DNA of 64,000 nt from Alphaproteobacteria bacterium (GTDB taxonomy: Bacteria > Pseudomonadota > Alphaproteobacteria > UBA828): the NCBI GenBank assembly GCA_963667785.2, contig CAXXMU010000006.1, forward strand, positions 1,141,779-1,205,778, written 5' to 3'. The notes beneath the pieces are model-generated. The model did not search any database, was not told the DNA's origin, and saw nothing but the letters and a program-made list of their open reading frames with translations. The position numbers and the translations under genes were made by a program. This document shows, in pieces, positions 1-64,000 of this stretch (within the stretch, counting starts at the first letter, position 1; the number at the start of each line of letters is the position of its first letter).

Positions 1-9
1 AGGATCGCC

Positions 10-978
10 GTGATCCGAGTCCTGACGATGGCTGCCCTTGCCGCTCTGCTGCCGCTCGCCGCGTGCGGCGGGGGAGGGGGAGGATCGGGGCCTGCGCCCG
101 ATCCCTCGAGCAGCGATATCCGGGAGCTCATCGGCATGGCCGCGCCGGCCGAGAAAGCCGCCCAGCAGAACGCCCGCGCGGACGGCATCACCGACCGCAC
201 CACCTTCCTTCAGCTCTCCCCGCTCTACGGGAACTCGACCCACCCCGACCTCCCCGCATACGACACGCAAACGAGGTCGTGCGGCTGGATCGAGGGCTAC
301 GGCCACTATTGCGAAGCTCTTGTTTCCGACGAAGTCGCCGACATCATTGCTCTCACTTCTCTGGAGGTACAGATTTCGGACATCGGCTTCCAGACGATCG
401 AGGGTGGCCCCGGGTTCGAGATCACCAGGAACGACGCCGAGGCCGTCGGCACCAGCAACGGCATCACCCTGGTGAAGAGCGTCGTGGAGGCAAAGGTCGA
501 GGAAGGCGTCACCGACGGCACCAGCTACGGCGCCTGGATGGAGCACGGGGCCTTCGGCGTGCTGACGATCGGCATTCCTGACGAGGGTATCTTCCTGTCC
601 GGCCGCTACGCAATCGCGGGCGGCGCACGAAACAACGACGCGCCGACGGTCGACGCGACCTGGCGCGGCGTCATGGTCGGCACCCCGGCGACCGGCGCCC
701 ACCGCGGCGACCTGCTGCAGGGCGACGCGACCCTGCGCTACGACCAGACCTCGCTCGACGCGACCTTCGCCAACATCAAGAACCTCGACAGGCTCGCGGC
801 GCACTCGGTCGAGACGGTGCGCTTCGAGGACATCCCCTTCTACGAGAACGGAACCTACTGGACCGGCGTCGAGCACGACTTCATCTGGGGTGCCTTCTAC
901 GGCCCCGACCAGGCCGAGACCGCCGGCATCTTCGAGCAGTCGAACATCGTCGGCGCGTTCGGTGCCAAGCGCCAGTGA
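10..978 (+). CDS. TbpB-like (transferrin-binding protein-like) surface lipoprotein
   Basis: Lipobox LAAC followed by poly-Gly linker; C-terminal beta-barrel signature GAFYGPDQAETAGIFEQSNIVGAFGAKR. Confidence 0.8.
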   Translation: MIRVLTMAALAALLPLAACGGGGGGSGPAPDPSSSDIRELIGMAAPAEKAAQQNARADGITDRTTFLQLSPLYGNSTHPDLPAYDTQTRSCGWIEGYGHYCEALVSDEVADIIALTSLEVQISDIGFQTIEGGPGFEITRNDAEAVGTSNGITLVKSVVEAKVEEGVTDGTSYGAWMEHGAFGVLTIGIPDEGIFLSGRYAIAGGARNNDAPTVDATWRGVMVGTPATGAHRGDLLQGDATLRYDQTSLDATFANIKNLDRLAAHSVETVRFEDIPFYENGTYWTGVEHDFIWGAFYGPDQAETAGIFEQSNIVGAFGAKRQ

Positions 979-1158
979 ACATGACCAGCTTGCCCCCTGC
1001 CGGACTCGGCACACGACATGCCGGCAGGACAAGACGGGAGCCCTCCGCGCTTACATCCCTGGGCGCAAGGCCCATGGGGGCTCCCGCGTTCCTGGGGCCG
1101 CCCGCGCAAGCCACCAGTTGGCTCTCCTACCAGTGGCGGCGGGCGGCCCCTTTTCCCC

Positions 1159-1257
1159 ATGACTAACCTGCAGCAGCGCTTCGTCCTGCTCGTGTTGGGC
1201 CTCGCCGGCATCGCCCTGACGCTCGCGATCGTGCTGCTGCTGCTGGTGGGAGAATGA
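1159..1257 (+). CDS. small hydrophobic membrane peptide
   Basis: MTNLQQRFVLLVLGLAGIALTLAIVLLLLVGE, a single TM helix; ATGA overlap with the next ORF. Confidence 0.4.
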   Translation: MTNLQQRFVLLVLGLAGIALTLAIVLLLLVGE

Positions 1258-1460
1258 TGGGAGTCAGCATGTGGTCGGCTCTCCCGGCAATCGTGATCGC
1301 AGCGATATGGATTGCGCTGGCCATCGCGACGGCAGTGATCGCTGCAAAGAAAGGGCGCAGCGGTTTCCGATGGTTCTTCCTCGGGCTGCTGCTTCCCTTT
1401 GCAATCCCATTTGTGCTGGTCGCCACACTGCATGCTCGTGCCTGTGCCCATTGGCGATGA
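1254..1460 (+). CDS. small membrane protein
   Basis: Two hydrophobic segments around KKGRSGFRWF. Confidence 0.5.
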   Translation: MMGVSMWSALPAIVIAAIWIALAIATAVIAAKKGRSGFRWFFLGLLLPFAIPFVLVATLHARACAHWR

Positions 1461-1483
1461 CGTACGCGAAAGGACGCAAGCCC

Positions 1484-1927
1484 ATGACCCGCCGCTTCGC
1501 AGACCTGAAGCCCGGCGCGCGCTTCGAGAGCGCCGGCAAGACCCTGAGCGAGTCCGAGATCCTCGACTTCGCCCTGCGCTACGACCCGCAGCCGCTGCAC
1601 ATGGACGTCCCGCGCGCGGCCGAGGGGCCCTATGGCGGGCTGATCGCGAGCGGCATCCACACCCTCGCGATCGCCATCCGCCTCATGATGCAGTCGGGCG
1701 CGTTCGACCTCGACGACCAGGTCGGCTCGCCCGGCATCGAGGAGCTGCGCTGGCTGCAGCCCGTGCGGCCCGGCGACACCCTCCACGTCGTCGGCACGGT
1801 GATCGAGGCCCGGCCGTCGAAGTCCATGCCCGAGTGCGGGATCGTCCGCTACAGCCTCGACGTGCTCAACCAGAAGGGCGAGGTCGTGACGACCCTGATC
1901 AGCACGGCCATCATGCGGCGCGACTAG
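1484..1927 (+). CDS. MaoC/PaaZ-like hot-dog fold dehydratase
   Basis: FALRYDPQPLHMD, GLIASGIHT and LRWLQPVRPGDTL motifs; ATG at 1484 with AAGGA upstream. Confidence 0.85.
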   Translation: MTRRFADLKPGARFESAGKTLSESEILDFALRYDPQPLHMDVPRAAEGPYGGLIASGIHTLAIAIRLMMQSGAFDLDDQVGSPGIEELRWLQPVRPGDTLHVVGTVIEARPSKSMPECGIVRYSLDVLNQKGEVVTTLISTAIMRRD

Positions 1928-1935
1928 GAGGGGGA

Positions 1936-2247
1936 ATGGCCCGGCCCCCGGTCCTGTCGCCCTTCCACAGCCGCACCCAGATGCGGGTGCTCCTCGCCAT
2001 ATTCGAGGAGGGCTCCGCCACCCATGCCGCGGTCAGCCTGGACGCAAGCCAGCCTCAGGTGTCCAGGGTCCTGGGCGAGGTCGAGGCGCAACTCGGCGTC
2101 AGGCTGTTCGAGCGCAGTCGCCAGGGAATGCGCGCGACGGTGGCGGGAATGCTCGTGGTCAGCCATGCCCGGAAGATCCTGCACGCAATGGACGACGCCG
2201 ACCGCGAGCTCGACGAGTACCGCGCGAAACTCGGCGGCGGGAGATGA
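1936..2247 (+). CDS. LysR-family HTH-only regulator
   Basis: EEGSATHAAVSLDASQPQVSRVLGEVEAQLGVRLFERS; stops after about 103 aa with no effector domain; GGAGG RBS. Confidence 0.75.
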   Translation: MARPPVLSPFHSRTQMRVLLAIFEEGSATHAAVSLDASQPQVSRVLGEVEAQLGVRLFERSRQGMRATVAGMLVVSHARKILHAMDDADRELDEYRAKLGGGR

Positions 2248-2254
2248 GGGCGGC

Positions 2255-2509
2255 ATGCCGGGAGACGACTTCAGCAGCGAGAGCGGAGAGACGCACCGCA
2301 TCGGCCTGACGCAGGTGATCCCCGCCGAGACCCAGGATGGCCGGAAGGTGGTGGTGCTCCGCCTCGGCCACGCGCCCGTCGAAGGGACGCCCAGGGACGC
2401 CACCAGGCAGTTCGAGGTCGTGCTCTTCGCCGACGAGGCGCTGGCCCTGGCGGACGCGCTGCGAGAGGCGGCCGTGGACCCTGCGGCCGCGCCGACGCGC
2501 CGCCGGTAG
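2255..2509 (+). CDS. hypothetical protein
   Basis: Globular-looking 84-aa ORF directly after the LysR stop codon. Confidence 0.45.
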   Translation: MPGDDFSSESGETHRIGLTQVIPAETQDGRKVVVLRLGHAPVEGTPRDATRQFEVVLFADEALALADALREAAVDPAAAPTRRR

Positions 2510-2582
2510 CCGGGCCCATGCGGATGGCGCTCTACCCGGTCCCGCGGGCCTCTGCGTCGATCGCGCATGATTAAGCACGGCG

Positions 2583-3527
2583 ATGAGGCGGCGAGAGGGG
2601 AGAAAAGTGTCCGACCAATTACCCACTGAAACAAGCCTCAAGGCAAAGCTAGGCCTGACGGGACTGGATGCTCGCACGAACTCGCGTGCGATAGCTGCAT
2701 TTGATCATTTGCTCGCTGATATCATTGACGTTCCGCGATCACTCATTCGGGAATGGAAGGAACGCAGAGAGCAGAAGAGACCATTGGAAAATGCTATAGA
2801 TACTGCCATTAGGCAAGAGCAATTGCGGAGGTTGACGAATAGGGTGATTGTAGTCGAGAAGGCCGTGGAATGTCTTGAGGCAACGAAAAGCAATCAGGAT
2901 GATGACCAGGATGCCCCAGAGGTTGATTCTGATTGGCTCAATTACATTGGCTCTTATTCGGAAAAGGCTAGCTCAGAGCATGTTCGGGATTTATGGGGCA
3001 GAGTGCTGGCAGGTGAAATCCGTCGTCCCGGCTCGTTTTCACTGAGCACTCTGCGCCTTTTGGCGGAACTAGATCAACAAATAGCTAGCTGGTTTGAAGA
3101 GGAAGTTGCGCTTCGTCATAATGGAGATTGCATCATTCGATATGAAGGGAGTCTTGAGGGAGACCGACTTACTAGATTGCAATTTCTCGAAGAAGTGGGG
3201 CTTATTAGCAGTGCGCTGACGGTTGCGCCGATTAAGCGGCTTTTCGAATTGGATGACCGGGGATTTGCTGCAATTATGGAAGGAGAGTTGGCGTTGCGTG
3301 TATATGCGGATAATGATTTCCAATTGGAGATCATACCTCTGACTCGCTCGGGCGAAGAAATATGCAAAATTCTCCCTCCAGTTAATGATGCAAGTGTTCT
3401 TTTGAACATAGCGGAGAAGTTGGACAAATTCGCGACGAAAATGTCAATACACAGGGTTACTATCAAGACAGAGCACGAATTTGCTCATCATAGTACTCCC
3501 ATTATGGTCATCAAACCTCCGTCATAG
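2583..3527 (+). CDS. DUF2806-domain protein
   Basis: DWLNYIGSYSEKASSEHVRDLWGRVLAGEIRRPGSFSLSTL motif; visibly lower GC than flanks. Confidence 0.75.
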   Translation: MRRREGRKVSDQLPTETSLKAKLGLTGLDARTNSRAIAAFDHLLADIIDVPRSLIREWKERREQKRPLENAIDTAIRQEQLRRLTNRVIVVEKAVECLEATKSNQDDDQDAPEVDSDWLNYIGSYSEKASSEHVRDLWGRVLAGEIRRPGSFSLSTLRLLAELDQQIASWFEEEVALRHNGDCIIRYEGSLEGDRLTRLQFLEEVGLISSALTVAPIKRLFELDDRGFAAIMEGELALRVYADNDFQLEIIPLTRSGEEICKILPPVNDASVLLNIAEKLDKFATKMSIHRVTIKTEHEFAHHSTPIMVIKPPS

Positions 3528-3607
3528 ACAGGGAAACAGGCCCCTGTCCTTCGTCGGCTCTGACCCTCGGGCGTTCCCGAGCGCCAAGAGGCACCTCACC
3601 GCCAACC

Positions 3608-3824
3608 GTGACAATTCAGCAACAACGCGCCCGGAAAACGCACCGGCCGGGCCGTTCCCGACTGTCTGGCGGCGAGCGGGGCGATAGCCTCCCCACAGTG
3701 CTCTGCCGAAACGGCAAGCAACAATAGGAGGAGAGACGTTATGCGGAAGGTTCTTCTCGGCACGACCGCCTTGGTCGCGGCCGCCGCGTTCGCCGGGATC
3801 GGCGTCGCACAGGCCGACGACGAG
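3608..3824 (+). repeat. diverged direct repeat copy 1 of porin upstream region and 5' end (copy 2 at 6589-6805)
   Basis: Aligns with 6589-6805 at an offset of 2981 bp, including the RBS and atgcggaaggttcttctcggcacgaccgcc. Confidence 0.9.
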
Positions 3825-3848
3825 GCGGCGGGGTGTTCCTTTTCCTGA
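3741..3848 (+). pseudogene. truncated porin copy (signal peptide only)
   Basis: MRKVLLGTTALVAAAAFAGIGVAQADDE is identical to the N-terminus of the 6722 porin, then AAGCSFS-stop. Confidence 0.8.
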
Positions 3849-3905
3849 AGCCCCGCGGTTCGGGCAGGTGGATTGGAGCTTCACCCGTGACCGCGGGTGC
3901 CGGCA

Positions 3906-6527
3906 TCACCAGCGCAGGGAACCGCGCAGCGTCAGACTGTGCTCGGGGTCATGATAACGGGCGCGCTCGCGCCTTGTGCCTTCGACGCTCAGCCCCGCGT
4001 CCGGCTCCAACTGCCAGCGCATGCCGGCGCGCCACGATCGCGCGCCTTCCCCGGCGAGCCCAAGCCCCGCATAAGGCGTCACCACCCCGAGCACCGGCGC
4101 GGCGGCGAGACCGTAGCCGATCTCCGCATCCATGCGCCCGGCTGCACGGTAAGCCGGCCACGTTTCCCCCATGACCCCGGTCTCCCACAGCCGTCGGACG
4201 CCGCTGGCGGTCCGGCCCCAGGCCGGCTGCACGCTGAGCGCGAGACCCTCGCCCGTCGCGCTCGGGTCGATCCGCACCAGCCCGCTCACGCCCCACTCCT
4301 CGTGGTCGCCGCCGTGCGTCAACAGCGTCCGAACCCGGCCCTCGAAGGTCAGTCCGGCCGCTGCGTCCGAATACCGCAGGCCGCCCCCGGCCTCGATACC
4401 GTTGCCGGTCTCGCCGTCGCCGCCGTCATTGCGCAGGCCGATCTTGACCGACGGCGTGAGCGTCCCTCCCGAGGAGAGATTCCGGGCGTGCGATCCCTCC
4501 AGCGCCAGCCGCTGACGGCTGACGCTCAACGACATGCTCCTGAGGGTCGCCGCGCCATCGACTTCGGCCCGCGTGAAGGCTGCTTCGCCCTTGAGGGCGA
4601 GGCGTGTGATACCGCCCTCGATCAGCTGATCGCTGGACACCAGGGGCTCGTTCGCGCCCGCCGCGAACATCTGCTGCGTCAGGGCGCTCGCTCCGGTCCC
4701 GTTCGCATCCTCGATCTCGATCTCGCCCGTGCCGGTGCCGACCGCGGCCCACAGGCTCATGCCGCCCGGCGTCTGCCAGCCCATATAGGGGTTGACGCTC
4801 GTCACGCTGGTCGTCACCTCACCCGTCACCCCGTAAGAGTCGGTGTAGTCCACCGCGCTCGTCGACTGCGCCAGCGTCATGCCTGCCAGCACGTCTGCGC
4901 TCAGCCGGGTATCGAACCCGAGGCTGGCGCTCACCACGCTGCCGTCGTAGTCCACGGTCTCCGAGGTGCCGCCGGAGAAGCTGCGGTAGTCCCCGCTGCC
5001 CCAGAGCGTGAGGTTCCCGAACAGGCCGCCGCCTCCGCCATCCGCCGCGTTGAGCGCGAGCGTGAAGGACGAGTTCGCGAGCAACCGGGTGAGATCGAAG
5101 GTGCCGTCCTCCAGCGCCTGCCCGTTTGCCATCACCGCATCGGAAAGCGTGGAGGCCCCGCCGAAGCTGAGTTCCGCATCCGCCGCGCTGCCGGAGGCTG
5201 CCCGCTCCACGCGGCTGGAGATGGCATCGACCGTGCTCGCGGTCATGGCCCGCATGACCTGCGGCAGAACCGACTGGACAACCGTTTTCCGACTCGCGGC
5301 GACGACCTCCGGCGAGTTCAGGTAAAAGCCCGACCCGACGATGAAGTCCAGGTTGAACGCGGTTCCGTCATGCCTCCTGATCGGAACGTTGAACTGGCGG
5401 GCGTAGCCTACTTTCGGGACATCGGCGCTGTCGCCCGGATCGGTGGGATCGTCGAAGTGATACACCAGGAAGCCCCCTTCCGGGCTGCTTTCCGCCGCTT
5501 CGATGACCTGCGGCAGGATGAGCTTTCCGGTAACGGCGTCCTGGGCCGTCGGCACCAGAGGACGATACTCGTATCTGTCCGGAAAGGCGCCGTGGAACCA
5601 GATGACATTGCTGGTGCGTTCCAATGCGTAGAGGTAAACCGAACCATGTTTCCAGGGCCCGTTCGGATCCCGCAAGGCGATCCTGGCCTTCGATATGGCG
5701 GCCGGATCGTTTTTCTCCAGGACCGAGAAAAAATACTTTATCGATTCCGTGACGAAAGCCTTCAGGGTCTTCCGGTCCACCACATCCGCGGCGGTAATGG
5801 CCGGGTTGCCGAAATCGATCTCCTCTTCGACCAGGTGAGATTCGTCGATCTCGAACCCGGCGAGCATTATCGGGATCTGCGGGTTGGCCGCATACACGGC
5901 AGCATAGCCGGAGGCGCCCGGGACATTGGGTACGTTGAACGACCCACCATTTCCGGCCGCGGCGGCGAAGGCGGCAAAAGCCGCAGCAGGGTCGGCAAGG
6001 CCGGCCGGATCGATTCCCAATGCCTGGAGGATCGCGCCGTAAATCGACGGGTCGAGCTTCCTGCCCGACAGCGCCATGGACTTCGCGTGTTCGAATACCC
6101 TGCCGTCGGGCGTCAGAAACACAAGGTAGGTGGAACCGGAACGCCAGGGGCTTCCTTCCTCCCTGATGCGGCATTGAAGGTATGCCGCTCCTTCAAGAGT
6201 CTGGACTTCCTGGCCCAGGCTCATATATCGATCCCGCGCGGCCAGAGCGAACTCCGTCAGGCTTGCGCTTCCGTCCTCCACCTGTTGCGCCGTCACGCGC
6301 GGAGGCGCGAGCGGAGCCATGCCGACAGGGAGCGGACAGGCTCCCTCCGCCTGCGCGAGGGCGGGGTTCGTGTTGGAAAAGGCGCCGACCATGACGAACA
6401 GACCGGCCACCAGAAGCGAGGAGATCCCCGCTTTCCATCGCGTGATATTCGTCGTGATCATCGTGAACGCTCCTGATGTGGAACGGGCGCAGGCGATACA
6501 GTAGTGCCCGTATCGTCGCGGGGACAA
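3906..6527 (-). CDS. autotransporter with Cache-like passenger domains
   Basis: Signal peptide (likely start near MITTN); two Cache-like repeats (GPW(R/K)xGSxYL); C-terminal beta-barrel ending in W. Confidence 0.8.
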   Translation of the reverse strand: MSPRRYGHYCIACARSTSGAFTMITTNITRWKAGISSLLVAGLFVMVGAFSNTNPALAQAEGACPLPVGMAPLAPPRVTAQQVEDGSASLTEFALAARDRYMSLGQEVQTLEGAAYLQCRIREEGSPWRSGSTYLVFLTPDGRVFEHAKSMALSGRKLDPSIYGAILQALGIDPAGLADPAAAFAAFAAAAGNGGSFNVPNVPGASGYAAVYAANPQIPIMLAGFEIDESHLVEEEIDFGNPAITAADVVDRKTLKAFVTESIKYFFSVLEKNDPAAISKARIALRDPNGPWKHGSVYLYALERTSNVIWFHGAFPDRYEYRPLVPTAQDAVTGKLILPQVIEAAESSPEGGFLVYHFDDPTDPGDSADVPKVGYARQFNVPIRRHDGTAFNLDFIVGSGFYLNSPEVVAASRKTVVQSVLPQVMRAMTASTVDAISSRVERAASGSAADAELSFGGASTLSDAVMANGQALEDGTFDLTRLLANSSFTLALNAADGGGGGLFGNLTLWGSGDYRSFSGGTSETVDYDGSVVSASLGFDTRLSADVLAGMTLAQSTSAVDYTDSYGVTGEVTTSVTSVNPYMGWQTPGGMSLWAAVGTGTGEIEIEDANGTGASALTQQMFAAGANEPLVSSDQLIEGGITRLALKGEAAFTRAEVDGAATLRSMSLSVSRQRLALEGSHARNLSSGGTLTPSVKIGLRNDGGDGETGNGIEAGGGLRYSDAAAGLTFEGRVRTLLTHGGDHEEWGVSGLVRIDPSATGEGLALSVQPAWGRTASGVRRLWETGVMGETWPAYRAAGRMDAEIGYGLAAAPVLGVVTPYAGLGLAGEGARSWRAGMRWQLEPDAGLSVEGTRRERARYHDPEHSLTLRGSLRW

Positions 6528-6588
6528 GACCCTGCCGCAATCCCTTCGTTTCGATGGCGATCATCCCGCCTTTCGCGAAGCGCCCCTT

Positions 6589-6805
6589 GTGACAATTCCG
6601 CCACATCGCGCCCGGAAAACGCACCGGCCAAGCCTTTCCCGATTGTCCGGCACCGGGCGCGGCGATAGCCTCCCCACAGTGCTATGCCGAAACGGCAAGC
6701 AACAACAAGAGGAGAGACGTTATGCGGAAGGTTCTTCTCGGCACGACCGCCCTGGTCGCGGCCGCCGCTTTCGCCGGGATCGGCGTCGCGCAGGCCGACG
6801 ACGAG
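6589..6805 (+). repeat. direct repeat copy 2 (porin promoter/5' end)
   Basis: See 3608-3824. Confidence 0.9.
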
Positions 6806-7741
6806 ATGGCGGCAGAGCCGATCTCGATCAGCGTCGGCGGCTACTACACCGCCGCCATCATCAATGCCGACACCGGCGACGACAGCCGTGGTCACAGCAT
6901 CCAGCAGAACAACGAGTTCAACCTCGGCGGCTCGACCACGCTCGACAACGGCATGACCGCCGGCGTCCGTGCGCGGCTCACCACGAACGACTACGAGCAC
7001 TCCGACGAGCGCGAGGTCTTCTTCAGCGGCGGCTTCGGTTCGATCCACCTCGGCAACATCGAGGGCGCGGCGCAGCAGAACGACACCTGGGTGCCGGGCA
7101 ACAGCGCGGCGATCGGCGGCATCAAGTCGCCGTGGTTCGGCGGCATCATGGGCGGCTGGACGACCAACGCCATCATGAACGAGGACTCCACCAAAATCGT
7201 GTACTTCGCGCCGAGCTTCAACGGCATCGGCTTGGCGGTCAGCTATGCGCCGGAGAACTCGACCCAGTCCTACGCCAGCGACAGCACGGCCGACGGCCAC
7301 AACTCCGAGCAGATGTCGGCTTCGCTGAGCTACTCGATGGATGTGGGCGGCGGCACCGTCAGCGCCAACGTCGGCACGGAGATGTACACGGCCGAAGCCG
7401 ACGACATGGGCAATGTCGGCGACGATCCCTCGGCGATGCGCTACGGCCTCGTGGTCAGCATCGACCAGATCGGGATCGGCGGCGCCATCCACGAGCAGGA
7501 TATGGGTGCCACGACGAACACCTATTCGACGTATGGCATCTCCTGGTCCGAGGGCCCGCTGATGATCGGCGTCCAGTACGGCAGCAACGAGCAAGGCGAG
7601 GATTCGACGACCCAGACCGCGCTCAACCTCAACTACAACCTGGGCCCCGGCGTCGATCTCGGCGTGCAGGCTGCCAACATCGAGCCCGATGGCGGCGGCG
7701 GCTACTCGCAGATCCTGCTCGGCACCTGGTTCGCCTTCTAG
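6722..7741 (+). CDS. alphaproteobacterial-type outer membrane porin
   Basis: Signal peptide; TTLDNGMTAG, FSGGFGSIHLG and KIVYFAPSFNGIGLAVSYAP motifs; C-terminal F. Confidence 0.85.
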   Translation: MRKVLLGTTALVAAAAFAGIGVAQADDEMAAEPISISVGGYYTAAIINADTGDDSRGHSIQQNNEFNLGGSTTLDNGMTAGVRARLTTNDYEHSDEREVFFSGGFGSIHLGNIEGAAQQNDTWVPGNSAAIGGIKSPWFGGIMGGWTTNAIMNEDSTKIVYFAPSFNGIGLAVSYAPENSTQSYASDSTADGHNSEQMSASLSYSMDVGGGTVSANVGTEMYTAEADDMGNVGDDPSAMRYGLVVSIDQIGIGGAIHEQDMGATTNTYSTYGISWSEGPLMIGVQYGSNEQGEDSTTQTALNLNYNLGPGVDLGVQAANIEPDGGGGYSQILLGTWFAF

Positions 7742-7853
7742 CGATCCGCGAACGGCCGGGAAGGGGTGCGGGTTCAGTCCTCGCGAGGGACTCCGCACCG
7801 TCCCGTCCCAGGGGAAGCGTCACCACCATGCAGGTGGCACCTCTCCGCTGCGC

Positions 7854-7890
7854 GGCCCCCGGGGCGACATCCCCGGGGGCCATTTTCTTT
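7854..7890 (+). terminator. rho-independent terminator after porin
   Basis: ggcccccgggg-cgacat-ccccgggggcc followed by attttcttt. Confidence 0.7.
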
Positions 7891-7924
7891 CGTGCGCCGC
7901 GCATCGGCGCGAGGAGGCCCACCG

Positions 7925-8683
7925 ATGAAGCATATCGCGATCCTGGCCCTCGGCCTCGCCGTGGTCCTGTCGGCCTGCGGCGGGGGCAGCTCAAAGGTCG
8001 TCTCCAAGCCCAATGACGACGACGACCCTCCCTCGGTCGGCACCGACCCCCTTGAGGAGATCAACGAGCGCGTGCTCTCGGACGCGATCTTCGATCTCGA
8101 TGACCGGCGCGTGCGGATGACAGAGTGGGAGTGCCGCGAGGACCTGTCGTTCATCTGCACCGCACGCCTCGGGCAGCTGGAGGCCTACGCCGATCCCCGC
8201 GGCGAGTTCACCTATGAGGTCCTCGGGGAATGGGAGCACCTGTACGTCGCCGGCGTCCACTACGACGACGGGGTGCTGTTCGCGGCCACCGCCGGCGTGA
8301 GGCACCCGGAAGCCAGCCTCCCCTCCGGCAGCGCCATGTGGACGGGGAACATGGTCGGCGTCCACCGCCCGCCGGAGACGCCGATGGACGAGCCCGGCCA
8401 GGTCGTGCGCGGCGGCGCGGAGATCACCCTGGTCGACTTCCAGGACCCCGCCATCGACGTGGTGCTGAGCCCTGAATCGCTGGACGTGATGGAGTGGCGA
8501 GACATCCCGGTGAAGGACGGCACGTTCTCCCAGGAAGGGGCGACGACGACGGATGCCCCGTGGCCGGGGCCGCCGAACCGGGCCGCCTACATCCAGGGCG
8601 TGTTCTACGGCCCCAACGCCGAGGAAGTGGGCGGGGTGTTCGAGGACGCGGGGATCGTCGGAGCCTTCGCGGCCGGCCGCTGA
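7925..8683 (+). CDS. TbpB-like surface lipoprotein (paralog of 10..978)
   Basis: Lipobox LSAC-GGG; C-terminus GVFYGPNAEEVGGVFEDAGIVGAFAAGR; AGGAGG RBS. Confidence 0.8.
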   Translation: MKHIAILALGLAVVLSACGGGSSKVVSKPNDDDDPPSVGTDPLEEINERVLSDAIFDLDDRRVRMTEWECREDLSFICTARLGQLEAYADPRGEFTYEVLGEWEHLYVAGVHYDDGVLFAATAGVRHPEASLPSGSAMWTGNMVGVHRPPETPMDEPGQVVRGGAEITLVDFQDPAIDVVLSPESLDVMEWRDIPVKDGTFSQEGATTTDAPWPGPPNRAAYIQGVFYGPNAEEVGGVFEDAGIVGAFAAGR

Positions 8684-8711
8684 AGACAGCTGGCGGGCGA
8701 GATCGGGGGAG

Positions 8712-9005
8712 TCAGTCCCCGGCCGGCGCGGCGGCCGCCTCGATCGCGGCCTCCCTCGCCCGCCAATTCATCGTCTCTTCGCGGCACCCCTGCCACGCCT
8801 CGGCGCACTTCGCATGGGCGTTCACCGCCTGGCGGGGCGTCTCGGGGCGCTCGAGCGGGCAGGTGTCCGTCGCCCGCGCCATGCAGGTCACCGGCGGGCG
8901 ATCGGGCGAGGGAGCCTGGATGACGGTCGTGCGGTCGCCGCCGCCGAGGCCGCAGCCGGCGAGGGCCAGGATCGCGATGCAGGATATGCAGATTGATTTC
9001 TGCAT
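8712..9005 (-). CDS. putative o-spanin-like lipoprotein
   Basis: Lipobox LAGC; Pro/Cys-rich; last gene of the lysis cluster. Confidence 0.55.
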   Translation of the reverse strand: MQKSICISCIAILALAGCGLGGGDRTTVIQAPSPDRPPVTCMARATDTCPLERPETPRQAVNAHAKCAEAWQGCREETMNWRAREAAIEAAAAPAGD

Positions 9006-9016
9006 CGTGCGGGAAA

Positions 9017-9379
9017 CTATCCTGCGTCGGCCGGCGGCCAGGGGAGCGGGCTGTCCCAGGTGCAACGTCCCGCTTCCGGCACCTCGTCTGCCTCGCTCTG
9101 CGGCGGCGCGGGAGCGAGGCTGAGCTCGTCGACCTGGGCCCGCAGCGCGGCGGTCTGCTCGCGCTCGTCGGCCAGGTCCGCGCTCACCCGGGCGTAGGCT
9201 GCCCGCGTCCCCTTCTGTGCCTCGTGGCCGGTCTCGATCGTGGCGCGGAGGTTGCGCGCCTCGGCATCCTCGGCGCCCTCCTGGTAGACGCATTCGTACA
9301 GGCTGCCCACGGCGGCCAGAAGCACCCCGCCGATCAGAGCGAACTTCAGGAGGCCGAGGCTGGCGCCGAAGCCGAGCAT
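9017..9379 (-). CDS. putative i-spanin (Rz-like)
   Basis: N-terminal TM followed by coiled coil; TGATG coupling with the endolysin. Confidence 0.55.
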   Translation of the reverse strand: MLGFGASLGLLKFALIGGVLLAAVGSLYECVYQEGAEDAEARNLRATIETGHEAQKGTRAAYARVSADLADEREQTAALRAQVDELSLAPAPPQSEADEVPEAGRCTWDSPLPWPPADAG

Positions 9380-10101
9380 CACTGGCACACCGCCGGCTTG
9401 AGCTCGGGCAGGGGCACGTCGTCGTTCGCCGGATCGGGCGGGAAGCCTGTGAAGCGGCTGATCCGCTTCACATATCCCCGCGTCTCGTCCGCGTGCCGGC
9501 CCGTGCACAGGTGGAGCGAGGGCTCGATGCCGTTCCAGAGCAGCGCCCCCTGCGCCCGGCGCTGACCGCAGAGGATGCTGCCGAGGCCGGCGTTGTAGCT
9601 GGCCCAGGCCAACCGGAAGCCCTCGGCCTCGGGCCGCGGCGACGACCACTGCTTCCGCAGCCCGATCATGTAGACGGCCTGCGCCTCGACGGAATCCCTC
9701 GCGTCGAAGGGATCCAGCCTGCGGCCGAGCTTCCGCGCCACCTCGGCGAGGGTCGGGTCCATGAACTGCGTGAGTCCCTTCGCGCCGACCGGCGACGTCG
9801 CCCGTGGCTTCAGGCCGCTCTCAGCCGCCGCCTGCGCTTTCAGCCAGCACCAGTTGCGCTCGATCGGTGCCGGCCAGTGCTTCGACGCGGCACGGCGGAA
9901 CAGGTCGTCGAACTGGCGGTTGCTCCGGTAGACGGCCGGGAGGTTCGGGCAGTCGCCCTGCGGCACCACGAGCGGCGAGCGGTTGGGGCTCTCGAGGGCA
10001 TTCGCGTCCGGCGGCCATATGAACAGAGCCGCCACAAAGGCGGTGGCCACGATCAAGAGCATGACGCCCGCCATCCGCACCAATTCCCCCGGAGTGCTCA
10101 T
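9379..10101 (-). CDS. lytic transglycosylase (SLT) endolysin with N-terminal TM/SAR-like segment
   Basis: AQAAAESG, ATSPVGAKGLTQFM, ASYNAGLG and ETRGYV SLT motifs. Confidence 0.85.
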   Translation of the reverse strand: MSTPGELVRMAGVMLLIVATAFVAALFIWPPDANALESPNRSPLVVPQGDCPNLPAVYRSNRQFDDLFRRAASKHWPAPIERNWCWLKAQAAAESGLKPRATSPVGAKGLTQFMDPTLAEVARKLGRRLDPFDARDSVEAQAVYMIGLRKQWSSPRPEAEGFRLAWASYNAGLGSILCGQRRAQGALLWNGIEPSLHLCTGRHADETRGYVKRISRFTGFPPDPANDDVPLPELKPAVCQ

Positions 10102-10107
10102 GGTAGC

Positions 10108-10869
10108 CTACCCGTGCGGCGTGGCGAGGCTCGCGATCACCATGTAGACGCCGATGATGTAGGCCGCAGTCGGCAGCGCGCCGGCGAGCAGGACCAGGCC
10201 GGCCTGCTTCTCCGCGTCGCGCTCGGGCTGGGTCATGGCGTCCTCGAGAGCGCCGGCGGCACGCTTCGTCCACGCCTGCCGCAGGTGCTGCACGGCATCG
10301 CGGATCTCGTCGATGTTCGGCAGCAGGCCCTTCTCGACCGCCTTGCGGTGCAGGAGGAGGCCGAAGCCGATGGCGAGCAGAAAGCCGACCACCATGTTGA
10401 TCGCGCTCACGATCAGGTGGTCGAGCGCGTTGTCGCCGTGGTCAGGCTGCGTCGCCGCATGGAGCGCCGCGGCCTTCTCGTCGACGATCCGCGAGAGCTG
10501 TTGCGCCACCAGGTCGACGCTTGCCGGGTCGAGCACGACCGCCTCCGCGCCGTGGGCGTCGGGCGCAAGCACCGCGCCGGCTCCAAGGGCCATGACGCCG
10601 ACCATGAGAACCAGCACCAGGTGGCGCGCCAGGATCGTGATGGGAGAGGCCAGCACGCAGATGGCCAGCACGCCGCCCATCGCCCACTCGACCGGCTGGC
10701 ACCGCCAGCGCGTCCCGGAGAGCCGACCTCGCAGAAGGTCCGGGAGCCACCAGACCACCAGATCAAGGATGCCCTCGAGACCGAGGCCTCGCGGCCGCTC
10801 GCGGAGACGGAGATAGAGCACGCCGATGGCCAGATAGATGGCGATGGCGCAGGCTGCGATGACGATCAT
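10108..10869 (-). CDS. multi-TM membrane protein, possible holin/antiholin
   Basis: Several TM segments; directly upstream of the endolysin; GGAGAA RBS. Confidence 0.5.
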   Translation of the reverse strand: MIVIAACAIAIYLAIGVLYLRLRERPRGLGLEGILDLVVWWLPDLLRGRLSGTRWRCQPVEWAMGGVLAICVLASPITILARHLVLVLMVGVMALGAGAVLAPDAHGAEAVVLDPASVDLVAQQLSRIVDEKAAALHAATQPDHGDNALDHLIVSAINMVVGFLLAIGFGLLLHRKAVEKGLLPNIDEIRDAVQHLRQAWTKRAAGALEDAMTQPERDAEKQAGLVLLAGALPTAAYIIGVYMVIASLATPHG

Positions 10870-10976
10870 GGTGGCGTTCTCCGTTTCTGTCTGACGGCGC
10901 CGGAGTCCTTGCAAGCGCCCCCGCGCTCGGCTACGATCTGTCCGTTCAGCAAGAGTCCTCTAGCGGCGTGTGTTCC

Positions 10977-11010
10977 GAGCCGGGGCCCTCATTGGCCCCG
11001 GCTCTTTTTT
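10977..11010 (+). terminator. rho-independent terminator (plus orientation)
   Basis: gagccggggcc...ggccccggctc followed by T6. Confidence 0.65.
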
Positions 11011-11053
11011 CATGCCGCTACGCTCGGCCCGCGCATCGTTCCTCTCTCGGTCC

Positions 11054-11128
11054 TGGTTGCGGGGGCAGGAATTGCACCTGCGACCTCGTGGTTATGAGCC
11101 ACGCGAGCTACTGCTGTTCCACCCCGCA
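11054..11128 (-). tRNA. tRNA-Met(CAT)-like, non-canonical
   Basis: Reverse complement folds as TGCGGGG/CCCCGCA acceptor, CGTGG-CTCATAA-CCACG anticodon arm, GCAGG-TGCAATT-CCTGC T arm, encoded ACCA end. Confidence 0.85.
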
Positions 11129-11153
11129 TCTGCAGCCTGTTTCCTCGGCGACC

Positions 11154-11168
11154 GGAATCCTTGTCAAG
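11154..11168 (-). promoter_or_regulatory. phage promoter-like motif CTTGACAAGGATTCC (upstream of tRNA)
   Basis: One of nine copies; its TTGACA ends about 34 nt before the tRNA 5' end. Confidence 0.65.
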
Positions 11169-11286
11169 CGATTCCGATGGCTGCGCGGCCTCACTCGACG
11201 GTCTCCGTCTGGATCCGGTGCTGCAGGTTGGCGACCGCGCCTAACAGTGGGAACACATGCTCCTCGGATACGTAGGCGCTCCACAG

Positions 11287-11661
11287 CTACTCGCGCACGA
11301 CGACCGAGTAGAGCAGCGCCGTGCCTCCCGGTTTTACCGTGCCGACCTCTTTCACGTTGTAGATGGCTCCGCTGACCGTCACTTTATCGCCCGGGCGGGG
11401 CTGCACGGTCAGCGTGGTCGCACCGATCAAGAGCTTGTGATCTCCGTCTTCCACAAGCCCCGCCGCGCGCTCCTCAGCCGAAAACTCTCCCCAGATGCAG
11501 ACGAATTCATAGGAGGCCGTGGTTTCGCCCGTCGGCGCATAGCTCGGGCCGGAGTGGCCCGTGACGCGGGTGAGCGTGCCGCGGAGCTGGCCGGCGCCGA
11601 AGCGCGTCCCGGCGCGGGACAGGATGCCTTCGACGCGCTTGGCGAAGGCCGTGCCGGTCAT
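11287..11661 (-). CDS. head-closure/head-tail joining protein
   Basis: GLVEDGDHKLLI...PRPGDKVTVSG...VKPGG pattern; follows the DnaT-like neck gene. Confidence 0.65.
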   Translation of the reverse strand: MTGTAFAKRVEGILSRAGTRFGAGQLRGTLTRVTGHSGPSYAPTGETTASYEFVCIWGEFSAEERAAGLVEDGDHKLLIGATTLTVQPRPGDKVTVSGAIYNVKEVGTVKPGGTALLYSVVVRE

Positions 11662-12308
11662 CCCCTTACCGCCAAACTGCTCACTCGGCTCCCCCCGGCC
11701 CCGCCCCCGCCCCCGCCCGCTGCGGTGTCGAGGAACTCGCCGATCAGGTCCTGCACCAGGAGAAGAACCGGCCGGGCGCCGTAGGCGTCCTGGCGGCTGG
11801 TATCGTAGGTAACGGCGACCGGGCCCGCCTTCTCCATCTTGACCCGGTCGTGAGCCGTGTAGGCAGGCTGGAGTGCGGACGGGTTTTCGAGCTCGTAGAA
11901 TGCCGCCTCGGCGGTCGCCCACTTAAGCCTGCGCGGGATGCTGCCCTCGCCGCTGTTCGGCACGTAGGCTCCCTCGCGGTCATAGACGCCGTATCGGGGC
12001 CAGGCGAGCGCTTGGAAGTGATCCACGCCGTCGCGCGTCGAATTCCGTCCGTAGGTGCGGTAGCCCTTCCAGCGGAAGGATTCAGACAGGTACTGCGTCG
12101 CGCGGACGATCGCGGCGTCGATCTGGGCGGCAACGTAGGATGTCTGCCCGACCAAGAGCGGATCGTCGTCCGCGAAGCTCGACGGGTGGTCGGTCTTCCC
12201 AGGCACCGTTCCCCGGCCACGCTCGACCCAATACTGCAGGGCGTAGACGTGGCTGATGAACGCGTTGGCGTCTTCTCGTCCGGTGCCGTCTTCAACGATG
12301 AGGGGCAT
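11658..12308 (-). CDS. DnaT-like phage neck/adaptor protein
   Basis: MPLIVEDGTG, QALAWPR, IPRRLKWATAEAA and KMEKAGPVAVTY motifs. Confidence 0.75.
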   Translation of the reverse strand: MPLIVEDGTGREDANAFISHVYALQYWVERGRGTVPGKTDHPSSFADDDPLLVGQTSYVAAQIDAAIVRATQYLSESFRWKGYRTYGRNSTRDGVDHFQALAWPRYGVYDREGAYVPNSGEGSIPRRLKWATAEAAFYELENPSALQPAYTAHDRVKMEKAGPVAVTYDTSRQDAYGARPVLLLVQDLIGEFLDTAAGGGGGGAGGSRVSSLAVRG

Positions 12309-12321
12309 GGCCCCGCGACTT

Positions 12322-12906
12322 CTACCCGTCGGTCAGCGCAGCTTCGGCTTCGTCGCGCTCGGCGGCCGAAATGTCGTAGCCGAGGATCGCCTCGATGGCC
12401 TCCACCTGTGGCTTGCCGCTCTTGGTGAAATGATCGGAGTTGTCCCGGTCGAACTTGCCGATCGCGCCCTTGATGGCCTCGAGGCGCTCGGCGGGATCGG
12501 TTGGAACCCTCTGCGCCGCTTCCCGCTGCTGCTTGGCTTCCTCTCTGGCGGCGTTGCGCTCGCGGATGGCTTCCGCGTAGTCCGCCTGGAGCGCCTCGAG
12601 CTCGGCCTCTGCGTCCGCCTTGGCTTTCTCGGCGGCTTCGCGCGCGGCCCGCTCGGCCGCGACGGCCTTCTGCGCCTCATCGAGAGACGCCTCAGCCCTC
12701 TCGGCGCGCTCAAGGGCTTCGCTCGTTTCCTTCCGAGCGCGGGCCATGTCGGCGGCTGGTGCGGCCGCATCGGCCGGTCCGGGAGCCGGCGCCGGCAGCT
12801 CTTCGCCCTCGGCGAGGGTCATGGTCAGCGCGTCAAAGTCCGACGCATTGATGATCCGGACGTCACCCTCTCCGTCCTGCACTTTCACGGTCGGGATGCG
12901 GGCCAT
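12322..12906 (-). CDS. capsid-associated hypothetical protein (coiled coil + C-terminal helical domain)
   Basis: Follows MCP; DHFTKSGKPQVEAIEAILG...AAERDEA. Confidence 0.6.
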   Translation of the reverse strand: MARIPTVKVQDGEGDVRIINASDFDALTMTLAEGEELPAPAPGPADAAAPAADMARARKETSEALERAERAEASLDEAQKAVAAERAAREAAEKAKADAEAELEALQADYAEAIRERNAAREEAKQQREAAQRVPTDPAERLEAIKGAIGKFDRDNSDHFTKSGKPQVEAIEAILGYDISAAERDEAEAALTDG

Positions 12907-12986
12907 GTCGCTGTTCTCCTGTCGGTTCGGGGCGGGGCGAGAACCGCGCCGAGGCGCGAGCCCCCGCCCCTATGGGGCTTGAACTG

Positions 12987-14144
12987 TTAGCCGAGCAGAA
13001 TGGCCAGATGCGCCGGCTTGATCACGCTCGACCCCCACGCGATGCCCACCGTGTAGGTCACCTGATGGAACTGGCGGTAGACGGCAATGTCGAACGGGAG
13101 CCCGCTGACGGGATCGATGACCGTCGTGCGATCGTCGGCGGCGTCCCCGCCTTCCGGGATGGCCGGGAGACGGACACCCAGCACGATCGCGTCACGGCTG
13201 AACGCCAGGCTGGGCGTGTAGTCGCCGACGGCCGTGATGGCCGCGTTATCCGCAGCTGCCTCGCGCAGGCCCGGGTTCTGGATGCTCAGCGTGGCCGCCG
13301 ACGCGGCCATCGCCTTGGCGACGTACTTGTTGGTGTCGCCGGCAAGGGTGACGACGTCGCCCGCGTTGAGGATTTCGCCGGCGCCGCCCCCGTCGACGGT
13401 CAGGTCGGTGGCCCCGACCGGCTCGCCGGCGCCCTTGTTGATCGCGACGCCCGAGATGGTGCCCGACGCGTCGTGCTCGGTGAACTGCACGCTCTCGCCG
13501 AGATCGAAGTTCAGCAGCATACCGACTGCACCCATGCGGCGACCCATCGGAGTGCCATCCTCGTTCACTCGGAAGACCGACGGCTGCTTGCCGCGCAGGT
13601 TGGCCGACGCCGCGTCGTTCAGCACCAGGGAGCGGCCGCTCGGGGGTGCGCCGTTCTGGTCGAGAATCCGCCGCACCTGGGCGATGTCGCTCAGGTCGTC
13701 CTTCGTGCCGAAGGGCGTGGTGCCGGCGGTGCCGTAGGCGCGCGATGCGCCGACGTACCGGTCGCAGAGCTCCTTCTCGATCTTGTTGGCCAGCGTGCGA
13801 AACGCCTCCAAGAAGGATTGCGTCATGAGGTCGTCGTTGGTCCCGGCCACGGAGAGGCCGAGCTCCTCCTCACCCGTGAGGTGGAACGAGTGCACCTCCG
13901 AATTGTCGACCGTCAGCGTGACATTCCCGACGTCACGGTCGCTTCCGGTCGGCGCGACGTTGCTCGGCACGATGGGCGCGCTGGTCGCCTTCGGCGCCAC
14001 GGGGGCGATGATGGATTGCCCCTTGGCAACGCGCTCGATGCTGGCCGAGCGGGAGACGGCCGGGACCATGCCGGTCATCTCGCGGCTGACCACGTTGAGC
14101 GCCGCGAAGATTTTCGGGTACAGGTTGGTCAGGGTGTTGGCCAT
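12987..14144 (-). CDS. major capsid protein (P22 coat-protein-like family)
   Basis: MANTLT start, 385 aa, LAFSRDAIVLGVRLP and TVIDPVSGLPFDIAVYRQFHQ motifs; position in head module. Confidence 0.8.
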   Translation of the reverse strand: MANTLTNLYPKIFAALNVVSREMTGMVPAVSRSASIERVAKGQSIIAPVAPKATSAPIVPSNVAPTGSDRDVGNVTLTVDNSEVHSFHLTGEEELGLSVAGTNDDLMTQSFLEAFRTLANKIEKELCDRYVGASRAYGTAGTTPFGTKDDLSDIAQVRRILDQNGAPPSGRSLVLNDAASANLRGKQPSVFRVNEDGTPMGRRMGAVGMLLNFDLGESVQFTEHDASGTISGVAINKGAGEPVGATDLTVDGGGAGEILNAGDVVTLAGDTNKYVAKAMAASAATLSIQNPGLREAAADNAAITAVGDYTPSLAFSRDAIVLGVRLPAIPEGGDAADDRTTVIDPVSGLPFDIAVYRQFHQVTYTVGIAWGSSVIKPAHLAILLG

Positions 14145-14172
14145 GACGGGCTCCCTTCATGTAGCAGTTGGA

Positions 14173-14257
14173 AGCCATCGTCGGCCGATCAGTGCCGCAT
14201 CGCGCGGCGATCCAAGGATTCGAGGGACGCTAGTGCCGCAGCGGAATCCTTGTCAAG
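14173..14257 (-). promoter_or_regulatory. promoter TTGACA-N18-TAGCGT plus conserved leader shared with 43343-43429
   Basis: Motif copy at 14243-14257; a 39-nt block is 37/39 identical to 43343-43381. Confidence 0.7.
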
Positions 14258-14347
14258 CGTCCCTTCCGCACGGGGGGCGACATCGGCGACCCGTGAGGCG
14301 TGCCCAAGCCCCGCTCCGATTGAGTCAACGCCGACGGCACGCAGCGG

Positions 14348-15334
14348 CTAGTACGGTGGCCAGATGCCTTCGCGCACGGTCCATTCTGTCGAGCCCGTTT
14401 TGACCGCCGAAAATACGCCGCGCTGATTGCCTCCGCTGCCGATCATTTCCGACGTTCCGGCGGCGGTCAGGGTCGCGATGCCCCTGCATGAGAACAGCTT
14501 GAGCGTCCCGCTGACCCACTTGAGGTTGACGGAATTGTTGCCCTGCGTACGGCAGGCCAACACCAGTCGGTCGCCGATATTGCCGAGAGCGCCATCAAGC
14601 GATACGTCGATTGTTCCGGTGCTATAGAAGCTGTTCCACTTGCCGATATCGGAAGTGGCGAGAACGTGCGACGCGGTTCTGTGCGTGCCGTTGCTTGGCG
14701 GGGTCGCGGCACCCGGAATGTTGATCGTCTTTTCGGCACCCGCGCCGGAAGCCGTCACACCCGCGCCCGTGAAATTCAGCGTGGTCGCCGCGGTCGCGAG
14801 AGCGGTGCCCTCATCTTCGACGATGACCGCGCCAGGCGGCGGAGGCGGCGGCGCGCCCGGCGAAACCGGCGGCGCTCCGCTGCGGATAACCGCCGTTTCG
14901 TCGATCGCCAGCAACACCCGCAGCCGGATCGCGTCCGCCGCGCCGCCTACGAGGCGTTTCAGCGATTGCACCAGCACTTGGAAGTAGTACGTCTCGACCG
15001 AGCCGTTCTCATCGGGGGGGAGGCTGACCCGCACCGCATATTTCGACCGCGATGCTGCCGCTTCCTCGAGGACGGCTTGGCCCGCATCGGCTCCGTCGAA
15101 CAGAAGCTCGACCGCCAGGCTCCCCTCATCGACGGCGCCTTTGTACTTCTTTGTCCCGCCCCCACTGATCGCGCGAGACCGCACCATTTCATATTCCGGC
15201 CCGAACTCGCCGAGATCGACCACTTCGCCACATGGCGAGAAGGCCAGCGCCTCGTATTTCGCCTGCGTCGGCGTTCCCGTAACGAGACTCGCCGACATCG
15301 CCAGCGTGGTCTTGACGCTGCCTTTAGTCGCCAT
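14348..15334 (-). CDS. tail-tube-like domain fused via Pro linker to a fibre-like C-terminal domain
   Basis: N-terminal about 150 aa is paralogous to 41883..42341 (CGEVVDLGEFGPEY, KKYKGAVDEG, LLFDGADAGQ). Confidence 0.7.
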   Translation of the reverse strand: MATKGSVKTTLAMSASLVTGTPTQAKYEALAFSPCGEVVDLGEFGPEYEMVRSRAISGGGTKKYKGAVDEGSLAVELLFDGADAGQAVLEEAAASRSKYAVRVSLPPDENGSVETYYFQVLVQSLKRLVGGAADAIRLRVLLAIDETAVIRSGAPPVSPGAPPPPPPGAVIVEDEGTALATAATTLNFTGAGVTASGAGAEKTINIPGAATPPSNGTHRTASHVLATSDIGKWNSFYSTGTIDVSLDGALGNIGDRLVLACRTQGNNSVNLKWVSGTLKLFSCRGIATLTAAGTSEMIGSGGNQRGVFSAVKTGSTEWTVREGIWPPY

Positions 15335-15401
15335 TGAAACCCGGCCCCATGCTGAGCCGCGCAAGCAGGCGCTGGAATTCGCGGAGAGTCATAAGCTGAC
15401 G

Positions 15402-15779
15402 CTAACCGGCGGGGTGCGCCTCGTCGCGGCCGGCCAGATAGCCGCGCAGGTTCGCGATCTCGGCCCGCACGTCGCTGACGCCCTGATGCAGCGGCCGGCG
15501 GGCCTCAGCCTCGTCTTCCTTGAGGCTCGCAAGGTCCTTGGCGATCTCGCCGGCGAGCTGGTTGTGCTGCTCGGTCTGGACGCGCTCGGACTCCTCCACG
15601 CGGAGCCGGACGCCCTCGATGAGCTCCTTGATCTCCGGGTCGCGCTGCTGGAGCGCCTTGAGTTCCCCCTCGACCTTCGTCTTCCAGATGACGGCCCGCA
15701 CCAGGTGGGTGATGAAGGCGCCGATCAGGAGCAACAGCGTCGAGGCGATCAGGACGACGTACTCGGGGTGGAGCTCCAT
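15402..15779 (-). CDS. TM-anchored coiled-coil protein
   Basis: N-terminal TM helix followed by heptad-rich segment. Confidence 0.55.
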   Translation of the reverse strand: MELHPEYVVLIASTLLLLIGAFITHLVRAVIWKTKVEGELKALQQRDPEIKELIEGVRLRVEESERVQTEQHNQLAGEIAKDLASLKEDEAEARRPLHQGVSDVRAEIANLRGYLAGRDEAHPAG

Positions 15780-15820
15780 GATCGGGCCTTCCGTGTGGTT
15801 GCCCCGGCAGGGCGGGCGCT

Positions 15821-16339
15821 ACGGTCGCAGCCGCTTCTCCATCCAGCCGCGGTAGGTGATGTAGGCGACCAGCCGCTCCATCACGTCGTCGCCGTACCAG
15901 CGGACTTGGGCCTGCTCGCCGACCACGGCCTGCAGGCGCTCGTAGACGCGGACCTCCGCCGGGACGATCCCCCAGAGACGGTCGCAGAGCTGATGCACAG
16001 TCTCGGGCGACTGCTCGACCAGGCCGACGATCCCGCCAGCGTTCCGCCCGCAGGCTGGTAGAGCAGGTTGATCGTGACGTCGAGCAGCGCGCGGTTGCGG
16101 ATATAGGCGTCGGACGCGCTGCCAGCCTCGGCGACGTCCGGCTGCACGTTCACCTCTACCCCTTCCTCGACGCCATCGAGCTTGGTTTCGTCCAAGACGG
16201 TGAAGGGGTTGGCGACCTTGAGGGGGTCGCCGGCGACGCCGGTGCCGGTCAGGGTTCCGTCATGCACAACGGTCATGGCAACACCTCCGCTTTCGAAGAA
16301 GATCTGGGCATTGGGCCAGGACGCTGCCTTGCGGCTCAT
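15821..16339 (-). CDS. hypothetical virion-type protein, apparently frameshifted near 16040-16070
   Basis: N-terminal VVHDGTLTGTGVAGDPLKVA; protein-like sequence continues in another frame (VEQSPETVHQLCDRLWG...EKRLRP-stop). Confidence 0.4.
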
Positions 16340-16536
16340 CAGACATCGCCCAGCCGCTTTCGGAGCTCGCGGCGCTCGCGCGTCAGCAGGACGATGCGCC
16401 GGGCAAGCTGCTCCGGAGACTTCTTGCGCGCCATGATCTCGCCCTGTTCGTCGAGCCCGGCCGCCTCGACGGCCCTCTCGATCAGGCGCTCGCGGCGGCG
16501 GCCCCGCAGCCTCTCGAACACTCCGAACATCCGCAT
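16339..16536 (-). CDS. hypothetical protein
   Basis: Short ORF in tightly packed minus-strand operon with AGGAGG RBS. Confidence 0.5.
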   Translation of the reverse strand: MRMFGVFERLRGRRRERLIERAVEAAGLDEQGEIMARKKSPEQLARRIVLLTRERRELRKRLGDV

Positions 16537-16560
16537 CGCACCCTCCTGCTCAGGACGCGG

Positions 16561-16974
16561 CTAGGCGGTCGCGACGGCGTAGACCTGCCGATCGCAGCGC
16601 ACCATGAAGTCGCCGGCATGATGTGCCTCGATCCGCAGCCCGCCGAACGGGGCCTCCTCGACATCGAAGGTGGGCCCCGTGATGGTGCCGTGCTGCCGAT
16701 GGGTGACCCAGTCGCGCGACATCGCGGAATAGCTGTCGGGCGACGCATCGGGGCCGAAATGCAGCTCCAGGCGGCATTGCCCTTCGTCGGCGTCCGGTAT
16801 CCAGCCCCAGAAGATGTTGCACCAACCCTGCGGGGTGGTCTCGCGAACGCCGTCTTGAGTGAGGCCCGGAAGCAGGTAGAGAACCTCCGAGCCGCTTCCC
16901 GCGGCCCGCCAGCGCTGGCACCAGGTCAGCGCGTCGTTCTGGCCATCCGGACCGAGTTCGGGCGACCAAGCCAC
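16561..16974 (-). CDS. hypothetical protein
   Basis: Globular-looking 137-aa ORF packed in the head operon. Confidence 0.55.
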   Translation of the reverse strand: MAWSPELGPDGQNDALTWCQRWRAAGSGSEVLYLLPGLTQDGVRETTPQGWCNIFWGWIPDADEGQCRLELHFGPDASPDSYSAMSRDWVTHRQHGTITGPTFDVEEAPFGGLRIEAHHAGDFMVRCDRQVYAVATA

Positions 16975-16977
16975 GGG

Positions 16978-17241
16978 TCAGACCGCTTCGTTGTAGACTA
17001 CGAACCCGGTGTCGATCTGCCTCTCCGTCCAGACGAAGATCCCGGTCGACGGCGAGCGGCGCTTGCGGATGCGCTCGTCCGGCTGCAGGCGGTTTGCCGA
17101 CCGCCCGTCTACCGGCGGCGTGTCGAGCGGGGCGTCCTCGACGAAGATGATGATGTCGGCCCGGTTCTGGATTTCGTAGGGCGTGTTGACCTGGACGCCC
17201 TCGAGCGGCCGAGGCTGCCCCTTCAGGTTCTGCCGGGCCAT
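16978..17241 (-). CDS. hypothetical protein
   Basis: 87-aa ORF immediately after the scaffold gene. Confidence 0.55.
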   Translation of the reverse strand: MARQNLKGQPRPLEGVQVNTPYEIQNRADIIIFVEDAPLDTPPVDGRSANRLQPDERIRKRRSPSTGIFVWTERQIDTGFVVYNEAV

Positions 17242-17242
17242 G

Positions 17243-18055
17243 TCAGGCAGCCTCGTCGACGACCTTGTAGCCCTCGCCCATCTTCTTGGCCATTTCGGCC
17301 GGGTTCTCCGTGGCGAGTTTGTCGGCCTCGGCGCGCATCATGGTCTTGTCCCCGCCGCCTCCACCGCCGCCCGAGCCCGGCGCTCCGGTGCCGCTCTTGT
17401 TGGCGCCCTTCAGGATCTGGTCCTTGAACGGGGAGGCCTCGACGAGGACCTTCAGCGCCTCGTCGAATTCCGCCCGATCGCCCGGCTTCGACGGCGAAAA
17501 TATCTCATTGCCGTTCTCGTATTTGGCGACCACCTTGCCTTCCTCGATCGTGAAGTTCTTCCCGAAGTAGGCTTCGATCATGGGCACCGGCGCCGCCAGT
17601 TTCTCGGCGATGTACTTCGACCGCGCGAAGCGGCCGCCGATCATCTCCTTGTGGAGGGCTCCCTTGAGCTCGTCCCGCTCTTTGATCGCCGGCTTGTACT
17701 GCTGCTCGATCTGGTTCTCGTACTTCTCCTCGGTCGCCTTGATCGCCTCGGTCTTGACCTTCTCGACCTCGCCGGCGTCCACCAGCTTCTTGTCGTCGAG
17801 GTTCTTGACCGTCGACAGCGCCTTCCTTGCGGCCTCGGGATCGTCGATCCCCTCGAACGTCGCCAGCCGTTCCTTCGCTTCCTTGAGCTCGCGGCGCCGC
17901 GTGGCGCTTTCGCCGTTCACCTCGTGCAGCTTGTCGGCCAGGCTCTCGCCGTTGTAGCCGATTTCCTTGCCGTCCTCGGTCGTGTAGAGCGGGTCGCCGT
18001 CATCCGACAGCTCGGCGTACTTCTTGCCTTCGATCTCAACGATTTTCAGCGCCAT
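17243..18055 (-). CDS. capsid scaffolding protein (DUF6651-like)
   Basis: Charged coiled coil, DPEAARKALSTVKNLDDKKLVDAGEVE, C-terminal KSGTGAPG; lies between portal and MCP. Confidence 0.75.
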   Translation of the reverse strand: MALKIVEIEGKKYAELSDDGDPLYTTEDGKEIGYNGESLADKLHEVNGESATRRRELKEAKERLATFEGIDDPEAARKALSTVKNLDDKKLVDAGEVEKVKTEAIKATEEKYENQIEQQYKPAIKERDELKGALHKEMIGGRFARSKYIAEKLAAPVPMIEAYFGKNFTIEEGKVVAKYENGNEIFSPSKPGDRAEFDEALKVLVEASPFKDQILKGANKSGTGAPGSGGGGGGGDKTMMRAEADKLATENPAEMAKKMGEGYKVVDEAA

Positions 18056-18109
18056 GGTTCACTCCTCCATCTCGGATTGTCGTTGCCCGTCGCGGGCGGG
18101 TTGGGGTCG

Positions 18110-19588
18110 TCACGGCCCGTCCATCGGCCCGTCGAGTTTGTCGAGGTCCTTTTCCGGGTCGTAGCCGTCGTGAAGGACGCCGCGCCGTTTCATCTCGACC
18201 AGGAAGGCCTCGCGAGAAATCAGCGGCTGGGATCCCTGATCGGGCAGCGCCATCCTGATCAGGTGAGCCACGTCAGATTTGCTGTACCCGATGTCGAATT
18301 CGGTGTGCACCATGACCTCGGCCTTCCAGTCGTCGCCGACATCGAGCCATTTGGCGGTCATCTCGAAAGCGCCTTTGAGCGCGTGCTTGAGCATGAGCAC
18401 CCAGGCATGGATGGCGATATTGGCCTTCTGGGTCGCCGACGCCGCGGACACCACGGTGAGGTTCGGCGCGGGTTGGGTCAGCAGTTGCCGGCCGAGCTCG
18501 CGCAGCTGCTGCACGGTCACGGCGATGTCCTGCTGGAGGAAGGTCAGCGATCCGCCGGCGGGTTCGACGTAGCCCCATTCGCCTTTGCCGTCGAGACCGC
18601 CGCCGCCCCACAGGATCCTGCTCGGCCCGACGACGATTTCCGTGTCCGCGTCCTTCGACATGCCGTTGGCGGCGAGCATGGGGTAGGCCGTCTGGGTGCG
18701 GATGTGCTTGAGGCCGTTCTCCTGTTGGTACAGTTCCACCTGGAGGTGCGCCGCGTTCTTGAGGGGCGCGTCGATCCGCCAGCCCGGGGCTTTGCGCTGC
18801 CCGAATATCACTGGCACGACGGGGATGACGTCGATATCGAGCGGATGGGGGCCCTCCTCGATTTCCCATTCCGAGCCGGCTACGTGCTGGCCGCTCGCGC
18901 CCGGCGTGTCCTTCTTCCTGTACAGCAGCCATTCCGGCGCGCCGTACTCCCTGGTCTCGGGGTCCATCGGGCGCCGCAGCACGCGGATCCGGTCGTCTTT
19001 CTTCTCGGCGAAGCCTTCGCGCTTTGTTGCGGTCTCGGCGAAGCGGATTTCGACGATCTGCTCGACGCCCTTGATCCGGGCGGAGTAGACTGCCAGCACG
19101 TCGGCTGCGTGATAGTGGACCCAGATCGGCCGGGCCCCGAGTTCCTTCTCCTGGGCCACGCTGGCGCCGCGCGGGATGTTGGCGGTGTAGTCGACCAAGA
19201 TCCAGGTGTGGCCGTCGACCATGGCTTGCCGGAACAGGTCGTGCGAGAAGTCATGCACGTCGCTGCCGCGCCCGTCCACGTCCTTCGCGAATTCCACGAG
19301 CTGCTCCGTGGAGTCCTTCTCCATCGTCCATTGCTCGTCGAACGGCTTGAGCGACTGGGTGTCGACGATATCGGCGAACACGTTGGTCATCCGCGCCAGG
19401 CGCAGCCGCCACTGGTAGGATTCCTCCGGCTCGCCCGGCCATTGGGGCAGATACTTCGTCCCGGCCGCGCGCATGCCGTCCACGCCGGCCATGATCGAGG
19501 CCACCATCGTGAGGTAGCCGTCCATGGCGATGCGGTCTCCACTCTTGGTGGAGGGGTCGTCCTTCGTCATTGCCGTCGGAAGGGCCAT
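18110..19588 (-). CDS. portal protein (DUF4055-type)
   Basis: AAGTKYLPQWPGEPEESYQWRL, DVDGRG and IPVVPV motifs; directly downstream of TerL. Confidence 0.8.
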   Translation of the reverse strand: MALPTAMTKDDPSTKSGDRIAMDGYLTMVASIMAGVDGMRAAGTKYLPQWPGEPEESYQWRLRLARMTNVFADIVDTQSLKPFDEQWTMEKDSTEQLVEFAKDVDGRGSDVHDFSHDLFRQAMVDGHTWILVDYTANIPRGASVAQEKELGARPIWVHYHAADVLAVYSARIKGVEQIVEIRFAETATKREGFAEKKDDRIRVLRRPMDPETREYGAPEWLLYRKKDTPGASGQHVAGSEWEIEEGPHPLDIDVIPVVPVIFGQRKAPGWRIDAPLKNAAHLQVELYQQENGLKHIRTQTAYPMLAANGMSKDADTEIVVGPSRILWGGGGLDGKGEWGYVEPAGGSLTFLQQDIAVTVQQLRELGRQLLTQPAPNLTVVSAASATQKANIAIHAWVLMLKHALKGAFEMTAKWLDVGDDWKAEVMVHTEFDIGYSKSDVAHLIRMALPDQGSQPLISREAFLVEMKRRGVLHDGYDPEKDLDKLDGPMDGP

Positions 19589-19642
19589 CGGTGGTGATGG
19601 CTATGGTGCGAGCGGAATCTTTGTCAAGCGGGTGGCGCGCCC

Positions 19643-21103
19643 TTACGCCCGGCTTGCCATTCCTGCGAATTTCCCTTCCGACCGCGATGAGACTTTCGTG
19701 TTGGAGAAAAAGCCGTAGTGACTTTGGCTTGCGCCGGGAGGGCGTCTCAAAAGCGCATCGAAGGCGGTGGACGTGGAATCCGCGTCGTCGTCATGGCCGT
19801 GCCGCTTGGGCGGCGGGAAGTTCTCCAACTCCCGGAACCAGCGCTCGTTCCAGTCGCCGCAGACCACATCCACGTTTCCGGGCTGCGCCTGTGCGGAGAA
19901 CGGCTTGAACCGCGCCACCTTGTCGGTCGACACGGGGCGGAACCGGACGTTGAACCCGGCCAGCTTCCGCGTCAGCGCGACTTTCTGCGACACGCCGGCC
20001 TGGCCGGGGTCCTGCGGGATTTCGATGTCCACCGCCGTTCCGTCCTTCTGCGCGGTCGCGAGGATCATGTCCTCGACCCCGCTGGGCGACAGCCGGTCGA
20101 ACACGTGGTCGGCCACGCAGTACCGCTTCTCCGGGCTGACGCCCATGAGCGTGCCGCAGGTCCAGTCGGGGTCGGTTCCGGGTCTCGGCACCGTTCCGGC
20201 GAGGTCCCAGCCGCGCGCCCAGCGATACCCGTCCGGCCTGTAGTCCAGCATGTGGTCGGCCACCCAGCTCCGCTGGAAGTAATCCCCGCTCGAGGGCCTG
20301 ACGTGCCAAGAGCCGTCAACAAGCTGAGCCTTTTCGAACGAGACGAGGCCGCTCATCATCTTCGCTTCGTAGAGCGGGTCGCTGTCCAGCAGAATCCTGT
20401 TGTCCCGCCAGCTCGCCGCCACGAACGTCAGCGACAGAGGCGGCACGCCCCAGTCCGCGAGGTCCTCGCGCCGATTCGCCCACACGATCTCGTCGCCATC
20501 CCGGACGAACCACCGCAGCATTCCCGACCGCTCCCGTATAGGAAAGCCGGTGTCGGGGTCGATCCACCACTCGATGAGTTTGTGCACCCAAGAGTCGGCC
20601 TCGGGGTTGGTCGTGCCGCGCATGTGCGGCGGCACCCCGGACATGCTCCGGTTCCTCGAGAGCATGTACCAGAACTGCCTCTCCTCGAACGTCGTCAGCT
20701 CGTCGAACCCGACGAACGCGAGCTCGGCACCGCGCCAGTCCATCGCCGCGTCGGGGTGCTCGAGGTGGCCCATCTGCAGCAGGGCGCCGCTCGGAAACCG
20801 CCACTCGTACTGCGGCTTCTCCCGGCTCTCTCCGCCGTAATCGAGAAACACGTCCTTCGACGCGTCCCAAAGCCCGCCGGGCCGCAGGAATTGCGGGCTG
20901 GTCCGCCGGAACAGGACGCCGCGGTACAAGCCGGGGTCGAACGACGCGCCTTCCTGGGGCACCACCCACTGCACGGCAGCCTGCAGAAGCGCCCAAGTCT
21001 TCCCGCTTGCCAACGTGCCGCCGAATATCGCGATGTCCGCCGGCGAGGCGAGAAATTCTTCCTGCGGGCCGGACTGCGGGCGAATGTCTATCTGGCGAGC
21101 CAT
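19643..21103 (-). CDS. terminase large subunit
   Basis: Walker A GTLASGKT, Walker B VGFDELT, GTTNP, nuclease WDLA and HDDDADS. Confidence 0.9.
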   Translation of the reverse strand: MARQIDIRPQSGPQEEFLASPADIAIFGGTLASGKTWALLQAAVQWVVPQEGASFDPGLYRGVLFRRTSPQFLRPGGLWDASKDVFLDYGGESREKPQYEWRFPSGALLQMGHLEHPDAAMDWRGAELAFVGFDELTTFEERQFWYMLSRNRSMSGVPPHMRGTTNPEADSWVHKLIEWWIDPDTGFPIRERSGMLRWFVRDGDEIVWANRREDLADWGVPPLSLTFVAASWRDNRILLDSDPLYEAKMMSGLVSFEKAQLVDGSWHVRPSSGDYFQRSWVADHMLDYRPDGYRWARGWDLAGTVPRPGTDPDWTCGTLMGVSPEKRYCVADHVFDRLSPSGVEDMILATAQKDGTAVDIEIPQDPGQAGVSQKVALTRKLAGFNVRFRPVSTDKVARFKPFSAQAQPGNVDVVCGDWNERWFRELENFPPPKRHGHDDDADSTSTAFDALLRRPPGASQSHYGFFSNTKVSSRSEGKFAGMASRA

Positions 21104-21498
21104 CGCGTGGTGTTTGTCGCCCCGCCGGACTCCTTGTCAAACGCTCCGCACGCCCACCGCCGGCGATGCTCCATCTTTCGCAGCCGCTCGATCAGCTTCG
21201 CGTGCCGGGTCCCTGTCGGCCTGTCCCCCGCATGCCGATACCAGGCGAGCAGGAATCTCAATTCGCGGTCGGGCTCCCTTGCCCTCCGCAGGAGCACCGC
21301 TATCCTCTCGACGAAGTACGGGGGAACGGGTTCGCCGACCATCCAATAGCGTTCAAAGGACGCCCGCACATAGTCGCACTGAAACGCCAGGTCCTGCTCC
21401 TTGCCCTTCCCGTAATCTTCGTCCGGCAACGGCAGCATATCGGGATACCTGTTGATCAGTTCGCCTCGCGTTACCGCACCCCCTTCTCTGCCGCCCAA
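21088..21498 (-). CDS. hypothetical protein
   Basis: PYFVERIAVLLRR motif; upstream of TerL. Confidence 0.45.
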   Translation of the reverse strand: MGGREGGAVTRGELINRYPDMLPLPDEDYGKGKEQDLAFQCDYVRASFERYWMVGEPVPPYFVERIAVLLRRAREPDRELRFLLAWYRHAGDRPTGTRHAKLIERLRKMEHRRRWACGAFDKESGGATNTTRWLAR

Positions 21499-21685
21499 TG
21501 CACAGGCTCCGGGACCAGATCGGTACGGCCCTGCTCGATGGCTTCCCGAACGGAAAGATCGGCCTTGTACAGCCCGATCCAGTCGACACTGAGCGACCGC
21601 TGAAACGATCTGGCGAGATCCTCCACGGCCTCACTGGACAGCACGGGCTTCGCGTTCAGCCATTCAACGAGGCTGTCCGCCTTTC

Positions 21686-22174
21686 TCAACTCTTTCGCCT
21701 GACCGGCCACGGCAGCCCCTCTCGCTCGGCGTAGCGCCGGGCCATGACCCTCGCCGCGGCCCCCTTGTCCCGGTCCGAGAGCCCGACCTCGCGCGCGATC
21801 GACACCCACGTCCGCCCGCCGGACGCCTTCAGCTCGTACGCCCGCCGGCCCTTCTCCGACCTCGGCCGGCCCACCCCGCGCGGCGCACCTTCTTTTTTTG
21901 GGGGAGAAGCACTTTCCGCCCCCTGGCGCGAACCCTCAACCGCCCCCTCCTGAAAGGACGCCTTGACCCGGTCTCGAGCCTCAAGGACCTCCCGATACCA
22001 TGACAGCCTCGGATCCCCACCCCGTGCCGCCCGCTCGGCCAGCTTCTTCGCCCCGGCCGCGTCCCACCCCGGACACCAACGGCTCGCTCCGGCCCAGTCC
22101 GGTCGTCCGAGCTGACCCAGCGCGCCGAGAACCCGATCCGCCGGCGAGCCCTTCGGCGGTGCCGTCCACTCCAT
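21686..22174 (-). CDS. hypothetical protein with C-terminal HTH-like segment
   Basis: AYELKASGGRTWVSIAREVGLS. Confidence 0.5.
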   Translation of the reverse strand: MEWTAPPKGSPADRVLGALGQLGRPDWAGASRWCPGWDAAGAKKLAERAARGGDPRLSWYREVLEARDRVKASFQEGAVEGSRQGAESASPPKKEGAPRGVGRPRSEKGRRAYELKASGGRTWVSIAREVGLSDRDKGAAARVMARRYAEREGLPWPVRRKS

Positions 22175-22188
22175 CGACCCCTCCCGAA

Positions 22189-22253
22189 TATTGTTACCCC
22201 TAAGCCCGAGAATAGTATTGTTACCCCTCCCATGCTAGGATGTTGTTACCCCT
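22189..22253. repeat. three direct repeats T(A/G)TTGTTACCCCT
   Basis: Copies at 22189, 22216 and 22241. Confidence 0.85.
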
Positions 22254-22864
22254 GCGCCGGGATCCACCCCAACCTTCTTCCAGGCGTCAAGCCGGGCCTC
22301 GGCGGCAGGGTAGGGGGTGGCCGGGTTTGCCGAGCTCGGGCGCCATGCGTCGGGCGCCGGTCACCAAACACAAGTTGCGAATCGATGCGCCGATAAGTGC
22401 CATTATGGGAAAGTGTATCAGGCCGGCCAGCAGTATCCGCAAACATTCGCGGGCATAGGGCGCCGACGGTCAAGTACCGGATCGGGCTTCACTGTCGCGA
22501 ATACTGGCGAGGCGCGGCGGTCTCTACTTGGCGTCTACTTGCGGCCGTTATTGCGCGACATGCAGCGGGCGCATTGCCTGGCGCGAGTTGCTCCGCACGA
22601 CGATCGGGCGCGCGAGGAGTCGGGCATGGTGGGCCCCGTATCCCTCAGCGCAGCGCATGGCCACGGCAGGGGCGAGACTGTGCGAGGCGACGCGTGCGGG
22701 CGTGACGCCAGGGCGAGCGGGGCCGGATAGGCGCGTGATGCGAGGCGACGGGGTCCGGGTCCTGCAGGGGCGGCGGGATAGGGCGCGTGGCGCAGGATGT
22801 CGCCGACGGGCGATTGGGGGATGCGGGGCGAGTGTTGCGAGCGTGAGGCGACGCGGGCGCGTCG

Positions 22865-23584
22865 TCACTCGGCGGGAGCGGGCAAGGCGGGCGCGGAGTT
22901 TGGCGCGATCGCATCGGGCGCGTCGGCGGGATCGCTGTCGGGTGGCCGGCGGGCGGGCTCGGCCGTTGGCGTGATGTCGCGGGCCTGAATGGCGGGATCG
23001 TCGACGCTGCGCCGGGCGGGAATGTGGTAGACGCGATGGACCTGCTCGCCTTCATGGCGGACGGTGGACTCCCGGCGGAACGTGCCGGCCTCGAGGTAGC
23101 GGGCAACCTCAAGCTGCAGCTTGGTGTCGTATTCCATGACGGGCACGCGGGAGCCGGCCGGGATGACGGCGCCGCTCGGCAAGGTGATGTCTTCGTCCGC
23201 CTCGATGATGATCGGCTTCCCGTCCCGGTCGACCTTCGGGCAGCCCGTCATGGCGCGATCGTACATGGTGGCGCGGAGCCGCGGGAGTAGCACGGCGCGG
23301 GCGAGCTCGTGCGCATCGTCGAGCGCCTGGGCGAACGTCGGATCCGCGATGCGCGCCTGAGATAGAGCTTGAGGCGATACGCCAGCATGCCGGGCCGCGG
23401 CAGCTTCGGACATGCCGCGCTCTACCGCCCGGCGGGCCCGGTCTTTCCAATTGCCGAGACGATGGAAGCGTGAGCGCTTGAGGCTGCGCCGGCGGGCCGG
23501 CTGGGAGCTCGGCTCGCCAGGCGCAACGGGCTGCGCTGCAGCGCGCGTTGCCGCTTCAATCCCGTCAATTGGCGAATCCGTCAT
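22865..23584 (-). CDS. putative terminase small subunit (HTH)
   Basis: GMSEAAAARHAGVS...DPTFAQALDDA and YDTKLQLEVA, typical of TerS-like proteins; upstream of TerL. Confidence 0.6.
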   Translation of the reverse strand: MTDSPIDGIEAATRAAAQPVAPGEPSSQPARRRSLKRSRFHRLGNWKDRARRAVERGMSEAAAARHAGVSPQALSQARIADPTFAQALDDAHELARAVLLPRLRATMYDRAMTGCPKVDRDGKPIIIEADEDITLPSGAVIPAGSRVPVMEYDTKLQLEVARYLEAGTFRRESTVRHEGEQVHRVYHIPARRSVDDPAIQARDITPTAEPARRPPDSDPADAPDAIAPNSAPALPAPAE

Positions 23585-23690
23585 GGTGCGGCAACGCAAG
23601 CACGATTCGGCACCGCATGTCAAGTGATTAGGCGCCGGCTGGCCTGGCCCAGCGCACGGCAGAAAATTGCGATATGCAGCCATTTTCCTC

Positions 23691-23719
23691 TTGCGTTACA
23701 GGGCCATTGGCCCTAGTAT
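23691..23719 (+). promoter_or_regulatory. sigma70-like promoter TTGCGT-N17-TAGTAT with palindromic operator AGGGCCA-T-TGGCCCT
   Basis: Direct reading of sequence upstream of the clamp gene. Confidence 0.65.
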
Positions 23720-23769
23720 AGTAACGCTGAACAGGGGCAAAGCGCCCCGCTCAAATCGGAGAGAAAACG

Positions 23770-25137
23770 ATGAACGCGATCACCACGATCACCATGGACC
23801 ATAACGACGTTGCCCGCGCCCTGGCCACCGGCAATCTGCCGAGCCCTGTTGCGACGGAAGCCAAGCCGGCGCCGGTCGAGACTCCCGAGCCGATCATGCA
23901 GCCCGCCGCGCCGGGCATGGCCGTTACGACAACGGTCAAAGACTTGCGCGCCGCGCTCATGGCCTGCGGCAAGGTAGTGGCGTCAAGCTCCTACGTTCCG
24001 ATTCTGGAATGCGTGCGGATCGACGCGGCAAGCCATTTCGGAAGCGACTATGTGAGCGTGAGCGGCACCGACATGGACGTCGCGGTCACGGTCACGCTGC
24101 AATCCGAAGTCTATACGGCCGGCGCCGTGATCCTGCCGCTGAAGCCGCTCAAGAAAACGCTGGTAAAGCGCAAGGCCGGCGAGCCGGTCAGCATCGAGGC
24201 GATTCCCGCGGATAGCCCGGACGGCTCGCCAAGCGCGCGCATCACCGTCGGCGAGACCGAATTCCGCATGAGCTCCTACAGCACGGATGAATGGCCGGCC
24301 CCGGCGCCCGCGATCGAGCCGGAGGTAGCGGACATTCCCGGCGCGGCTCTGGCGGGCGCGATCGCCGACGTCGCGGCCGCGCAGTCCACCGAAGAGACTC
24401 GCTATTACCTCAATGGCGTTCTGTTCGAGCGGACCGACAAGGCGTTTCTCCGCACGGCCGCAACGGACGGGCATCGACTCCACGTGCACGATACGGGCTG
24501 GCATTGGCCGGCCATGGGAGTCCAGCGGACGGACGCCAAGACGGGCGAAACGGACCGCGAGCCGCGCGCCATCGTGCCGCGCCTGGCGATCACGGCGCTG
24601 CAGCACCTCTTGAAGGGCGCGACGATCGACCGGGACATCCTGGTTTCGTCCGACGGTCACCGTATGGAATTCGAGGCGGACGGGTGGCGCCTGGCAACCA
24701 AGCTGATCGATGGCAGCTATCCGGACTTTGACCGTGTGATCGGCGCGGCGTTTCCGACCGTGGCGGGCGAAGAGGCGCCGACCGTGCACCATGCCGAGCT
24801 CGAGAACGGGCCGACTCTGGATACGATGCGCGCGATCAAGGCCGCGGCAACGGACCCCTCGCACGCCGCGCGGCTCGATTTCTCGGCGGGCGAGATTCGC
24901 GGCGGCAGCGTCGACTCCGGCAATCACTCGCGGCACCCGCTGGCACGCGTCAATGGCGAGTGCGGAATTGGCGTGATCGGGCTGAATGCGGCCTATCTCG
25001 CCGACGTTGCCGAGCGCTTCGCGGACGTGGAGTCCGCATCGCTCACGCTCACCATGACGGATCCCGGCTCGCCGATAGGCGTCACGTCCGGCTGCAAGCC
25101 GTATTTCACGGCCGTCGTGATGCCCCTGCGCATCTAG
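23770..25137 (+). CDS. dnaN: DNA polymerase III beta sliding clamp-like protein (phage copy)
   Basis: EETRYYLNGVLF, AATDGHRL, KLIDGSYPDFDRVI, GLNAAYL and VVMPLRI motifs. Confidence 0.8.
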   Translation: MNAITTITMDHNDVARALATGNLPSPVATEAKPAPVETPEPIMQPAAPGMAVTTTVKDLRAALMACGKVVASSSYVPILECVRIDAASHFGSDYVSVSGTDMDVAVTVTLQSEVYTAGAVILPLKPLKKTLVKRKAGEPVSIEAIPADSPDGSPSARITVGETEFRMSSYSTDEWPAPAPAIEPEVADIPGAALAGAIADVAAAQSTEETRYYLNGVLFERTDKAFLRTAATDGHRLHVHDTGWHWPAMGVQRTDAKTGETDREPRAIVPRLAITALQHLLKGATIDRDILVSSDGHRMEFEADGWRLATKLIDGSYPDFDRVIGAAFPTVAGEEAPTVHHAELENGPTLDTMRAIKAAATDPSHAARLDFSAGEIRGGSVDSGNHSRHPLARVNGECGIGVIGLNAAYLADVAERFADVESASLTLTMTDPGSPIGVTSGCKPYFTAVVMPLRI

Positions 25138-25141
25138 CGCA

Positions 25142-25223
25142 GCCGAAACCGGGCGCGGTGCGATGGGGCACCGCGTCCGGTCCGGGTGCCGCTGGCCGGG
25201 CGCCCGCTGACGATGGCAGGCCA
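25142..25223 (+). ncRNA. type II hammerhead ribozyme HH1 (predicted cut after C25182)
   Basis: GCC-GAAA-stemIII-GUC-stemI(CGGGUGCC/GGCGCCCG)-CUGACGA-U-GGC; loop I UGGCC is complementary to downstream GGCCA. Confidence 0.85.
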
Positions 25224-25240
25224 CCAAGGGACACCACGCA

Positions 25241-25357
25241 ATGAATCACCTCGAGATCCTGATAGTGCTGGGATTTACCGCCGTCGCGATTCCCTTCGCG
25301 CTCGGCACCGTGCGCGCGCTCGGGCGCCTGCTGCCCATGGAAGGGGAGACAGACTAG
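25241..25357 (+). CDS. 38-aa membrane peptide between HH1 and HH2
   Basis: MNHLEILIVLGFTAVAIPFALGTVRALGRLLPMEGETD. Confidence 0.5.
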   Translation: MNHLEILIVLGFTAVAIPFALGTVRALGRLLPMEGETD

Positions 25358-25433
25358 CCGAAACCGGGCCCCGCGCACCTGGGGCCCGGTCTGGCGGGCG
25401 CTGGCCGGCCCGCCTACTGACGAAGGCAGGCCA
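25357..25433 (+). ncRNA. type II hammerhead ribozyme HH2 (predicted cut after C25391)
   Basis: GCC-GAAA-CCGGGCCCC/GGGGCCCGG-UC-stemI(GGCGGGC/GCCCGCC)-CUGACGA-A-GGC; same loop I GCUGGCCG as HH1. Confidence 0.85.
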
Positions 25434-25455
25434 AGGGACAAGAGGAGTCGAGAGA

Positions 25456-25737
25456 ATGCACGAAGTAGCGCAATACGAAGCTGAGCGCTTTGAAGAGCTT
25501 TGGGCCGATGCTGTCGCGAGCGATAGGCCTGACCGCTGGCAGGGCAAGCCGTACAGGCTGAACTCCGGCCGCTGGGGAACATGGATCCAGCATCCGACCG
25601 GCCAGGGGCCGAAGGTTGGCGATACCGTGACCGTGACCACGCGGCGCGGCAAGCGTTGGGACGCGACGATCACGGGCATCGTCGACCGGTCTATGGCGGG
25701 CGAGCTCGCGGCATCCGTCGTGACCACGGCGCGCTAG
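25456..25737 (+). CDS. hypothetical protein (SH3/OB-like C-terminus)
   Basis: AGAGGAG RBS; PKVGDTVTVTTRRGKRWDATI. Confidence 0.6.
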   Translation: MHEVAQYEAERFEELWADAVASDRPDRWQGKPYRLNSGRWGTWIQHPTGQGPKVGDTVTVTTRRGKRWDATITGIVDRSMAGELAASVVTTAR

Positions 25738-25828
25738 GCAGGGATTCCGGCGGGAAGCGGCCGCCCGCCCGGCCGTTTCACGATGCAATCCCGCATCGCT
25801 GGTCAAGGGACATGAAAGGCCAAGGGAC

Positions 25829-26482
25829 ATGAAACCGAATCCGATCTATGAGAAGTGCCGCGCCGCGAACGGCGAGAAGACCGTCTATGTGAGCCTGACC
25901 GATACCGCGAAGCTGATTCGCGCCACGCTAAAGGCAAAGTTTCCCGACATCAAGTTTTCCGTCCGCTCTGAGCGCTATTCGGGCGGATCCTCGATCCGCG
26001 CCAGCTGGCTTGATGGGCCGCTCGGCTCCGCCGTGCAAGAGGTGATCACGCCCTATGCCGGCAAGGGTTTCGACGGAATGATCGATATGGACTACCTCAA
26101 GGGCGCGTGGCTCTACCCCGACGGCTCCGCCGGGTTTCGCAAGTCGGACGGTACCGCCTACAGCGCCGGCTCTGTCTCCGCCTATCGGCACGCGCCTGCG
26201 AACCCGGACGCCCTGCCGGTCAGTTTCTGGGTGTCCTACGTCTTCGCCGAGCGGCGCATCTCTGCCGGCTACCTCAGCGGCGTTCTCGAGGATTACGCCA
26301 AGGTGTACGGCGATGAGCTCGCCGACGCGATCCGCGCCGGCAAGGTGACCGCAACGGGCGATGACGGGTACGCGCACATGAGCGGCGCGAACGGAATCCG
26401 CGTCGGGAACGATTGGGCCGACGTCGCGATCTATCGCTTTGACCAAGAGCGCGCGGCATTGCTCGCCAGGGTCGCAGCCTGA
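25829..26482 (+). CDS. LPD29-like (large polyvalent protein-associated domain) protein
   Basis: TAKLIRATLKAKFPDIKFSVRSERYSGGSSIRASWLDGP and FDGMID. Confidence 0.7.
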   Translation: MKPNPIYEKCRAANGEKTVYVSLTDTAKLIRATLKAKFPDIKFSVRSERYSGGSSIRASWLDGPLGSAVQEVITPYAGKGFDGMIDMDYLKGAWLYPDGSAGFRKSDGTAYSAGSVSAYRHAPANPDALPVSFWVSYVFAERRISAGYLSGVLEDYAKVYGDELADAIRAGKVTATGDDGYAHMSGANGIRVGNDWADVAIYRFDQERAALLARVAA

Positions 26483-26483
26483 A

Positions 26484-26557
26484 GGCGAAACGGGCCGGCG
26501 GGCAACCCCGCCGACCCGTCGCGCGGCCCTGGCGAGCCGCGCCCGATGAGCCAGCCA
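26484..26557 (+). ncRNA. type II hammerhead ribozyme HH3, U4C core variant (predicted cut after C26520)
   Basis: GGC-GAAA-stemIII-GUC-GCGCGGC/GCCGCGC-CCGAUGA-GCC; stem II covaries (GGC/GCC) relative to the other copies. Confidence 0.75.
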
Positions 26558-26584
26558 AGGGACACCGAAGAGAGGCCAAGGGAC

Positions 26585-26941
26585 ATGAACGCGAACCATC
26601 TTCGCTGCGATACGACGCTGGGCCCGCTATGCGGCGCGCACGGCCGCATGATCCGCTACAGCAAAGCGAATGTCACCTGCAAGCGCTGTCAGGCGATCGC
26701 CGAGAAAACCCCGACGATCGATCCCGAGACCGCGATTTTCCTGCGCCGCGTCGCGCTCGACCTCGCCGAGCGGGGCATCGAGGCACCGACCGAAGCCGAC
26801 ATGATCGACGGCATGCGCCGCACGATCGAGCGCGACGACGAATTGCTCGCGGCGTTCACCCGGGCCAATCCGGACGAGCGCGGCGCGTTCTCCGAGTGGC
26901 TCGCCTCGCGCATCCACCAGCGCATCAACGCCACCGCCTAG
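26585..26941 (+). CDS. hypothetical protein with N-terminal Cys/His cluster
   Basis: HLRC...LCG...VTCKRC. Confidence 0.55.
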   Translation: MNANHLRCDTTLGPLCGAHGRMIRYSKANVTCKRCQAIAEKTPTIDPETAIFLRRVALDLAERGIEAPTEADMIDGMRRTIERDDELLAAFTRANPDERGAFSEWLASRIHQRINATA

Positions 26942-26950
26942 CCAAGGGAC

Positions 26951-27286
26951 ATGAAAGGGACACTGACCATGACCAGCCAAGGGACACCGAACGGAAACGG
27001 AGCGCGCCAGCCGACCAGGGCGCACCACTACATGGCCGACGGCCAGAGCTCGCCGCTTTGGCTTGCCGTCACGGCGCAGACCATGACCGACGTCGGCCGC
27101 GAGCGCCGGCGCTTCGAGGCGCGGGACGGCTCGGCGATCATCGCCACGCCGACGCGCCAGGGCCTCGGCGTGCACCGCGACAAGCTCGAGGCCGCCCGCG
27201 AGCGCTACAGCTTCGGCGCGCTCATCCTGGGCGCGTTCGTCGAGGACGGCCACGGGCTGACCGCGGACGACGCGCTGCCGGCCTGA
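26951..27286 (+). CDS. hypothetical protein
   Basis: ORF with GC-rich third positions between motif clusters; start ambiguous. Confidence 0.55.
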   Translation: MKGTLTMTSQGTPNGNGARQPTRAHHYMADGQSSPLWLAVTAQTMTDVGRERRRFEARDGSAIIATPTRQGLGVHRDKLEAARERYSFGALILGAFVEDGHGLTADDALPA

Positions 27287-27288
27287 CC

Positions 27289-27356
27289 GCCGAAACCGTC
27301 CGGGCCCGGTCAAGGGACGCCGGACGGTCTGCGGGTCGCTCCCGCACTGACGAGGC
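27289..27356 (+). ncRNA. type II hammerhead ribozyme HH4 (predicted cut after C27329)
   Basis: GCC-GAAA-CCGUCCGG/CCGGACGG-UC-UGCGGG/CCCGCA-CUGACGA-GGC. Confidence 0.85.
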
Positions 27357-27395
27357 AACGGCGGATCGCTCCCGCCAGCCAAGGGACATGAAGCC

Positions 27396-28172
27396 ATGAC
27401 GCGGAATCATTACGAGGAGAAGCAGGAGAGGCGCCGCGAGCGCCTCGAGGAGGCCGCCGACCGGGCCGAGCGTGAAGGCCACGCCAAGATCAACCGCGGG
27501 CGCGATATGGCGTCCGTGATCCCGTTCGGCCAGCCGATCCTTGTGGGGCACCACTCGGAGAAGCGAGACCGGAACTATAGGAGGCGCATCGACAACACCA
27601 TGCGCGCCGGCCACGAGTCCCTCGAACGGGCGGGCGATCTCCGCGCGCGCGCCGCGGCGGTCGGCACCGGCGGTATCAGCAGCGACGATCCCGACGCGCC
27701 CGACAAGCTCCGCGAGCGCCTCGAGGAGCTGGAGAAGAAGCAAGCGCACATGAAGGAAGTCAACAAGGCGCTCCGCAAGGGCGACGATGCGGCGCTCGCC
27801 GCGATGGGGCTTTCTGCCGAAGCCGTCGCCAAGCTGAAGGAACCCGACTTTGCCGGCCGCACGGGCTATCCGGACTATGCGCTGACCAACAACGGAGCCA
27901 ATCTCCGGCGGCTCAGGAAGCGTCTCGCCCGCCTGGAAAGGCACGCGGACGACGAGACCACGAGCGAAACGGTGGGCAAGGTGGAGATCCGCGACAACGC
28001 GGAAATAAACCGCGTGCAGATCATCTTTCCTGGCAAGCCCGACGAGGGAGTCCGCCGCCAGCTGAAGGCGAGCGGATTCCGTTGGGCGCGCAGCGAGGGA
28101 GCATGGCAGCGCCACCGCTCGGCGGGCACGCTCCACCAAGCTCGGGCCATCGTCGCCGGGCTGCCGCAGTAG
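27396..28172 (+). CDS. DUF3560-domain protein
   Basis: IPFGQPILVGHHSEKRDR, GISSDDPDA, RVQIIFPGKPD and GFRWARSEGAWQR motifs. Confidence 0.85.
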   Translation: MTRNHYEEKQERRRERLEEAADRAEREGHAKINRGRDMASVIPFGQPILVGHHSEKRDRNYRRRIDNTMRAGHESLERAGDLRARAAAVGTGGISSDDPDAPDKLRERLEELEKKQAHMKEVNKALRKGDDAALAAMGLSAEAVAKLKEPDFAGRTGYPDYALTNNGANLRRLRKRLARLERHADDETTSETVGKVEIRDNAEINRVQIIFPGKPDEGVRRQLKASGFRWARSEGAWQRHRSAGTLHQARAIVAGLPQ

Positions 28173-28330
28173 CGACGCCAGCGGGTGTCGCTCCGCCCTG
28201 GGGCGGCACTCACGGGCGCCGAGAGGCGTTCCCTACCATGCGGGCCGGATAGGCTGGCCCGCGCCATTGGCCCTACAATCCCAGTCGATCGCTACCGGGC
28301 TTGTGGCCCACCGGGAACAGGAGAGATCGG

Positions 28331-28504
28331 ATGACTTTCGCGACCTACGCTGCCAACCCCGCCGAGGATGTTTTCGTGCCGGTTCGCGTCCCGGGCTGGC
28401 ACGCCGTCGACGGCGAAGCTCGCTCCGCTCGCGTCGAATTCGTGGACGGCCGCCGCGTCTGGGTGCCCGCCTGGGCCCTGCACGACATCTATACCGACGC
28501 CTGA
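28331..28504 (+). CDS. small hypothetical protein
   Basis: AGGAG RBS; 57 aa. Confidence 0.5.
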   Translation: MTFATYAANPAEDVFVPVRVPGWHAVDGEARSARVEFVDGRRVWVPAWALHDIYTDA

Positions 28505-28663
28505 CGCAGAAACGGGCGGCCCAAGGGACACCCGAACCGCCCGTTTCGTGCTGGCCGCGCTCTCGCACGGGCCAAGGGACGCCACTACCCTAGTCAGGGG
28601 ACGCCGGTCCGGTCAAGGAACATGAAGAGGGCCCTAGTCAGGGGACATGAGGAGGACACGACC

Positions 28664-28921
28664 ATGAAGCCCGAAGAATTCCGCGCGATCCGAGAGAGCG
28701 CGGGCCTGTCGCAAGGTCGCCTCGCCCGCCTGCTCGGCCTGGGGCGAGACGGTGGCCGGGCGGTACGGCGATGGGAGAGCGGCGAGCGCTCGATCGGCGG
28801 GCCGGTGACGATCTGCATGAGGGCACTTGAGCTCGGCGTGCTGCAGCCGGGGGAAGACGGCACCCCGGAGCTGCGGGGGAAGCCCAAGGCCAAGGGACGC
28901 CGGACTGGTCAGGGGACATGA
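28664..28921 (+). CDS. XRE-family HTH regulator
   Basis: FRAIRESAGLSQGRLARLLG...VRRWESGER; GAGGAGG RBS. Confidence 0.8.
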   Translation: MKPEEFRAIRESAGLSQGRLARLLGLGRDGGRAVRRWESGERSIGGPVTICMRALELGVLQPGEDGTPELRGKPKAKGRRTGQGT

Positions 28922-28988
28922 AGCCCCGGTCGCCCCGCGCGCGCCGGCGCAGTCAAGGGACAGGACACCAGCCAGGGGACATGAAACC

Positions 28989-29174
28989 ATGCCGGAGAAG
29001 ATCACCGATTTCGTGGTCCAATACCGCTTGCCAGACGGCTCGCCATGGACCGATCACGGCGGCCACGACGACCTCGAGGCGGCCCGCCGCTTCGTCGAAC
29101 GCCGGACGCCTGACGCAGATCGCGAGTGGCGCATCATGCGCCGAACGTGGACCCAGGTCGACTACGCCAGATAG
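28989..29174 (+). CDS. small hypothetical protein
   Basis: 61-aa ORF after the last motif copy. Confidence 0.5.
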   Translation: MPEKITDFVVQYRLPDGSPWTDHGGHDDLEAARRFVERRTPDADREWRIMRRTWTQVDYAR

Positions 29175-30589
29175 CCAACCGGCGTCTCGGGGTAGGCCAG
29201 CTCGCGGGGATCGTTGTAGCCCCGCCACCCCGGGGCAACGTAGTTGATCAGCAGCGTGCGCCGCACGCCTTCGATCGGGCGCGGCCGGAACCCGTGCCAT
29301 GTGTCGGAGGCCGGCACGAAGATGGCGCCGACGTTGTCGGCATAGGGCAGCCGCTTCGCTGGCGTCTCCGGATCGTGGAAGAGGTCGGTCCCCCAATCCG
29401 GGCCGTCGCCGCCCTCGTCCATGTAGATGAACATGGTGAACACCTTGTCCGCGATATCGGTGTGCGGCTTGCTCCAGTAGCCCTCCGTGTCGTGGGCGTA
29501 CTCGATCCGCAGGTAGGTGCCGGCCAGGTCGATGCCGCAGAACCGCTCGAGCGCCTCGGTCACCCGCGGACCCTGGAACGCTTCCGCCAGTGCGCGGGAC
29601 GAGGGCATGTCGCCGATGGCGCACGCATCGACGAACTGCCGCCCGGCATTGTGCTCCTGCCGGCAGCCGTGGTCGTAGTGGAGCTCGCGCGCCTGGGCGG
29701 GCCAGGCCTTGAGGCCGGCGAGTGTGTCGGGGTCGAGCACGTCCTCGAGGAGCCAGTGCCGGAACGGCTCGGCCTCCTCCTCGGCGCGCTGCAACGCGGA
29801 GAGGATGGCCGCCTCCGCCGCCGGCGTGCCGGTGCTCCGCCCGGCTGCCGCGACGGCTTGCACCGCCTTCGGCGCGCCCGCCCGGGCGGCTTCCTCGTGG
29901 TAGCGGAGGAACAGGTCCACGCAATCCCTGCGCTGATGGTCCCGCCTCTTCCCCTGATACCAGTGCTTGCGCGGGCGGTGCGAGACATTGCGCTGCACCG
30001 CGCTCCGAAGCCGCGCGTCCGCGAGCACCGCGGCGGGCTGCGTCGACATGTCCGTGAAGTGCAGCCCCTTGATCGCCTCGAGCGGCATGTCCTCGCCGTC
30101 GAGACAGTTCCACCGAGGATCAAGCTTGGCGATGTGCTCGCGCCCGATCGTGTCTTGAAGGCGGGCGTGCGCTCCGGAATCGCCCCTCATCGCCTCGATT
30201 GAGGGAAGTACCTCGCGCGCCGAAGCGCAATCGAAGACCGACACGCACAGGCGGCCCGGCCAGCGCGCCATGATGGGCTTGCCCCCCAGATCCGCATGCC
30301 AGAGCTCGGCCAGGTCGCCGAGCACGAGCACGTCGTTGTCCATGTAGATGGCGCGGCCCTCGTGGCCGGCGGCCTCCGGTACGGCCCAGCGGTATCCGCT
30401 GAACGGCGTGGCCCACCGGCGGCGATCCCAGCCCGCCCACGGGCCTTCCGAAGCGTCGGCGCGCATCCAGGTGATGTCGACAGGCAGCGAGCTGTGCTTT
30501 CTGGCGCTGTGTTCCAGCACGCGCTCCGTTTCCAGATCCATGCCGCCGGGGCTGGCACCGACGAAGAGCCTGATGGATCCTGCGCTCAT
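29162..30589 (-). CDS. GT8-like glycosyltransferase fused to 2OG-Fe(II) oxygenase
   Basis: WATPFSGYRW, AIYMDND (DxD), WNCLD and LHFT; C-terminal PHTD...WHGF...RRTL (HxD..H..R). Confidence 0.75.
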   Translation of the reverse strand: MSAGSIRLFVGASPGGMDLETERVLEHSARKHSSLPVDITWMRADASEGPWAGWDRRRWATPFSGYRWAVPEAAGHEGRAIYMDNDVLVLGDLAELWHADLGGKPIMARWPGRLCVSVFDCASAREVLPSIEAMRGDSGAHARLQDTIGREHIAKLDPRWNCLDGEDMPLEAIKGLHFTDMSTQPAAVLADARLRSAVQRNVSHRPRKHWYQGKRRDHQRRDCVDLFLRYHEEAARAGAPKAVQAVAAAGRSTGTPAAEAAILSALQRAEEEAEPFRHWLLEDVLDPDTLAGLKAWPAQARELHYDHGCRQEHNAGRQFVDACAIGDMPSSRALAEAFQGPRVTEALERFCGIDLAGTYLRIEYAHDTEGYWSKPHTDIADKVFTMFIYMDEGGDGPDWGTDLFHDPETPAKRLPYADNVGAIFVPASDTWHGFRPRPIEGVRRTLLINYVAPGWRGYNDPRELAYPETPVGYLA

Positions 30590-31374
30590 AGCTCGTACTT
30601 CTTCCACATGCTGTAGGTCGCCGGATCGGCCGTATTGACGTAGGGGCCGAGAAAATACTTCCGGTGCAGCGCGTCGTCGACGGCCCGGATTTCCTCGGTC
30701 GTCTTCCCGGCGCAGTGGGTGTCGTAGTAGGCGTTGAGCTTGCAGCGCTGGCACGTGCCGCAGGCGGGCGTCGAGGGGCACCGCACCGTGAGCGCCCACA
30801 ACGCCGCCGGGATGCGGCTCTGAAGCTCGAACCGGCCCACGCCGGAATATGTGCCGTCCTCATGGGCGGTGTAATACCCGCGATGGCGCAGCGGAATGCT
30901 CGTCTGCGCCTCGTAGTAAGGTACCCAGACCCGTTCCTGAAGGTCGTTGTCGGTGTCCCAGAGGCACATGCCGGTCAGCACCTCGTCGCACTCCCAGAGC
31001 TCGGCGTAATGCGCGAGCGTATGCAATTTCTCCTTGCCCCAGCAGACGTAGGCGTCGCTGGTCTGCGTGTAGCCCGTCCGGCAGGGCTGGAAATCGGGCT
31101 TCTCCAGGTCAGTACCGGCGGGCTTGCCCAGGACGACGAGATCGCCGTAGCGAACCTCTGAAATCGCCCGCACATTGGCGGAGAGCCATTCCGCGCAGGC
31201 CTTCGTGCTGTCCTTCTCGATTTGGGGGCGTCTCGATTCCGGCGGGTTGGAGCTGTAGTGGCGGGACTCGTCGAGGTTGAGCAGAATCACCTCGTTGTCG
31301 GTGTCGCGCAGCGTCTCGTAGGCGAGGGCGGTGCTCTCGACGCCGCCCCCGAAGCCGAGCAGGCTCTTGACCAT
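30586..31374 (-). CDS. QueC-like PP-loop (adenine nucleotide alpha hydrolase) protein
   Basis: N-terminal FGGGVEST (SGGxDS-like) and C-terminal C-x5-CGTCQRC zinc site; ATGA coupling with the GT gene. Confidence 0.6.
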   Translation of the reverse strand: MVKSLLGFGGGVESTALAYETLRDTDNEVILLNLDESRHYSSNPPESRRPQIEKDSTKACAEWLSANVRAISEVRYGDLVVLGKPAGTDLEKPDFQPCRTGYTQTSDAYVCWGKEKLHTLAHYAELWECDEVLTGMCLWDTDNDLQERVWVPYYEAQTSIPLRHRGYYTAHEDGTYSGVGRFELQSRIPAALWALTVRCPSTPACGTCQRCKLNAYYDTHCAGKTTEEIRAVDDALHRKYFLGPYVNTADPATYSMWKKYEL

Positions 31375-31376
31375 CC

Positions 31377-32279
31377 TCAGTTCTCCGGCTTCGGCGGGAG
31401 GTCGACGAGAGGTCGGCAGCGCGCGTGGATCTCCAGCGCCCGCACCTTGAACGCCGCGAACCGCTCTGTCGCGTCGGCGTCGCCGATGTCGAGCGGCACG
31501 TAGCCGGACCATGGGCACGAGAGCAGCCGGTCGACCGCCTCGGCCAATCCAAGGGAGCTCTGCCGGATCGCACGGTACAAAGCGTAATAGCGGCCCCTTG
31601 CCTCGTGCGAGTAGAGCGTGAAATCCACGATGCCCTTGCCCAGCAGGCCGGCCACGAGCCCCATCTCGCTCGCAGTGGTGTAGCCCACCACGTCCGCCTG
31701 CCGCAGCAGAGCCATGCCGCTCACGTTCTTCGGGTAGACCCGTGCCGGCCCGAGCGGGGCGACGAAGGCCTCGTGCACGAAATCGTCCGGCGTCACCGGG
31801 TGCGGCTTGCACATCCACGCAGCGTCGGTCTCGAAGGCCCTTCGCACGTTGTCGCCGCTCACCATGTAGCTCAGGTCCTCGCCTGGCGGGAACCATATCT
31901 TCCTGGCCGCCCCGGCATCCTCCGATATGTCGGCCGCCGCCCACTTGTCGGCGATGCTCCGCGCTATCGCCTCGGCCCTGCCGTGCTCGACCGTGCCGTT
32001 CCACACCAGCACCGCGTCCAGCGCGAGGCGCAGGTTCACCTCGGCCGACATCGGAGACGCGATGAACGTGCCGAATCCCTCCGTGTAGGCCCAGGCGAGG
32101 GGGATGGTCATGTCGACGACGTAACTGGCCACGTCGTAGACCGGAATGTCCGGGGCCATTACCCGGCGGAAAATCGCTTCCAGTCGCTCCAGGTCAGGCA
32201 GTGAACCGCGGCCATCCGAGGGTAGCCCCTCTTCCTTTCTGACTTCCGCCACGCTCTTGAGCATGAAGTCCATATTCAT
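31377..32279 (-). CDS. GT-B/capsule-synthesis (KpsC/S)-like protein
   Basis: KPHP...LLRQADVV...SEMGLVAGLLGK pattern. Confidence 0.5.
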   Translation of the reverse strand: MNMDFMLKSVAEVRKEEGLPSDGRGSLPDLERLEAIFRRVMAPDIPVYDVASYVVDMTIPLAWAYTEGFGTFIASPMSAEVNLRLALDAVLVWNGTVEHGRAEAIARSIADKWAAADISEDAGAARKIWFPPGEDLSYMVSGDNVRRAFETDAAWMCKPHPVTPDDFVHEAFVAPLGPARVYPKNVSGMALLRQADVVGYTTASEMGLVAGLLGKGIVDFTLYSHEARGRYYALYRAIRQSSLGLAEAVDRLLSCPWSGYVPLDIGDADATERFAAFKVRALEIHARCRPLVDLPPKPEN

Positions 32280-32329
32280 TATCGGATGGCTCCGTGACTC
32301 GGGTGATCGCCGCAGTCGGCCTCGGCAAC

Positions 32330-32344
32330 GGAATCCTTGTCAAG
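32330..32344 (-). promoter_or_regulatory. phage promoter-like motif upstream of the modification operon
   Basis: CTTGACAAGGATTCC. Confidence 0.6.
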
Positions 32345-32579
32345 TGGGCGCTTGACGGGGCTGCGCTAGGACGCCCCGGCGAAGCCGAAAGGCCATTTGG
32401 CGGGTAAGGCCCTTAGCGTAAAATGGTGCCAGCCATGGCAGTGATCTCCTATGCCTACCCAGCTAGGGACCCGCATTGCCGTGGCTAGCGTCCCAACTGG
32501 TGCCGGCGGTGCCGGTTGGGACACGCCTCCCCTTTCGGGACAAGGGCAAGCTCTTCATCGTGTTCGCCCTTCAAATGTC

Positions 32580-34688
32580 TCACACGACGCCCTGCACGGC
32601 GATGCGGGCCCGCGCGTAGATGCCATCGGTGTAATACACCTGCCAATCTCTCGCGAAGCCGTATGCCCAGCCGCGCACGCCTGCGGTGTAGTCGCCGACC
32701 CACAGAGCCCGCTTGCCGCCCCGGAACTCGTGCATGACGGTGGCGAACTTATCCAGGTCCCCCACGGGGACTTGCACGTCGAACCGATGGAGCGTCGTCG
32801 CGGAGCGCTGGATCGTCGTCAGATCGCCATAGATATTCGTCTCGACATGAGAGAAATCCAGACCCTCGAATCCGCTATCCCCGATCTGCGCGTCTCCAAC
32901 GTTCTGGGTGCTTCCCAGCACGGCTTGACCGCACGAGAGTTTGGCGCCGCCCGACAAGCTGAGCTCCACATAGTCCGCGATGTTTTCGTCAGGGATATCG
33001 CCGATGATCACGCCCCCGCTCTCATCGTCTACCGGCACGATCCGCGTGTAGATCACCGCGCCGGCCGGTCCGTTCCTCCTCAGCGTCACGGTGACGCTCG
33101 AGCAGTCGATCAAGTTGATCAGAGCCACCTCGTTGATGGTCTGCGGCGTGCTCGTGTTGCGGGTCATCGCGAAACTGGTGTTGCGGGACGAGGTGAAGGT
33201 CGTGGAGCGGGAGCCGAAGCGGGTGGCACGGCTCCCCGTGCTCGTCTGGCGGCTGGCGGCGCTCGTGCTCCGGCTCCCCGTGCTCGTGCTCCGCTGCGTG
33301 GCGGTGGTGTTGCGGGTGGTATAGACGGTGGAGCGGCTGGCGAGGTTCGTGCTCCGGCTCCCCGTGCTCGTGCTCCGCTGCGTGGCGGTGGTGCTGCGGG
33401 TCCCCAAGGAGGTACTGCGAATTTCGCTGACGAACTGGGTCGAGCGGGTCGTCGCCGTCGTGTTGCGGCTCCCCGTGCTGGTCGAGCGGGTGACGGTTCC
33501 CGTCGTATTTCTAACGCCGGCGTTGGTCGAGCGGCTGCCCGTGCTCGTGTTGCGCGTCGGCGTCGTGTTGCGGCTCACATTGGTCGAACGGCTGGCCTGC
33601 GTGGAGCGAAATTGGCCACGCTGGCCAGTGGTGTTGCGGGTGAAAGTGGTGTTGCGGGTGGTATAGACGGTGGAGCGGCTGGCGAGGTTCGTGCTCCGGC
33701 TGCCCGTGCTCGTGCTGCGGGTCAACTGCGTCGAGCGGGTGACGGTTCCCGTCGTGTTCCGGCTGCCGGTGCTGGTCGAACGGGTCGTCGCCGTCGTGTT
33801 GCGGCTCCCGTGCTCAGTCGTCACCCGGCTGCCCAGGCTCGTCTCGCGGCTGGAGACGGTGGTGTTGCGGCTCCCCGTGCTCGTGTTGCGCGTCGGCGTC
33901 GTGTTGCGGCTCACATTGGTCGAACGGCTGCTCGCGCTCGTCAGGCGGCTGCCCGTGCTCGTCTGGCGGCTGCCAGCGCTCGTGCTCCGGCTGCCCGTGC
34001 TCGTCTGGCGGCTCGAGATGCCGCTCGTAACGCGGCTGTCCTGAAAGCTCGTGTTCCGATTACCAATACCGGAGAGCGTCGTGCGGCTCAGCGCTCCCAG
34101 GTTAATCCCGGCCAGCAGGACATTGGGGTTGGTCGCCCCCTGAGATGGCCTTCCGTCGAACAGGCGCCACTTGTTCGTCTGTCCGATATAGACCCAGTGC
34201 AGCGGGTCTGGATCTTCCACCAGGGGATCGGCGACGGCGGCAGCTTCGGCGGTCGGGGAATTGGCGGCGGGAAGAGCCGAGCGTTCGACAGCGGCATTAT
34301 CGGCGACGGCAGCGTCAAGCCCGGCCCTGAGGGTGAGCGTTTCAGTATTGCGATCCACTGACTGCACGATGGCCGTCACCGTGCCCAATGTGATCGTGTC
34401 ACCTGCGTCGATGCCCGTATTCGCGGCCCCCACGTCATCCACAACGATGCTCGTCGCGCTTGCGGAGTAGCCACCGGACTTGTTCACACGGGTCGAGAAC
34501 GCGTCGCTCTCGCGCGAAGACGAGGTGTGGTCTCTGAGGGACTGATAGACAGAGTGCACGGACGAAATCATGCGATAGTCGCCGCGCTTCAGCGTCTGAC
34601 CGGCAGCCCACTCCGGGTAGTCGTTCTCCGTCAGATTTCCAGCGACGTACGCCGAGTCGGAAATCGGGATCGGCGAGATCACATCCAT
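32580..34688 (-). CDS. tail protein (post-TMP) with about 300-aa Ser/Thr/Arg repeat insert
   Basis: Globular ends (DYPEWAAG, TNKWRLFD; LDFSHVETNIYG) flank repeated (S/T)RxTxxx units. Confidence 0.75.
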   Translation of the reverse strand: MDVISPIPISDSAYVAGNLTENDYPEWAAGQTLKRGDYRMISSVHSVYQSLRDHTSSSRESDAFSTRVNKSGGYSASATSIVVDDVGAANTGIDAGDTITLGTVTAIVQSVDRNTETLTLRAGLDAAVADNAAVERSALPAANSPTAEAAAVADPLVEDPDPLHWVYIGQTNKWRLFDGRPSQGATNPNVLLAGINLGALSRTTLSGIGNRNTSFQDSRVTSGISSRQTSTGSRSTSAGSRQTSTGSRLTSASSRSTNVSRNTTPTRNTSTGSRNTTVSSRETSLGSRVTTEHGSRNTTATTRSTSTGSRNTTGTVTRSTQLTRSTSTGSRSTNLASRSTVYTTRNTTFTRNTTGQRGQFRSTQASRSTNVSRNTTPTRNTSTGSRSTNAGVRNTTGTVTRSTSTGSRNTTATTRSTQFVSEIRSTSLGTRSTTATQRSTSTGSRSTNLASRSTVYTTRNTTATQRSTSTGSRSTSAASRQTSTGSRATRFGSRSTTFTSSRNTSFAMTRNTSTPQTINEVALINLIDCSSVTVTLRRNGPAGAVIYTRIVPVDDESGGVIIGDIPDENIADYVELSLSGGAKLSCGQAVLGSTQNVGDAQIGDSGFEGLDFSHVETNIYGDLTTIQRSATTLHRFDVQVPVGDLDKFATVMHEFRGGKRALWVGDYTAGVRGWAYGFARDWQVYYTDGIYARARIAVQGVV
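33150..34090 (-). repeat. coding low-complexity heptad repeat (about 21 bp) with block duplications
   Basis: SRSTSTG/SRNTTAT/SRQTSTG units; duplicated DNA blocks at about 33307/33649 and 33541/33877. Confidence 0.85.
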
Positions 34689-34700
34689 GACCGGTCCCGC

Positions 34701-37700
34701 CTAACTCATATCAATTTGTTGCTGCGTCGGCTGGTAGCGGTCGCGCCGCTGCTCGTCCAGCAGGTCGGCGCGCTGGCGGGCCGCACTGATGTTGCCCGCC
34801 TGCACCAGTTGGATCAGTTCGCGCAGCAGCGCGTTGATATCGCCGCCTGCCGGCTGCAAGTTGCGAAGCTCCGGCGCGCTCTTCACGAAGATTTCCTGCG
34901 AGAGCGAGCGGAACAGCCCCTGCGGCCCCTGAAGCGCGTCGTCAAGCGTCTGTGCTTCCCTCGTCACCTCGGCGAACTGGTCGGCGACCTTGATGAGCCC
35001 GGCGAAGAGCGCCCTGCCGGCCTCGGTGGTCAGGTCGGCACCCTCGACAAGAGCCCGGAACTCCCGGCGCGTGCGGGGCGCTGCAACTTCCAGCTCGAAG
35101 AACGCCTGCGCCAATTCTCGCCGGGTCCGGGCGATGCGCTCGTCCTCGGTGGAGAAGTTCTGATAGTAGCCGGCGAGGCCGGACAAGGCCTGATTCTCGT
35201 CACCGAACATGCCGCTGAGCTGGCGGCCGAGACGCATGAGGTCCTCGCTGAAATACTCCGTACCGAGGGTGATTTCGGCGAAGGCTTCATGCGCGAACCG
35301 TGCCGCCCGGAGGAACCCGTGAATCCGCCGCTCCTCCTGCCGTGCCGCCTCCGCAGCCCGCTCCCGCTGCGCCGCCAGGTCTGCCTCCAGCGCGATGAGC
35401 TGCTCTACCGAGCGCTGGTGTTCAAGCAGCGCCGCCTGCAGGGCTGTGCCTTCGCCTGCCGCCTCGATCTGCCGGCGGAACCCCTCAGCGCCGGACGTAT
35501 CGACACCGGCGCTGACGAGACGGTTCCGAAGCTGGTCGATCCGCTCCGCCCCGCCGAAGAAGGCTTCGCTCGACCGGAAGCTCTGCAGCAGGCTCGCACG
35601 CCGTTCCTTCTCGGCCTCCGCTGCACGCCGCGTCGCCTCGGCCGCTCGCGTGCGTTCGTCGGCAAGGCGCTCCTCGAGCGACGCCAACAGCTCGACCTGA
35701 CCCTGGTGCTCCAGCAGCGCCGCTCGCAGGGCCTCCCCTGCCGCCTCTACCTGCTCCCTGAACTCGGCGAGCGAGCCGGTGGCCACCCCGGTGGAGACCA
35801 GCTCGTTGCGGACCCGATCGGCCCGCTCCTGCAGGCTGAAGAACGCCTCGCTGGACTGGAAGTTCTGCAGCAGGGCCATGCGGCGCTGATCCTCGGCGCG
35901 CGCCGCCTGCTGCGCCGCCTCGGCACCCTGCGCCCGTTCTTCGGCAAGGCGCTTCTCATAATCGGCGAGAGTGCGCGCCGCCGCACTGTTTTCGAGCAGA
36001 GACACGTAGAGCTCGCGGCCTTCGTCGCCAAGCGCCGCCGCCGCTTCCACCGCTCCCCGGAATGTCTCCGCGACGTCGCCGGTCCCTTCGAGAAAGCCGG
36101 ACAACATCTCCTGGAGATTGGACGGCAGGCTGTCGAACAGCGCGCCCATCCGTTCGCCTTCGGAGTGGAAGCGCGAGCGATAAGAATCCTCGAGCTGGCG
36201 GATGCGTTCCTTCTCGGCCTCCGCTGCCTGCGCCGCTGCGCTCGCCGCCGCCGCCCTCTCGGCGGTCAGCCGCGCTTCATAGTCCAGGACAGCGTTGAAC
36301 CCGCCTGCGAGCTGCAGCAGCGCCGTGTAGAGCTCGCGCCCCTTCTCCGTGCTGAGGTCCTGAGCCTCGACCAGGGCGCGGTACTGCGCCGCGGTTTCCG
36401 GCATGGCGGTGTTGAGTTCGGCGAGCGCGTCGGTGATCCGCCGACGCGTGTCGTCCATGCGCTCGGCCTCGGAGTGGAAGGCCGTGTAGTACGTCTGGGC
36501 GGCGGACTGGAAATTGCCGACGCCGCCGAAACGCCCGGCCAGGTCCTCGGCGAGCAACGCACCGCCCACTCCCGTCGCGAACGGCGCGTGCCCCATGCTC
36601 TCGAGCACCGCGTTGACCCCGGTGAGCGCGCCGGCCAGCGTGGTCAGCCGCTCGGCCGCATCGCCGAGAGCAACCTCCAGCTCCGTGCCTTCGAGGGCGA
36701 AGGCCGCCATTTCGTTGCGGATGCCCCCGAGAACCTCCTCGACCTTGGCCTGCCGGGCGGCCTCGTCGAGGCCCTTCACGGAGAACCGGACTTCCGTGGT
36801 GAAGGTGCTGAGCGCGTCCGCCCCCAGCCCCAGCGCGGCCGCGGCGTCGGCGATCTCGGTGCGGATCGTGTCGACGGCCCCCCGTATGGGCGCCGCGTCC
36901 TCATCGGACAGGGTGCGCTCGTCGGTGAACCGGCTCCGCTTCAGACCGAACAGGCTTGATTTCTTGTAGCGATCGAAGGTCTGCACCAGCGTGTCCATCT
37001 CGGAGATGGAGAGGCCGATTTCCGAGTCGATCAGCGTCTTCTTCGACTGGAACACGCCGAGCAGCGCCATCGCGCCGACCACCACGCCGATGGCGGGCAG
37101 CGCCGCGCCGATGGTCGCGCCAAAGCCGCCGCCGGCGAGGCCTGCGTTCGTGCCGATGCTGAAAATGCCGGCACCGGAACCCATCGCCGCGCTGAGTCCG
37201 CCAGACAATCCCGTGCCATACGCCGACGCCGCAGCAGCATTCACGGCACTGAACGTCGCTGCGCTACCGACGCCCATGCCGATCGTCCCGGCCGCGCTGG
37301 TAGCTCCGCCTAGACCAAAGATACCGCCGAGTATGCCACCAGTTCCGGGGCCACTGGCTGACAGCAGGCCACCGGCTCCGAACAAGTCTCCGATGATACC
37401 GCCGCCGCTCGCAAGCTCGCTGATGCTGCTGAGCGTTGACCCGAGGGAACCCAAGCTGAGCAGATTCGCGAGGCCCCCGCCGCTGGCAATGCCGCCCGCG
37501 CCGAGCGCGTTGAGAACGCCGAGACCAAGGCCGACCTTTGGCCTTGAAGCCATCAGGTACATCATCATCAGGTTGCCAAGGTTGAGACCTCCATTGCCGA
37601 GATCGAAACCGCCGCCGAATGTCGGCAGCCCGGCACCGCTGCCCTGTGCCGCCGCCATGGCCCGCGCGTTGAACCAGTTGGCCATCGTGAGATCGCGTCC

Positions 37701-40466
37701 ACCCGACGCCGGAGCCGCGCCATCGCCCCGGAATGACGCGGGCCGGAAGCCGAACTGCGCGCCGGGCGGCGTGAGCCAGCGCGGCTGCATGCGGAAGTAG
37801 TAGTCCCGCATCTGGCGGTCGAGCTCGCGGTCCTGCGCGTCCCGGTCGCTGTAGCCGAAGCGCCCGCGCGCCAGCTCGTCGGCCGCTGTCAGGGGAGAAT
37901 CGCCGGTGCGGAGCCGGTCGGCCGAGCGCCGGCGCAGAATTTCCTCCACGGTGATTTCATCCAGCCGACGCATCACGTCGCGCATGTAATCGTCGGTCGA
38001 GCCGCCGATCTCGCGGGTGATGGCGCCCAGGCCCCGGACGCGCGGCAACACGCCCGGTCCGCGCTGGCGGAGGATGACGCCGAGCTGCCGCCGGGTCTCA
38101 TCCTCGGTCGCGGCCCGGTCCATCAACGCCTGCGGATCGATAATGCTGCCGTTGGCCAAGCCGCGCCGAATGCCCTCAGCGATCATCTCGTCGAGCTCCG
38201 GGAAGCCCGCGTTGTAGCGGTACTGCCTGCCGCCGGGTGCCGCCTGAGGATTCCATGTGCCAGATGCCCCGCCCCAGATCGGCATACCGATCTGCTGCAT
38301 GCCGCCGTGCGGCTCCTGCCACCACGTCGGCGGGTCGCCAGTTGACCGAAAACCCGACCTCTCTCCGCCCCGATCGAGGTAGGTGGGCCGCGGCTCGAAC
38401 CCCGGGACTGTGACGGCGGTCGCCGCGCCTCCGAACAGCAAGGACATGAGCGGCTTGGCCGCGGCCTGGGCGATCATGTCGGCCAAGAGCCGCCTGAAGG
38501 CATCCTTCACCCGGTCCGTGAAACTCTTGAAGTCGTCGAAGCCGCCCGCCACCCAGTCGCCCCAGGCCGTGGCGATGTCGCCGACAAGGGTGTTCATGCG
38601 CCGGAATGCGGGCTCGTTCGCAGCGATCTGCGCGTCGAGCCGCGCCAGCCTCTCGTACTTGGCGATCAGCGTGTCGCGGGCCTTTCCCGTGATCCTGGCC
38701 CGGTCGAGCTCGACCTCGAACAGCTCGCGCTGGATCGCGGCCTCGGCCCGCCTCACCTGCACGCTGTCCCGACCGTAGGCCAGAATCGCCTCGCTCACTG
38801 TGGTTTGGTGCGAGAGAGAACGCGAGATGTTGGCCTCGGCCTCCAGCCGTCGTTGCGCCTCGCGGACAGTCCGCTCGAACTCGCGCTGCATCTTGCGCTC
38901 GGCGGCCTCCTGCGCCCTCTTCTCCTCCGACACCCGCTTTTCCCAACGGGCCCGGTCCTTGGAGAGCTGGAGACCCTCGATTTCCATCTCCAGGGCTGCC
39001 CGCAGTAGCCGGGCGATGTCCTCCGAGAGGTTGCGCCGCTCGATCTCGCCTTCGAGAGCCGCACGCATCGCGTCGTAACGCGCGTGCTCGGCGTCCAGGG
39101 AGTCCTTGCCGTACTTCCCCTCGACCTGGGCCACCTTGGCCCGCTCCTGCATGGTGGCGAGCTGCCTGGCCGCCCACTCGGCGTTCCGCCTGGCCGCGTT
39201 CGCCGCATCGTCTTCGGTCTCGATCGTCCGATCCGCCTGCGCCTGGCGCTCGCGCGCCATCTTGAGCAGGTTCACGTAGATTTCGAGCTGGTCCTCCTCC
39301 TGCGCCGTCACCTCGCCGTCGGCCCTGGCCAGCTTCTGCGTCGTGGCGATCAGCGCCTCCAGGACGTCGACCTGCGCGTCGAGATCGGTGCCGGAACGCG
39401 CGAGCGCCTCGTTGTGCTCGATCCACTCCTGCCGCAGGTCTGCGACCTTGGACTGTGCCTCCTCGGTCCGCCGTGCGTACTCCTCCATCTCCTCGGTGAA
39501 CTGCCGCGCCTGCTCCGGCCGGGGTCCGAAGCCCTGGAATATGTCGGCAGCGTTGATGTCCGGCGGCGCGGTGAACTGTCGCTGTGCCCTCTCCAGCTTG
39601 TCGAACACGGGCCCGAGATTGAACAGGGCATCGGCGCCGCCCTGGACGTCGGTGAAGAAGCCGCTGATGTCGCCCAGCGCCGCCTCGCCGGCGGCCGCGA
39701 TCTGCCGCCCAAGCCTGCGCCCCTCGATCTGGCGGACGATCTCGAGGTACTCGCGCATCCGCTCGGTGCCCGCCCCGAAGCGGTCGGTCATGTCCTCCAT
39801 GCTGAGGGTGGCGTCGTCGGTCGCCGACTTGAGGTCGCCCAGCGCGCCCTCGGCATCCTCGAGCACGTCGGCAAGCGAGCGGGTCTCGCCCCCCGCGGTG
39901 ATGGCCCCGAACACCCACTGCCCGAACGCGGCACCGCCCGCGATCAAGCCGACGGTCACCAGGCTCAACGGGGAGATGATGGAGGTGAAGGCGCTTACCA
40001 GCGTCTGACGCAGCGGGGCGCCAGTGGCTCGCATCTGCGTCAGGACCTGGTTGACCTGAGTGCCCTGCTGCACCGCCAGCAGAAACGGTGACTGGCCGCT
40101 CGCCATCATCACGCCGATATCGTTGAACTGAGCCGCCAGATTGGCCGTCGCGAAGCCGGCGGTGGAGCTGGTCCGCGTGTAGGCCTGACCATGCGCGTTG
40201 GTGCGCCTCATGGCCGCGCCATAGCTGCTCAGCGAGCCGGTCGCCGCCCGCGCCTGGGCGACCATGTTCTGGGTGGCGGAGCCTGCTTGCCTCACCCCGC
40301 CCGCCATGCTCCGCGCGCCGGCGCCCGCACGCTGGGTGCCGCTGGCGACACCCTCGACGGCCGCGTCCGCGCGCTGGCCCGCCCGCGCCGTCTCGTCCAG
40401 CGCGGTTTCCAGCCTCTGGAAATCGGACGTATCCAGGCGGGCGGATACTGTGTGGACGTCGGTCAT
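34701..40466 (-). CDS. tail tape measure protein (1921 aa)
   Basis: TANLAAQFNDIGVMMASGQSPFLLAVQQGTQ motif; Ala/Gly-rich helical; follows the chaperone genes. Confidence 0.9.
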   Translation of the reverse strand: MTDVHTVSARLDTSDFQRLETALDETARAGQRADAAVEGVASGTQRAGAGARSMAGGVRQAGSATQNMVAQARAATGSLSSYGAAMRRTNAHGQAYTRTSSTAGFATANLAAQFNDIGVMMASGQSPFLLAVQQGTQVNQVLTQMRATGAPLRQTLVSAFTSIISPLSLVTVGLIAGGAAFGQWVFGAITAGGETRSLADVLEDAEGALGDLKSATDDATLSMEDMTDRFGAGTERMREYLEIVRQIEGRRLGRQIAAAGEAALGDISGFFTDVQGGADALFNLGPVFDKLERAQRQFTAPPDINAADIFQGFGPRPEQARQFTEEMEEYARRTEEAQSKVADLRQEWIEHNEALARSGTDLDAQVDVLEALIATTQKLARADGEVTAQEEDQLEIYVNLLKMARERQAQADRTIETEDDAANAARRNAEWAARQLATMQERAKVAQVEGKYGKDSLDAEHARYDAMRAALEGEIERRNLSEDIARLLRAALEMEIEGLQLSKDRARWEKRVSEEKRAQEAAERKMQREFERTVREAQRRLEAEANISRSLSHQTTVSEAILAYGRDSVQVRRAEAAIQRELFEVELDRARITGKARDTLIAKYERLARLDAQIAANEPAFRRMNTLVGDIATAWGDWVAGGFDDFKSFTDRVKDAFRRLLADMIAQAAAKPLMSLLFGGAATAVTVPGFEPRPTYLDRGGERSGFRSTGDPPTWWQEPHGGMQQIGMPIWGGASGTWNPQAAPGGRQYRYNAGFPELDEMIAEGIRRGLANGSIIDPQALMDRAATEDETRRQLGVILRQRGPGVLPRVRGLGAITREIGGSTDDYMRDVMRRLDEITVEEILRRRSADRLRTGDSPLTAADELARGRFGYSDRDAQDRELDRQMRDYYFRMQPRWLTPPGAQFGFRPASFRGDGAAPASGGRDLTMANWFNARAMAAAQGSGAGLPTFGGGFDLGNGGLNLGNLMMMYLMASRPKVGLGLGVLNALGAGGIASGGGLANLLSLGSLGSTLSSISELASGGGIIGDLFGAGGLLSASGPGTGGILGGIFGLGGATSAAGTIGMGVGSAATFSAVNAAAASAYGTGLSGGLSAAMGSGAGIFSIGTNAGLAGGGFGATIGAALPAIGVVVGAMALLGVFQSKKTLIDSEIGLSISEMDTLVQTFDRYKKSSLFGLKRSRFTDERTLSDEDAAPIRGAVDTIRTEIADAAAALGLGADALSTFTTEVRFSVKGLDEAARQAKVEEVLGGIRNEMAAFALEGTELEVALGDAAERLTTLAGALTGVNAVLESMGHAPFATGVGGALLAEDLAGRFGGVGNFQSAAQTYYTAFHSEAERMDDTRRRITDALAELNTAMPETAAQYRALVEAQDLSTEKGRELYTALLQLAGGFNAVLDYEARLTAERAAAASAAAQAAEAEKERIRQLEDSYRSRFHSEGERMGALFDSLPSNLQEMLSGFLEGTGDVAETFRGAVEAAAALGDEGRELYVSLLENSAAARTLADYEKRLAEERAQGAEAAQQAARAEDQRRMALLQNFQSSEAFFSLQERADRVRNELVSTGVATGSLAEFREQVEAAGEALRAALLEHQGQVELLASLEERLADERTRAAEATRRAAEAEKERRASLLQSFRSSEAFFGGAERIDQLRNRLVSAGVDTSGAEGFRRQIEAAGEGTALQAALLEHQRSVEQLIALEADLAAQRERAAEAARQEERRIHGFLRAARFAHEAFAEITLGTEYFSEDLMRLGRQLSGMFGDENQALSGLAGYYQNFSTEDERIARTRRELAQAFFELEVAAPRTRREFRALVEGADLTTEAGRALFAGLIKVADQFAEVTREAQTLDDALQGPQGLFRSLSQEIFVKSAPELRNLQPAGGDINALLRELIQLVQAGNISAARQRADLLDEQRRDRYQPTQQQIDMS

Positions 40467-40471
40467 GGCGG

Positions 40472-40900
40472 CTACTCGCCGTTCAGCCGCCGCGCGTTTT
40501 CATCCAGGATGGCCGGCCACGTTTCGACGGCGCCGCGCACGAAGAAGCGCGGGGGCACGCTGCCGTGCCCGTACTCGACCGCCCCCGAATGCTCGGCGGT
40601 CCACGTGGCCGTCACCACATCCCCGAGCTCCGTGTCGGCGACGGTCGCCTCGTTGGGCGTCCCTCGGGCGCTCATCTTCTGCTCTCGCGTCAGCCCGGCT
40701 CCCGTCGGCGGCGGGATCGTGCCGTCGTAGGTCATCACCAGGCTGTTCTTGAGAAACCCGGTATCGACGGGGCAGTTGGCCTGCGCCTTCTCCACCAGAT
40801 CCTGAGCAGACTGGCGGGTCAACGCCGTCAGCTTCTCGCGGGTCCGGTCGCCGACGGCGCGCACCATGTCCTCGAACGACAGATGATAGAAGTTCGCCAT
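40472..40900 (-). CDS. HK97 gp10-like tail completion protein
   Basis: CPVDTGFLKNS and VEYG...PRFFVR. Confidence 0.75.
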   Translation of the reverse strand: MANFYHLSFEDMVRAVGDRTREKLTALTRQSAQDLVEKAQANCPVDTGFLKNSLVMTYDGTIPPPTGAGLTREQKMSARGTPNEATVADTELGDVVTATWTAEHSGAVEYGHGSVPPRFFVRGAVETWPAILDENARRLNGE

Positions 40901-41334
40901 CACCCGGCTCTCTTCAGCGCGCGCAGGCCGGAGCGCAGAGTGTCGGCGACGCTCTCCTGGCGCTTCTCCTCGCCCTCGTCGTCCGTCCACGGCGACGGGC
41001 TGCCCGTGGTGCGCGAGGCCTCGTTGTATTCGCCAACGTAGGCCCGGCTCATGAGGACCAGCGCCTCAGCCTGCCAGGAGGCGAGCTGCGTGGCGGTCAG
41101 CTCCGTCCACGCGCGCATCTCGGACCATGAGATCGGCGCAAGGCCGAAGCCGGTGCCGGCGGCGGGACCCACGGTGTACAGCAGGGTCGTCACCCACTCG
41201 TCGCCCTCGTCGAGGAGAGGCGGAAACTGCAGCTCCGGGTTCATCTCCCGGTTGGTACGGCTCCCCTCCTCCGGCGTCGCGTCCGCCCATCCCGCTTGCC
41301 GCGCCCACTGCGTGAGCGCCTTCAGGCGTTTCCC
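40900..41334 (-). CDS. tail assembly chaperone -1 frameshift extension (G-T type)
   Basis: The -1 frame after slippery G GGA AAC is open into ORF 40900..41244 (PISWSEMRAW). Confidence 0.65.
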   Translation of the reverse strand, partial: GKRLKALTQWARQAGWADATPEEGSRTNREMNPELQFPPLLDEGDEWVTTLLYTVGPAAGTGFGLAPISWSEMRAWTELTATQLASWQAEALVLMSRAYVGEYNEASRTTGSPSPWTDDEGEEKRQESVADTLRSGLRALKRAG

Positions 41335-41762
41335 ACGAAGTTCGCCCGGTCGCCGAAGAAGTCGATGACCTGCTCGCGGATCCAGCGGTGCTCGGTGTAG
41401 AGCTTGATAGCGTTCTCATGGGAGTGCGGGAACTCTGCGCCCTCCCATTCGATGTGTTCCCATCCGAGGGTAATGGCGGCGAGTTCCTCCGCCTGCATGC
41501 CCTCGTTCTCGCCGGCCGCCTCGAGTAGCTGGTTGGCGGTGACGCGGCCCTTCTTCGGCGGCAGCGTTTTCTTCGATCGCATGGCGACGGTACGGGCGAC
41601 CGCCTCCTCGTACGCCATCGAGTCCGCGCCGCGGACCCGGATGCGGCAAGGCTTCTCCTCGGCGACGCCGAGCTCCTCGCCGGTGATCGGATCGACAAGC
41701 TGCAGCCACGCCCCCTTCTCGGCGGCGGCGCGCAGATCGAAACCCCTTGAGAAATCCACCAT
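41322..41762 (-). CDS. tail assembly chaperone
   Basis: WLQLVDPITGE, IRVRGADS and WIREQV...DRANF; follows the tail tube genes. Confidence 0.75.
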   Translation of the reverse strand: MVDFSRGFDLRAAAEKGAWLQLVDPITGEELGVAEEKPCRIRVRGADSMAYEEAVARTVAMRSKKTLPPKKGRVTANQLLEAAGENEGMQAEELAAITLGWEHIEWEGAEFPHSHENAIKLYTEHRWIREQVIDFFGDRANFVGNA

Positions 41763-41882
41763 CGTCGGTTCTTCCTTTCTTCATCGCGAAGCCGGGGCGG
41801 CACCGGGGCGCGCCATCACGGCATTGCGCCAGAATCGCCGCTGCCCCGTGCCCCTCCGCAGGGCAGCGGCGGGTGTCCGGGC

Positions 41883-42341
41883 TTAGGTGCCCTCGATGAT
41901 GTCCAGATGGTCGATCTCGAGCGAGCACCTGAGCATGATCGCATCGTCCGGGCCGCCCACGACGCGCTTGAGCGAAGCGACCAGGGCCTGGAAGTAGAAC
42001 TCCTCGCCGGCGGCACCGGTGCCCGGCAGGCCGACCTTGAATGCGTACTTCGCGGTCGAGACGGCAGCCGCTTCGAGGAGCGTCTGACCGGCATCGGCGC
42101 TGTCGAACAGCAGATCGACCGCGACGGTGCCGTTGTCGTAGCTCCCCTTGAACTTGCGGGTCGCGCCGCTCGCCAGGTTGTTGACCCGGACCGTGTTGTA
42201 CTCACGGCCGAACTCGCCGACCGACGTCACCTCGCCGCAGTCGGTGAACGTGAGGGCCTCGTACTTGGTTTCGTCGGGGGTGCCGGTCACGAGCGTCGCC
42301 GAGACCCCGAAGGTGGTGGTGAGTGCGCCTTTGATGGCCAT
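41883..42341 (-). CDS. major tail tube protein
   Basis: GEVTSVGEFGREYN, TRKFKGSYDNG and FYFQALV. Confidence 0.8.
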   Translation of the reverse strand: MAIKGALTTTFGVSATLVTGTPDETKYEALTFTDCGEVTSVGEFGREYNTVRVNNLASGATRKFKGSYDNGTVAVDLLFDSADAGQTLLEAAAVSTAKYAFKVGLPGTGAAGEEFYFQALVASLKRVVGGPDDAIMLRCSLEIDHLDIIEGT

Positions 42342-42362
42342 GGTGCGGTTCCTCCTTCCAGG

Positions 42363-43097
42363 CTACGGCTGCGGCGTGCCTTCGATGATGCTGTGGTGGT
42401 CGAGCTCGATCGAACACCTGACCATCACGGCGTCGTCGGGGCCGCCGACGATCCGTTTGAGCGAGGCGACCAGACCCTCGAAGTAGAACTCCTCGGCGGC
42501 CGGCGCGGGCAGTTGCACGTGAAACGCGTAGGTGGCCGTGCTGTCGGCGGCCGCCTCCAGAACTGTCTGCCCCACGTCTTCGCTGTCGAACAGCAGGTCG
42601 GCCTGAATCGTGCCCTGGTCGAAGCTCCCCTTGAACTTGCGGGTCGCCCCCGAGGCGAGGTTGTTCACGCGGACCGTGTTGTACTCGCGCCCGAACTCGC
42701 CGATCGACGCAGCCTCGCCGCAGGGCTTGAAGTTGTTCACCTTCACCCGCGCGACGCCGAGGGTGCCACCCAGGGCCACCTTGGTCGCCCCAGTTCCCTT
42801 GACGGCCTCATCGCGCGAGGTGGCGAAGGCGATCTTGTTGCTCCCGAGCAGGACCAGATATCGGTCGGTGTCGACCGCCAGCCCGGTGAGACTGCCCACA
42901 GCAGAGAGTGAAACGATCTCGCCGGGGATCAGGGTGGCGTAGTCGGCCGCGGGAATGGTCAGCGAGTCCTCGGCGTCGGTGAAGGCCGTCGGCACGATGA
43001 TCCGCGTCTTCAGCGCGTCGTAGCCGGCTTCATCCCTCGTCGCCGGCTTGGACGCCGAGATCGCGAAGGTAGTCGTGAGTGCGCCTTTGATGGCCAT
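42363..43097 (-). CDS. tail tube protein paralog with about 90-aa insertion
   Basis: Same N- and C-terminal motifs as 41883..42341 plus insert PAADYATLIPGEIV...LLGSNKIAFATS. Confidence 0.8.
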   Translation of the reverse strand: MAIKGALTTTFAISASKPATRDEAGYDALKTRIIVPTAFTDAEDSLTIPAADYATLIPGEIVSLSAVGSLTGLAVDTDRYLVLLGSNKIAFATSRDEAVKGTGATKVALGGTLGVARVKVNNFKPCGEAASIGEFGREYNTVRVNNLASGATRKFKGSFDQGTIQADLLFDSEDVGQTVLEAAADSTATYAFHVQLPAPAAEEFYFEGLVASLKRIVGGPDDAVMVRCSIELDHHSIIEGTPQP

Positions 43098-43101
43098 TGG
43101 A

Positions 43102-43320
43102 TCAGTCCTCCACCGGCGTCAGGCCCTTATCGAAGACGGCCATTTGCTCGCCCTTCACCATGTCGTGCCGGGTCGGCGTCCCCCTGAAGGTGAGGCCGTT
43201 GATGGTGAATGTGACTGGCTTGCCCACGGCGGGCAGGGGGCTGGCAATGATGCCAGGCTTCCCGTCCCTGCCGTTGGCGAGGCGGGTAGCTTTGACGAGT
43301 CTGGCGGAGCGGGTGGCCAT
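43102..43320 (-). CDS. hypothetical protein
   Basis: AAGGAG RBS; first gene after the conserved leader. Confidence 0.55.
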   Translation of the reverse strand: MATRSARLVKATRLANGRDGKPGIIASPLPAVGKPVTFTINGLTFRGTPTRHDMVKGEQMAVFDKGLTPVED

Positions 43321-43342
43321 ACGGGGCTCCTTCTTTCGTCAG

Positions 43343-43429
43343 AGCCATCGTCGGCCGGTCGGTGCCGCATCGCGCGGCGATTCCGTGAGTCGCGCGGGAC
43401 GCTAGAGCCGCTCCGGAATCCTTGTCAAG
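43343..43429 (-). promoter_or_regulatory. promoter TTGACA-N18-TAGCGT plus conserved leader (copy 2)
   Basis: Near-identical to 14173-14257. Confidence 0.7.
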
Positions 43430-43662
43430 CGCTATGGCCGAACGGTAGTGCCTCAGTTTGAAATCTGAGGGTTGATAGCAGTCTTCTACGAAGGCGCCGG
43501 TGCGCCCCCTAGCTGAATGCTCGTTTTCCCCGCAATTCGCGGATTCGTTCCCCAAGTCCTACCGTGATCCACATGCCCCCCTTCCTCCCAGCCTCTGTCA
43601 GACACCCTATGACGTACGATATTGTTCCTCCCTGATCCGCACCGTGAAGAGGAGAGCGAATC

Positions 43663-43950
43663 ATGGGAATCGCTCCAGGGAGCGAAATCGAGGTCCCGTG
43701 CGATGTCACGCAGGGTGCCTTCAAGAATGAGCGTCTGGTGACGATCAAGACGGCGATCGGACCGATCACCGGGTTCATCGACAACCACTTGGTGAAAATT
43801 GACGACGACAACGCACACAGAGGCGTGATTAGGGGCACTGTCCGAGAGGTGAGAGCCGACGGACTTGTTTCGGTAGTCTTTTCTGGATCGTTCCTGAACA
43901 CTAATGGCCTTGCTCAGTTCGCCAGGGACGACCTGAGAGAAGCATCATGA
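43663..43950 (+). CDS. hypothetical passenger protein
   Basis: GAGGAG RBS; ATGA coupling to dcd. Confidence 0.6.
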   Translation: MGIAPGSEIEVPCDVTQGAFKNERLVTIKTAIGPITGFIDNHLVKIDDDNAHRGVIRGTVREVRADGLVSVVFSGSFLNTNGLAQFARDDLREAS

Positions 43951-44287
43951 TTCTGAGTCGCGAGGGCATTGAGAAAGAGGTTGCTGATGGACGGATCAAA
44001 TTCGATCCTCCCCTAGAAGACAAACAATGGGGGCCAGCCTCGGTCGATCTCAGGCTTGGACATGAATTCACTTGGTTCAAGAATCTACCAGGACTGACGG
44101 TATCACTTGCTGAAGGTATCCAGGCGCTTGGTGGTCTCGAGCTTTGGGACCGGACAGAGGTGAACGGTAATGGCAGGCCTGGTGGTTCGCCAGGGTTTGA
44201 TATTGGGGATTATAGACAATAGTCCCAATTTCTGCTTGACCTCGCTGCGACTCGGGCGCACAATAGTCCCAATTGATGGAGGGCGGC

Positions 44288-45235
44288 ATGGCGAAGAGAG
44301 CACCGGGAAAGAGCCATCGCGAGGGCATCAGCTTGGCCAAGCTGATGCGGATGTTCCCGGACAACGAGGCGTCCCAGGCTTGGTTGGAGAAGCATATCTG
44401 GCCTGACGGACCACACTGCCCCCATTGTGGATCGACCAACGTCCAGTGTGGCATCAAGCACAACACGATGACGCATCGCTGCCGGGACTGCCCGAACCGG
44501 CCGCAGTTCAGCCTCAAGACGGGCACCGTCATGCAGGGATCGAACCTCGGCTACCAGACTTGGGCCATCGCCATCTATCTCGTGACGACGAACCTGAAGG
44601 GCGTCGCCGCGATGAAGCTGCATCGCGACTTGGAGATTTCCTACAAGTCGGCGTGGCATCTGGCACACCGTCTCCGCAAGGCATTCGAGGATGACGGCAA
44701 CCCGCTGTTCACTGGCCCCGTGGAGGCCGACGAGACGTATATCGGCGGGAAGCGCAAGAACATGCCCAAGAGCAAGCGCGCGAAGCTGACGGGGCGCGGA
44801 GCGGTCGGAAAGGCCATCGTCATGGGCACCAAGGACCGCGACACCAACCGGATCGCCGCACGCGCCATCGAGAGCACCGACGGTGCGACGCTCAAGGGCT
44901 TCATCGCCGAGCACGCCGCGCCGGGCGCAACGGTCTACACCGACGACCACGGCGGCTACGAGGGAATGGACTTCGACCACGAGGCGGTGAACCACAGCGC
45001 CGGCGAATATGTCCGCGGGATGGCCCATACGCAGGGGATCGAATCCTTCTGGGCCATGCTCAAGCGGGGGTATCAGGGCACCTTCCATCACTTCAGCGAA
45101 AAGCACTTGGACCGCTATGTGTCGGAGTTCGCAGGCCGGCACAACATTCGGGAGAAGGACACCGCGGACCAGATGGGGCACCTCGCCAAGGAAATGGTGG
45201 GGAAGCGCCTGCGGTATCGCGATCTGATCCGGTAG
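44288..45235 (+). CDS. IS1595-family (ISXO2-like) transposase
   Basis: Zn ribbon CPHCG..CRDC; VEADETYIGG, VYTDD, HTQGIESFW and YVSEF motifs. Confidence 0.92.
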   Translation: MAKRAPGKSHREGISLAKLMRMFPDNEASQAWLEKHIWPDGPHCPHCGSTNVQCGIKHNTMTHRCRDCPNRPQFSLKTGTVMQGSNLGYQTWAIAIYLVTTNLKGVAAMKLHRDLEISYKSAWHLAHRLRKAFEDDGNPLFTGPVEADETYIGGKRKNMPKSKRAKLTGRGAVGKAIVMGTKDRDTNRIAARAIESTDGATLKGFIAEHAAPGATVYTDDHGGYEGMDFDHEAVNHSAGEYVRGMAHTQGIESFWAMLKRGYQGTFHHFSEKHLDRYVSEFAGRHNIREKDTADQMGHLAKEMVGKRLRYRDLIR

Positions 45236-45238
45236 GGG

Positions 45239-46123
45239 TTGTCTCCGATGAGCGCTCAGGCTGCGCTCGCACTCGCGGATGATCTGTGCCTCCCGGATTT
45301 CATCATTGAGTGTCGCGACAATCTCGATTTCATGGCTCGGCTGGACGATGGCAGTTTCAAGCTGATCGTCACCTCGCCTCCCTACAATCTCGGAAAGTCC
45401 TACGGCAATGATCGCCGCTCGTTGGACGCCTACTTGGCAGACCAGCAACGTGTGATCGCTGAGTGCGTGCGGTTGCTGGAAGACGGCGGCTCGATCTGCT
45501 GGCAGGTGGGCAACTATGTCGAGAACGGAGAGATCATCCCGCTCGATACGTTGCTCTATCCCCTCTTCGCCGCTCATGGCCTCAAGCTGCGGAACCGGAT
45601 CATCTGGCACTTCGGGCACGGTCTGCACTGTACCCATCGCCTGTCGGGCCGATACGAGACGATCAACTGGTGGACCAAGGGTGACGACTACACTTGGAAT
45701 CTCGATCCGATCCGCGTCCCGTCGAAGTACCCCAACAAGCGCTACTTCAAGGGGCCGAAGGCGGGCCAGCTTTCATGCAATCCGAAGGGCAAGAACCCAT
45801 CCGACGTGTGGGTCTTCCCGAACGTCAAAAACAACCACCCGGAGAAGACCGCGCATCCCTGCCAATACCCGGTCGAGCTGGTCGAGCGGCTGGTGTTGTC
45901 TATGACCGACGAGGGCGATGCGGTGTTTGATCCCTATTTGGGAGTCGGATCGTCCGCGATCGCTGCCCTGAAGCATGGTCGGGTTGCCTATGGCTGCGAC
46001 ATCATCCCGGCCTATGTTGAGCTCGCGCTGGAGCGCATCGAATCGCTGGCAGAGGGGACGCTGAAGACGCGCCCGATGGACAAGCCGATCTATGACCCAT
46101 CGTTGCCGCGCGGTGGACACTGA
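45239..46123 (+). CDS. site-specific amino-methyltransferase (beta class, N4-C/N6-A)
   Basis: TSPPYN catalytic motif precedes HPCQYP and DPYLGVGS SAM-binding motif. Confidence 0.9.
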   Translation: MSPMSAQAALALADDLCLPDFIIECRDNLDFMARLDDGSFKLIVTSPPYNLGKSYGNDRRSLDAYLADQQRVIAECVRLLEDGGSICWQVGNYVENGEIIPLDTLLYPLFAAHGLKLRNRIIWHFGHGLHCTHRLSGRYETINWWTKGDDYTWNLDPIRVPSKYPNKRYFKGPKAGQLSCNPKGKNPSDVWVFPNVKNNHPEKTAHPCQYPVELVERLVLSMTDEGDAVFDPYLGVGSSAIAALKHGRVAYGCDIIPAYVELALERIESLAEGTLKTRPMDKPIYDPSLPRGGH

Positions 46124-46734
46124 TGCGCGTTGCAGCCCGGTATTCGCACCTCAACGGCGTCGAGTACCTGATGGTCCATCACCCGCAGCTTCTTGATGAG
46201 GTGGAGCGCGTCGTCGCGAACGTCGATGCGCTTGCCTGCAAGACCAAGGTGTCCAAGGAGAAGCGGATGGAGGGTCAGACGCTCTTTGCGCCCAAGGAGA
46301 TGAACAAGGCGTTCAAGCGTGAATTCGTAGCGTTCGGCTGGGAGGCTGCACGGCGAACATTCTGGGTAGCCGCTGATGAGGCGCTGATGCGCCGTACTCA
46401 CCACCTGTCGCCCGAAGAGCAGAAGGCAGCCATCACGGCCGCCGGTCACGAGCCGATCCAGTCGCGGAATGAGACCGACTTTGTGAAGGATCGGGTCGCC
46501 GTCGAGGTTCAGTTCGGAAAGTACGCCTTCGTGGCGCACGATCTCTTCGTGAAGCATCTGAGCTTCTTCGTGTCCGATGTTATCGACGTTGGCATTGAGA
46601 TTCTGCCCATGAAGAGCATGGAGCAGGAAATGTCGTCCGGGGTGCCCTACTTCGAGCGCGACCTGGTGAACGTCATCCGGCAGGGGCGCGGTGTGCCTGC
46701 CGTTCCCTTGATCCTACTTGGAGTAGAGCCATGA
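46123..46734 (+). CDS. BglII/BstYI-family type II restriction endonuclease
   Basis: NETDFVKDRVAVEVQFGKYAFVAHDLFVKH; TGATG coupling to the MTase. Confidence 0.8.
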   Translation: MRVAARYSHLNGVEYLMVHHPQLLDEVERVVANVDALACKTKVSKEKRMEGQTLFAPKEMNKAFKREFVAFGWEAARRTFWVAADEALMRRTHHLSPEEQKAAITAAGHEPIQSRNETDFVKDRVAVEVQFGKYAFVAHDLFVKHLSFFVSDVIDVGIEILPMKSMEQEMSSGVPYFERDLVNVIRQGRGVPAVPLILLGVEP

Positions 46735-46907
46735 CCGAGAAAGCAGCGCCGCGTGAGGTTCGCGTGAAGCCGATGAGCTATCGCCCGATCAAGGCGGAAA
46801 TGGAAGAGCCTGTCGTGATCCGCAAGGCGGACGGCAGCCCGGTCTCTCCCGAGGAACTGGCGCGCTCGCTCGGGCCGGTCAAACTCGTTGAGGACCAAGG
46901 CGCTTAG
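46731..46907 (+). CDS. small IS passenger protein
   Basis: MTEKAAPREVRVKPMSYRPIKAEMEE...; ATGA overlap with the REase. Confidence 0.5.
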   Translation: MTEKAAPREVRVKPMSYRPIKAEMEEPVVIRKADGSPVSPEELARSLGPVKLVEDQGA

Positions 46908-47339
46908 CGAGGCCGTTGGGACTATTGTCTATAATCCCCTTGATATTCGTCCCGGCGTGTTCATCCTCGCTGGGACGCTCGAGCGGATCACTGTGCCCAG
47001 AGGGCTGATCGCAAGAGTGGAGGGACGGAGCACCTATGCGCGCTTCGGATTGAGCATGCACCAGACTGCACCGTGGCTACAGCCTGGATGGGAGGGGAAC
47101 CTCATTCTGGAAATAATGAACAACGGCTCCATCCCCGTGAAGCTGACACCCGAAGCTGATCACCCGTGTCAGCTCACATTCTTCCGTTTGAGTGAGGAGG
47201 TGTCCGAAGACGCGGCTTACGGCGCGAGAGGTACGGACGCCTACCAAGGTCAAGAGCACGCGATGCCCCAGCCGGATCAGCCTGCTGCTCCGCCAGCGAG
47301 GCGTTGAATTTCAAACTGAGACTCTACCGGCCGAACCGC

Positions 47340-47369
47340 AAAAGGGGCGCCGGTTCACTGGCGCCCCTT
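47340..47369 (-). terminator. rho-independent terminator
   Basis: aaggggcgcc/ggcgcccctt stem with U tract on the minus strand. Confidence 0.6.
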
Positions 47370-47388
47370 AGCGTCTCCGTGTCTGCGG

Positions 47389-47748
47389 CTATAGCGGGAG
47401 CGGAGGCCCCGCGCCGTGGCCCCAGGCACCGGCCATCGGCTGATCGCTCACGTCGCCGCGTGCCGTAACCGCCGCGACGATGGGGGCGGAAACGGTCTGC
47501 GTTCCTGCGGGAACGACGCTCGCGGGACGCGGTTCGACGAACACGAAGAGGTCGTCGAGCACGTCGCTGTCCAGAATCCGGAACACGATCTCATGGGAGA
47601 CTCCCGCCTCCCAGGCGGAAAGCCCCGGATCATGACCCGCGAAAGCCTTGCCGGTGCCCGCGAAGAGAAGCGCTCCAAGTCCCAGCATCGCGAGCGCGGG
47701 CTGCGCGAATGCGAAGGACAGGATTCGGTGGCGACGCAGTGGAACCAT
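47389..47748 (-). CDS. hypothetical secreted/membrane protein
   Basis: Signal-like N-terminus; GGAGGA RBS; promoter motif at 47823-47837. Confidence 0.5.
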   Translation of the reverse strand: MVPLRRHRILSFAFAQPALAMLGLGALLFAGTGKAFAGHDPGLSAWEAGVSHEIVFRILDSDVLDDLFVFVEPRPASVVPAGTQTVSAPIVAAVTARGDVSDQPMAGAWGHGAGPPLPL

Positions 47749-47832
47749 CGGTTTCCTCCAGTCCGTCAGAGTTTGGCTAGCGGATCGAACCGCTGAGGCA
47801 GCCGCGACATTCCGACGGCGCCGGAATCCTTG

Positions 47833-48762
47833 TCAAGCGGCGAACGCCTGCAGGTGCGCCGTCGCCGGAATCCGGTATTCGGATTCGATGGTGAGTGCTG
47901 GACCAACATGCGTGCGCTTGCGCACGTACAGGCGGCCATCGGCATTGTCGACGAGCGCCGCGCCGGCGGTGAAGCGGCGGATCACAGGCTCCAGAAGCGC
48001 CAGGCACATGTACTGTGCGCCCCTGAAGTTCTTCACCGTGATGCGGGTCTCTTCGGTCGGCGCGCCCGTCAGCGACAGATAGCTCGGCACCGTCGCGATG
48101 GCATCGGCGTAGCTCGCCGCGAAGCCGATCATCTTGTTGTCGCCCAGCACGACGTGGACCGTGGTGTCAGTGCGCAGCACCGGCGCAAACGCGAGGCCGT
48201 CCTGATTCGAAACCGTCACCGGCTCGCCGGGGGTCAGCGTCGCATAGTCCGCCGGCGAGACCGTAATTCGGTTGCCCGCTGCGGGCGTTGCCAAAGGCGT
48301 GACCGTGAACGGATCCTCATGGCCATCCGCCTCCGCCACGGCGGTCACCTGGAAAAGCCAGCGGCGGCGATTGGCCCCGCCCGCAGCCAGTCCGAGCTGC
48401 TGCGGCTCGATCCCGACGAATGCCGTCTCCAGACGCGGACGCTGAGGATTGGGCAATCCCCCGCCGGCCCGAGCCTGAGCCTCGACCAATTGGTCGAAGT
48501 CGTTGAACACCGGCCCTGCCATGGCGGTCTGCCAGAATATCCCGCCCGACTTGCTGCTGTCGCCCGCTACCGCTGCCTCGAAGTCCGGCGGCCACCGTTC
48601 ATTGTCGGAACGCTTGCGGTCGTACTCCATCGTGGGCCGGAACGGGCTCGGCTTCTGCGCGTCGCTCAACGGCTGCCCTGCGTCGAACTCCGCTTCGCCC
48701 ACGCCTGCGATCGAGAGCAGCCACGCCTCCGCCGCCTTGGCGGCCAGGGTGTCCGTGATCAT
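47833..48762 (-). CDS. putative tail terminator-like protein with insertion domain
   Basis: LFQVTAV...IRRFTAG...RIP pattern; insert SPADYATLTPGEPV...VLGDNKMIGFAAS resembles the insert in 42363..43097. Confidence 0.55.
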   Translation of the reverse strand: MITDTLAAKAAEAWLLSIAGVGEAEFDAGQPLSDAQKPSPFRPTMEYDRKRSDNERWPPDFEAAVAGDSSKSGGIFWQTAMAGPVFNDFDQLVEAQARAGGGLPNPQRPRLETAFVGIEPQQLGLAAGGANRRRWLFQVTAVAEADGHEDPFTVTPLATPAAGNRITVSPADYATLTPGEPVTVSNQDGLAFAPVLRTDTTVHVVLGDNKMIGFAASYADAIATVPSYLSLTGAPTEETRITVKNFRGAQYMCLALLEPVIRRFTAGAALVDNADGRLYVRKRTHVGPALTIESEYRIPATAHLQAFAA

Positions 48763-48772
48763 GGTGCCGCGC

Positions 48773-48934
48773 TCATGCCGGCACCACCTCGGCGATGCCC
48801 ACAGGCGGCAACCCTGCGGTGTTCAGGCGCTCCTCGACCTGAGCCCGCGCGCTGGCCTCATCCGGCGCGTCGATGCGGTCGCTCTTCATGCCGTTCGGAA
48901 ATCTCACCCGGACGATCCACGTGCGCATCGCCAT
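48773..48934 (-). CDS. small hypothetical protein
   Basis: 53-aa ORF coupled to the nuclease stop codon. Confidence 0.45.
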   Translation of the reverse strand: MAMRTWIVRVRFPNGMKSDRIDAPDEASARAQVEERLNTAGLPPVGIAEVVPA

Positions 48935-49857
48935 TAGATCGCCAGCTCGTCGTCGACCCGCTCGCGCTCGCGGGGCCGGTCGCGGTCCCGCTCCTCCTCC
49001 TCGCGCTCCCACTTGCGGAGCAGGGGTCCCAGCAGCTCCTGCAACTCAGCCTCGTTCCGCTCGACCCGCTCCTGCAACTCCTCCCGGCTCATCGGCGGCA
49101 GCGGCTCCACCCGGGCCAGGCCGTCCATCATCCAGAACTCGTTCCGGCAGTCGCTGTCGGGGCTATCCTGCCCGAGCGCGCCGCACAGCGCGGTGGAGCG
49201 GTCATGGTCGGCGGCAAGGAACCAGGCAGGCCTGAGCGACGTGCCGTATCGCCGGTTGAAGCAGCCGGCGAAGGCGGCGAAGTTGACGACCGTGCGCTCT
49301 CGTACCTCCAGCACGACGCGGTCGCCGTCCGTGTCCACCCGCGGCACCTCCGGCGGCACCCATTTGACGGCCTCGGGATACCGCTCGATGCAGAGCGGGG
49401 CGCTCGCTTCCGTCGGGACCTCCGCGCCGACGTCGGCCGCACCAGCGCACCAGGCATCGCCGTCGTACCCCGCGGCGATCAGCAACGCGGCGAGCGAGCG
49501 GCCGTCCAGAACGAGGTCGGCGACGATGCGGCCGCCCCAGGCGCCCCACTCGGGCGCGCGCACGAGGATCTCCGAGGCATCGGCGACTGCCTCCGCCGTG
49601 AAGGCCGCCGCCGCTTCGCCGGCGGCGCGCTCGGCCTCGCACGCGGCGCGGTGGCCCGTCTCCGCCGTGTTCACGCCGCGCAGGCGCACCCGCAGCTCGG
49701 CGATCTCCACCGGCATGTCGGCCGAGGCGTCGACCGCCACGGTGTCGCCGTCGATCACCCGCACCACCGGCCAGGCGAAGTCGGCGGCGGCGAGGGAGCC
49801 GGGGATGAGGCAGGCGGCGACGGCCGCAGCCGCGATACCGGAGAGAATGGTGCGCAT
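48934..49857 (-). CDS. thermonuclease (SNase-like) with signal peptide and C-terminal extension
   Basis: VVRVIDGDTV, VRLRGVNTAE and GRIVADL motifs. Confidence 0.8.
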   Translation of the reverse strand: MRTILSGIAAAAVAACLIPGSLAAADFAWPVVRVIDGDTVAVDASADMPVEIAELRVRLRGVNTAETGHRAACEAERAAGEAAAAFTAEAVADASEILVRAPEWGAWGGRIVADLVLDGRSLAALLIAAGYDGDAWCAGAADVGAEVPTEASAPLCIERYPEAVKWVPPEVPRVDTDGDRVVLEVRERTVVNFAAFAGCFNRRYGTSLRPAWFLAADHDRSTALCGALGQDSPDSDCRNEFWMMDGLARVEPLPPMSREELQERVERNEAELQELLGPLLRKWEREEEERDRDRPRERERVDDELAI

Positions 49858-49860
49858 CGC

Positions 49861-50139
49861 CTACAATTCTTCCATCCGGCGCAGGACCTCAATGCCTTTC
49901 ACGCAGGACGCCGGGACTGCCAGAACTTCGCCGACCTCTTCGACTGTCCAGGATCCGATGAGCACGAGCTTCATCTTATCGCGCCGCACGATGCGCCCGA
50001 CCGTGCTGCACTCGACGGGTCCATAATCGGCCAGTCCTTCCCTGGAAACCCATCTCTGGCCAAGGGGCGAGCAAGAGTCGATCCAGCGCACCAGCACCAG
50101 ATCGCCGGGGGTCGGGTTTCCGTTCGCGTTGCCCGCCAT
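49861..50139 (-). CDS. small phage protein
   Basis: LVLVRWIDS...CSTVG pattern. Confidence 0.55.
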   Translation of the reverse strand: MAGNANGNPTPGDLVLVRWIDSCSPLGQRWVSREGLADYGPVECSTVGRIVRRDKMKLVLIGSWTVEEVGEVLAVPASCVKGIEVLRRMEEL

Positions 50140-51176
50140 CACGCGGCCTCCCGGCGGTACTGCGCGATCCAGTCCACTTTCCATCCCGTGTAGCAGCGGC
50201 AGTCGACGACCTGCCCCGCTGGCGCGCCCAGACTGGAGTCTCCAGGATAGCGCAGCAGCGAGCCATCCGGCGCGGTGAACGGCACGCCGAAGGCACGCTT
50301 CTGCCCGTTCATGGCGCGATGGTCGGGGCGGACGCGGGCGTCGAGCGTGGCATCCCAGGTGCCGGTGACGAGGTCGGGCGTCGTGACGCCGCGCTCGATC
50401 ATCTGCTGGATCGCCTCGAACCTTCCCGCGTTCAGCGCGGCCGTCGCCTCGGTGCGCGCGATGGCCTCGCCGCGCACCTTGAGCAGCCGGGCCCGGTAGC
50501 GGCCCACGATCTTCTCGCGCATGGCGGGGTCGAGGGGCTTGCCCTCGCGGATGGCGCGCCTCACGGCCGCGTCGTAGCGGCGGTCGCGGGCCTGGCGCTG
50601 GAAGTAGGCCGGGTCGGGCGGGACGCGGGAAAGCTCCGTCTCCGCGTTGCGCGCCCAGCCGGCCTGCGCCTCGGTGAGGCCGAGGATGCCGCCGGTGCGG
50701 GTGCCGGCGGCGCGGTTGAACGTGCCGACGATGACGCGGGCGGTGGTGCGGGGATTCTGCCCGGCGGCGATGGAGGCGGCGACCCGGTCCCGCACGAGCG
50801 CGCGGGTGGCCTCCATCGTCTCGCGGATCAATTCGGCTCCGAGCGCGCGCGCCGCGGCCTCGGCACGCGGGTTGCCGAGGGCGAAGCGGAGGACGAAGGC
50901 CGCGCCGGCGCCGGGCGCGGAAGGCGGCGGGTGCGCGGCGGTCTCGGCGCGCCCGCCTTCGCGGAACGCGCGGCGCAGGACCTCGCGGAGGTCGTCGAAC
51001 GCCGCCGGATCGAGGCTAAGCGCCCGGATCACCGCGTCAGGGTCCCGCGCGGCGATGGCCTGCTCGAGCATCGCCCGGTCGGCCCCGTCGGCAAGGTCCG
51101 CGATGGCTCGCTCGAACGCGGCCCGCGCATCCGGGGCGAGGCGGTCGAGCAGCAGGCGGAAGTCGCGCGGGGTCAC
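50139..51176 (-). CDS. phage minor head morphogenesis protein (Mu gpF/SPP1 gp7-like)
   Basis: IARTE, WDATLDARVRPDH, LRYPGD and CRC motifs. Confidence 0.85.
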   Translation of the reverse strand: MTPRDFRLLLDRLAPDARAAFERAIADLADGADRAMLEQAIAARDPDAVIRALSLDPAAFDDLREVLRRAFREGGRAETAAHPPPSAPGAGAAFVLRFALGNPRAEAAARALGAELIRETMEATRALVRDRVAASIAAGQNPRTTARVIVGTFNRAAGTRTGGILGLTEAQAGWARNAETELSRVPPDPAYFQRQARDRRYDAAVRRAIREGKPLDPAMREKIVGRYRARLLKVRGEAIARTEATAALNAGRFEAIQQMIERGVTTPDLVTGTWDATLDARVRPDHRAMNGQKRAFGVPFTAPDGSLLRYPGDSSLGAPAGQVVDCRCYTGWKVDWIAQYRREAA

Positions 51177-51545
51177 GCCGATTCAATGCGCCGAGCGCGG
51201 ATTCCTTGTCAAGATGCTGGGTGAAGCTGGGCCGGACGCGACGTTCGGTCGGCTGGAAGAGGTCGGCCCTTGGTGACTACGGAACACCAAGGGCCGACCG
51301 GGGTCAGCAGGGTGCCCCCTGCATGGTAGGGCACGCTGCCCAGGATGGGGAGAGCAAGGCCGTTGCCATTTCGGCGAGTTGCGGGCAAGCTGTCCGGCGG
51401 CAGGCACCCCTCTCACTGCTCGACGGTCTGCCCGAGGCCCCCAAGTCCTACTTTCTCCCTGTGGCGTTGGGGGCCTCGCCTTGAGTGCCCTCTGGCGCTC
51501 CGGGGGAGGACACCGTGAGCTGCAGGTGTGGTCTCGGCATCCGGA

Positions 51546-51788
51546 TCAGGAAGATCGAGTAGGCGGCTCTTCGTCGGGCGGCGCCGGCGCTCCATTGTCC
51601 CGTAGAATCTGCGCCAGTCTCCTGAAAAGGTTCGGATGGCCGTTTTGCCGCTTTGTATCGCCGCTCACATTGGTTTTGCGTGAGTTACCGTCGTAGTCGC
51701 GCCAGGTGATATCAATGACCCCTTTCTTCTTGTCGTACCAGATACCCACCTCAAAATAGACGCTATTCCCAGGCTTGCTTTTGCGCAT
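51546..51788 (-). CDS. hypothetical protein
   Basis: Lower-GC 80-aa ORF with AAGGA RBS. Confidence 0.55.
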   Translation of the reverse strand: MRKSKPGNSVYFEVGIWYDKKKGVIDITWRDYDGNSRKTNVSGDTKRQNGHPNLFRRLAQILRDNGAPAPPDEEPPTRSS

Positions 51789-51904
51789 TTTCCTTTCTCC
51801 CCCAGTTGTTTCCCGGCAGTATACGGGACGCGAGGCAGGTCAGCGAGAAGGGGGCCGTTTCGGCCGCCGCCTTCATCAAGCGGGATTGACAAAGAACACA
51901 TTCT

Positions 51905-52279
51905 GGGACCTATACGCCTAACTAGCCAATCTGCCTCCGAAGCTGAAATCACCGACCGTGAGAGGGGAAAGGTATGGAAGCTGCTCGTCGTTTTTCTGAT
52001 ATCGCCCTCACCTGCCTAGAAGATGCCTTCCTTCTTTGCATCCCTGAATCTGGGAACGATATCCAAGTGGCTGAAGCCGCCAAGAGAATGGGGCTTAGAG
52101 ACAGTCTCGTCGGTGAGACGGGACTAGAGTTGGCTCACGCGCTCGCGCGGCGTTTGGAGAGAGCCAAGCGCGTCGAACGATGGACAGACGGATCCGGCAG
52201 AGTTTGCGCCACCCGCCTAGAGGGATGAAGCGATCCGTGATCGCTCCGCGAGGGCTGGCTAGTTAGGCGTATAAGTCCC
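51905..52279. mobile_element. miniature TIR cassette carrying one small ORF
   Basis: 24-bp TIR GGGAC(C/T)TATACGCCTAACTAGCCA; flanks CACATTCT/CAAATTCC (6/8, degenerate TSD). Confidence 0.7.
51974..52228 (+). CDS. small winged-helix-like passenger protein
   Basis: 84 aa; fills the mini-cassette; purine-rich RBS. Confidence 0.5.
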   Translation: MEAARRFSDIALTCLEDAFLLCIPESGNDIQVAEAAKRMGLRDSLVGETGLELAHALARRLERAKRVERWTDGSGRVCATRLEG

Positions 52280-52619
52280 CAAATTCCGGCCCCACGGCTG
52301 TCGCCTCTGGCGATCGGGAGGAGTCGATGGCCAAGGTCAGCACGAACGAGGTGCAGCTCGCCTATGTAGGGACGCATAAGTCGAACGAGATGGTGGAAGC
52401 ACCCGGAAGAATGTGGAAGCCGGTGAAAGCACCGGCAGGGCAGCACGTTAGAGCGTGCTATGCCGGAGGCGGCGCTGCGAAGCGGAGGTAAAAGTCTCTG
52501 GGAATCCCGCCGTGCAACGCACGTGATCGGGCCGGAAATGGTCGATAAAGGGACCGCGCAGCGGCCGCGAACGGCCCGGAAAATGCCGGCGAATCACAGG
52601 CCGCAAATGGGCGGAATAG

Positions 52620-53588
52620 TCAGGGCCTGGCGGTGATGGTCGTGGTGGCGACGCGGCGCCCCAGCTCGTGCCGCACCTGGTGGATGGTGAGCCGCGTCGG
52701 GAAGCCCTGCGGCACCCCGGAAAACGTGACCGGATAGAGGGCCTTGGCCTCCGGCGTGAGCGACGTCCGGACCTCGAGGTAATCGACGCCCGCGCGGGCT
52801 CCGGCGAGCTTCCGGCGAATCGCCGCCTCCGCATCCGCCTTGGACGCGAAGACGCCGGGCACCTTCCCATACACCGTCCGCCTGCCCTGCGGCTGGTCGC
52901 CGAGCGTGAGATAGGCCGCCGTCGCTCCGTCCGCCTCGAGATAGGTGGCCTGCATGACGTCCACGATCGCCCGCTCGGTCCTGCGCCACCGCACCCAGGC
53001 GCCGCTGGCGCGCAGGTCGATCGCGACGGCCGGCAGCTCCGATCCGGACACCGACAGGGCCTCGCCGGCGGCCAGCACCACGAGGCGCCCATGCTTGTAT
53101 ATGGCCCGCCCGTCGAGGCGCGCGACCAGCCGCATCAGAAACTGCTCGTCGCTCTCGTCCGACTGGATGGCCCCGGCAGGAACCACGCTGCCCAGGGCGG
53201 CCGAGACCGCCGGCACCAGGGCCGCCCTGTCGGCGATCGCGGCGACGATCTCGCTGATCGACCGCCCCGACCAGGAGACCGTGCGGATCTCGCGCAGCGT
53301 GGTGCGCGGGTCCAGCGCGGCCGCCTCGACGGTGACGCCGCCGGCGCGGCTGTCGCCGTGGATCGCCGTAGCCCGGAGCGGCCCGCCCAGATACGCGCCG
53401 TCGGCCGCGAAGCGCAGCTCGGCGCCCAGGGGAGGAATCTCGATCTCGGCCTGCGCCGGCGCGGACAGCGAGAGCGTCGCCCTGTCGGCGCTGTAGTTCA
53501 TCCCGTCGGTGACGACCAGCGCCCGCACGCGCTGGGAAAGCACCACCGACCGGCGGTCGCCGACCAGCACGTCGAGCGTCAGTCCCAC
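52620..53588 (-). CDS. P2 GpD-like late control/tail hub protein
   Basis: VTDG...ADR, IQSDESDEQFLMRL and VRHEL motifs. Confidence 0.8.
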   Translation of the reverse strand: MGLTLDVLVGDRRSVVLSQRVRALVVTDGMNYSADRATLSLSAPAQAEIEIPPLGAELRFAADGAYLGGPLRATAIHGDSRAGGVTVEAAALDPRTTLREIRTVSWSGRSISEIVAAIADRAALVPAVSAALGSVVPAGAIQSDESDEQFLMRLVARLDGRAIYKHGRLVVLAAGEALSVSGSELPAVAIDLRASGAWVRWRRTERAIVDVMQATYLEADGATAAYLTLGDQPQGRRTVYGKVPGVFASKADAEAAIRRKLAGARAGVDYLEVRTSLTPEAKALYPVTFSGVPQGFPTRLTIHQVRHELGRRVATTTITARP

Positions 53589-53788
53589 AACCGAAGCGCC
53601 GGTCTGTCGTCTGCGGGCAGCTCGGGAAGGTCGATCGCGAGGCCGCCCGGAAGCACCGGCCCGTGAGCCGCGAGACCTGGGTTGGCCAACAGGACCGCCT
53701 GCAGCGCCCCGGCCGCGGCCTCGACGCCGTAACGGCCGGCGATCACGGCGTCGAGGAGATCGCCGTCGAGGGTGACGATCCTGATCAC
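53579..53788 (-). CDS. tail protein X (GpX)
   Basis: GDLLDAV...YG...VLLANPGLAAHGPVLPGGLAIDLP...LRLWD. Confidence 0.85.
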   Translation of the reverse strand: MIRIVTLDGDLLDAVIAGRYGVEAAAGALQAVLLANPGLAAHGPVLPGGLAIDLPELPADDRPALRLWD

Positions 53789-54201
53789 GCCAGGCCCTCC
53801 TCCAGGAGCGAGACCCTGAACTCGATGCGGATGGGAATCCCGTTCTCCCGCAGCGAGCGCTCGGTCTCGTCCAGGCGCGTCACCGCCCAGCGGCCGAGGT
53901 ACTCGCCGCTGGAGCCGGCGCTGCCGCCGAGGAAGACGGGCAGCGTCGCGGCGGCGGTGCCCGGCTCGAGCCCCGCCTGGGAGCGCAGGCCCGCCAGCGC
54001 ATCGATATCGGCCGCCTTCTCCACCCACACGGTGCCGCGCAGGTCCACCCGCCCCGCGTCGCGCCCGAGATCCTCGAGCTCGGGCGGGAGGCCGTGTCGC
54101 TGGCGGGGCGCCCAGCGCCGCCGCGAGCGGCGCTGGAGCTCCCGGTACTCGGCACCGCCGGGCGCCACCTCGAAGCGGAAGGTGCCGATCTGCAGCTGCA
54201 T
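53785..54201 (-). CDS. P2 GpU-like tail protein
   Basis: IGTFRF, GEYLGRWAV and RIEFRVSL motifs. Confidence 0.8.
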   Translation of the reverse strand: MQLQIGTFRFEVAPGGAEYRELQRRSRRRWAPRQRHGLPPELEDLGRDAGRVDLRGTVWVEKAADIDALAGLRSQAGLEPGTAAATLPVFLGGSAGSSGEYLGRWAVTRLDETERSLRENGIPIRIEFRVSLLEEGLA

Positions 54202-57101
54202 CAGTTCACCGATTCAGGTGACGGATCGGCGAAGAGCACGTCGCGAATCGTGCGGCTCCTGTCGCGCATCCTGCGCTCGATCTCGTCGGCGACCTCCTCG
54301 GCCACCTCGCGCGGATCGGCGGCGTTCGAGTTCACTTCATTGATGTGGATCGTGACCGTAACGTCGCCCCGCCCGATGTCGAGGCGCCCCCGATTCCTCC
54401 CGGTCGCGGGCTCCTGCTCGGGCGGCCACGGGATCTCCACCACCTCCGGCGGCGGCAGCGCCGGCTCCCACACCTCCGGCCGGTTCTGCCCGACGTCGAG
54501 GCGCCCCCGGTTGCGCGGCCGGAGGCCGACCCCGCGCCAGTTCCCGATCTCCGGTGCCCCAGGCTCCGGCCCTCGCCCGGCCACACGATCGAGCCAATTA
54601 TAGAAACGGCCCGCCGCTTCCGCGCTCTCGGGCGAGACCCAGCCCGGATCGAACACCGCATCCGTGGCGGCGCGGCCCGCGCTCTCGCCCCCCATCCAGC
54701 CGGCCAGGCCGGCCAGGAGCGACCCCCCGAAGCGGACCGGGCCCGGCAGGAACTTCGTGAGCCTGCCGACGGACGCTGCGGCCGCCGTGGAGCCGGCGAG
54801 CCCGCCCATGAGGCCGCCCACCTCGGGCGCGACCCGGTCGCCGGGAATGGCGCCGGTGGCGATGTCGTGGGCCGTGAGGCCCATCATGGCGCCGGCGCTG
54901 GCCGGACCGAGACCGCGGGCGAGCGCGCGAAACAGGCCGCCCCCCCACCTGGCCGAGCCCCTCGTCGGAGCGTTCCTCGGCCGAGCCGCGGGGCCGGAGC
55001 TCGCCGGCTCCGGCCGCATCAGGGACGGAGTGCGTCTGGCCGCCCCCTCGCGGGCGCGCCGCGCGGCCTCCGCCTGCGATCGCGCCAGCGCAAGCTGCCG
55101 CCGCGCCTCGGCCAGGGGGCCGCCCCTCGGCCCGCCGGGACCGCGTCCGCTCAGACGGACCTGGTCTCCCCTCGGGCCGCCGGGCCCTCGGCCGCTGAGC
55201 CGTACCTGATCTCCCCTCGGGCCGCCGGGCCCTCGGCCGCTGAGCCGTACCTGATCTCCCCTGGGACCGCCCAGACCCCGGCCACTGCCGCGCACCTGGT
55301 CGCCTCTCGGGCCGCCGGGGCCTCGGCCGCTGAGCCGCACCTGGTCTCCCCTTGGGCCGCCGGGACCTCGGCCGCTGAGCTGGCGCATGAGGGACACCCT
55401 GCGCTCGCGCGTCAGGGCCGCACTCCGGCGAGCCGCCGCTTCCCGTATTGAGCGCGTCGCCTCCCAATGCGCCGCCTGCTCGCGCGAGCGGGCGATAGCG
55501 AGCTGGCGGCGCGCTTCTGACCAGGCATTGTTGGGTCGTCCCGTGGGGCCGCTTCTCCCGGTGCCGTCCCATGCGTTCCTCGGCCGCGCCGTGGGGCCGA
55601 CGCCGCCCGCCGGCGCTCCGGGCCATGGTCCCTGCGGGCGCCCTCCCGGTCCGCCGCGCCCGGCGAGCCGCCAGAGCAGGCCGCCGGCGGCGCGGAGACC
55701 TCGGAACGCATACCAGGAGCCGGCGAGGAGGCCGGCCCCCACCAGCAGCTCGTCCTTGAACGAGGTGAGCGCCGTCACGACCTCGCCGAGCGGGCCGGTC
55801 AGGTTCTCCTGCATCCAGTCCTCGACGTCGGTCTTGGTCTCCTGGAGTTGTGCGCCGGTCGTCACGGCCATCCTGGCGGCATCCTGCTCCAGCATGTGCG
55901 GCCCCGGCCGGAATCGCCCGAGCACGTCCTGCTGCCCGTCGAAAGAGAGGAAGCGCTCGAAATCCGCCCAGCCTCTCGCCGTCATTAGGGCGGAAATCGC
56001 CCGGATGGCCTCGGCGTCGAAGACCCCGGAAAGGCGCGTGGGATCGCCGCCCGTCGCGGCGGTGACCTCCTTCAGGATCTGGTCGAGCGGGCGGAACGCC
56101 CCGGTGGGGTCGCGCACGTTGACGCCGAACTCTGCCCATATGGCGTCGATCTTCTGCGCATCGGAGAGCGTGCGCAGCAGCGCCTCCACGGCGGTAGCTG
56201 CCTGCTCGCTGGAGCCGGTGGACTGGCGGGCCATCTGGGAGATCGCACCGAGCTGGCGGACGGCATCCTCCCCCTGATAGCCGAGGCGGCTGAAGGCCGA
56301 GAACAGGCGCTCGCCCTGGGCCGCCATGTTGCCGAGCGTGAACGCGCCGGACTTGCCCTGCGCGGTGAGGAGGTTGAGCGCCCGCGCGACCCCGGCGGGA
56401 TCGGCGATGCCCAGCTTGCGCAGCTCGGCAGAGAGGCGCCCGAGAGCGTCGCCGGTGCCGCCCGAGCCCTGAATCGACTGCGCGATCAGCAGGAGGTTGT
56501 CCCGCGCGAAGTCGAGATCCCCGGTCTTCTCGACGATCGCCTCCACGGCGGCGAGAAGCTGGGACGGGTCGAGCCGGATCTCGGGCAGATTGGCGGTCGC
56601 GTACACCTCCTTGCGAAGCCGCTGCATATCTTCCGTGGAGCGGCCGGCCTGGATGCCGAGCCGCTCCACGCGCTGCTCTGTAGTCATGATGCGCCGGAGG
56701 CCGGCGGCGACGGCGAAAGCGCCCCCGCCGACGCCTAGAATGCCCGCGACACCGCCGACGCCGCCGCGCAGCCGCCCGGCCGCGCGGGCCGTGAGGCCCA
56801 TCTCGGTGCGGTAGCCCCTCAGTTTCCGGGTGAGGCGACCGACGGCCTGCTCGCCGTCGCGCCCGGTGCCCCGGAGCGTGCGGCCCAGGCGCTGCGCCTC
56901 CTCGGCGGTCCGGCGCACTTCGCGCCGCGCGCCGCGGGAGCCCTCGGCGACGCGCCGGCCCATGAGCGAGGCGTCTCCGGCCGCCTTCCGGAAGAAGCCG
57001 CCGAGGCGTCCGGTGTCCTTCGCGGCCGCCTTCGCGCCCCGGCGGAAGCGGCCGGCGGCGAGGTCGAGGAAGACGCCTACGCGGTAGGTGGAATCGGTCA
57101 T
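54201..57101 (-). CDS. tape measure protein (myophage-type) with internal tandem repeats
   Basis: QGKSGAFTLGNMA and SSEQAATAVEAL motifs; position between GpE and GpU. Confidence 0.85.
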   Translation of the reverse strand: MTDSTYRVGVFLDLAAGRFRRGAKAAAKDTGRLGGFFRKAAGDASLMGRRVAEGSRGARREVRRTAEEAQRLGRTLRGTGRDGEQAVGRLTRKLRGYRTEMGLTARAAGRLRGGVGGVAGILGVGGGAFAVAAGLRRIMTTEQRVERLGIQAGRSTEDMQRLRKEVYATANLPEIRLDPSQLLAAVEAIVEKTGDLDFARDNLLLIAQSIQGSGGTGDALGRLSAELRKLGIADPAGVARALNLLTAQGKSGAFTLGNMAAQGERLFSAFSRLGYQGEDAVRQLGAISQMARQSTGSSEQAATAVEALLRTLSDAQKIDAIWAEFGVNVRDPTGAFRPLDQILKEVTAATGGDPTRLSGVFDAEAIRAISALMTARGWADFERFLSFDGQQDVLGRFRPGPHMLEQDAARMAVTTGAQLQETKTDVEDWMQENLTGPLGEVVTALTSFKDELLVGAGLLAGSWYAFRGLRAAGGLLWRLAGRGGPGGRPQGPWPGAPAGGVGPTARPRNAWDGTGRSGPTGRPNNAWSEARRQLAIARSREQAAHWEATRSIREAAARRSAALTRERRVSLMRQLSGRGPGGPRGDQVRLSGRGPGGPRGDQVRGSGRGLGGPRGDQVRLSGRGPGGPRGDQVRLSGRGPGGPRGDQVRLSGRGPGGPRGGPLAEARRQLALARSQAEAARRAREGAARRTPSLMRPEPASSGPAARPRNAPTRGSARWGGGLFRALARGLGPASAGAMMGLTAHDIATGAIPGDRVAPEVGGLMGGLAGSTAAAASVGRLTKFLPGPVRFGGSLLAGLAGWMGGESAGRAATDAVFDPGWVSPESAEAAGRFYNWLDRVAGRGPEPGAPEIGNWRGVGLRPRNRGRLDVGQNRPEVWEPALPPPEVVEIPWPPEQEPATGRNRGRLDIGRGDVTVTIHINEVNSNAADPREVAEEVADEIERRMRDRSRTIRDVLFADPSPESVN
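55122..55380 (-). repeat. 45-bp coding tandem repeat (QVRLSGRGPGGPRGD)
   Basis: Five full units plus a partial unit within the TMP. Confidence 0.9.
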
Positions 57102-57289
57102 CAGCGCCGCCGGTTCAGCGCCGCCGCCTCATCGAGCCAGGCGACGAGATCGGCGGGCGTCTGGTCTAGGAGGTCGCAGAGGCCCCAGCCGGTTGATCGG
57201 TTGAGGATGAGGACGGCGCGCCTGATGCCGCCGTCGATGCGGGGTCGCCGGAGGGTTCCTGCGGCCCGGCATCGCTCGAGAAAAAACCC
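57101..57289 (-). CDS. GpE' frameshift extension
   Basis: Slippery GGGTTTTTTC (57289-57280); -1 frame gives ...STGWGLCDLLDQTPADLVAW. Confidence 0.6.
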   Translation of the reverse strand, partial: GFFLERCRAAGTLRRPRIDGGIRRAVLILNRSTGWGLCDLLDQTPADLVAWLDEAAALNRRR

Positions 57290-57525
57290 AGGTCGGACTC
57301 GCCGATGATGCGACGGTAGTCGCCGGCGTCGATCTTGCCGACGTCGGCGAAGTTGATGCCGGCGCACTGGGCCAGGAGCGCGGCATCCTGGCCGACGTAG
57401 CCGGGCTGGCGCTCGGCCGCGATCAGGTCCTTCACCAGGGGGCGCCGCAGGGTCAGGCTGGAGACGGTCTTGCCGTCGATCTCGATCGGATGGGTGAGCG
57501 TGACGGTGATCTGGTCTTCGGTCAC
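57166..57525 (-). CDS. tail assembly chaperone (GpE/gp41-like)
   Basis: LTHPIEIDG...LTLRRPLVKDL...IDAGDY. Confidence 0.8.
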   Translation of the reverse strand: MTEDQITVTLTHPIEIDGKTVSSLTLRRPLVKDLIAAERQPGYVGQDAALLAQCAGINFADVGKIDAGDYRRIIGESDLGFFSSDAGPQEPSGDPASTAASGAPSSSSTDQPAGASATS

Positions 57526-58079
57526 GTGCCTATGCTCCCGCCCCTGCCGGCGCGCCCGCGGCGCAGCAGGCTGCTGAGGCCGGCGTTGACGTCGGTGCCG
57601 GCGATGCGGTGGATGTTCCGCTCGAGGTCGATGTGGCGCTGCTCGGTGCCGTCGATGAGGTGGGTCAGCGTCCGGAGCGAGACGGTGTACTCGCAGCGGC
57701 CGCCTCCGCCTCCGCCCGCGCCGCCTCCGCCCGAAACCTCGCCGAGGCTCTGGCGCGTCCAGAGGCCGGCGAGCCGGTACTCGACCACGCGGGGCGTCGT
57801 GCCGTCGGTCGAGACCTTGTTGAAGAGGATCGGGACGTCGACGGCGTCCGGCCGGCCGACGAGCGTCTCCAGCGCCGGATAGGAATCGCCCATGACGAAG
57901 GTCGCCTCGAGCTTCTCCAGTCGGCCGGTGGGGATGTCGATCGTCCCGCCGTGGCCCGGCATGTTCGATTCCTCGACCTCGAGCACGATATCGGGCGGCG
58001 TGAAGCTCTCGGCCACCCCGATGTACTCGATGCCGTCCACGTAGACGGCGAAGCCGTGGAGGACCTTCCTGAGCGCCAT
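57522..58079 (-). CDS. contractile tail tube protein (FII-like)
   Basis: VYVDGIEYIG, LEKLEATF and IDLERNI..IAGTD motifs. Confidence 0.85.
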   Translation of the reverse strand: MALRKVLHGFAVYVDGIEYIGVAESFTPPDIVLEVEESNMPGHGGTIDIPTGRLEKLEATFVMGDSYPALETLVGRPDAVDVPILFNKVSTDGTTPRVVEYRLAGLWTRQSLGEVSGGGGAGGGGGGRCEYTVSLRTLTHLIDGTEQRHIDLERNIHRIAGTDVNAGLSSLLRRGRAGRGGSIGT

Positions 58080-58083
58080 CGGC

Positions 58084-59931
58084 CTATGCCCCCGTCAGCT
58101 GCTCGATGATGCGGGCGTTGTAGACGCCGGACACCGACTGCCGGAACGTCAGCTGCTCGGCCACGGCGTGGAGGCCGCAGTCGAAGCTGAAGGTGACCTG
58201 GTTGGCCTCCAGGGTCTCCGGCGTGTTGTACTCCGCGTCGAACCAGGCCCGCCCGCCCGTGATGATCCCGGCGAGGGTCCGGCCGCGCAGGAAGCTGTTC
58301 ATGCGGTCGAGGATGAACTCGACGAAGGGCACGTCGACGTTGCGGTCGATCCAGTCGGCGACAAACGAGAGCAGCGCGTCGCCGATCAGGTGGCGCACCC
58401 GGCGGTGCGTGATCAGCTCGCCGTCGGCGAGCCGGTTGCCCCACAGGTAGAGCCCGTTGCCGCGCCGGATCGCCGTGACGATGAAGGCCCGCGACAGCAG
58501 GTTGGCGGTGGACGTCCGGCCGTCGATCTGCCAGTCGATCGCGACCGAGGTGCCGGCCACGTCCTGGAGCTGCCGGTTCGACGGCGAGGCGGCGTAGGAC
58601 TCCTCGCCGTCGACGCGGACGATATGGCCGACGGTGAGCGCCGCCGCCCAGCGGTCGACGAGGGTGCCGGCCGCGGCGTCGAATACCTTGAACTTCGGCC
58701 AGACACAGTAGGCGTGGGCGAGAGAGGACCGCGAGGCGAGGGCGGCCGAATAGTCCGCGCCGGCGAGCGCCACGACGGGGATCGCGCGCAGCTTGTCGGC
58801 CGCCGCCTCGAGCGCGAGCGCGGCCGCAGTCGTCTGCAGGGCCGGCGCCGCGATCAGCCGGGGCTTGAGGCCGGTGCGCGCCTCCGCGGCGAGCAGGGCG
58901 TAGACGCCGGTGTAGGCGCCCGCGGCCCTCGAGCCGATGATGTTGGCGGCGGTGTCGTCGGCCGTGCGCACGACGACGATGGTGGCGCCGCCCCGCCCGG
59001 CGGTGCGCCAGACGTCCGCGATCGCCTCGGGGAGCGAGCCGGCGGTGCCGAGCTGCGCGGCGTGGGCCGCGTTCCGGATCGCGGTCGGCGTGTTCAGCGG
59101 GAACGGCTCGTCCATGCCGCCGGCGAGCGCCGTGCGGCCGACGGGCGAGAGGGTGGCGCTGCCGTCGGAGCCGGGAGAGCTGGCGATCGCGACGAGCGCG
59201 CGCGCGGCCGCGTAGGCCTGGGTCGCCCACGCGGCGACGAGCGCCGCGCCCGTGGTGTGCACCGCGCCGTCGGCGTCGGTCGCCAGCGAGACGGTGATGT
59301 TGCGGCCCTCGACGGCGACGCTGAGCGCCTGGGAGACGAGGTTCGGACGGAACAGCTCCAGGGTGATGCCGTTGCCGGCGACACCCCCCTGCGGGCGGGC
59401 GTCGGCGCCGCCCGCGAGCGCGGTCTTGGCGTGGGCGGCAACCGTGCCGGTGCCGTCCGAGCCTGCGGCGTCCGCGGCCGTGACCAGTGCCGAGGCGCCG
59501 GCGTGCGCGTTCACGGCCGCCAGGACCTCCGCGCCGGTGCTGGTGATGGCGCCTGCGTTGCCGGTCGCCAGCGAGACGGTGATGTCGCGGCCCGCTACGG
59601 CGACGGTCAGCGGAGAGCTGTTCGCGCCCGGATCGGCGAGCGCGACGGTGATGGTGTTGCCGGCCGCGCCGGCAGCGTCCGCCGCGAACTCCAGCCCCGC
59701 GTTGCCCGCGCCGACCTCCAGCCTGGCGATCAGCGCGGCGACCTGCGCCGCCGCCGTGAACGTCAGCCCCGCGTTGCCCTGGCCGACGGCCAGCTTCGCG
59801 GCTACGGCCGCCTGTGCGTTCGTGGCCGCCCCGACAAGACCGACGATCGAGCTCGGGCCGACCGTGATCGGCGCCGTCTGGTCCGGAAGATACAGGACCT
59901 CCGCGCCGTGAAGATCGATCTGAGCATTCAT
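58084..59931 (-). CDS. tail sheath protein (FI-like) with inserted repeats
   Basis: SIVGLVG, FPLNTP, KPRLIAAP, SPSN and LWGNR motifs. Confidence 0.88.
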   Translation of the reverse strand: MNAQIDLHGAEVLYLPDQTAPITVGPSSIVGLVGAATNAQAAVAAKLAVGQGNAGLTFTAAAQVAALIARLEVGAGNAGLEFAADAAGAAGNTITVALADPGANSSPLTVAVAGRDITVSLATGNAGAITSTGAEVLAAVNAHAGASALVTAADAAGSDGTGTVAAHAKTALAGGADARPQGGVAGNGITLELFRPNLVSQALSVAVEGRNITVSLATDADGAVHTTGAALVAAWATQAYAAARALVAIASSPGSDGSATLSPVGRTALAGGMDEPFPLNTPTAIRNAAHAAQLGTAGSLPEAIADVWRTAGRGGATIVVVRTADDTAANIIGSRAAGAYTGVYALLAAEARTGLKPRLIAAPALQTTAAALALEAAADKLRAIPVVALAGADYSAALASRSSLAHAYCVWPKFKVFDAAAGTLVDRWAAALTVGHIVRVDGEESYAASPSNRQLQDVAGTSVAIDWQIDGRTSTANLLSRAFIVTAIRRGNGLYLWGNRLADGELITHRRVRHLIGDALLSFVADWIDRNVDVPFVEFILDRMNSFLRGRTLAGIITGGRAWFDAEYNTPETLEANQVTFSFDCGLHAVAEQLTFRQSVSGVYNARIIEQLTGA

Positions 59932-59974
59932 GCGCAGAGGCTACACCGGGATCGGCAGGGTTTTTGTTCCAAAA

Positions 59975-60235
59975 CTAGACCCAGAAGTGGCCACCCGAGA
60001 GCGCGGTCAGAATCTCGTCCGCCTGGCCGGAGGTCCCGCCGGCCTCTTCGACGGCGACGCGGACGTGGCGTGCGAATTGTTCTGCCGCGTTCCGGGGCTG
60101 CGCCTCCGCCGCGCAACGGCGCCTCTTGGACGGCATGTAGAGGCGCGCGCCCTTCCAGCGCTGGGAGATGGCCGAATCGACGTGGCGGAAGACGTCGTCC
60201 GGCAGCGCTGCGCATGCGATCTCCTGGAATTTCAT
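59975..60235 (-). CDS. small protein resembling Mor/C activator N-terminal domain
   Basis: WKGARLYMP resembles the Mor GGxxxYIP motif; sits between gemA and the late tail genes. Confidence 0.4.
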   Translation of the reverse strand: MKFQEIACAALPDDVFRHVDSAISQRWKGARLYMPSKRRRCAAEAQPRNAAEQFARHVRVAVEEAGGTSGQADEILTALSGGHFWV

Positions 60236-60262
60236 CTCCCCCCCCCCCCCCGGCTATGATCG

Positions 60263-60532
60263 TCACGCATGGCCACGGCGTCGATCCGACCCCTGGCGAG
60301 GGCGGTCCGAGCGCGATCTCTCCGGCGCCGCGCCCGATCCGGCCGGCTGCTGCGCCTCCGGCGCATGGCACGGGGCGCGGCAGGCCTCCATGGAATCGAG
60401 GCCTGCGCCGCACTCGCCCTCGCAGCGCCGGCAGTACCGCTCTCCATGCACGACGCAGGCGCGCTGGTGCGGCTTGACGGTGGCGCCGCAGCACGGACAC
60501 GGCGGGCGCTCAGCTTTCCGGCTGATCGGCAT
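60263..60532 (-). CDS. small Cys-rich protein
   Basis: CPCCG...CVVH...CRRC. Confidence 0.4.
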   Translation of the reverse strand: MPISRKAERPPCPCCGATVKPHQRACVVHGERYCRRCEGECGAGLDSMEACRAPCHAPEAQQPAGSGAAPERSRSDRPRQGSDRRRGHA

Positions 60533-60797
60533 CTGCGTCGGCTTCGATCGCGTTGCGAGGCTGGTGGATCGCCAGGCGCCCGGTCGACATCCAGGTCGGA
60601 TGCCCGGTGTCGCGCGCGTGCTTCCGGGCAGCGGAGGCAGCGGGCCGACCCTCCCAGAACTGCCCGCAGCGGTGGCATCCCGCCGTCGGCGTAATCGCGG
60701 CGCTGCTTCGATAGACCCCGTCGACGTACTCGAGCCGGACCTTCGCGCCATGGTCGACGGACGGCGCCTCCGGGAACGCCCGGCGACGCCTAGCCAT
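60510..60797 (-). CDS. small protein with CxxC...H...H zinc-finger-like motif
   Basis: CHRCG...KHARDTGH. Confidence 0.45.
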   Translation of the reverse strand: MARRRRAFPEAPSVDHGAKVRLEYVDGVYRSSAAITPTAGCHRCGQFWEGRPAASAARKHARDTGHPTWMSTGRLAIHQPRNAIEADADADQPES

Positions 60798-61455
60798 TGC
60801 CGCGCGCCTCGCGGATCTGCGTGGCGAGATCCTGCATCAGCGCGACCGCCTCGCGGTCGCGGAGCTCGGTATGCGTGCCCGCGTGCGCGAGCCGGCCGTG
60901 CCGGGTGGCGTAGCTCGCGAGCGCGCTCAGGTCGGGATTGCGCACCCAGCCCAGCTTGTGCAGCAGGCGCCACTGCGCCTCGAGGACGCGGGCCTGCGGG
61001 TTGTGCACCTCGCGATCCACGCCGTCGCGGCCGAGGATGACGTAGGGCGACCAGTCCACGCCGGCCTCCCGCGTGAGCCAGAGCTTCATCGCGTCCACCG
61101 CCTTCGCGAGCTGGCCCGGCTTCGCCCACTGCGCCGCGTCCACCTTGGCCTGGCGGCGCAGCCAGGCGCAGAGGGCGCTGTCGCGGCGGTCCTCGATCAC
61201 GCCGAGGCAGTAGCCGCTGATCCAGAGCGCCTGCAGCTTCCGCGCCGACGCGTGGTCCGGCAGGCGGTCCCGGCCCTCGCCCATGGCGGCGACGACGCTG
61301 CGGAGCTCCGAGGCGGACATGTCGGCGCAGCTCTCCTTGCCGACGGCGCGGACCTGCAGCGCCCGGCGCTCGTCGGTATCGATGCCGAGGCGGCGCGCCT
61401 CGGCGTGCACCTGCTTGATCAGGCGCTTGCGCTCGTCGGAGGCGGGCGCGGTCAC
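60790..61455 (-). CDS. gemA: Mu gp16/GemA (DUF1018) regulatory protein
   Basis: LIKQVH..ARRLG, GKESCADMS, KLQALW and AVDAMKLW motifs. Confidence 0.8.
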   Translation of the reverse strand: MTAPASDERKRLIKQVHAEARRLGIDTDERRALQVRAVGKESCADMSASELRSVVAAMGEGRDRLPDHASARKLQALWISGYCLGVIEDRRDSALCAWLRRQAKVDAAQWAKPGQLAKAVDAMKLWLTREAGVDWSPYVILGRDGVDREVHNPQARVLEAQWRLLHKLGWVRNPDLSALASYATRHGRLAHAGTHTELRDREAVALMQDLATQIREARGNG

Positions 61456-61992
61456 GGCGCATCTCCCTCAGCGCCACGTCCCAGATAGGGCCTGGGCATG
61501 ACGGTCTTCCTCACATAGAGCGGGTGCCGCGGCATCCCGCCCTCGGTCAGGCCCAGGCACATCGGGGTGATGTCCGGCCAGTCGAGCCAGTCGAGCGCGT
61601 GCTCGTCCTGGTCCATGTGGGAGCCGCGAGCGCCCCAGGCGCAGAGAACGAGCGGCGCAGGCCGGCCGCGCAGCTTCCCCAGCACCTCGTCGAAGGCGTC
61701 CTTGTTGTCCGGCCCGACCGGATCGTCGGCCGCGAGCATGGCCTTGGGGTCGGTGGCCCGGACCGCGAACAGGTTCAGCATCTGGAGGCCGCCGCAGTCC
61801 CAGCGCCTCGCGTAGTCGATGCAGCGCCGGATGGTGGGATCGTCGACGGTCTCGTCCGCCGTGGAGGGATTGAGCCCGACCCACGACGAGCAGCCGGGCA
61901 TCATCCGACCAGATGCGCCAGAGCTTGTAGCGCCAGCGCCGGCACGGCGAGAAGGACGCGCCCTTGCGGACGAGGAGGTCGGGCGCGGTCAC
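61452..61992 (-). pseudogene. DUF1643-family protein, frameshifted near 61884
   Basis: FSPCRRWRYKLWRIW in one frame; VGLNPSTADETVDDPTIRRC...PRHPLY in another. Confidence 0.75.
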
Positions 61993-62258
61993 GACTTCGC
62001 CTCAGCCCGCCTCAGGAACGGCGGTATGGCGAGCGGGTCGCCCGCCTCTTCGCTCGCCCCCCCCCGGGGGGGGCGGGTCCGCGTCGTCGGCCACCGGGAC
62101 GATGTGCACCTCGCGGCCCTGGCATAGCAGCATCTCGGCTCTGCCGGCTGCAGCGGTCGACGTGGCGTACTCACGCTCGAATTCCGTGATGCCGCCATCG
62201 GTCTTTTGCCCTCTCGCCCGGCGCGCTCGCCCAGATCTGGAATTTCATATCCGCGCTC

Positions 62259-62480
62259 CTAGTGCTTGGCGCTCTCGGGCACGCCCGCCCCGATGCAGCC
62301 GTCGCAGAAAACCCACATGGTCACGGTGTCGGGGCTGTAGACCTCCAGCGGCACCTCGTCGTCGCCGATCTCCGCGCCACAGCGGCTGCAGACGTCGCCC
62401 ATCACCCAGCGGTGCGGGCGATCGCTCGTCAGGATGCCGCCGGGCACGAACTCGTCGATCGAGGGACGGCCGGCGCTCAT
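62259..62480 (-). CDS. small Cys-rich protein
   Basis: CSRCG...FCDGC; paralog-like to the adjacent ORF (both share PxGILxSDRP). Confidence 0.45.
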   Translation of the reverse strand: MSAGRPSIDEFVPGGILTSDRPHRWVMGDVCSRCGAEIGDDEVPLEVYSPDTVTMWVFCDGCIGAGVPESAKH

Positions 62481-62503
62481 GCGGCGCCTCTGGGGGGGGG
62501 CGC

Positions 62504-62719
62504 TCAACTCAGCCCCTCCCGCCTGTAGCCGCCCGAGCCGGAGCAGATCGCGCAGTAGATCCACAGGAGGCCGTCCTCCCGCGACAGCACCGTCGTCGAT
62601 CCCTCGCCGGCCTCGATCTCGCGACCGCAGCGGGAGCAGCCCTCGATCTCGACCGGATAGGGGCGGTCACTCGGCAGGATGCCGTAAGGCATCGGACTCG
62701 TCCGGGGGGGGGCGCTCAT
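62504..62719 (-). CDS. small Cys-rich protein
   Basis: PYGILPSDRP...CSRCG...YCAIC. Confidence 0.45.
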   Translation of the reverse strand: MSAPPRTSPMPYGILPSDRPYPVEIEGCSRCGREIEAGEGSTTVLSREDGLLWIYCAICSGSGGYRREGLS

Positions 62720-62922
62720 GACGCGCCCCGCACCACGCCCTGGGCGCCCGCGCCGGCGAAGGCCGCGCGGACCGGCGGCCAGGCGCCGCCGGAATCGCAG
62801 GGCACGTCCTCGTCGCAGAAGCTGCAGATGCGGGGATCGCGCGGCGACCAGGCGCAGGCGTCGCCGTGGTCGTCGACGCAGGCCCACTCCTCGGTGCAGC
62901 CGCAGATCAGGCAGCGCTTCAC
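62716..62922 (-). CDS. small Cys-rich protein
   Basis: CLICGCTEEWAC...CAW...ICSFC. Confidence 0.5.
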   Translation of the reverse strand: MKRCLICGCTEEWACVDDHGDACAWSPRDPRICSFCDEDVPCDSGGAWPPVRAAFAGAGAQGVVRGAS

Positions 62923-63462
62923 GCCGCCGCCTCCACGCTGTCGTCGAGCAGGGCGTCGACGAGCTTGTCGACGTCGCTCTCGGCCGCGGCGATCACCACC
63001 TCGTCGGTGGGGTCGCCGATGGTGACGCCGATCCGCGCCAGGTCGGCGGCCGGCAGCTTGCGGAGGGCCTTCCGGTCGAGAGTCTCCCTGGTGGCGATCA
63101 GCGTGTCCGCCAGCGCCGGCAGCCGCTTCCGCAGCAGCTCGATCGCCCGCGCCTCGTCGCTCACGGCAAGCGCGCCGACCTGCTTGCGGAGCCCGACCTT
63201 CACGCCGTCGACCGCGACCGTGCGCGGCTTCACGAACAGGTCGGGGCTGGACTTGATCGCCGTCCTCAGCGCGTCATCGGCCGCCGCGACCTCGGCCACG
63301 CGGCTCCGCAGCCCGCGCAGGCGGTCGCGAGCCGCCCGGCGCTGCAACTGCCTGATCTCCTCCCCGGCGGCCTCCAGGGCGTCGCGGGCGCGCGCGTAGG
63401 AGCGGGCGAGCGCAAACGATCTCGTCCATGCTCGGCCGCTCCAGCGTGACGGTTTCGGTCAT
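62919..63462 (-). pseudogene. gam: Mu Gam-like host-nuclease inhibitor, frameshifted near 63415
   Basis: PDLFVKPRTVAVDGVKVGLRK and ETLDRKAL motifs; deleting one T restores MDEIVALARSYARARD. Confidence 0.7.
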
Positions 63463-63560
63463 CGGTTCCCTCCTCTCGGCGGTCCGGCGCGGCGCGAACC
63501 ACGCGCAGCGCCACCAGATGAACTGCTGACGCAGCACCCAGAGCGCTCCCCGCCGGCGCC

Positions 63561-64000
63561 TCACAGGGCCGCCTCCAGGCGCTCGAGTGCCTGCTGCTGC
63601 CGCGCCAGCCTCCCGTGGTGCACGTCCAGCAGCACCGAAAACAGGAGCTGCCGACGCGCCGCCCGATCGTCGGCGTAGAGACGAGGCTCGCTCCGTACCT
63701 GCGCCGCCGGTGCGGCGATCTCGGCCGCGAGCGTCTCGATCCGCGCCGCCTCGTCCGCATCCACGTGCAGCCGGGCGGCGACGCGCTCGACGGCGTACAT
63801 CACGGTCGTGTGATCGCGGTTGCCGAAGTGGCGCCCGACGGCGGGATACGAGAGCGGCGTGAGCAGGCGGCAGAGATACATCGCCACGTGACGGCCCCAG
63901 ACGACCTCCCGCGAGCGGCGCTGGGAGATCAGGTCGGTCATGCTGAGCCCGTAGGCCCGCGCGACCTCCCGCTGGATTCTGGCGAGCGACGGCGTGCTCA
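63561..64000 (-). CDS. DnaA C-terminal (domain IV) HTH protein, start at window edge
   Basis: RHVAMYLCR...SYPAVGRHFGNRDHTTVMYA. Confidence 0.8.
   Translation of the reverse strand, partial: STPSLARIQREVARAYGLSMTDLISQRRSREVVWGRHVAMYLCRLLTPLSYPAVGRHFGNRDHTTVMYAVERVAARLHVDADEAARIETLAAEIAAPAAQVRSEPRLYADDRAARRQLLFSVLLDVHHGRLARQQQALERLEAAL

Follow-up and report, generated by a model that had tools for sequence, protein, structure and literature searches.

Virion glycosylation as known from mycobacteriophages, a group of actinophages, affects capsid and tail-tube proteins and relies on glycosyltransferase families other than those treated here. Phage-encoded glycosyltransferases of mycobacteriophages are described, for Maravista among others, as thought to decorate structural proteins (PMC11256854). 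In the cytoplasmic O-glycosylation of the serine-rich-repeat (SRR) adhesin (GtfA/B with a GT8 enzyme such as GlyE) and autotransporter heptosyltransferase (AAH/TibC) systems, the repetitive adhesin adjoins its own glycosyltransferases. The AAH/TibC systems draw on the LPS precursor pool. GlyE is described as a GT8 enzyme with UDP-Gal as donor (PMC10709319). In the lysyl hydroxylase LH3/PLOD3 a GT-A glycosyltransferase and a 2OG-Fe(II) oxygenase share one polypeptide, whose target is a repeat protein. Mimivirus L230 is likewise a bifunctional hydroxylase-glycosyltransferase.

Here we describe a prophage locus in a 64,000-nucleotide stretch of an alphaproteobacterial genome (the window), where a tail protein carrying a long repeat is followed by three enzyme-like genes, A, B and C. 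The proposed arrangement is that of the SRR and AAH/TibC systems, but the priming enzyme is of another family and the repeat is based on Arg and Thr, cationic and presumably carried on the virion. Compared with mycobacteriophage virion glycosylation, the locus combines a Gram-negative host and a Kdo-transferase-like glycosyltransferase with a putative dedicated repeat acceptor and PP-loop and oxygenase partners.

A repeat array inserted in a tail protein

The tape measure gene (34701-40466, minus strand) encodes 1921 aa (Pfam TMP_2 PF06791, E 4.5e-10; best PHROG match E 7e-45), and eight of the nine PHROG families matched by its product are tape-measure families. Directly downstream, after a 12-nt gap, lies the gene of a 702-aa protein (32580-34688, minus strand) that matches phrog_6278 (E 1.7e-27) in three stretches of the 306-aa profile. 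The phrog_6278 parts are N-terminal (residues ~1-186) and C-terminal (~506-702), with a repeat insertion between them. Weak colinear matches connect the protein to post-tape-measure proteins of 307 aa and 592 aa from Vibrio phages 1.177.O and 381E49-1.

The insertion (33144-34088, minus strand; residues 201-515) spans 315 aa and consists of 46 Arg-anchored units, R-(S/N)-T-(S/T)-x-x-(S/T), of which 25 are 7 aa long, nine are 6 aa, seven are 8 aa and five have other lengths. Identity autocorrelation peaks at lags 7, 14, 21 and 28 (0.315 at lag 7 versus 0.07-0.17 at lags 1-6), and TRF reports periods of 21 and 42 nt in the underlying DNA. Thr, Ser and Arg make up fractions of 0.29, 0.23 and 0.15 of the stretch, which contains no Lys, only 3 Pro and 17 N-x-S/T sequons. 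Thr occupies the +2 position of 44 of the 46 repeat Arg (unit position 3), while shuffles of the same residues yield 13.1 +/- 2.9 R-x-T and reach 44 in 0 of 2000 cases. When all six frames of the 4.09-Mb genome are scanned, the repeat-protein ORF has 15 R-x-T per 100 aa and the next best ORF 9; the former is the sole R-x-T-dense ORF of the genome, which speaks for the glycosylation reading developed below. The first-pass annotation had described about 300 aa of (S/T)R-x-T heptads after the tape measure, as is indeed found, but its term "mucin-like" is loose for a strongly cationic stretch with a net charge of about +42. Its suggestion of shielding from an animal host finds no support in the data examined.

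Operon layout and a shared motif

Genes A, B and C follow the repeat gene in this order on the minus strand and are tightly packed, with a 2-nt gap between A and B and a 4-nt overlap between B and C. The 300-bp gap between the repeat gene and gene A holds a copy of a prophage-specific motif, CTTGACAAGGATTCC (32330-32344, minus strand), which includes the -35-like hexamer TTGACA. The compact operon with its own motif copy at 32330 had been noted in the first-pass annotation. At up to 2 mismatches the window contains the motif 8 times, always on the minus strand, against a chance expectation of 0.12; at up to 1 mismatch, 7 of 7 genome-wide matches fall inside the window. Seven of the eight sites lie 16-74 nt upstream of the called start of the next gene or tRNA, and the remaining one overlaps the preceding ORF at its 3' end. 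Beyond the operon, seven further minus-strand prophage genes or blocks have the motif at or shortly before them, including the terminase, portal, major capsid and tail module. From this placement we infer a promoter-like role. The adjacency, common strand, tight packing and structural-gene motif all count in favor of glycosylation of the repeat protein. None of A, B, C and the repeat protein has a hydrophobic segment (maximum KD19 1.31), which fits a reaction in the cytoplasm.

Gene A resembles beta-Kdo transferases

Gene A (31377-32279, minus strand) encodes a 300-aa GT-B protein of phrog_26179. Foldseek with its AF2 model (pLDDT 87.5) placed WbbB and KpsC first (E 4e-5 to 5e-4). In VIA the model matched KpsC with Z 10.6 over 226 aligned residues (rmsd 3.8), KrkA with 9.7 and WbbB with 9.6; the best 15 rows were all Kdo transferases (Z 9.1-10.6 over 200-229 residues), whereas generic GT-B structures reached at most 8.0 and aligned over one domain only (~110-125 aa). 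The modeled fold is best matched, over both domains, by the retaining beta-Kdo transferases KpsC, WbbB and KrkA, which bears out the first-pass assignment to a GT-B or capsule-synthesis-like type. This match and the invariant motif described next favor glycosylation.

In the alignment of 14 A-type sequences, with identity down to 27%, K158, H160 and P161 of a K-x-H-P motif are invariant, as are E205 and D111-K112, which suggests a kept ligand-binding or active site. The (K/R)xHP motif is described as that of enzymes using CMP-activated sugars (PMC12887879). Gene A shares this motif and the two-domain fold with KpsC (GT107), WbbB (GT99) and KrkA (GT140), but is only 300 aa long, has 10-17% identity to them in structural alignments and lacks QXXXD: in the profile alignment neither the Q nor the D (the Asp nucleophile) of the GT99/GT107/GT140 motif is conserved in the A family. 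This absence counts against glycosylation, and A may therefore use another mechanism or be non-catalytic. Against marine Capsule_synth relatives, hhalign aligned the A family with Prob 92.8 and E 3.9e-7, setting FPPGEDL opposite FPCQLPHD. The acceptors of KpsC, WbbB and KrkA are lipid-linked or glycan and not protein; A, unlike these enzymes, is encoded beside Thr-rich R-x-T proteins in phages. The donor would perhaps be CMP-Kdo from the host, whose genome contains one CTP_transf_3 cytidylyltransferase and no NeuB family member, a point in favor of glycosylation.

A-type genes lie close to R-x-T proteins in other genomes

Six A-type contexts have readable neighbors: the window prophage, Caulobacter phages Lullwater, BL198 and Cr30, Vibrio phage KVP40, and an Acidobacteriota locus that is non-phage. 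In all six, the A-type gene is preceded, by no more than two genes, by that of a Thr-rich, R-x-T-enriched protein. R-x-T occurs at 11 of 14 Arg in Lullwater gp41 and at 5 of 5 in a 116-aa protein of Cr30 (0 of 2000 shuffles reach either value), at 15/23, 20/25 and 14/21 Arg in the Acidobacteriota paralogues (at most 1 of 2000 shuffles each), at 8 of 12 in BL198 gp046 (8 of 2000 shuffles) and at 9 of 16 in KVP40.0254 (23 of 1000 shuffles). Comparable enrichment appears in none of the 22 other annotated neighbors at the Lullwater and Cr30 loci, nor in any of the 13 further KVP40 genes that were tested. The pair lies downstream of tail fibre genes in the Caulobacter phages. About 5 kb upstream of the A paralogues, the Acidobacteriota locus has KdsA-like and KdsD-like genes, which add to the evidence for a Kdo donor.

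KVP40 also encodes a QueC-like protein two genes downstream of its A-like gene. The B-family profile does not match this protein even when E values up to 1 are allowed, and the KVP40 cluster runs on into NAPRTase-like and radical-SAM genes; both points weigh against glycosylation. Homologues of A and B, and homologues of A and the GT8 domain of C, appear to lie on common contigs, judged by equal contig sizes (65351 and 123587). The first-pass proposal, with the repeat protein as target of the enzymes, thus gains support for A from the six contexts, and in part for B from KVP40 and the common contig.

Gene neighborhood alone does not distinguish a substrate from a structural partner. A could be a non-catalytic relic of the Kdo-transferase fold, serving the R-x-T Thr-ladder fibre as a chaperone, assembly factor or structural partner, with B and C as unrelated cargo; we regard this as quite improbable. 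It would agree with the missing QXXXD, with the position of the A/R-x-T pair where tail-fibre assembly genes usually lie, and with the degenerate PP-loop of B, but sits poorly with residues held invariant across the A family and with the apparent joint travel of A, B and GT8 homologues and the QueC-like gene of KVP40. KrkA, moreover, is described as evidence that the catalytic residues of this fold can change position (PMC12887879).

Genes B and C

Gene B (30586-31374, minus strand) encodes a 262-aa divergent QueC-like PP-loop ATPase with a C-terminal four-Cys cluster. Its family is small and divergent, with 47 representatives among 1.84 billion. The family profile matches QueC 2pg3 in the PDB (E 6.1e-5) across the PP-loop and Cys cluster, and the nearly invariant C199/C205/C208/C211 align with the Cys region of 2pg3. 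Pfam QueC matches 17 of 32 family members weakly; B itself has no Pfam or NCBIfam QueC match even at E up to 10. The family consensus of the PP-loop is SGGxDS, while B carries GGGVES, and the opening positions also differ among its four nearest relatives; the degenerate loop of B counts against glycosylation. B shares its architecture with QueC (7-cyano-7-deazaguanine synthase), as the first-pass annotation had proposed, but differs in the altered PP-loop and in its company: Pfam detected no QueD, QueE, FolE or tRNA-guanine transglycosylase/DpdA among the 54 scanned proteins of the window, all above small-ORF size.

Gene C (29162-30589, minus strand) encodes a 475-aa fusion of a GT8-like domain and a P4H-like 2OG-Fe(II) oxygenase, in line with the first-pass annotation; no other such fusion was found among the protein lengths searched. 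The N-terminal domain (29864-30589, minus strand; residues 1-242) falls just short of the Pfam GT8 cut-off (24.0 versus 24.3 bits), the match covering residues 70-108 of the DxD region with its Y-M-D-N-D segment. It has 32 standalone homologues of 261-293 aa that span this half of C only, two of them with precomputed PF01501 annotation, and its profile finds the GT8 enzyme GlyE 5gvv as best PDB match (E 0.009), with likeness confined to the DxD region.

The C-terminal domain (29162-29827, minus strand; residues 255-475) has 2034 standalone homologues of ~217 aa. Its H-x-D...H iron triad, H122, D124 and H178 in domain numbering, is invariant in 52 sequences, and its AF2 model (pLDDT 92.1) adopts the double-stranded beta-helix fold; the Pfam match (PF13640 type) is weak (E 0.046). 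Foldseek ranks PolD 9blq (E 3e-11) and PasI 9ei6 (E 3e-9) first, followed by Tpa1/OGFOD1, P4H, PHD2 and LH3 (6teu, E 1.4e-5), with TM 0.65-0.73 for PolD, PasI, Tpa1 and OGFOD1. C resembles LH3/PLOD3 in its fused architecture, with the repeat protein only a proposed target, and departs from LH3 in its other glycosyltransferase family, in an oxygenase closest to PolD/PasI, and in a repeat without Lys and nearly without Pro. The substrates of PolD and PasI are sugar-acid nucleosides and not proteins, which argues against the glycosylation reading.

Relatives of the GT8 domain on marine phage contigs (38-48% identity) were traced in 80 metagenomic loci, amid genes for primase, thymidylate synthase, ribonucleotide reductase, dNMP kinase and SAM-decarboxylase-like proteins. 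Neither B nor the 2OG domain has a homologue in any of the 80 loci, and R-x-T proteins were not seen in them either. Among the 46 loci with enough downstream sequence, A' (Capsule_synth-type glycosyltransferases alongside) occurs in 21 and X in 35. These DNA-metabolism neighborhoods count against glycosylation of the repeat; such occurrence apart from S/T-repeat genes, which the first-pass annotation had named as contrary evidence, is thus seen in part, for the GT8 domain.

The same neighborhoods would suit enzymes that modify phage DNA or the nucleotide pool by a deazapurine-type, QueC-like route, with the base then hydroxylated and glycosylated. QueC belongs to the preQ0 pathway, the best 2OG fold matches act on nucleoside sugar acids, and radical-SAM genes lie near the KVP40 cluster. 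We nevertheless consider this highly unlikely: the deazapurine partners are missing among the 54 window proteins scanned, no TET, JBP or AlkB chain appears among the best 49 Foldseek ranks listed for the P4H-like domain or in PDB sequence searches, the operon is joined to the tail module, whereas the replication module lies apart on the opposite strand, and the pairing of A with R-x-T proteins would be left without explanation.

Envelope remodeling during infection is an unlikely explanation too, although LPS or capsule counterparts exist for all three enzyme types and the fold of A is KpsC/WbbB-like. A, B and C would then act on the LPS inner core or a Kdo-built capsule linker, which might block superinfection or keep progeny virions from sticking to debris, and the R-x-T protein, with its high positive charge, would be a polycationic fibre binding anionic glycans and not an acceptor. 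One GT8 homologue (P0031) is named lipopolysaccharide biosynthesis glycosyltransferase by its source, chromosomal 2OG homologues are paired with an ELM1-type (PF06258) gene, and the marine GT8 relatives lie alongside Capsule_synth-type glycosyltransferases without R-x-T proteins. The operon, however, bears the structural-gene motif and does not lie in a moron-like island, and the R-x-T ORF upstream of A-type genes in six of six contexts, one of them non-phage, goes unexplained. The products of the operon also have no membrane segment, although the same solubility or peripheral location is known for KpsC and WbbB.

Discussion

On the gene content and neighborhoods, we give about even chances to the reading in which A, B and C glycosylate the R-x-T tail appendage. 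The locus would be a late-expressed prophage module for post-translational modification, most likely glycosylation, of a tail-tip appendage, the substrate being the post-tape-measure protein with the 315-aa cationic R-x-T-(S/T) array inserted in one of its loops. The anatomy, folds and conserved neighborhoods are established here; that the repeat serves as acceptor, which sugar it receives and in which sequence the steps occur is our inference. In the cytoplasm, the soluble GT-B protein A would recognize the R-x-T units and transfer an ulosonic acid to them, the donor being most plausibly CMP-Kdo of the host. The GT8 domain of C would then add a hexose, and its 2OG domain would oxidize the sugar acid or a repeat residue. 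Finally, the QueC-like B would activate a carboxylate with ATP, for example for amidation of the sugar acid. The occurrence of an A-type gene beside Thr-rich proteins in several unrelated phages points to a possible, so far undescribed mechanism by which phages decorate their tail fibres.

Organization of the prophage and its tail operon

The prophage extends from ~9.3 kb to at least 51.2 kb of the window. At 9.4-23.7 kb the minus strand encodes the small and large terminases, the portal, the scaffold, the major capsid protein, the head-tail adaptor and a protein with an SLT domain; a replication block occupies the plus strand at 23.8-28.9 kb, and a minus-strand tail block spans 43.3 to 29.2 kb. 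The tail block encodes, in this order, two major-tail-like proteins, a chaperone, a tail-completion protein, a 1921-aa tape measure, the repeat protein (32580-34688) and three enzymes: the GT-B protein A (31377-32279, phrog_26179), the QueC-like protein B (30586-31374) and the GT8-oxygenase fusion C (29162-30589). A second tail module of myovirus type (GpD-like, GpU-like, tape measure, tube and sheath) adjoins the prophage at 52600-64000.

The first-pass annotation assigned the A-B-C operon its own copy of a structural-gene promoter motif. The motif is real, while its action as a promoter is putative. With up to two mismatches, the 15-nt sequence CTTGACAAGGATTCC occurs at eight sites in the window, all on the minus strand (0.12 expected by chance); with up to one mismatch, all seven matches in the genome fall inside the window. 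The sites lie upstream of a MuF-like head protein, a 119-aa gene, the tail block, A, the portal, the capsid gene and tRNA-Met, and the remaining one is at the 3' end of the ORF directly above the large terminase. Downstream of the motif copies before the major capsid gene and the tail block, the leaders (14150-14257 and 43325-43429, minus strand) have a long conserved stretch in common that reaches the start codon, a possible common 5' UTR or regulatory element of the two most highly expressed structural genes. Motif copies at 43415 and 47823 flank an island within the prophage (43660-47310, plus strand) that carries an IS1595-family transposase, an N6/N4 DNA methylase, a BglII-like restriction endonuclease and a dCTP-deaminase-like fragment. 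The tRNA-Met gene (11054-11128, minus strand) also lies within the prophage, directly downstream of the motif copy at 11154.

An R-x-T array inserted into a distal-tail protein

The repeat protein (702 aa) begins 12 nt past the tape measure gene. Its ends match phrog_6278, a 306-aa PHROG profile without assigned function (E 1.7e-27), and are colinear with a 307-aa protein of Vibrio phage 1.177.O whose gene comes directly after that for the tape measure, so the repeat has been inserted into a conserved distal-tail protein. The whole protein has no match in the phage database, and the end domains alone gave only weak Vibrio phage matches there (E 0.05-0.08), which we retained because they are colinear and syntenic. 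No relatives from the same order were found: a comparison of the C-terminal domain with 49 genomes matched the window's own genome only.

The insertion (residues 201-515) is built from 46 units anchored on Arg. Of these, 25 measure exactly 7 aa, and Thr occupies position 3 in 44 of the 46; the consensus unit is R-S-T-S-T-G-S. Its composition is strongly biased (T 0.29, S 0.23, R 0.15, three Pro and no Lys), giving a net charge of about +42. The R-x-T pattern occurs 44 times, against 13.1 +/- 2.9 in shuffled sequences of the same composition, and none of 2000 shuffles reaches 44. No other ORF of the 4.09-Mb genome comes near this density, and an Atlas search with the repeat returned no usable match. 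In four sequencing runs, all from one study and available in contig form, breaks fall within the repeat and no variants are seen. The plus strand opposite the repeat (33052-34044) contains three high-GC3 ORFs; we rejected them as genes and regard them as a by-product of the repeat's codon pattern, and the minus-strand frame is fixed because the end domains have homologues.

Another insertion is found in Vibrio phage 381E49-1, where the homologue of the post-tape-measure protein (5645-7423 of locus L114) carries ~290 aa of D-G-N-I-Y-type repeats at a site different from that of the R-x-T insertion. This insertion looks like a beta-propeller, and the post-tape-measure protein apparently acts as a platform open to display insertions.

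A resembles Kdo transferases and accompanies R-x-T proteins

A (300 aa) belongs to no Pfam family and has nine homologues in a word-indexed search of 5.8 billion clusters. Both domains of its structure model (pLDDT 87.5) match retaining beta-Kdo transferases (KpsC, Z 10.6; KrkA, 9.7; WbbB, 9.6), whereas ordinary GT-B enzymes match one domain only, with Z <=8.0. The K-x-H-P motif is invariant across the A family; the relevant passages of PMC12887879 give it as a CMP-binding motif common to Kdo transferases and sialyltransferases. The QXXXD nucleophile motif of the beta-Kdo transferase families is not conserved, and A is therefore not filed as a member of these families. As modelled, A has a Kdo-transferase fold and nucleotide-binding motif, and it may use another catalytic mechanism or be non-catalytic. 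The missing QXXXD is also among the points in favour of other readings, one of which takes A for a non-catalytic partner of the fibre, a role we consider quite unlikely.

The gene neighbourhoods of A relatives provide the main comparative evidence for a link with R-x-T proteins. In the Caulobacter podoviruses Lullwater and BL198, a tail fibre gene is followed by a 215-217-aa Thr-rich protein, an A-type gene and a holin; in the T4-like Caulobacter phage Cr30, fibre-like proteins are followed by a 116-aa Thr/Tyr-rich protein, an A-type gene and neck proteins. IMG/VR scans with A revealed nothing beyond Cr30. An A-like gene is present in 35 Vibrio phage records. In one of these, KVP40, the order is a 197-aa protein with abundant S-R-S-T and T-R-S-T units, a 72-aa gene, the A-like gene, a 210-aa gene and a QueC-like gene (Pfam QueC, E 3.4e-9). 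An Acidobacteriota chromosome harbours three tandem units, each with a ~500-aa Thr-rich protein (32-34% Thr in the C-terminal half) followed by two A paralogues, and KdsA-like and KdsD-like genes are located ~5 kb upstream in one of them. These units (L111-L113, from a metagenome-assembled chromosome) span ~20 kb each and also hold a 281-aa gene and a gene for a protein of 2260-2340 aa that combines LRR and M66-peptidase domains; upstream there is a gene with a phage-lysozyme domain, and the units are separated by transposases.

In every Thr-rich partner protein, Arg with Thr at +2 is found far above the shuffled expectation, and the other neighbours tested (22 in two Caulobacter loci, 13 in KVP40) are not enriched. 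An A-type gene thus has an R-x-T-enriched, Thr-rich neighbour in all six readable contexts (the window, Lullwater, BL198, Cr30, KVP40 and Acidobacteriota). The count covers these six out of a larger set, to which further Caulobacter and Vibrio records and eight more A homologues on metagenomic contigs belong. Judged solely by equal contig size, homologues of A and B seem to share a 65351-bp contig, and homologues of A and the GT8 domain a 123587-bp contig.

B, C and their relatives

The family of B (262 aa) is small (47 representatives out of 1.84 billion) and has a PP-loop and four conserved Cys; the best solved relative by profile is QueC (E 6.1e-5), and the PP-loop of B itself is degenerate. 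Neither the phage database nor a scan of genome contigs contained a match to B. The IMG/VR scan found one T4-like contig, L029, where a B-family gene is flanked by fibre-like and neck genes and lacks an R-x-T neighbour. A Gly-rich low-complexity protein of 222 aa is encoded two genes upstream (L029, 7960-8625), and an upstream 294-aa protein with an H-T-D motif was rejected by hhalign as a 2OG oxygenase.

C (475 aa) joins a GT8-like domain (residues 1-242), whose family elsewhere consists of ~270-aa proteins, to an oxygenase domain (residues 255-475) from a very large family of standalone ~217-aa oxygenases (2034 matches) with an invariant H-x-D...H triad. Over the length range 261-832 aa, no other GT8-oxygenase fusion was found. 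Structurally, the modelled oxygenase domain (pLDDT 92.1) comes nearest to PolD and PasI, followed by protein prolyl and lysyl hydroxylases; both PolD (PMC5365060) and PasI act on eight-carbon sugar-acid nucleosides. Within the same genus, eight genomes have a standalone homologue that shares an operon with a PF06258 (ELM1-type) gene. At chromosomal loci of this genus (L021-L026), the 217-aa oxygenase is 58-60% identical to the C-terminal domain of C and forms a conserved pair with the PF06258 (Mito_fiss_Elm1) gene. A was rejected as a relative of this ELM1-type partner (hhalign Prob 0.2).

The GT8 domain of C has 386 relatives in metagenome contigs, the best 80 of which were analysed as loci. 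Five of the six annotated loci sit among primase, thymidylate synthase, ribonucleotide reductase, dNMP kinase or SAM-decarboxylase-like genes, and the sixth (L076) has other neighbours. Among the 46 loci with at least 2.5 kb downstream, a second GT-A-like gene is present in 35 and a distant A relative scoring as Pfam Capsule_synth in 21. In the marine phage-like contigs (L031-L110) these genes form a cassette—a GT8-like gene, a second GT-A-like gene with a T-D-I-D-C motif and a Capsule_synth-type glycosyltransferase (L083, 9977-12541; L040, 9968-12696, with the last two genes fused)—that adjoins SAM-decarboxylase-like genes inside DNA-metabolism modules. No homologue of B or of the oxygenase is present in the best 80 loci, and no R-x-T protein was seen in them. 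The co-occurrence of enzyme families with R-x-T proteins, which the earlier annotation had proposed as a check, is therefore borne out for A-type genes but not for GT8 relatives.

Since no R-x-T protein was seen at the GT8 loci with a Capsule_synth-type gene, GT8 and a Kdo-transferase-like enzyme can occur as a pair where repeat proteins are absent, and the target of such a pair could be DNA or the envelope. This is among the points that favour remodelling of the host envelope by A, B and C, which we regard as unlikely, and, together with the DNA-metabolism neighbours, modification of DNA or nucleotides, which we regard as highly improbable. The alternatives jointly, including a non-catalytic A, draw on the QXXXD gap in A, the degenerate PP-loop of B, the resemblance of the oxygenase to enzymes acting on small molecules, and the presence of radical-SAM and NAPRTase-like genes beside the KVP40 cluster.

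Proposed modification of the R-x-T array

Modification of the R-x-T array by the operon is the reading we put forward, with its chances about evenly balanced. The operon would be expressed late, alongside the structural genes, and the array would be modified in the cytoplasm, ahead of tail assembly. A would place an ulosonic acid as primer on the Thr adjoining Arg, an anionic sugar at each Arg would neutralise the +42 charge, and B and C would then elaborate the glycan. CMP-Kdo appears to be the only CMP-activated ulosonate that the host can make, since its genome (98% complete) has one CTP_transf_3 gene and no NeuB. We know of no precedent for O-linked Kdo on protein.

A wider proposal, which we advance tentatively and hold to be rather doubtful, is that of a conserved protein-glycosylation system in unlike phages (Caulobacter podoviruses, a Caulobacter T4-like phage, KVP40-like vibriophages and a siphovirus-like prophage) and at least one Acidobacteriota chromosome. 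A Kdo-transferase-like GT-B enzyme would transfer Kdo from the host's pool of LPS precursors to R-x-T threonines of a dedicated tail-fibre-associated protein; in the prophage, QueC-like amidation and elaboration by the GT8-oxygenase would yield a tail appendage with an LPS-core-like glycan coat.

Phage virion glycosylation and the glycosylation of adhesin repeats are known kinds of system. In the literature searched on phage Kdo transferases, Thr-rich tail fibres and virion glycosylation, we found no description of the pairing of A with R-x-T proteins, nor of the A enzyme family, the R-x-T acceptor motif, the phage range or the enzyme combination. The words 'glycosyl' and 'threonine' are absent from the main text of the article on Caulobacter phages PMC11053796.

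If the pairing is one of enzyme and substrate, it would define a motif, R-x-T, and an enzyme family for decorating the receptor-binding appendages of phages of Gram-negative hosts, in which virion glycosylation is hardly studied. Lullwater, Cr30 and KVP40 are cultivable laboratory phages and allow direct tests by mass spectrometry and gene knockouts. The proposal, if true, would give a function to phrog_26179 and to the small QueC-like family, both now without annotation. It would also mean that a phage diverts an essential LPS precursor into its own particle, with a bearing on adsorption, host range and recognition of the virion.
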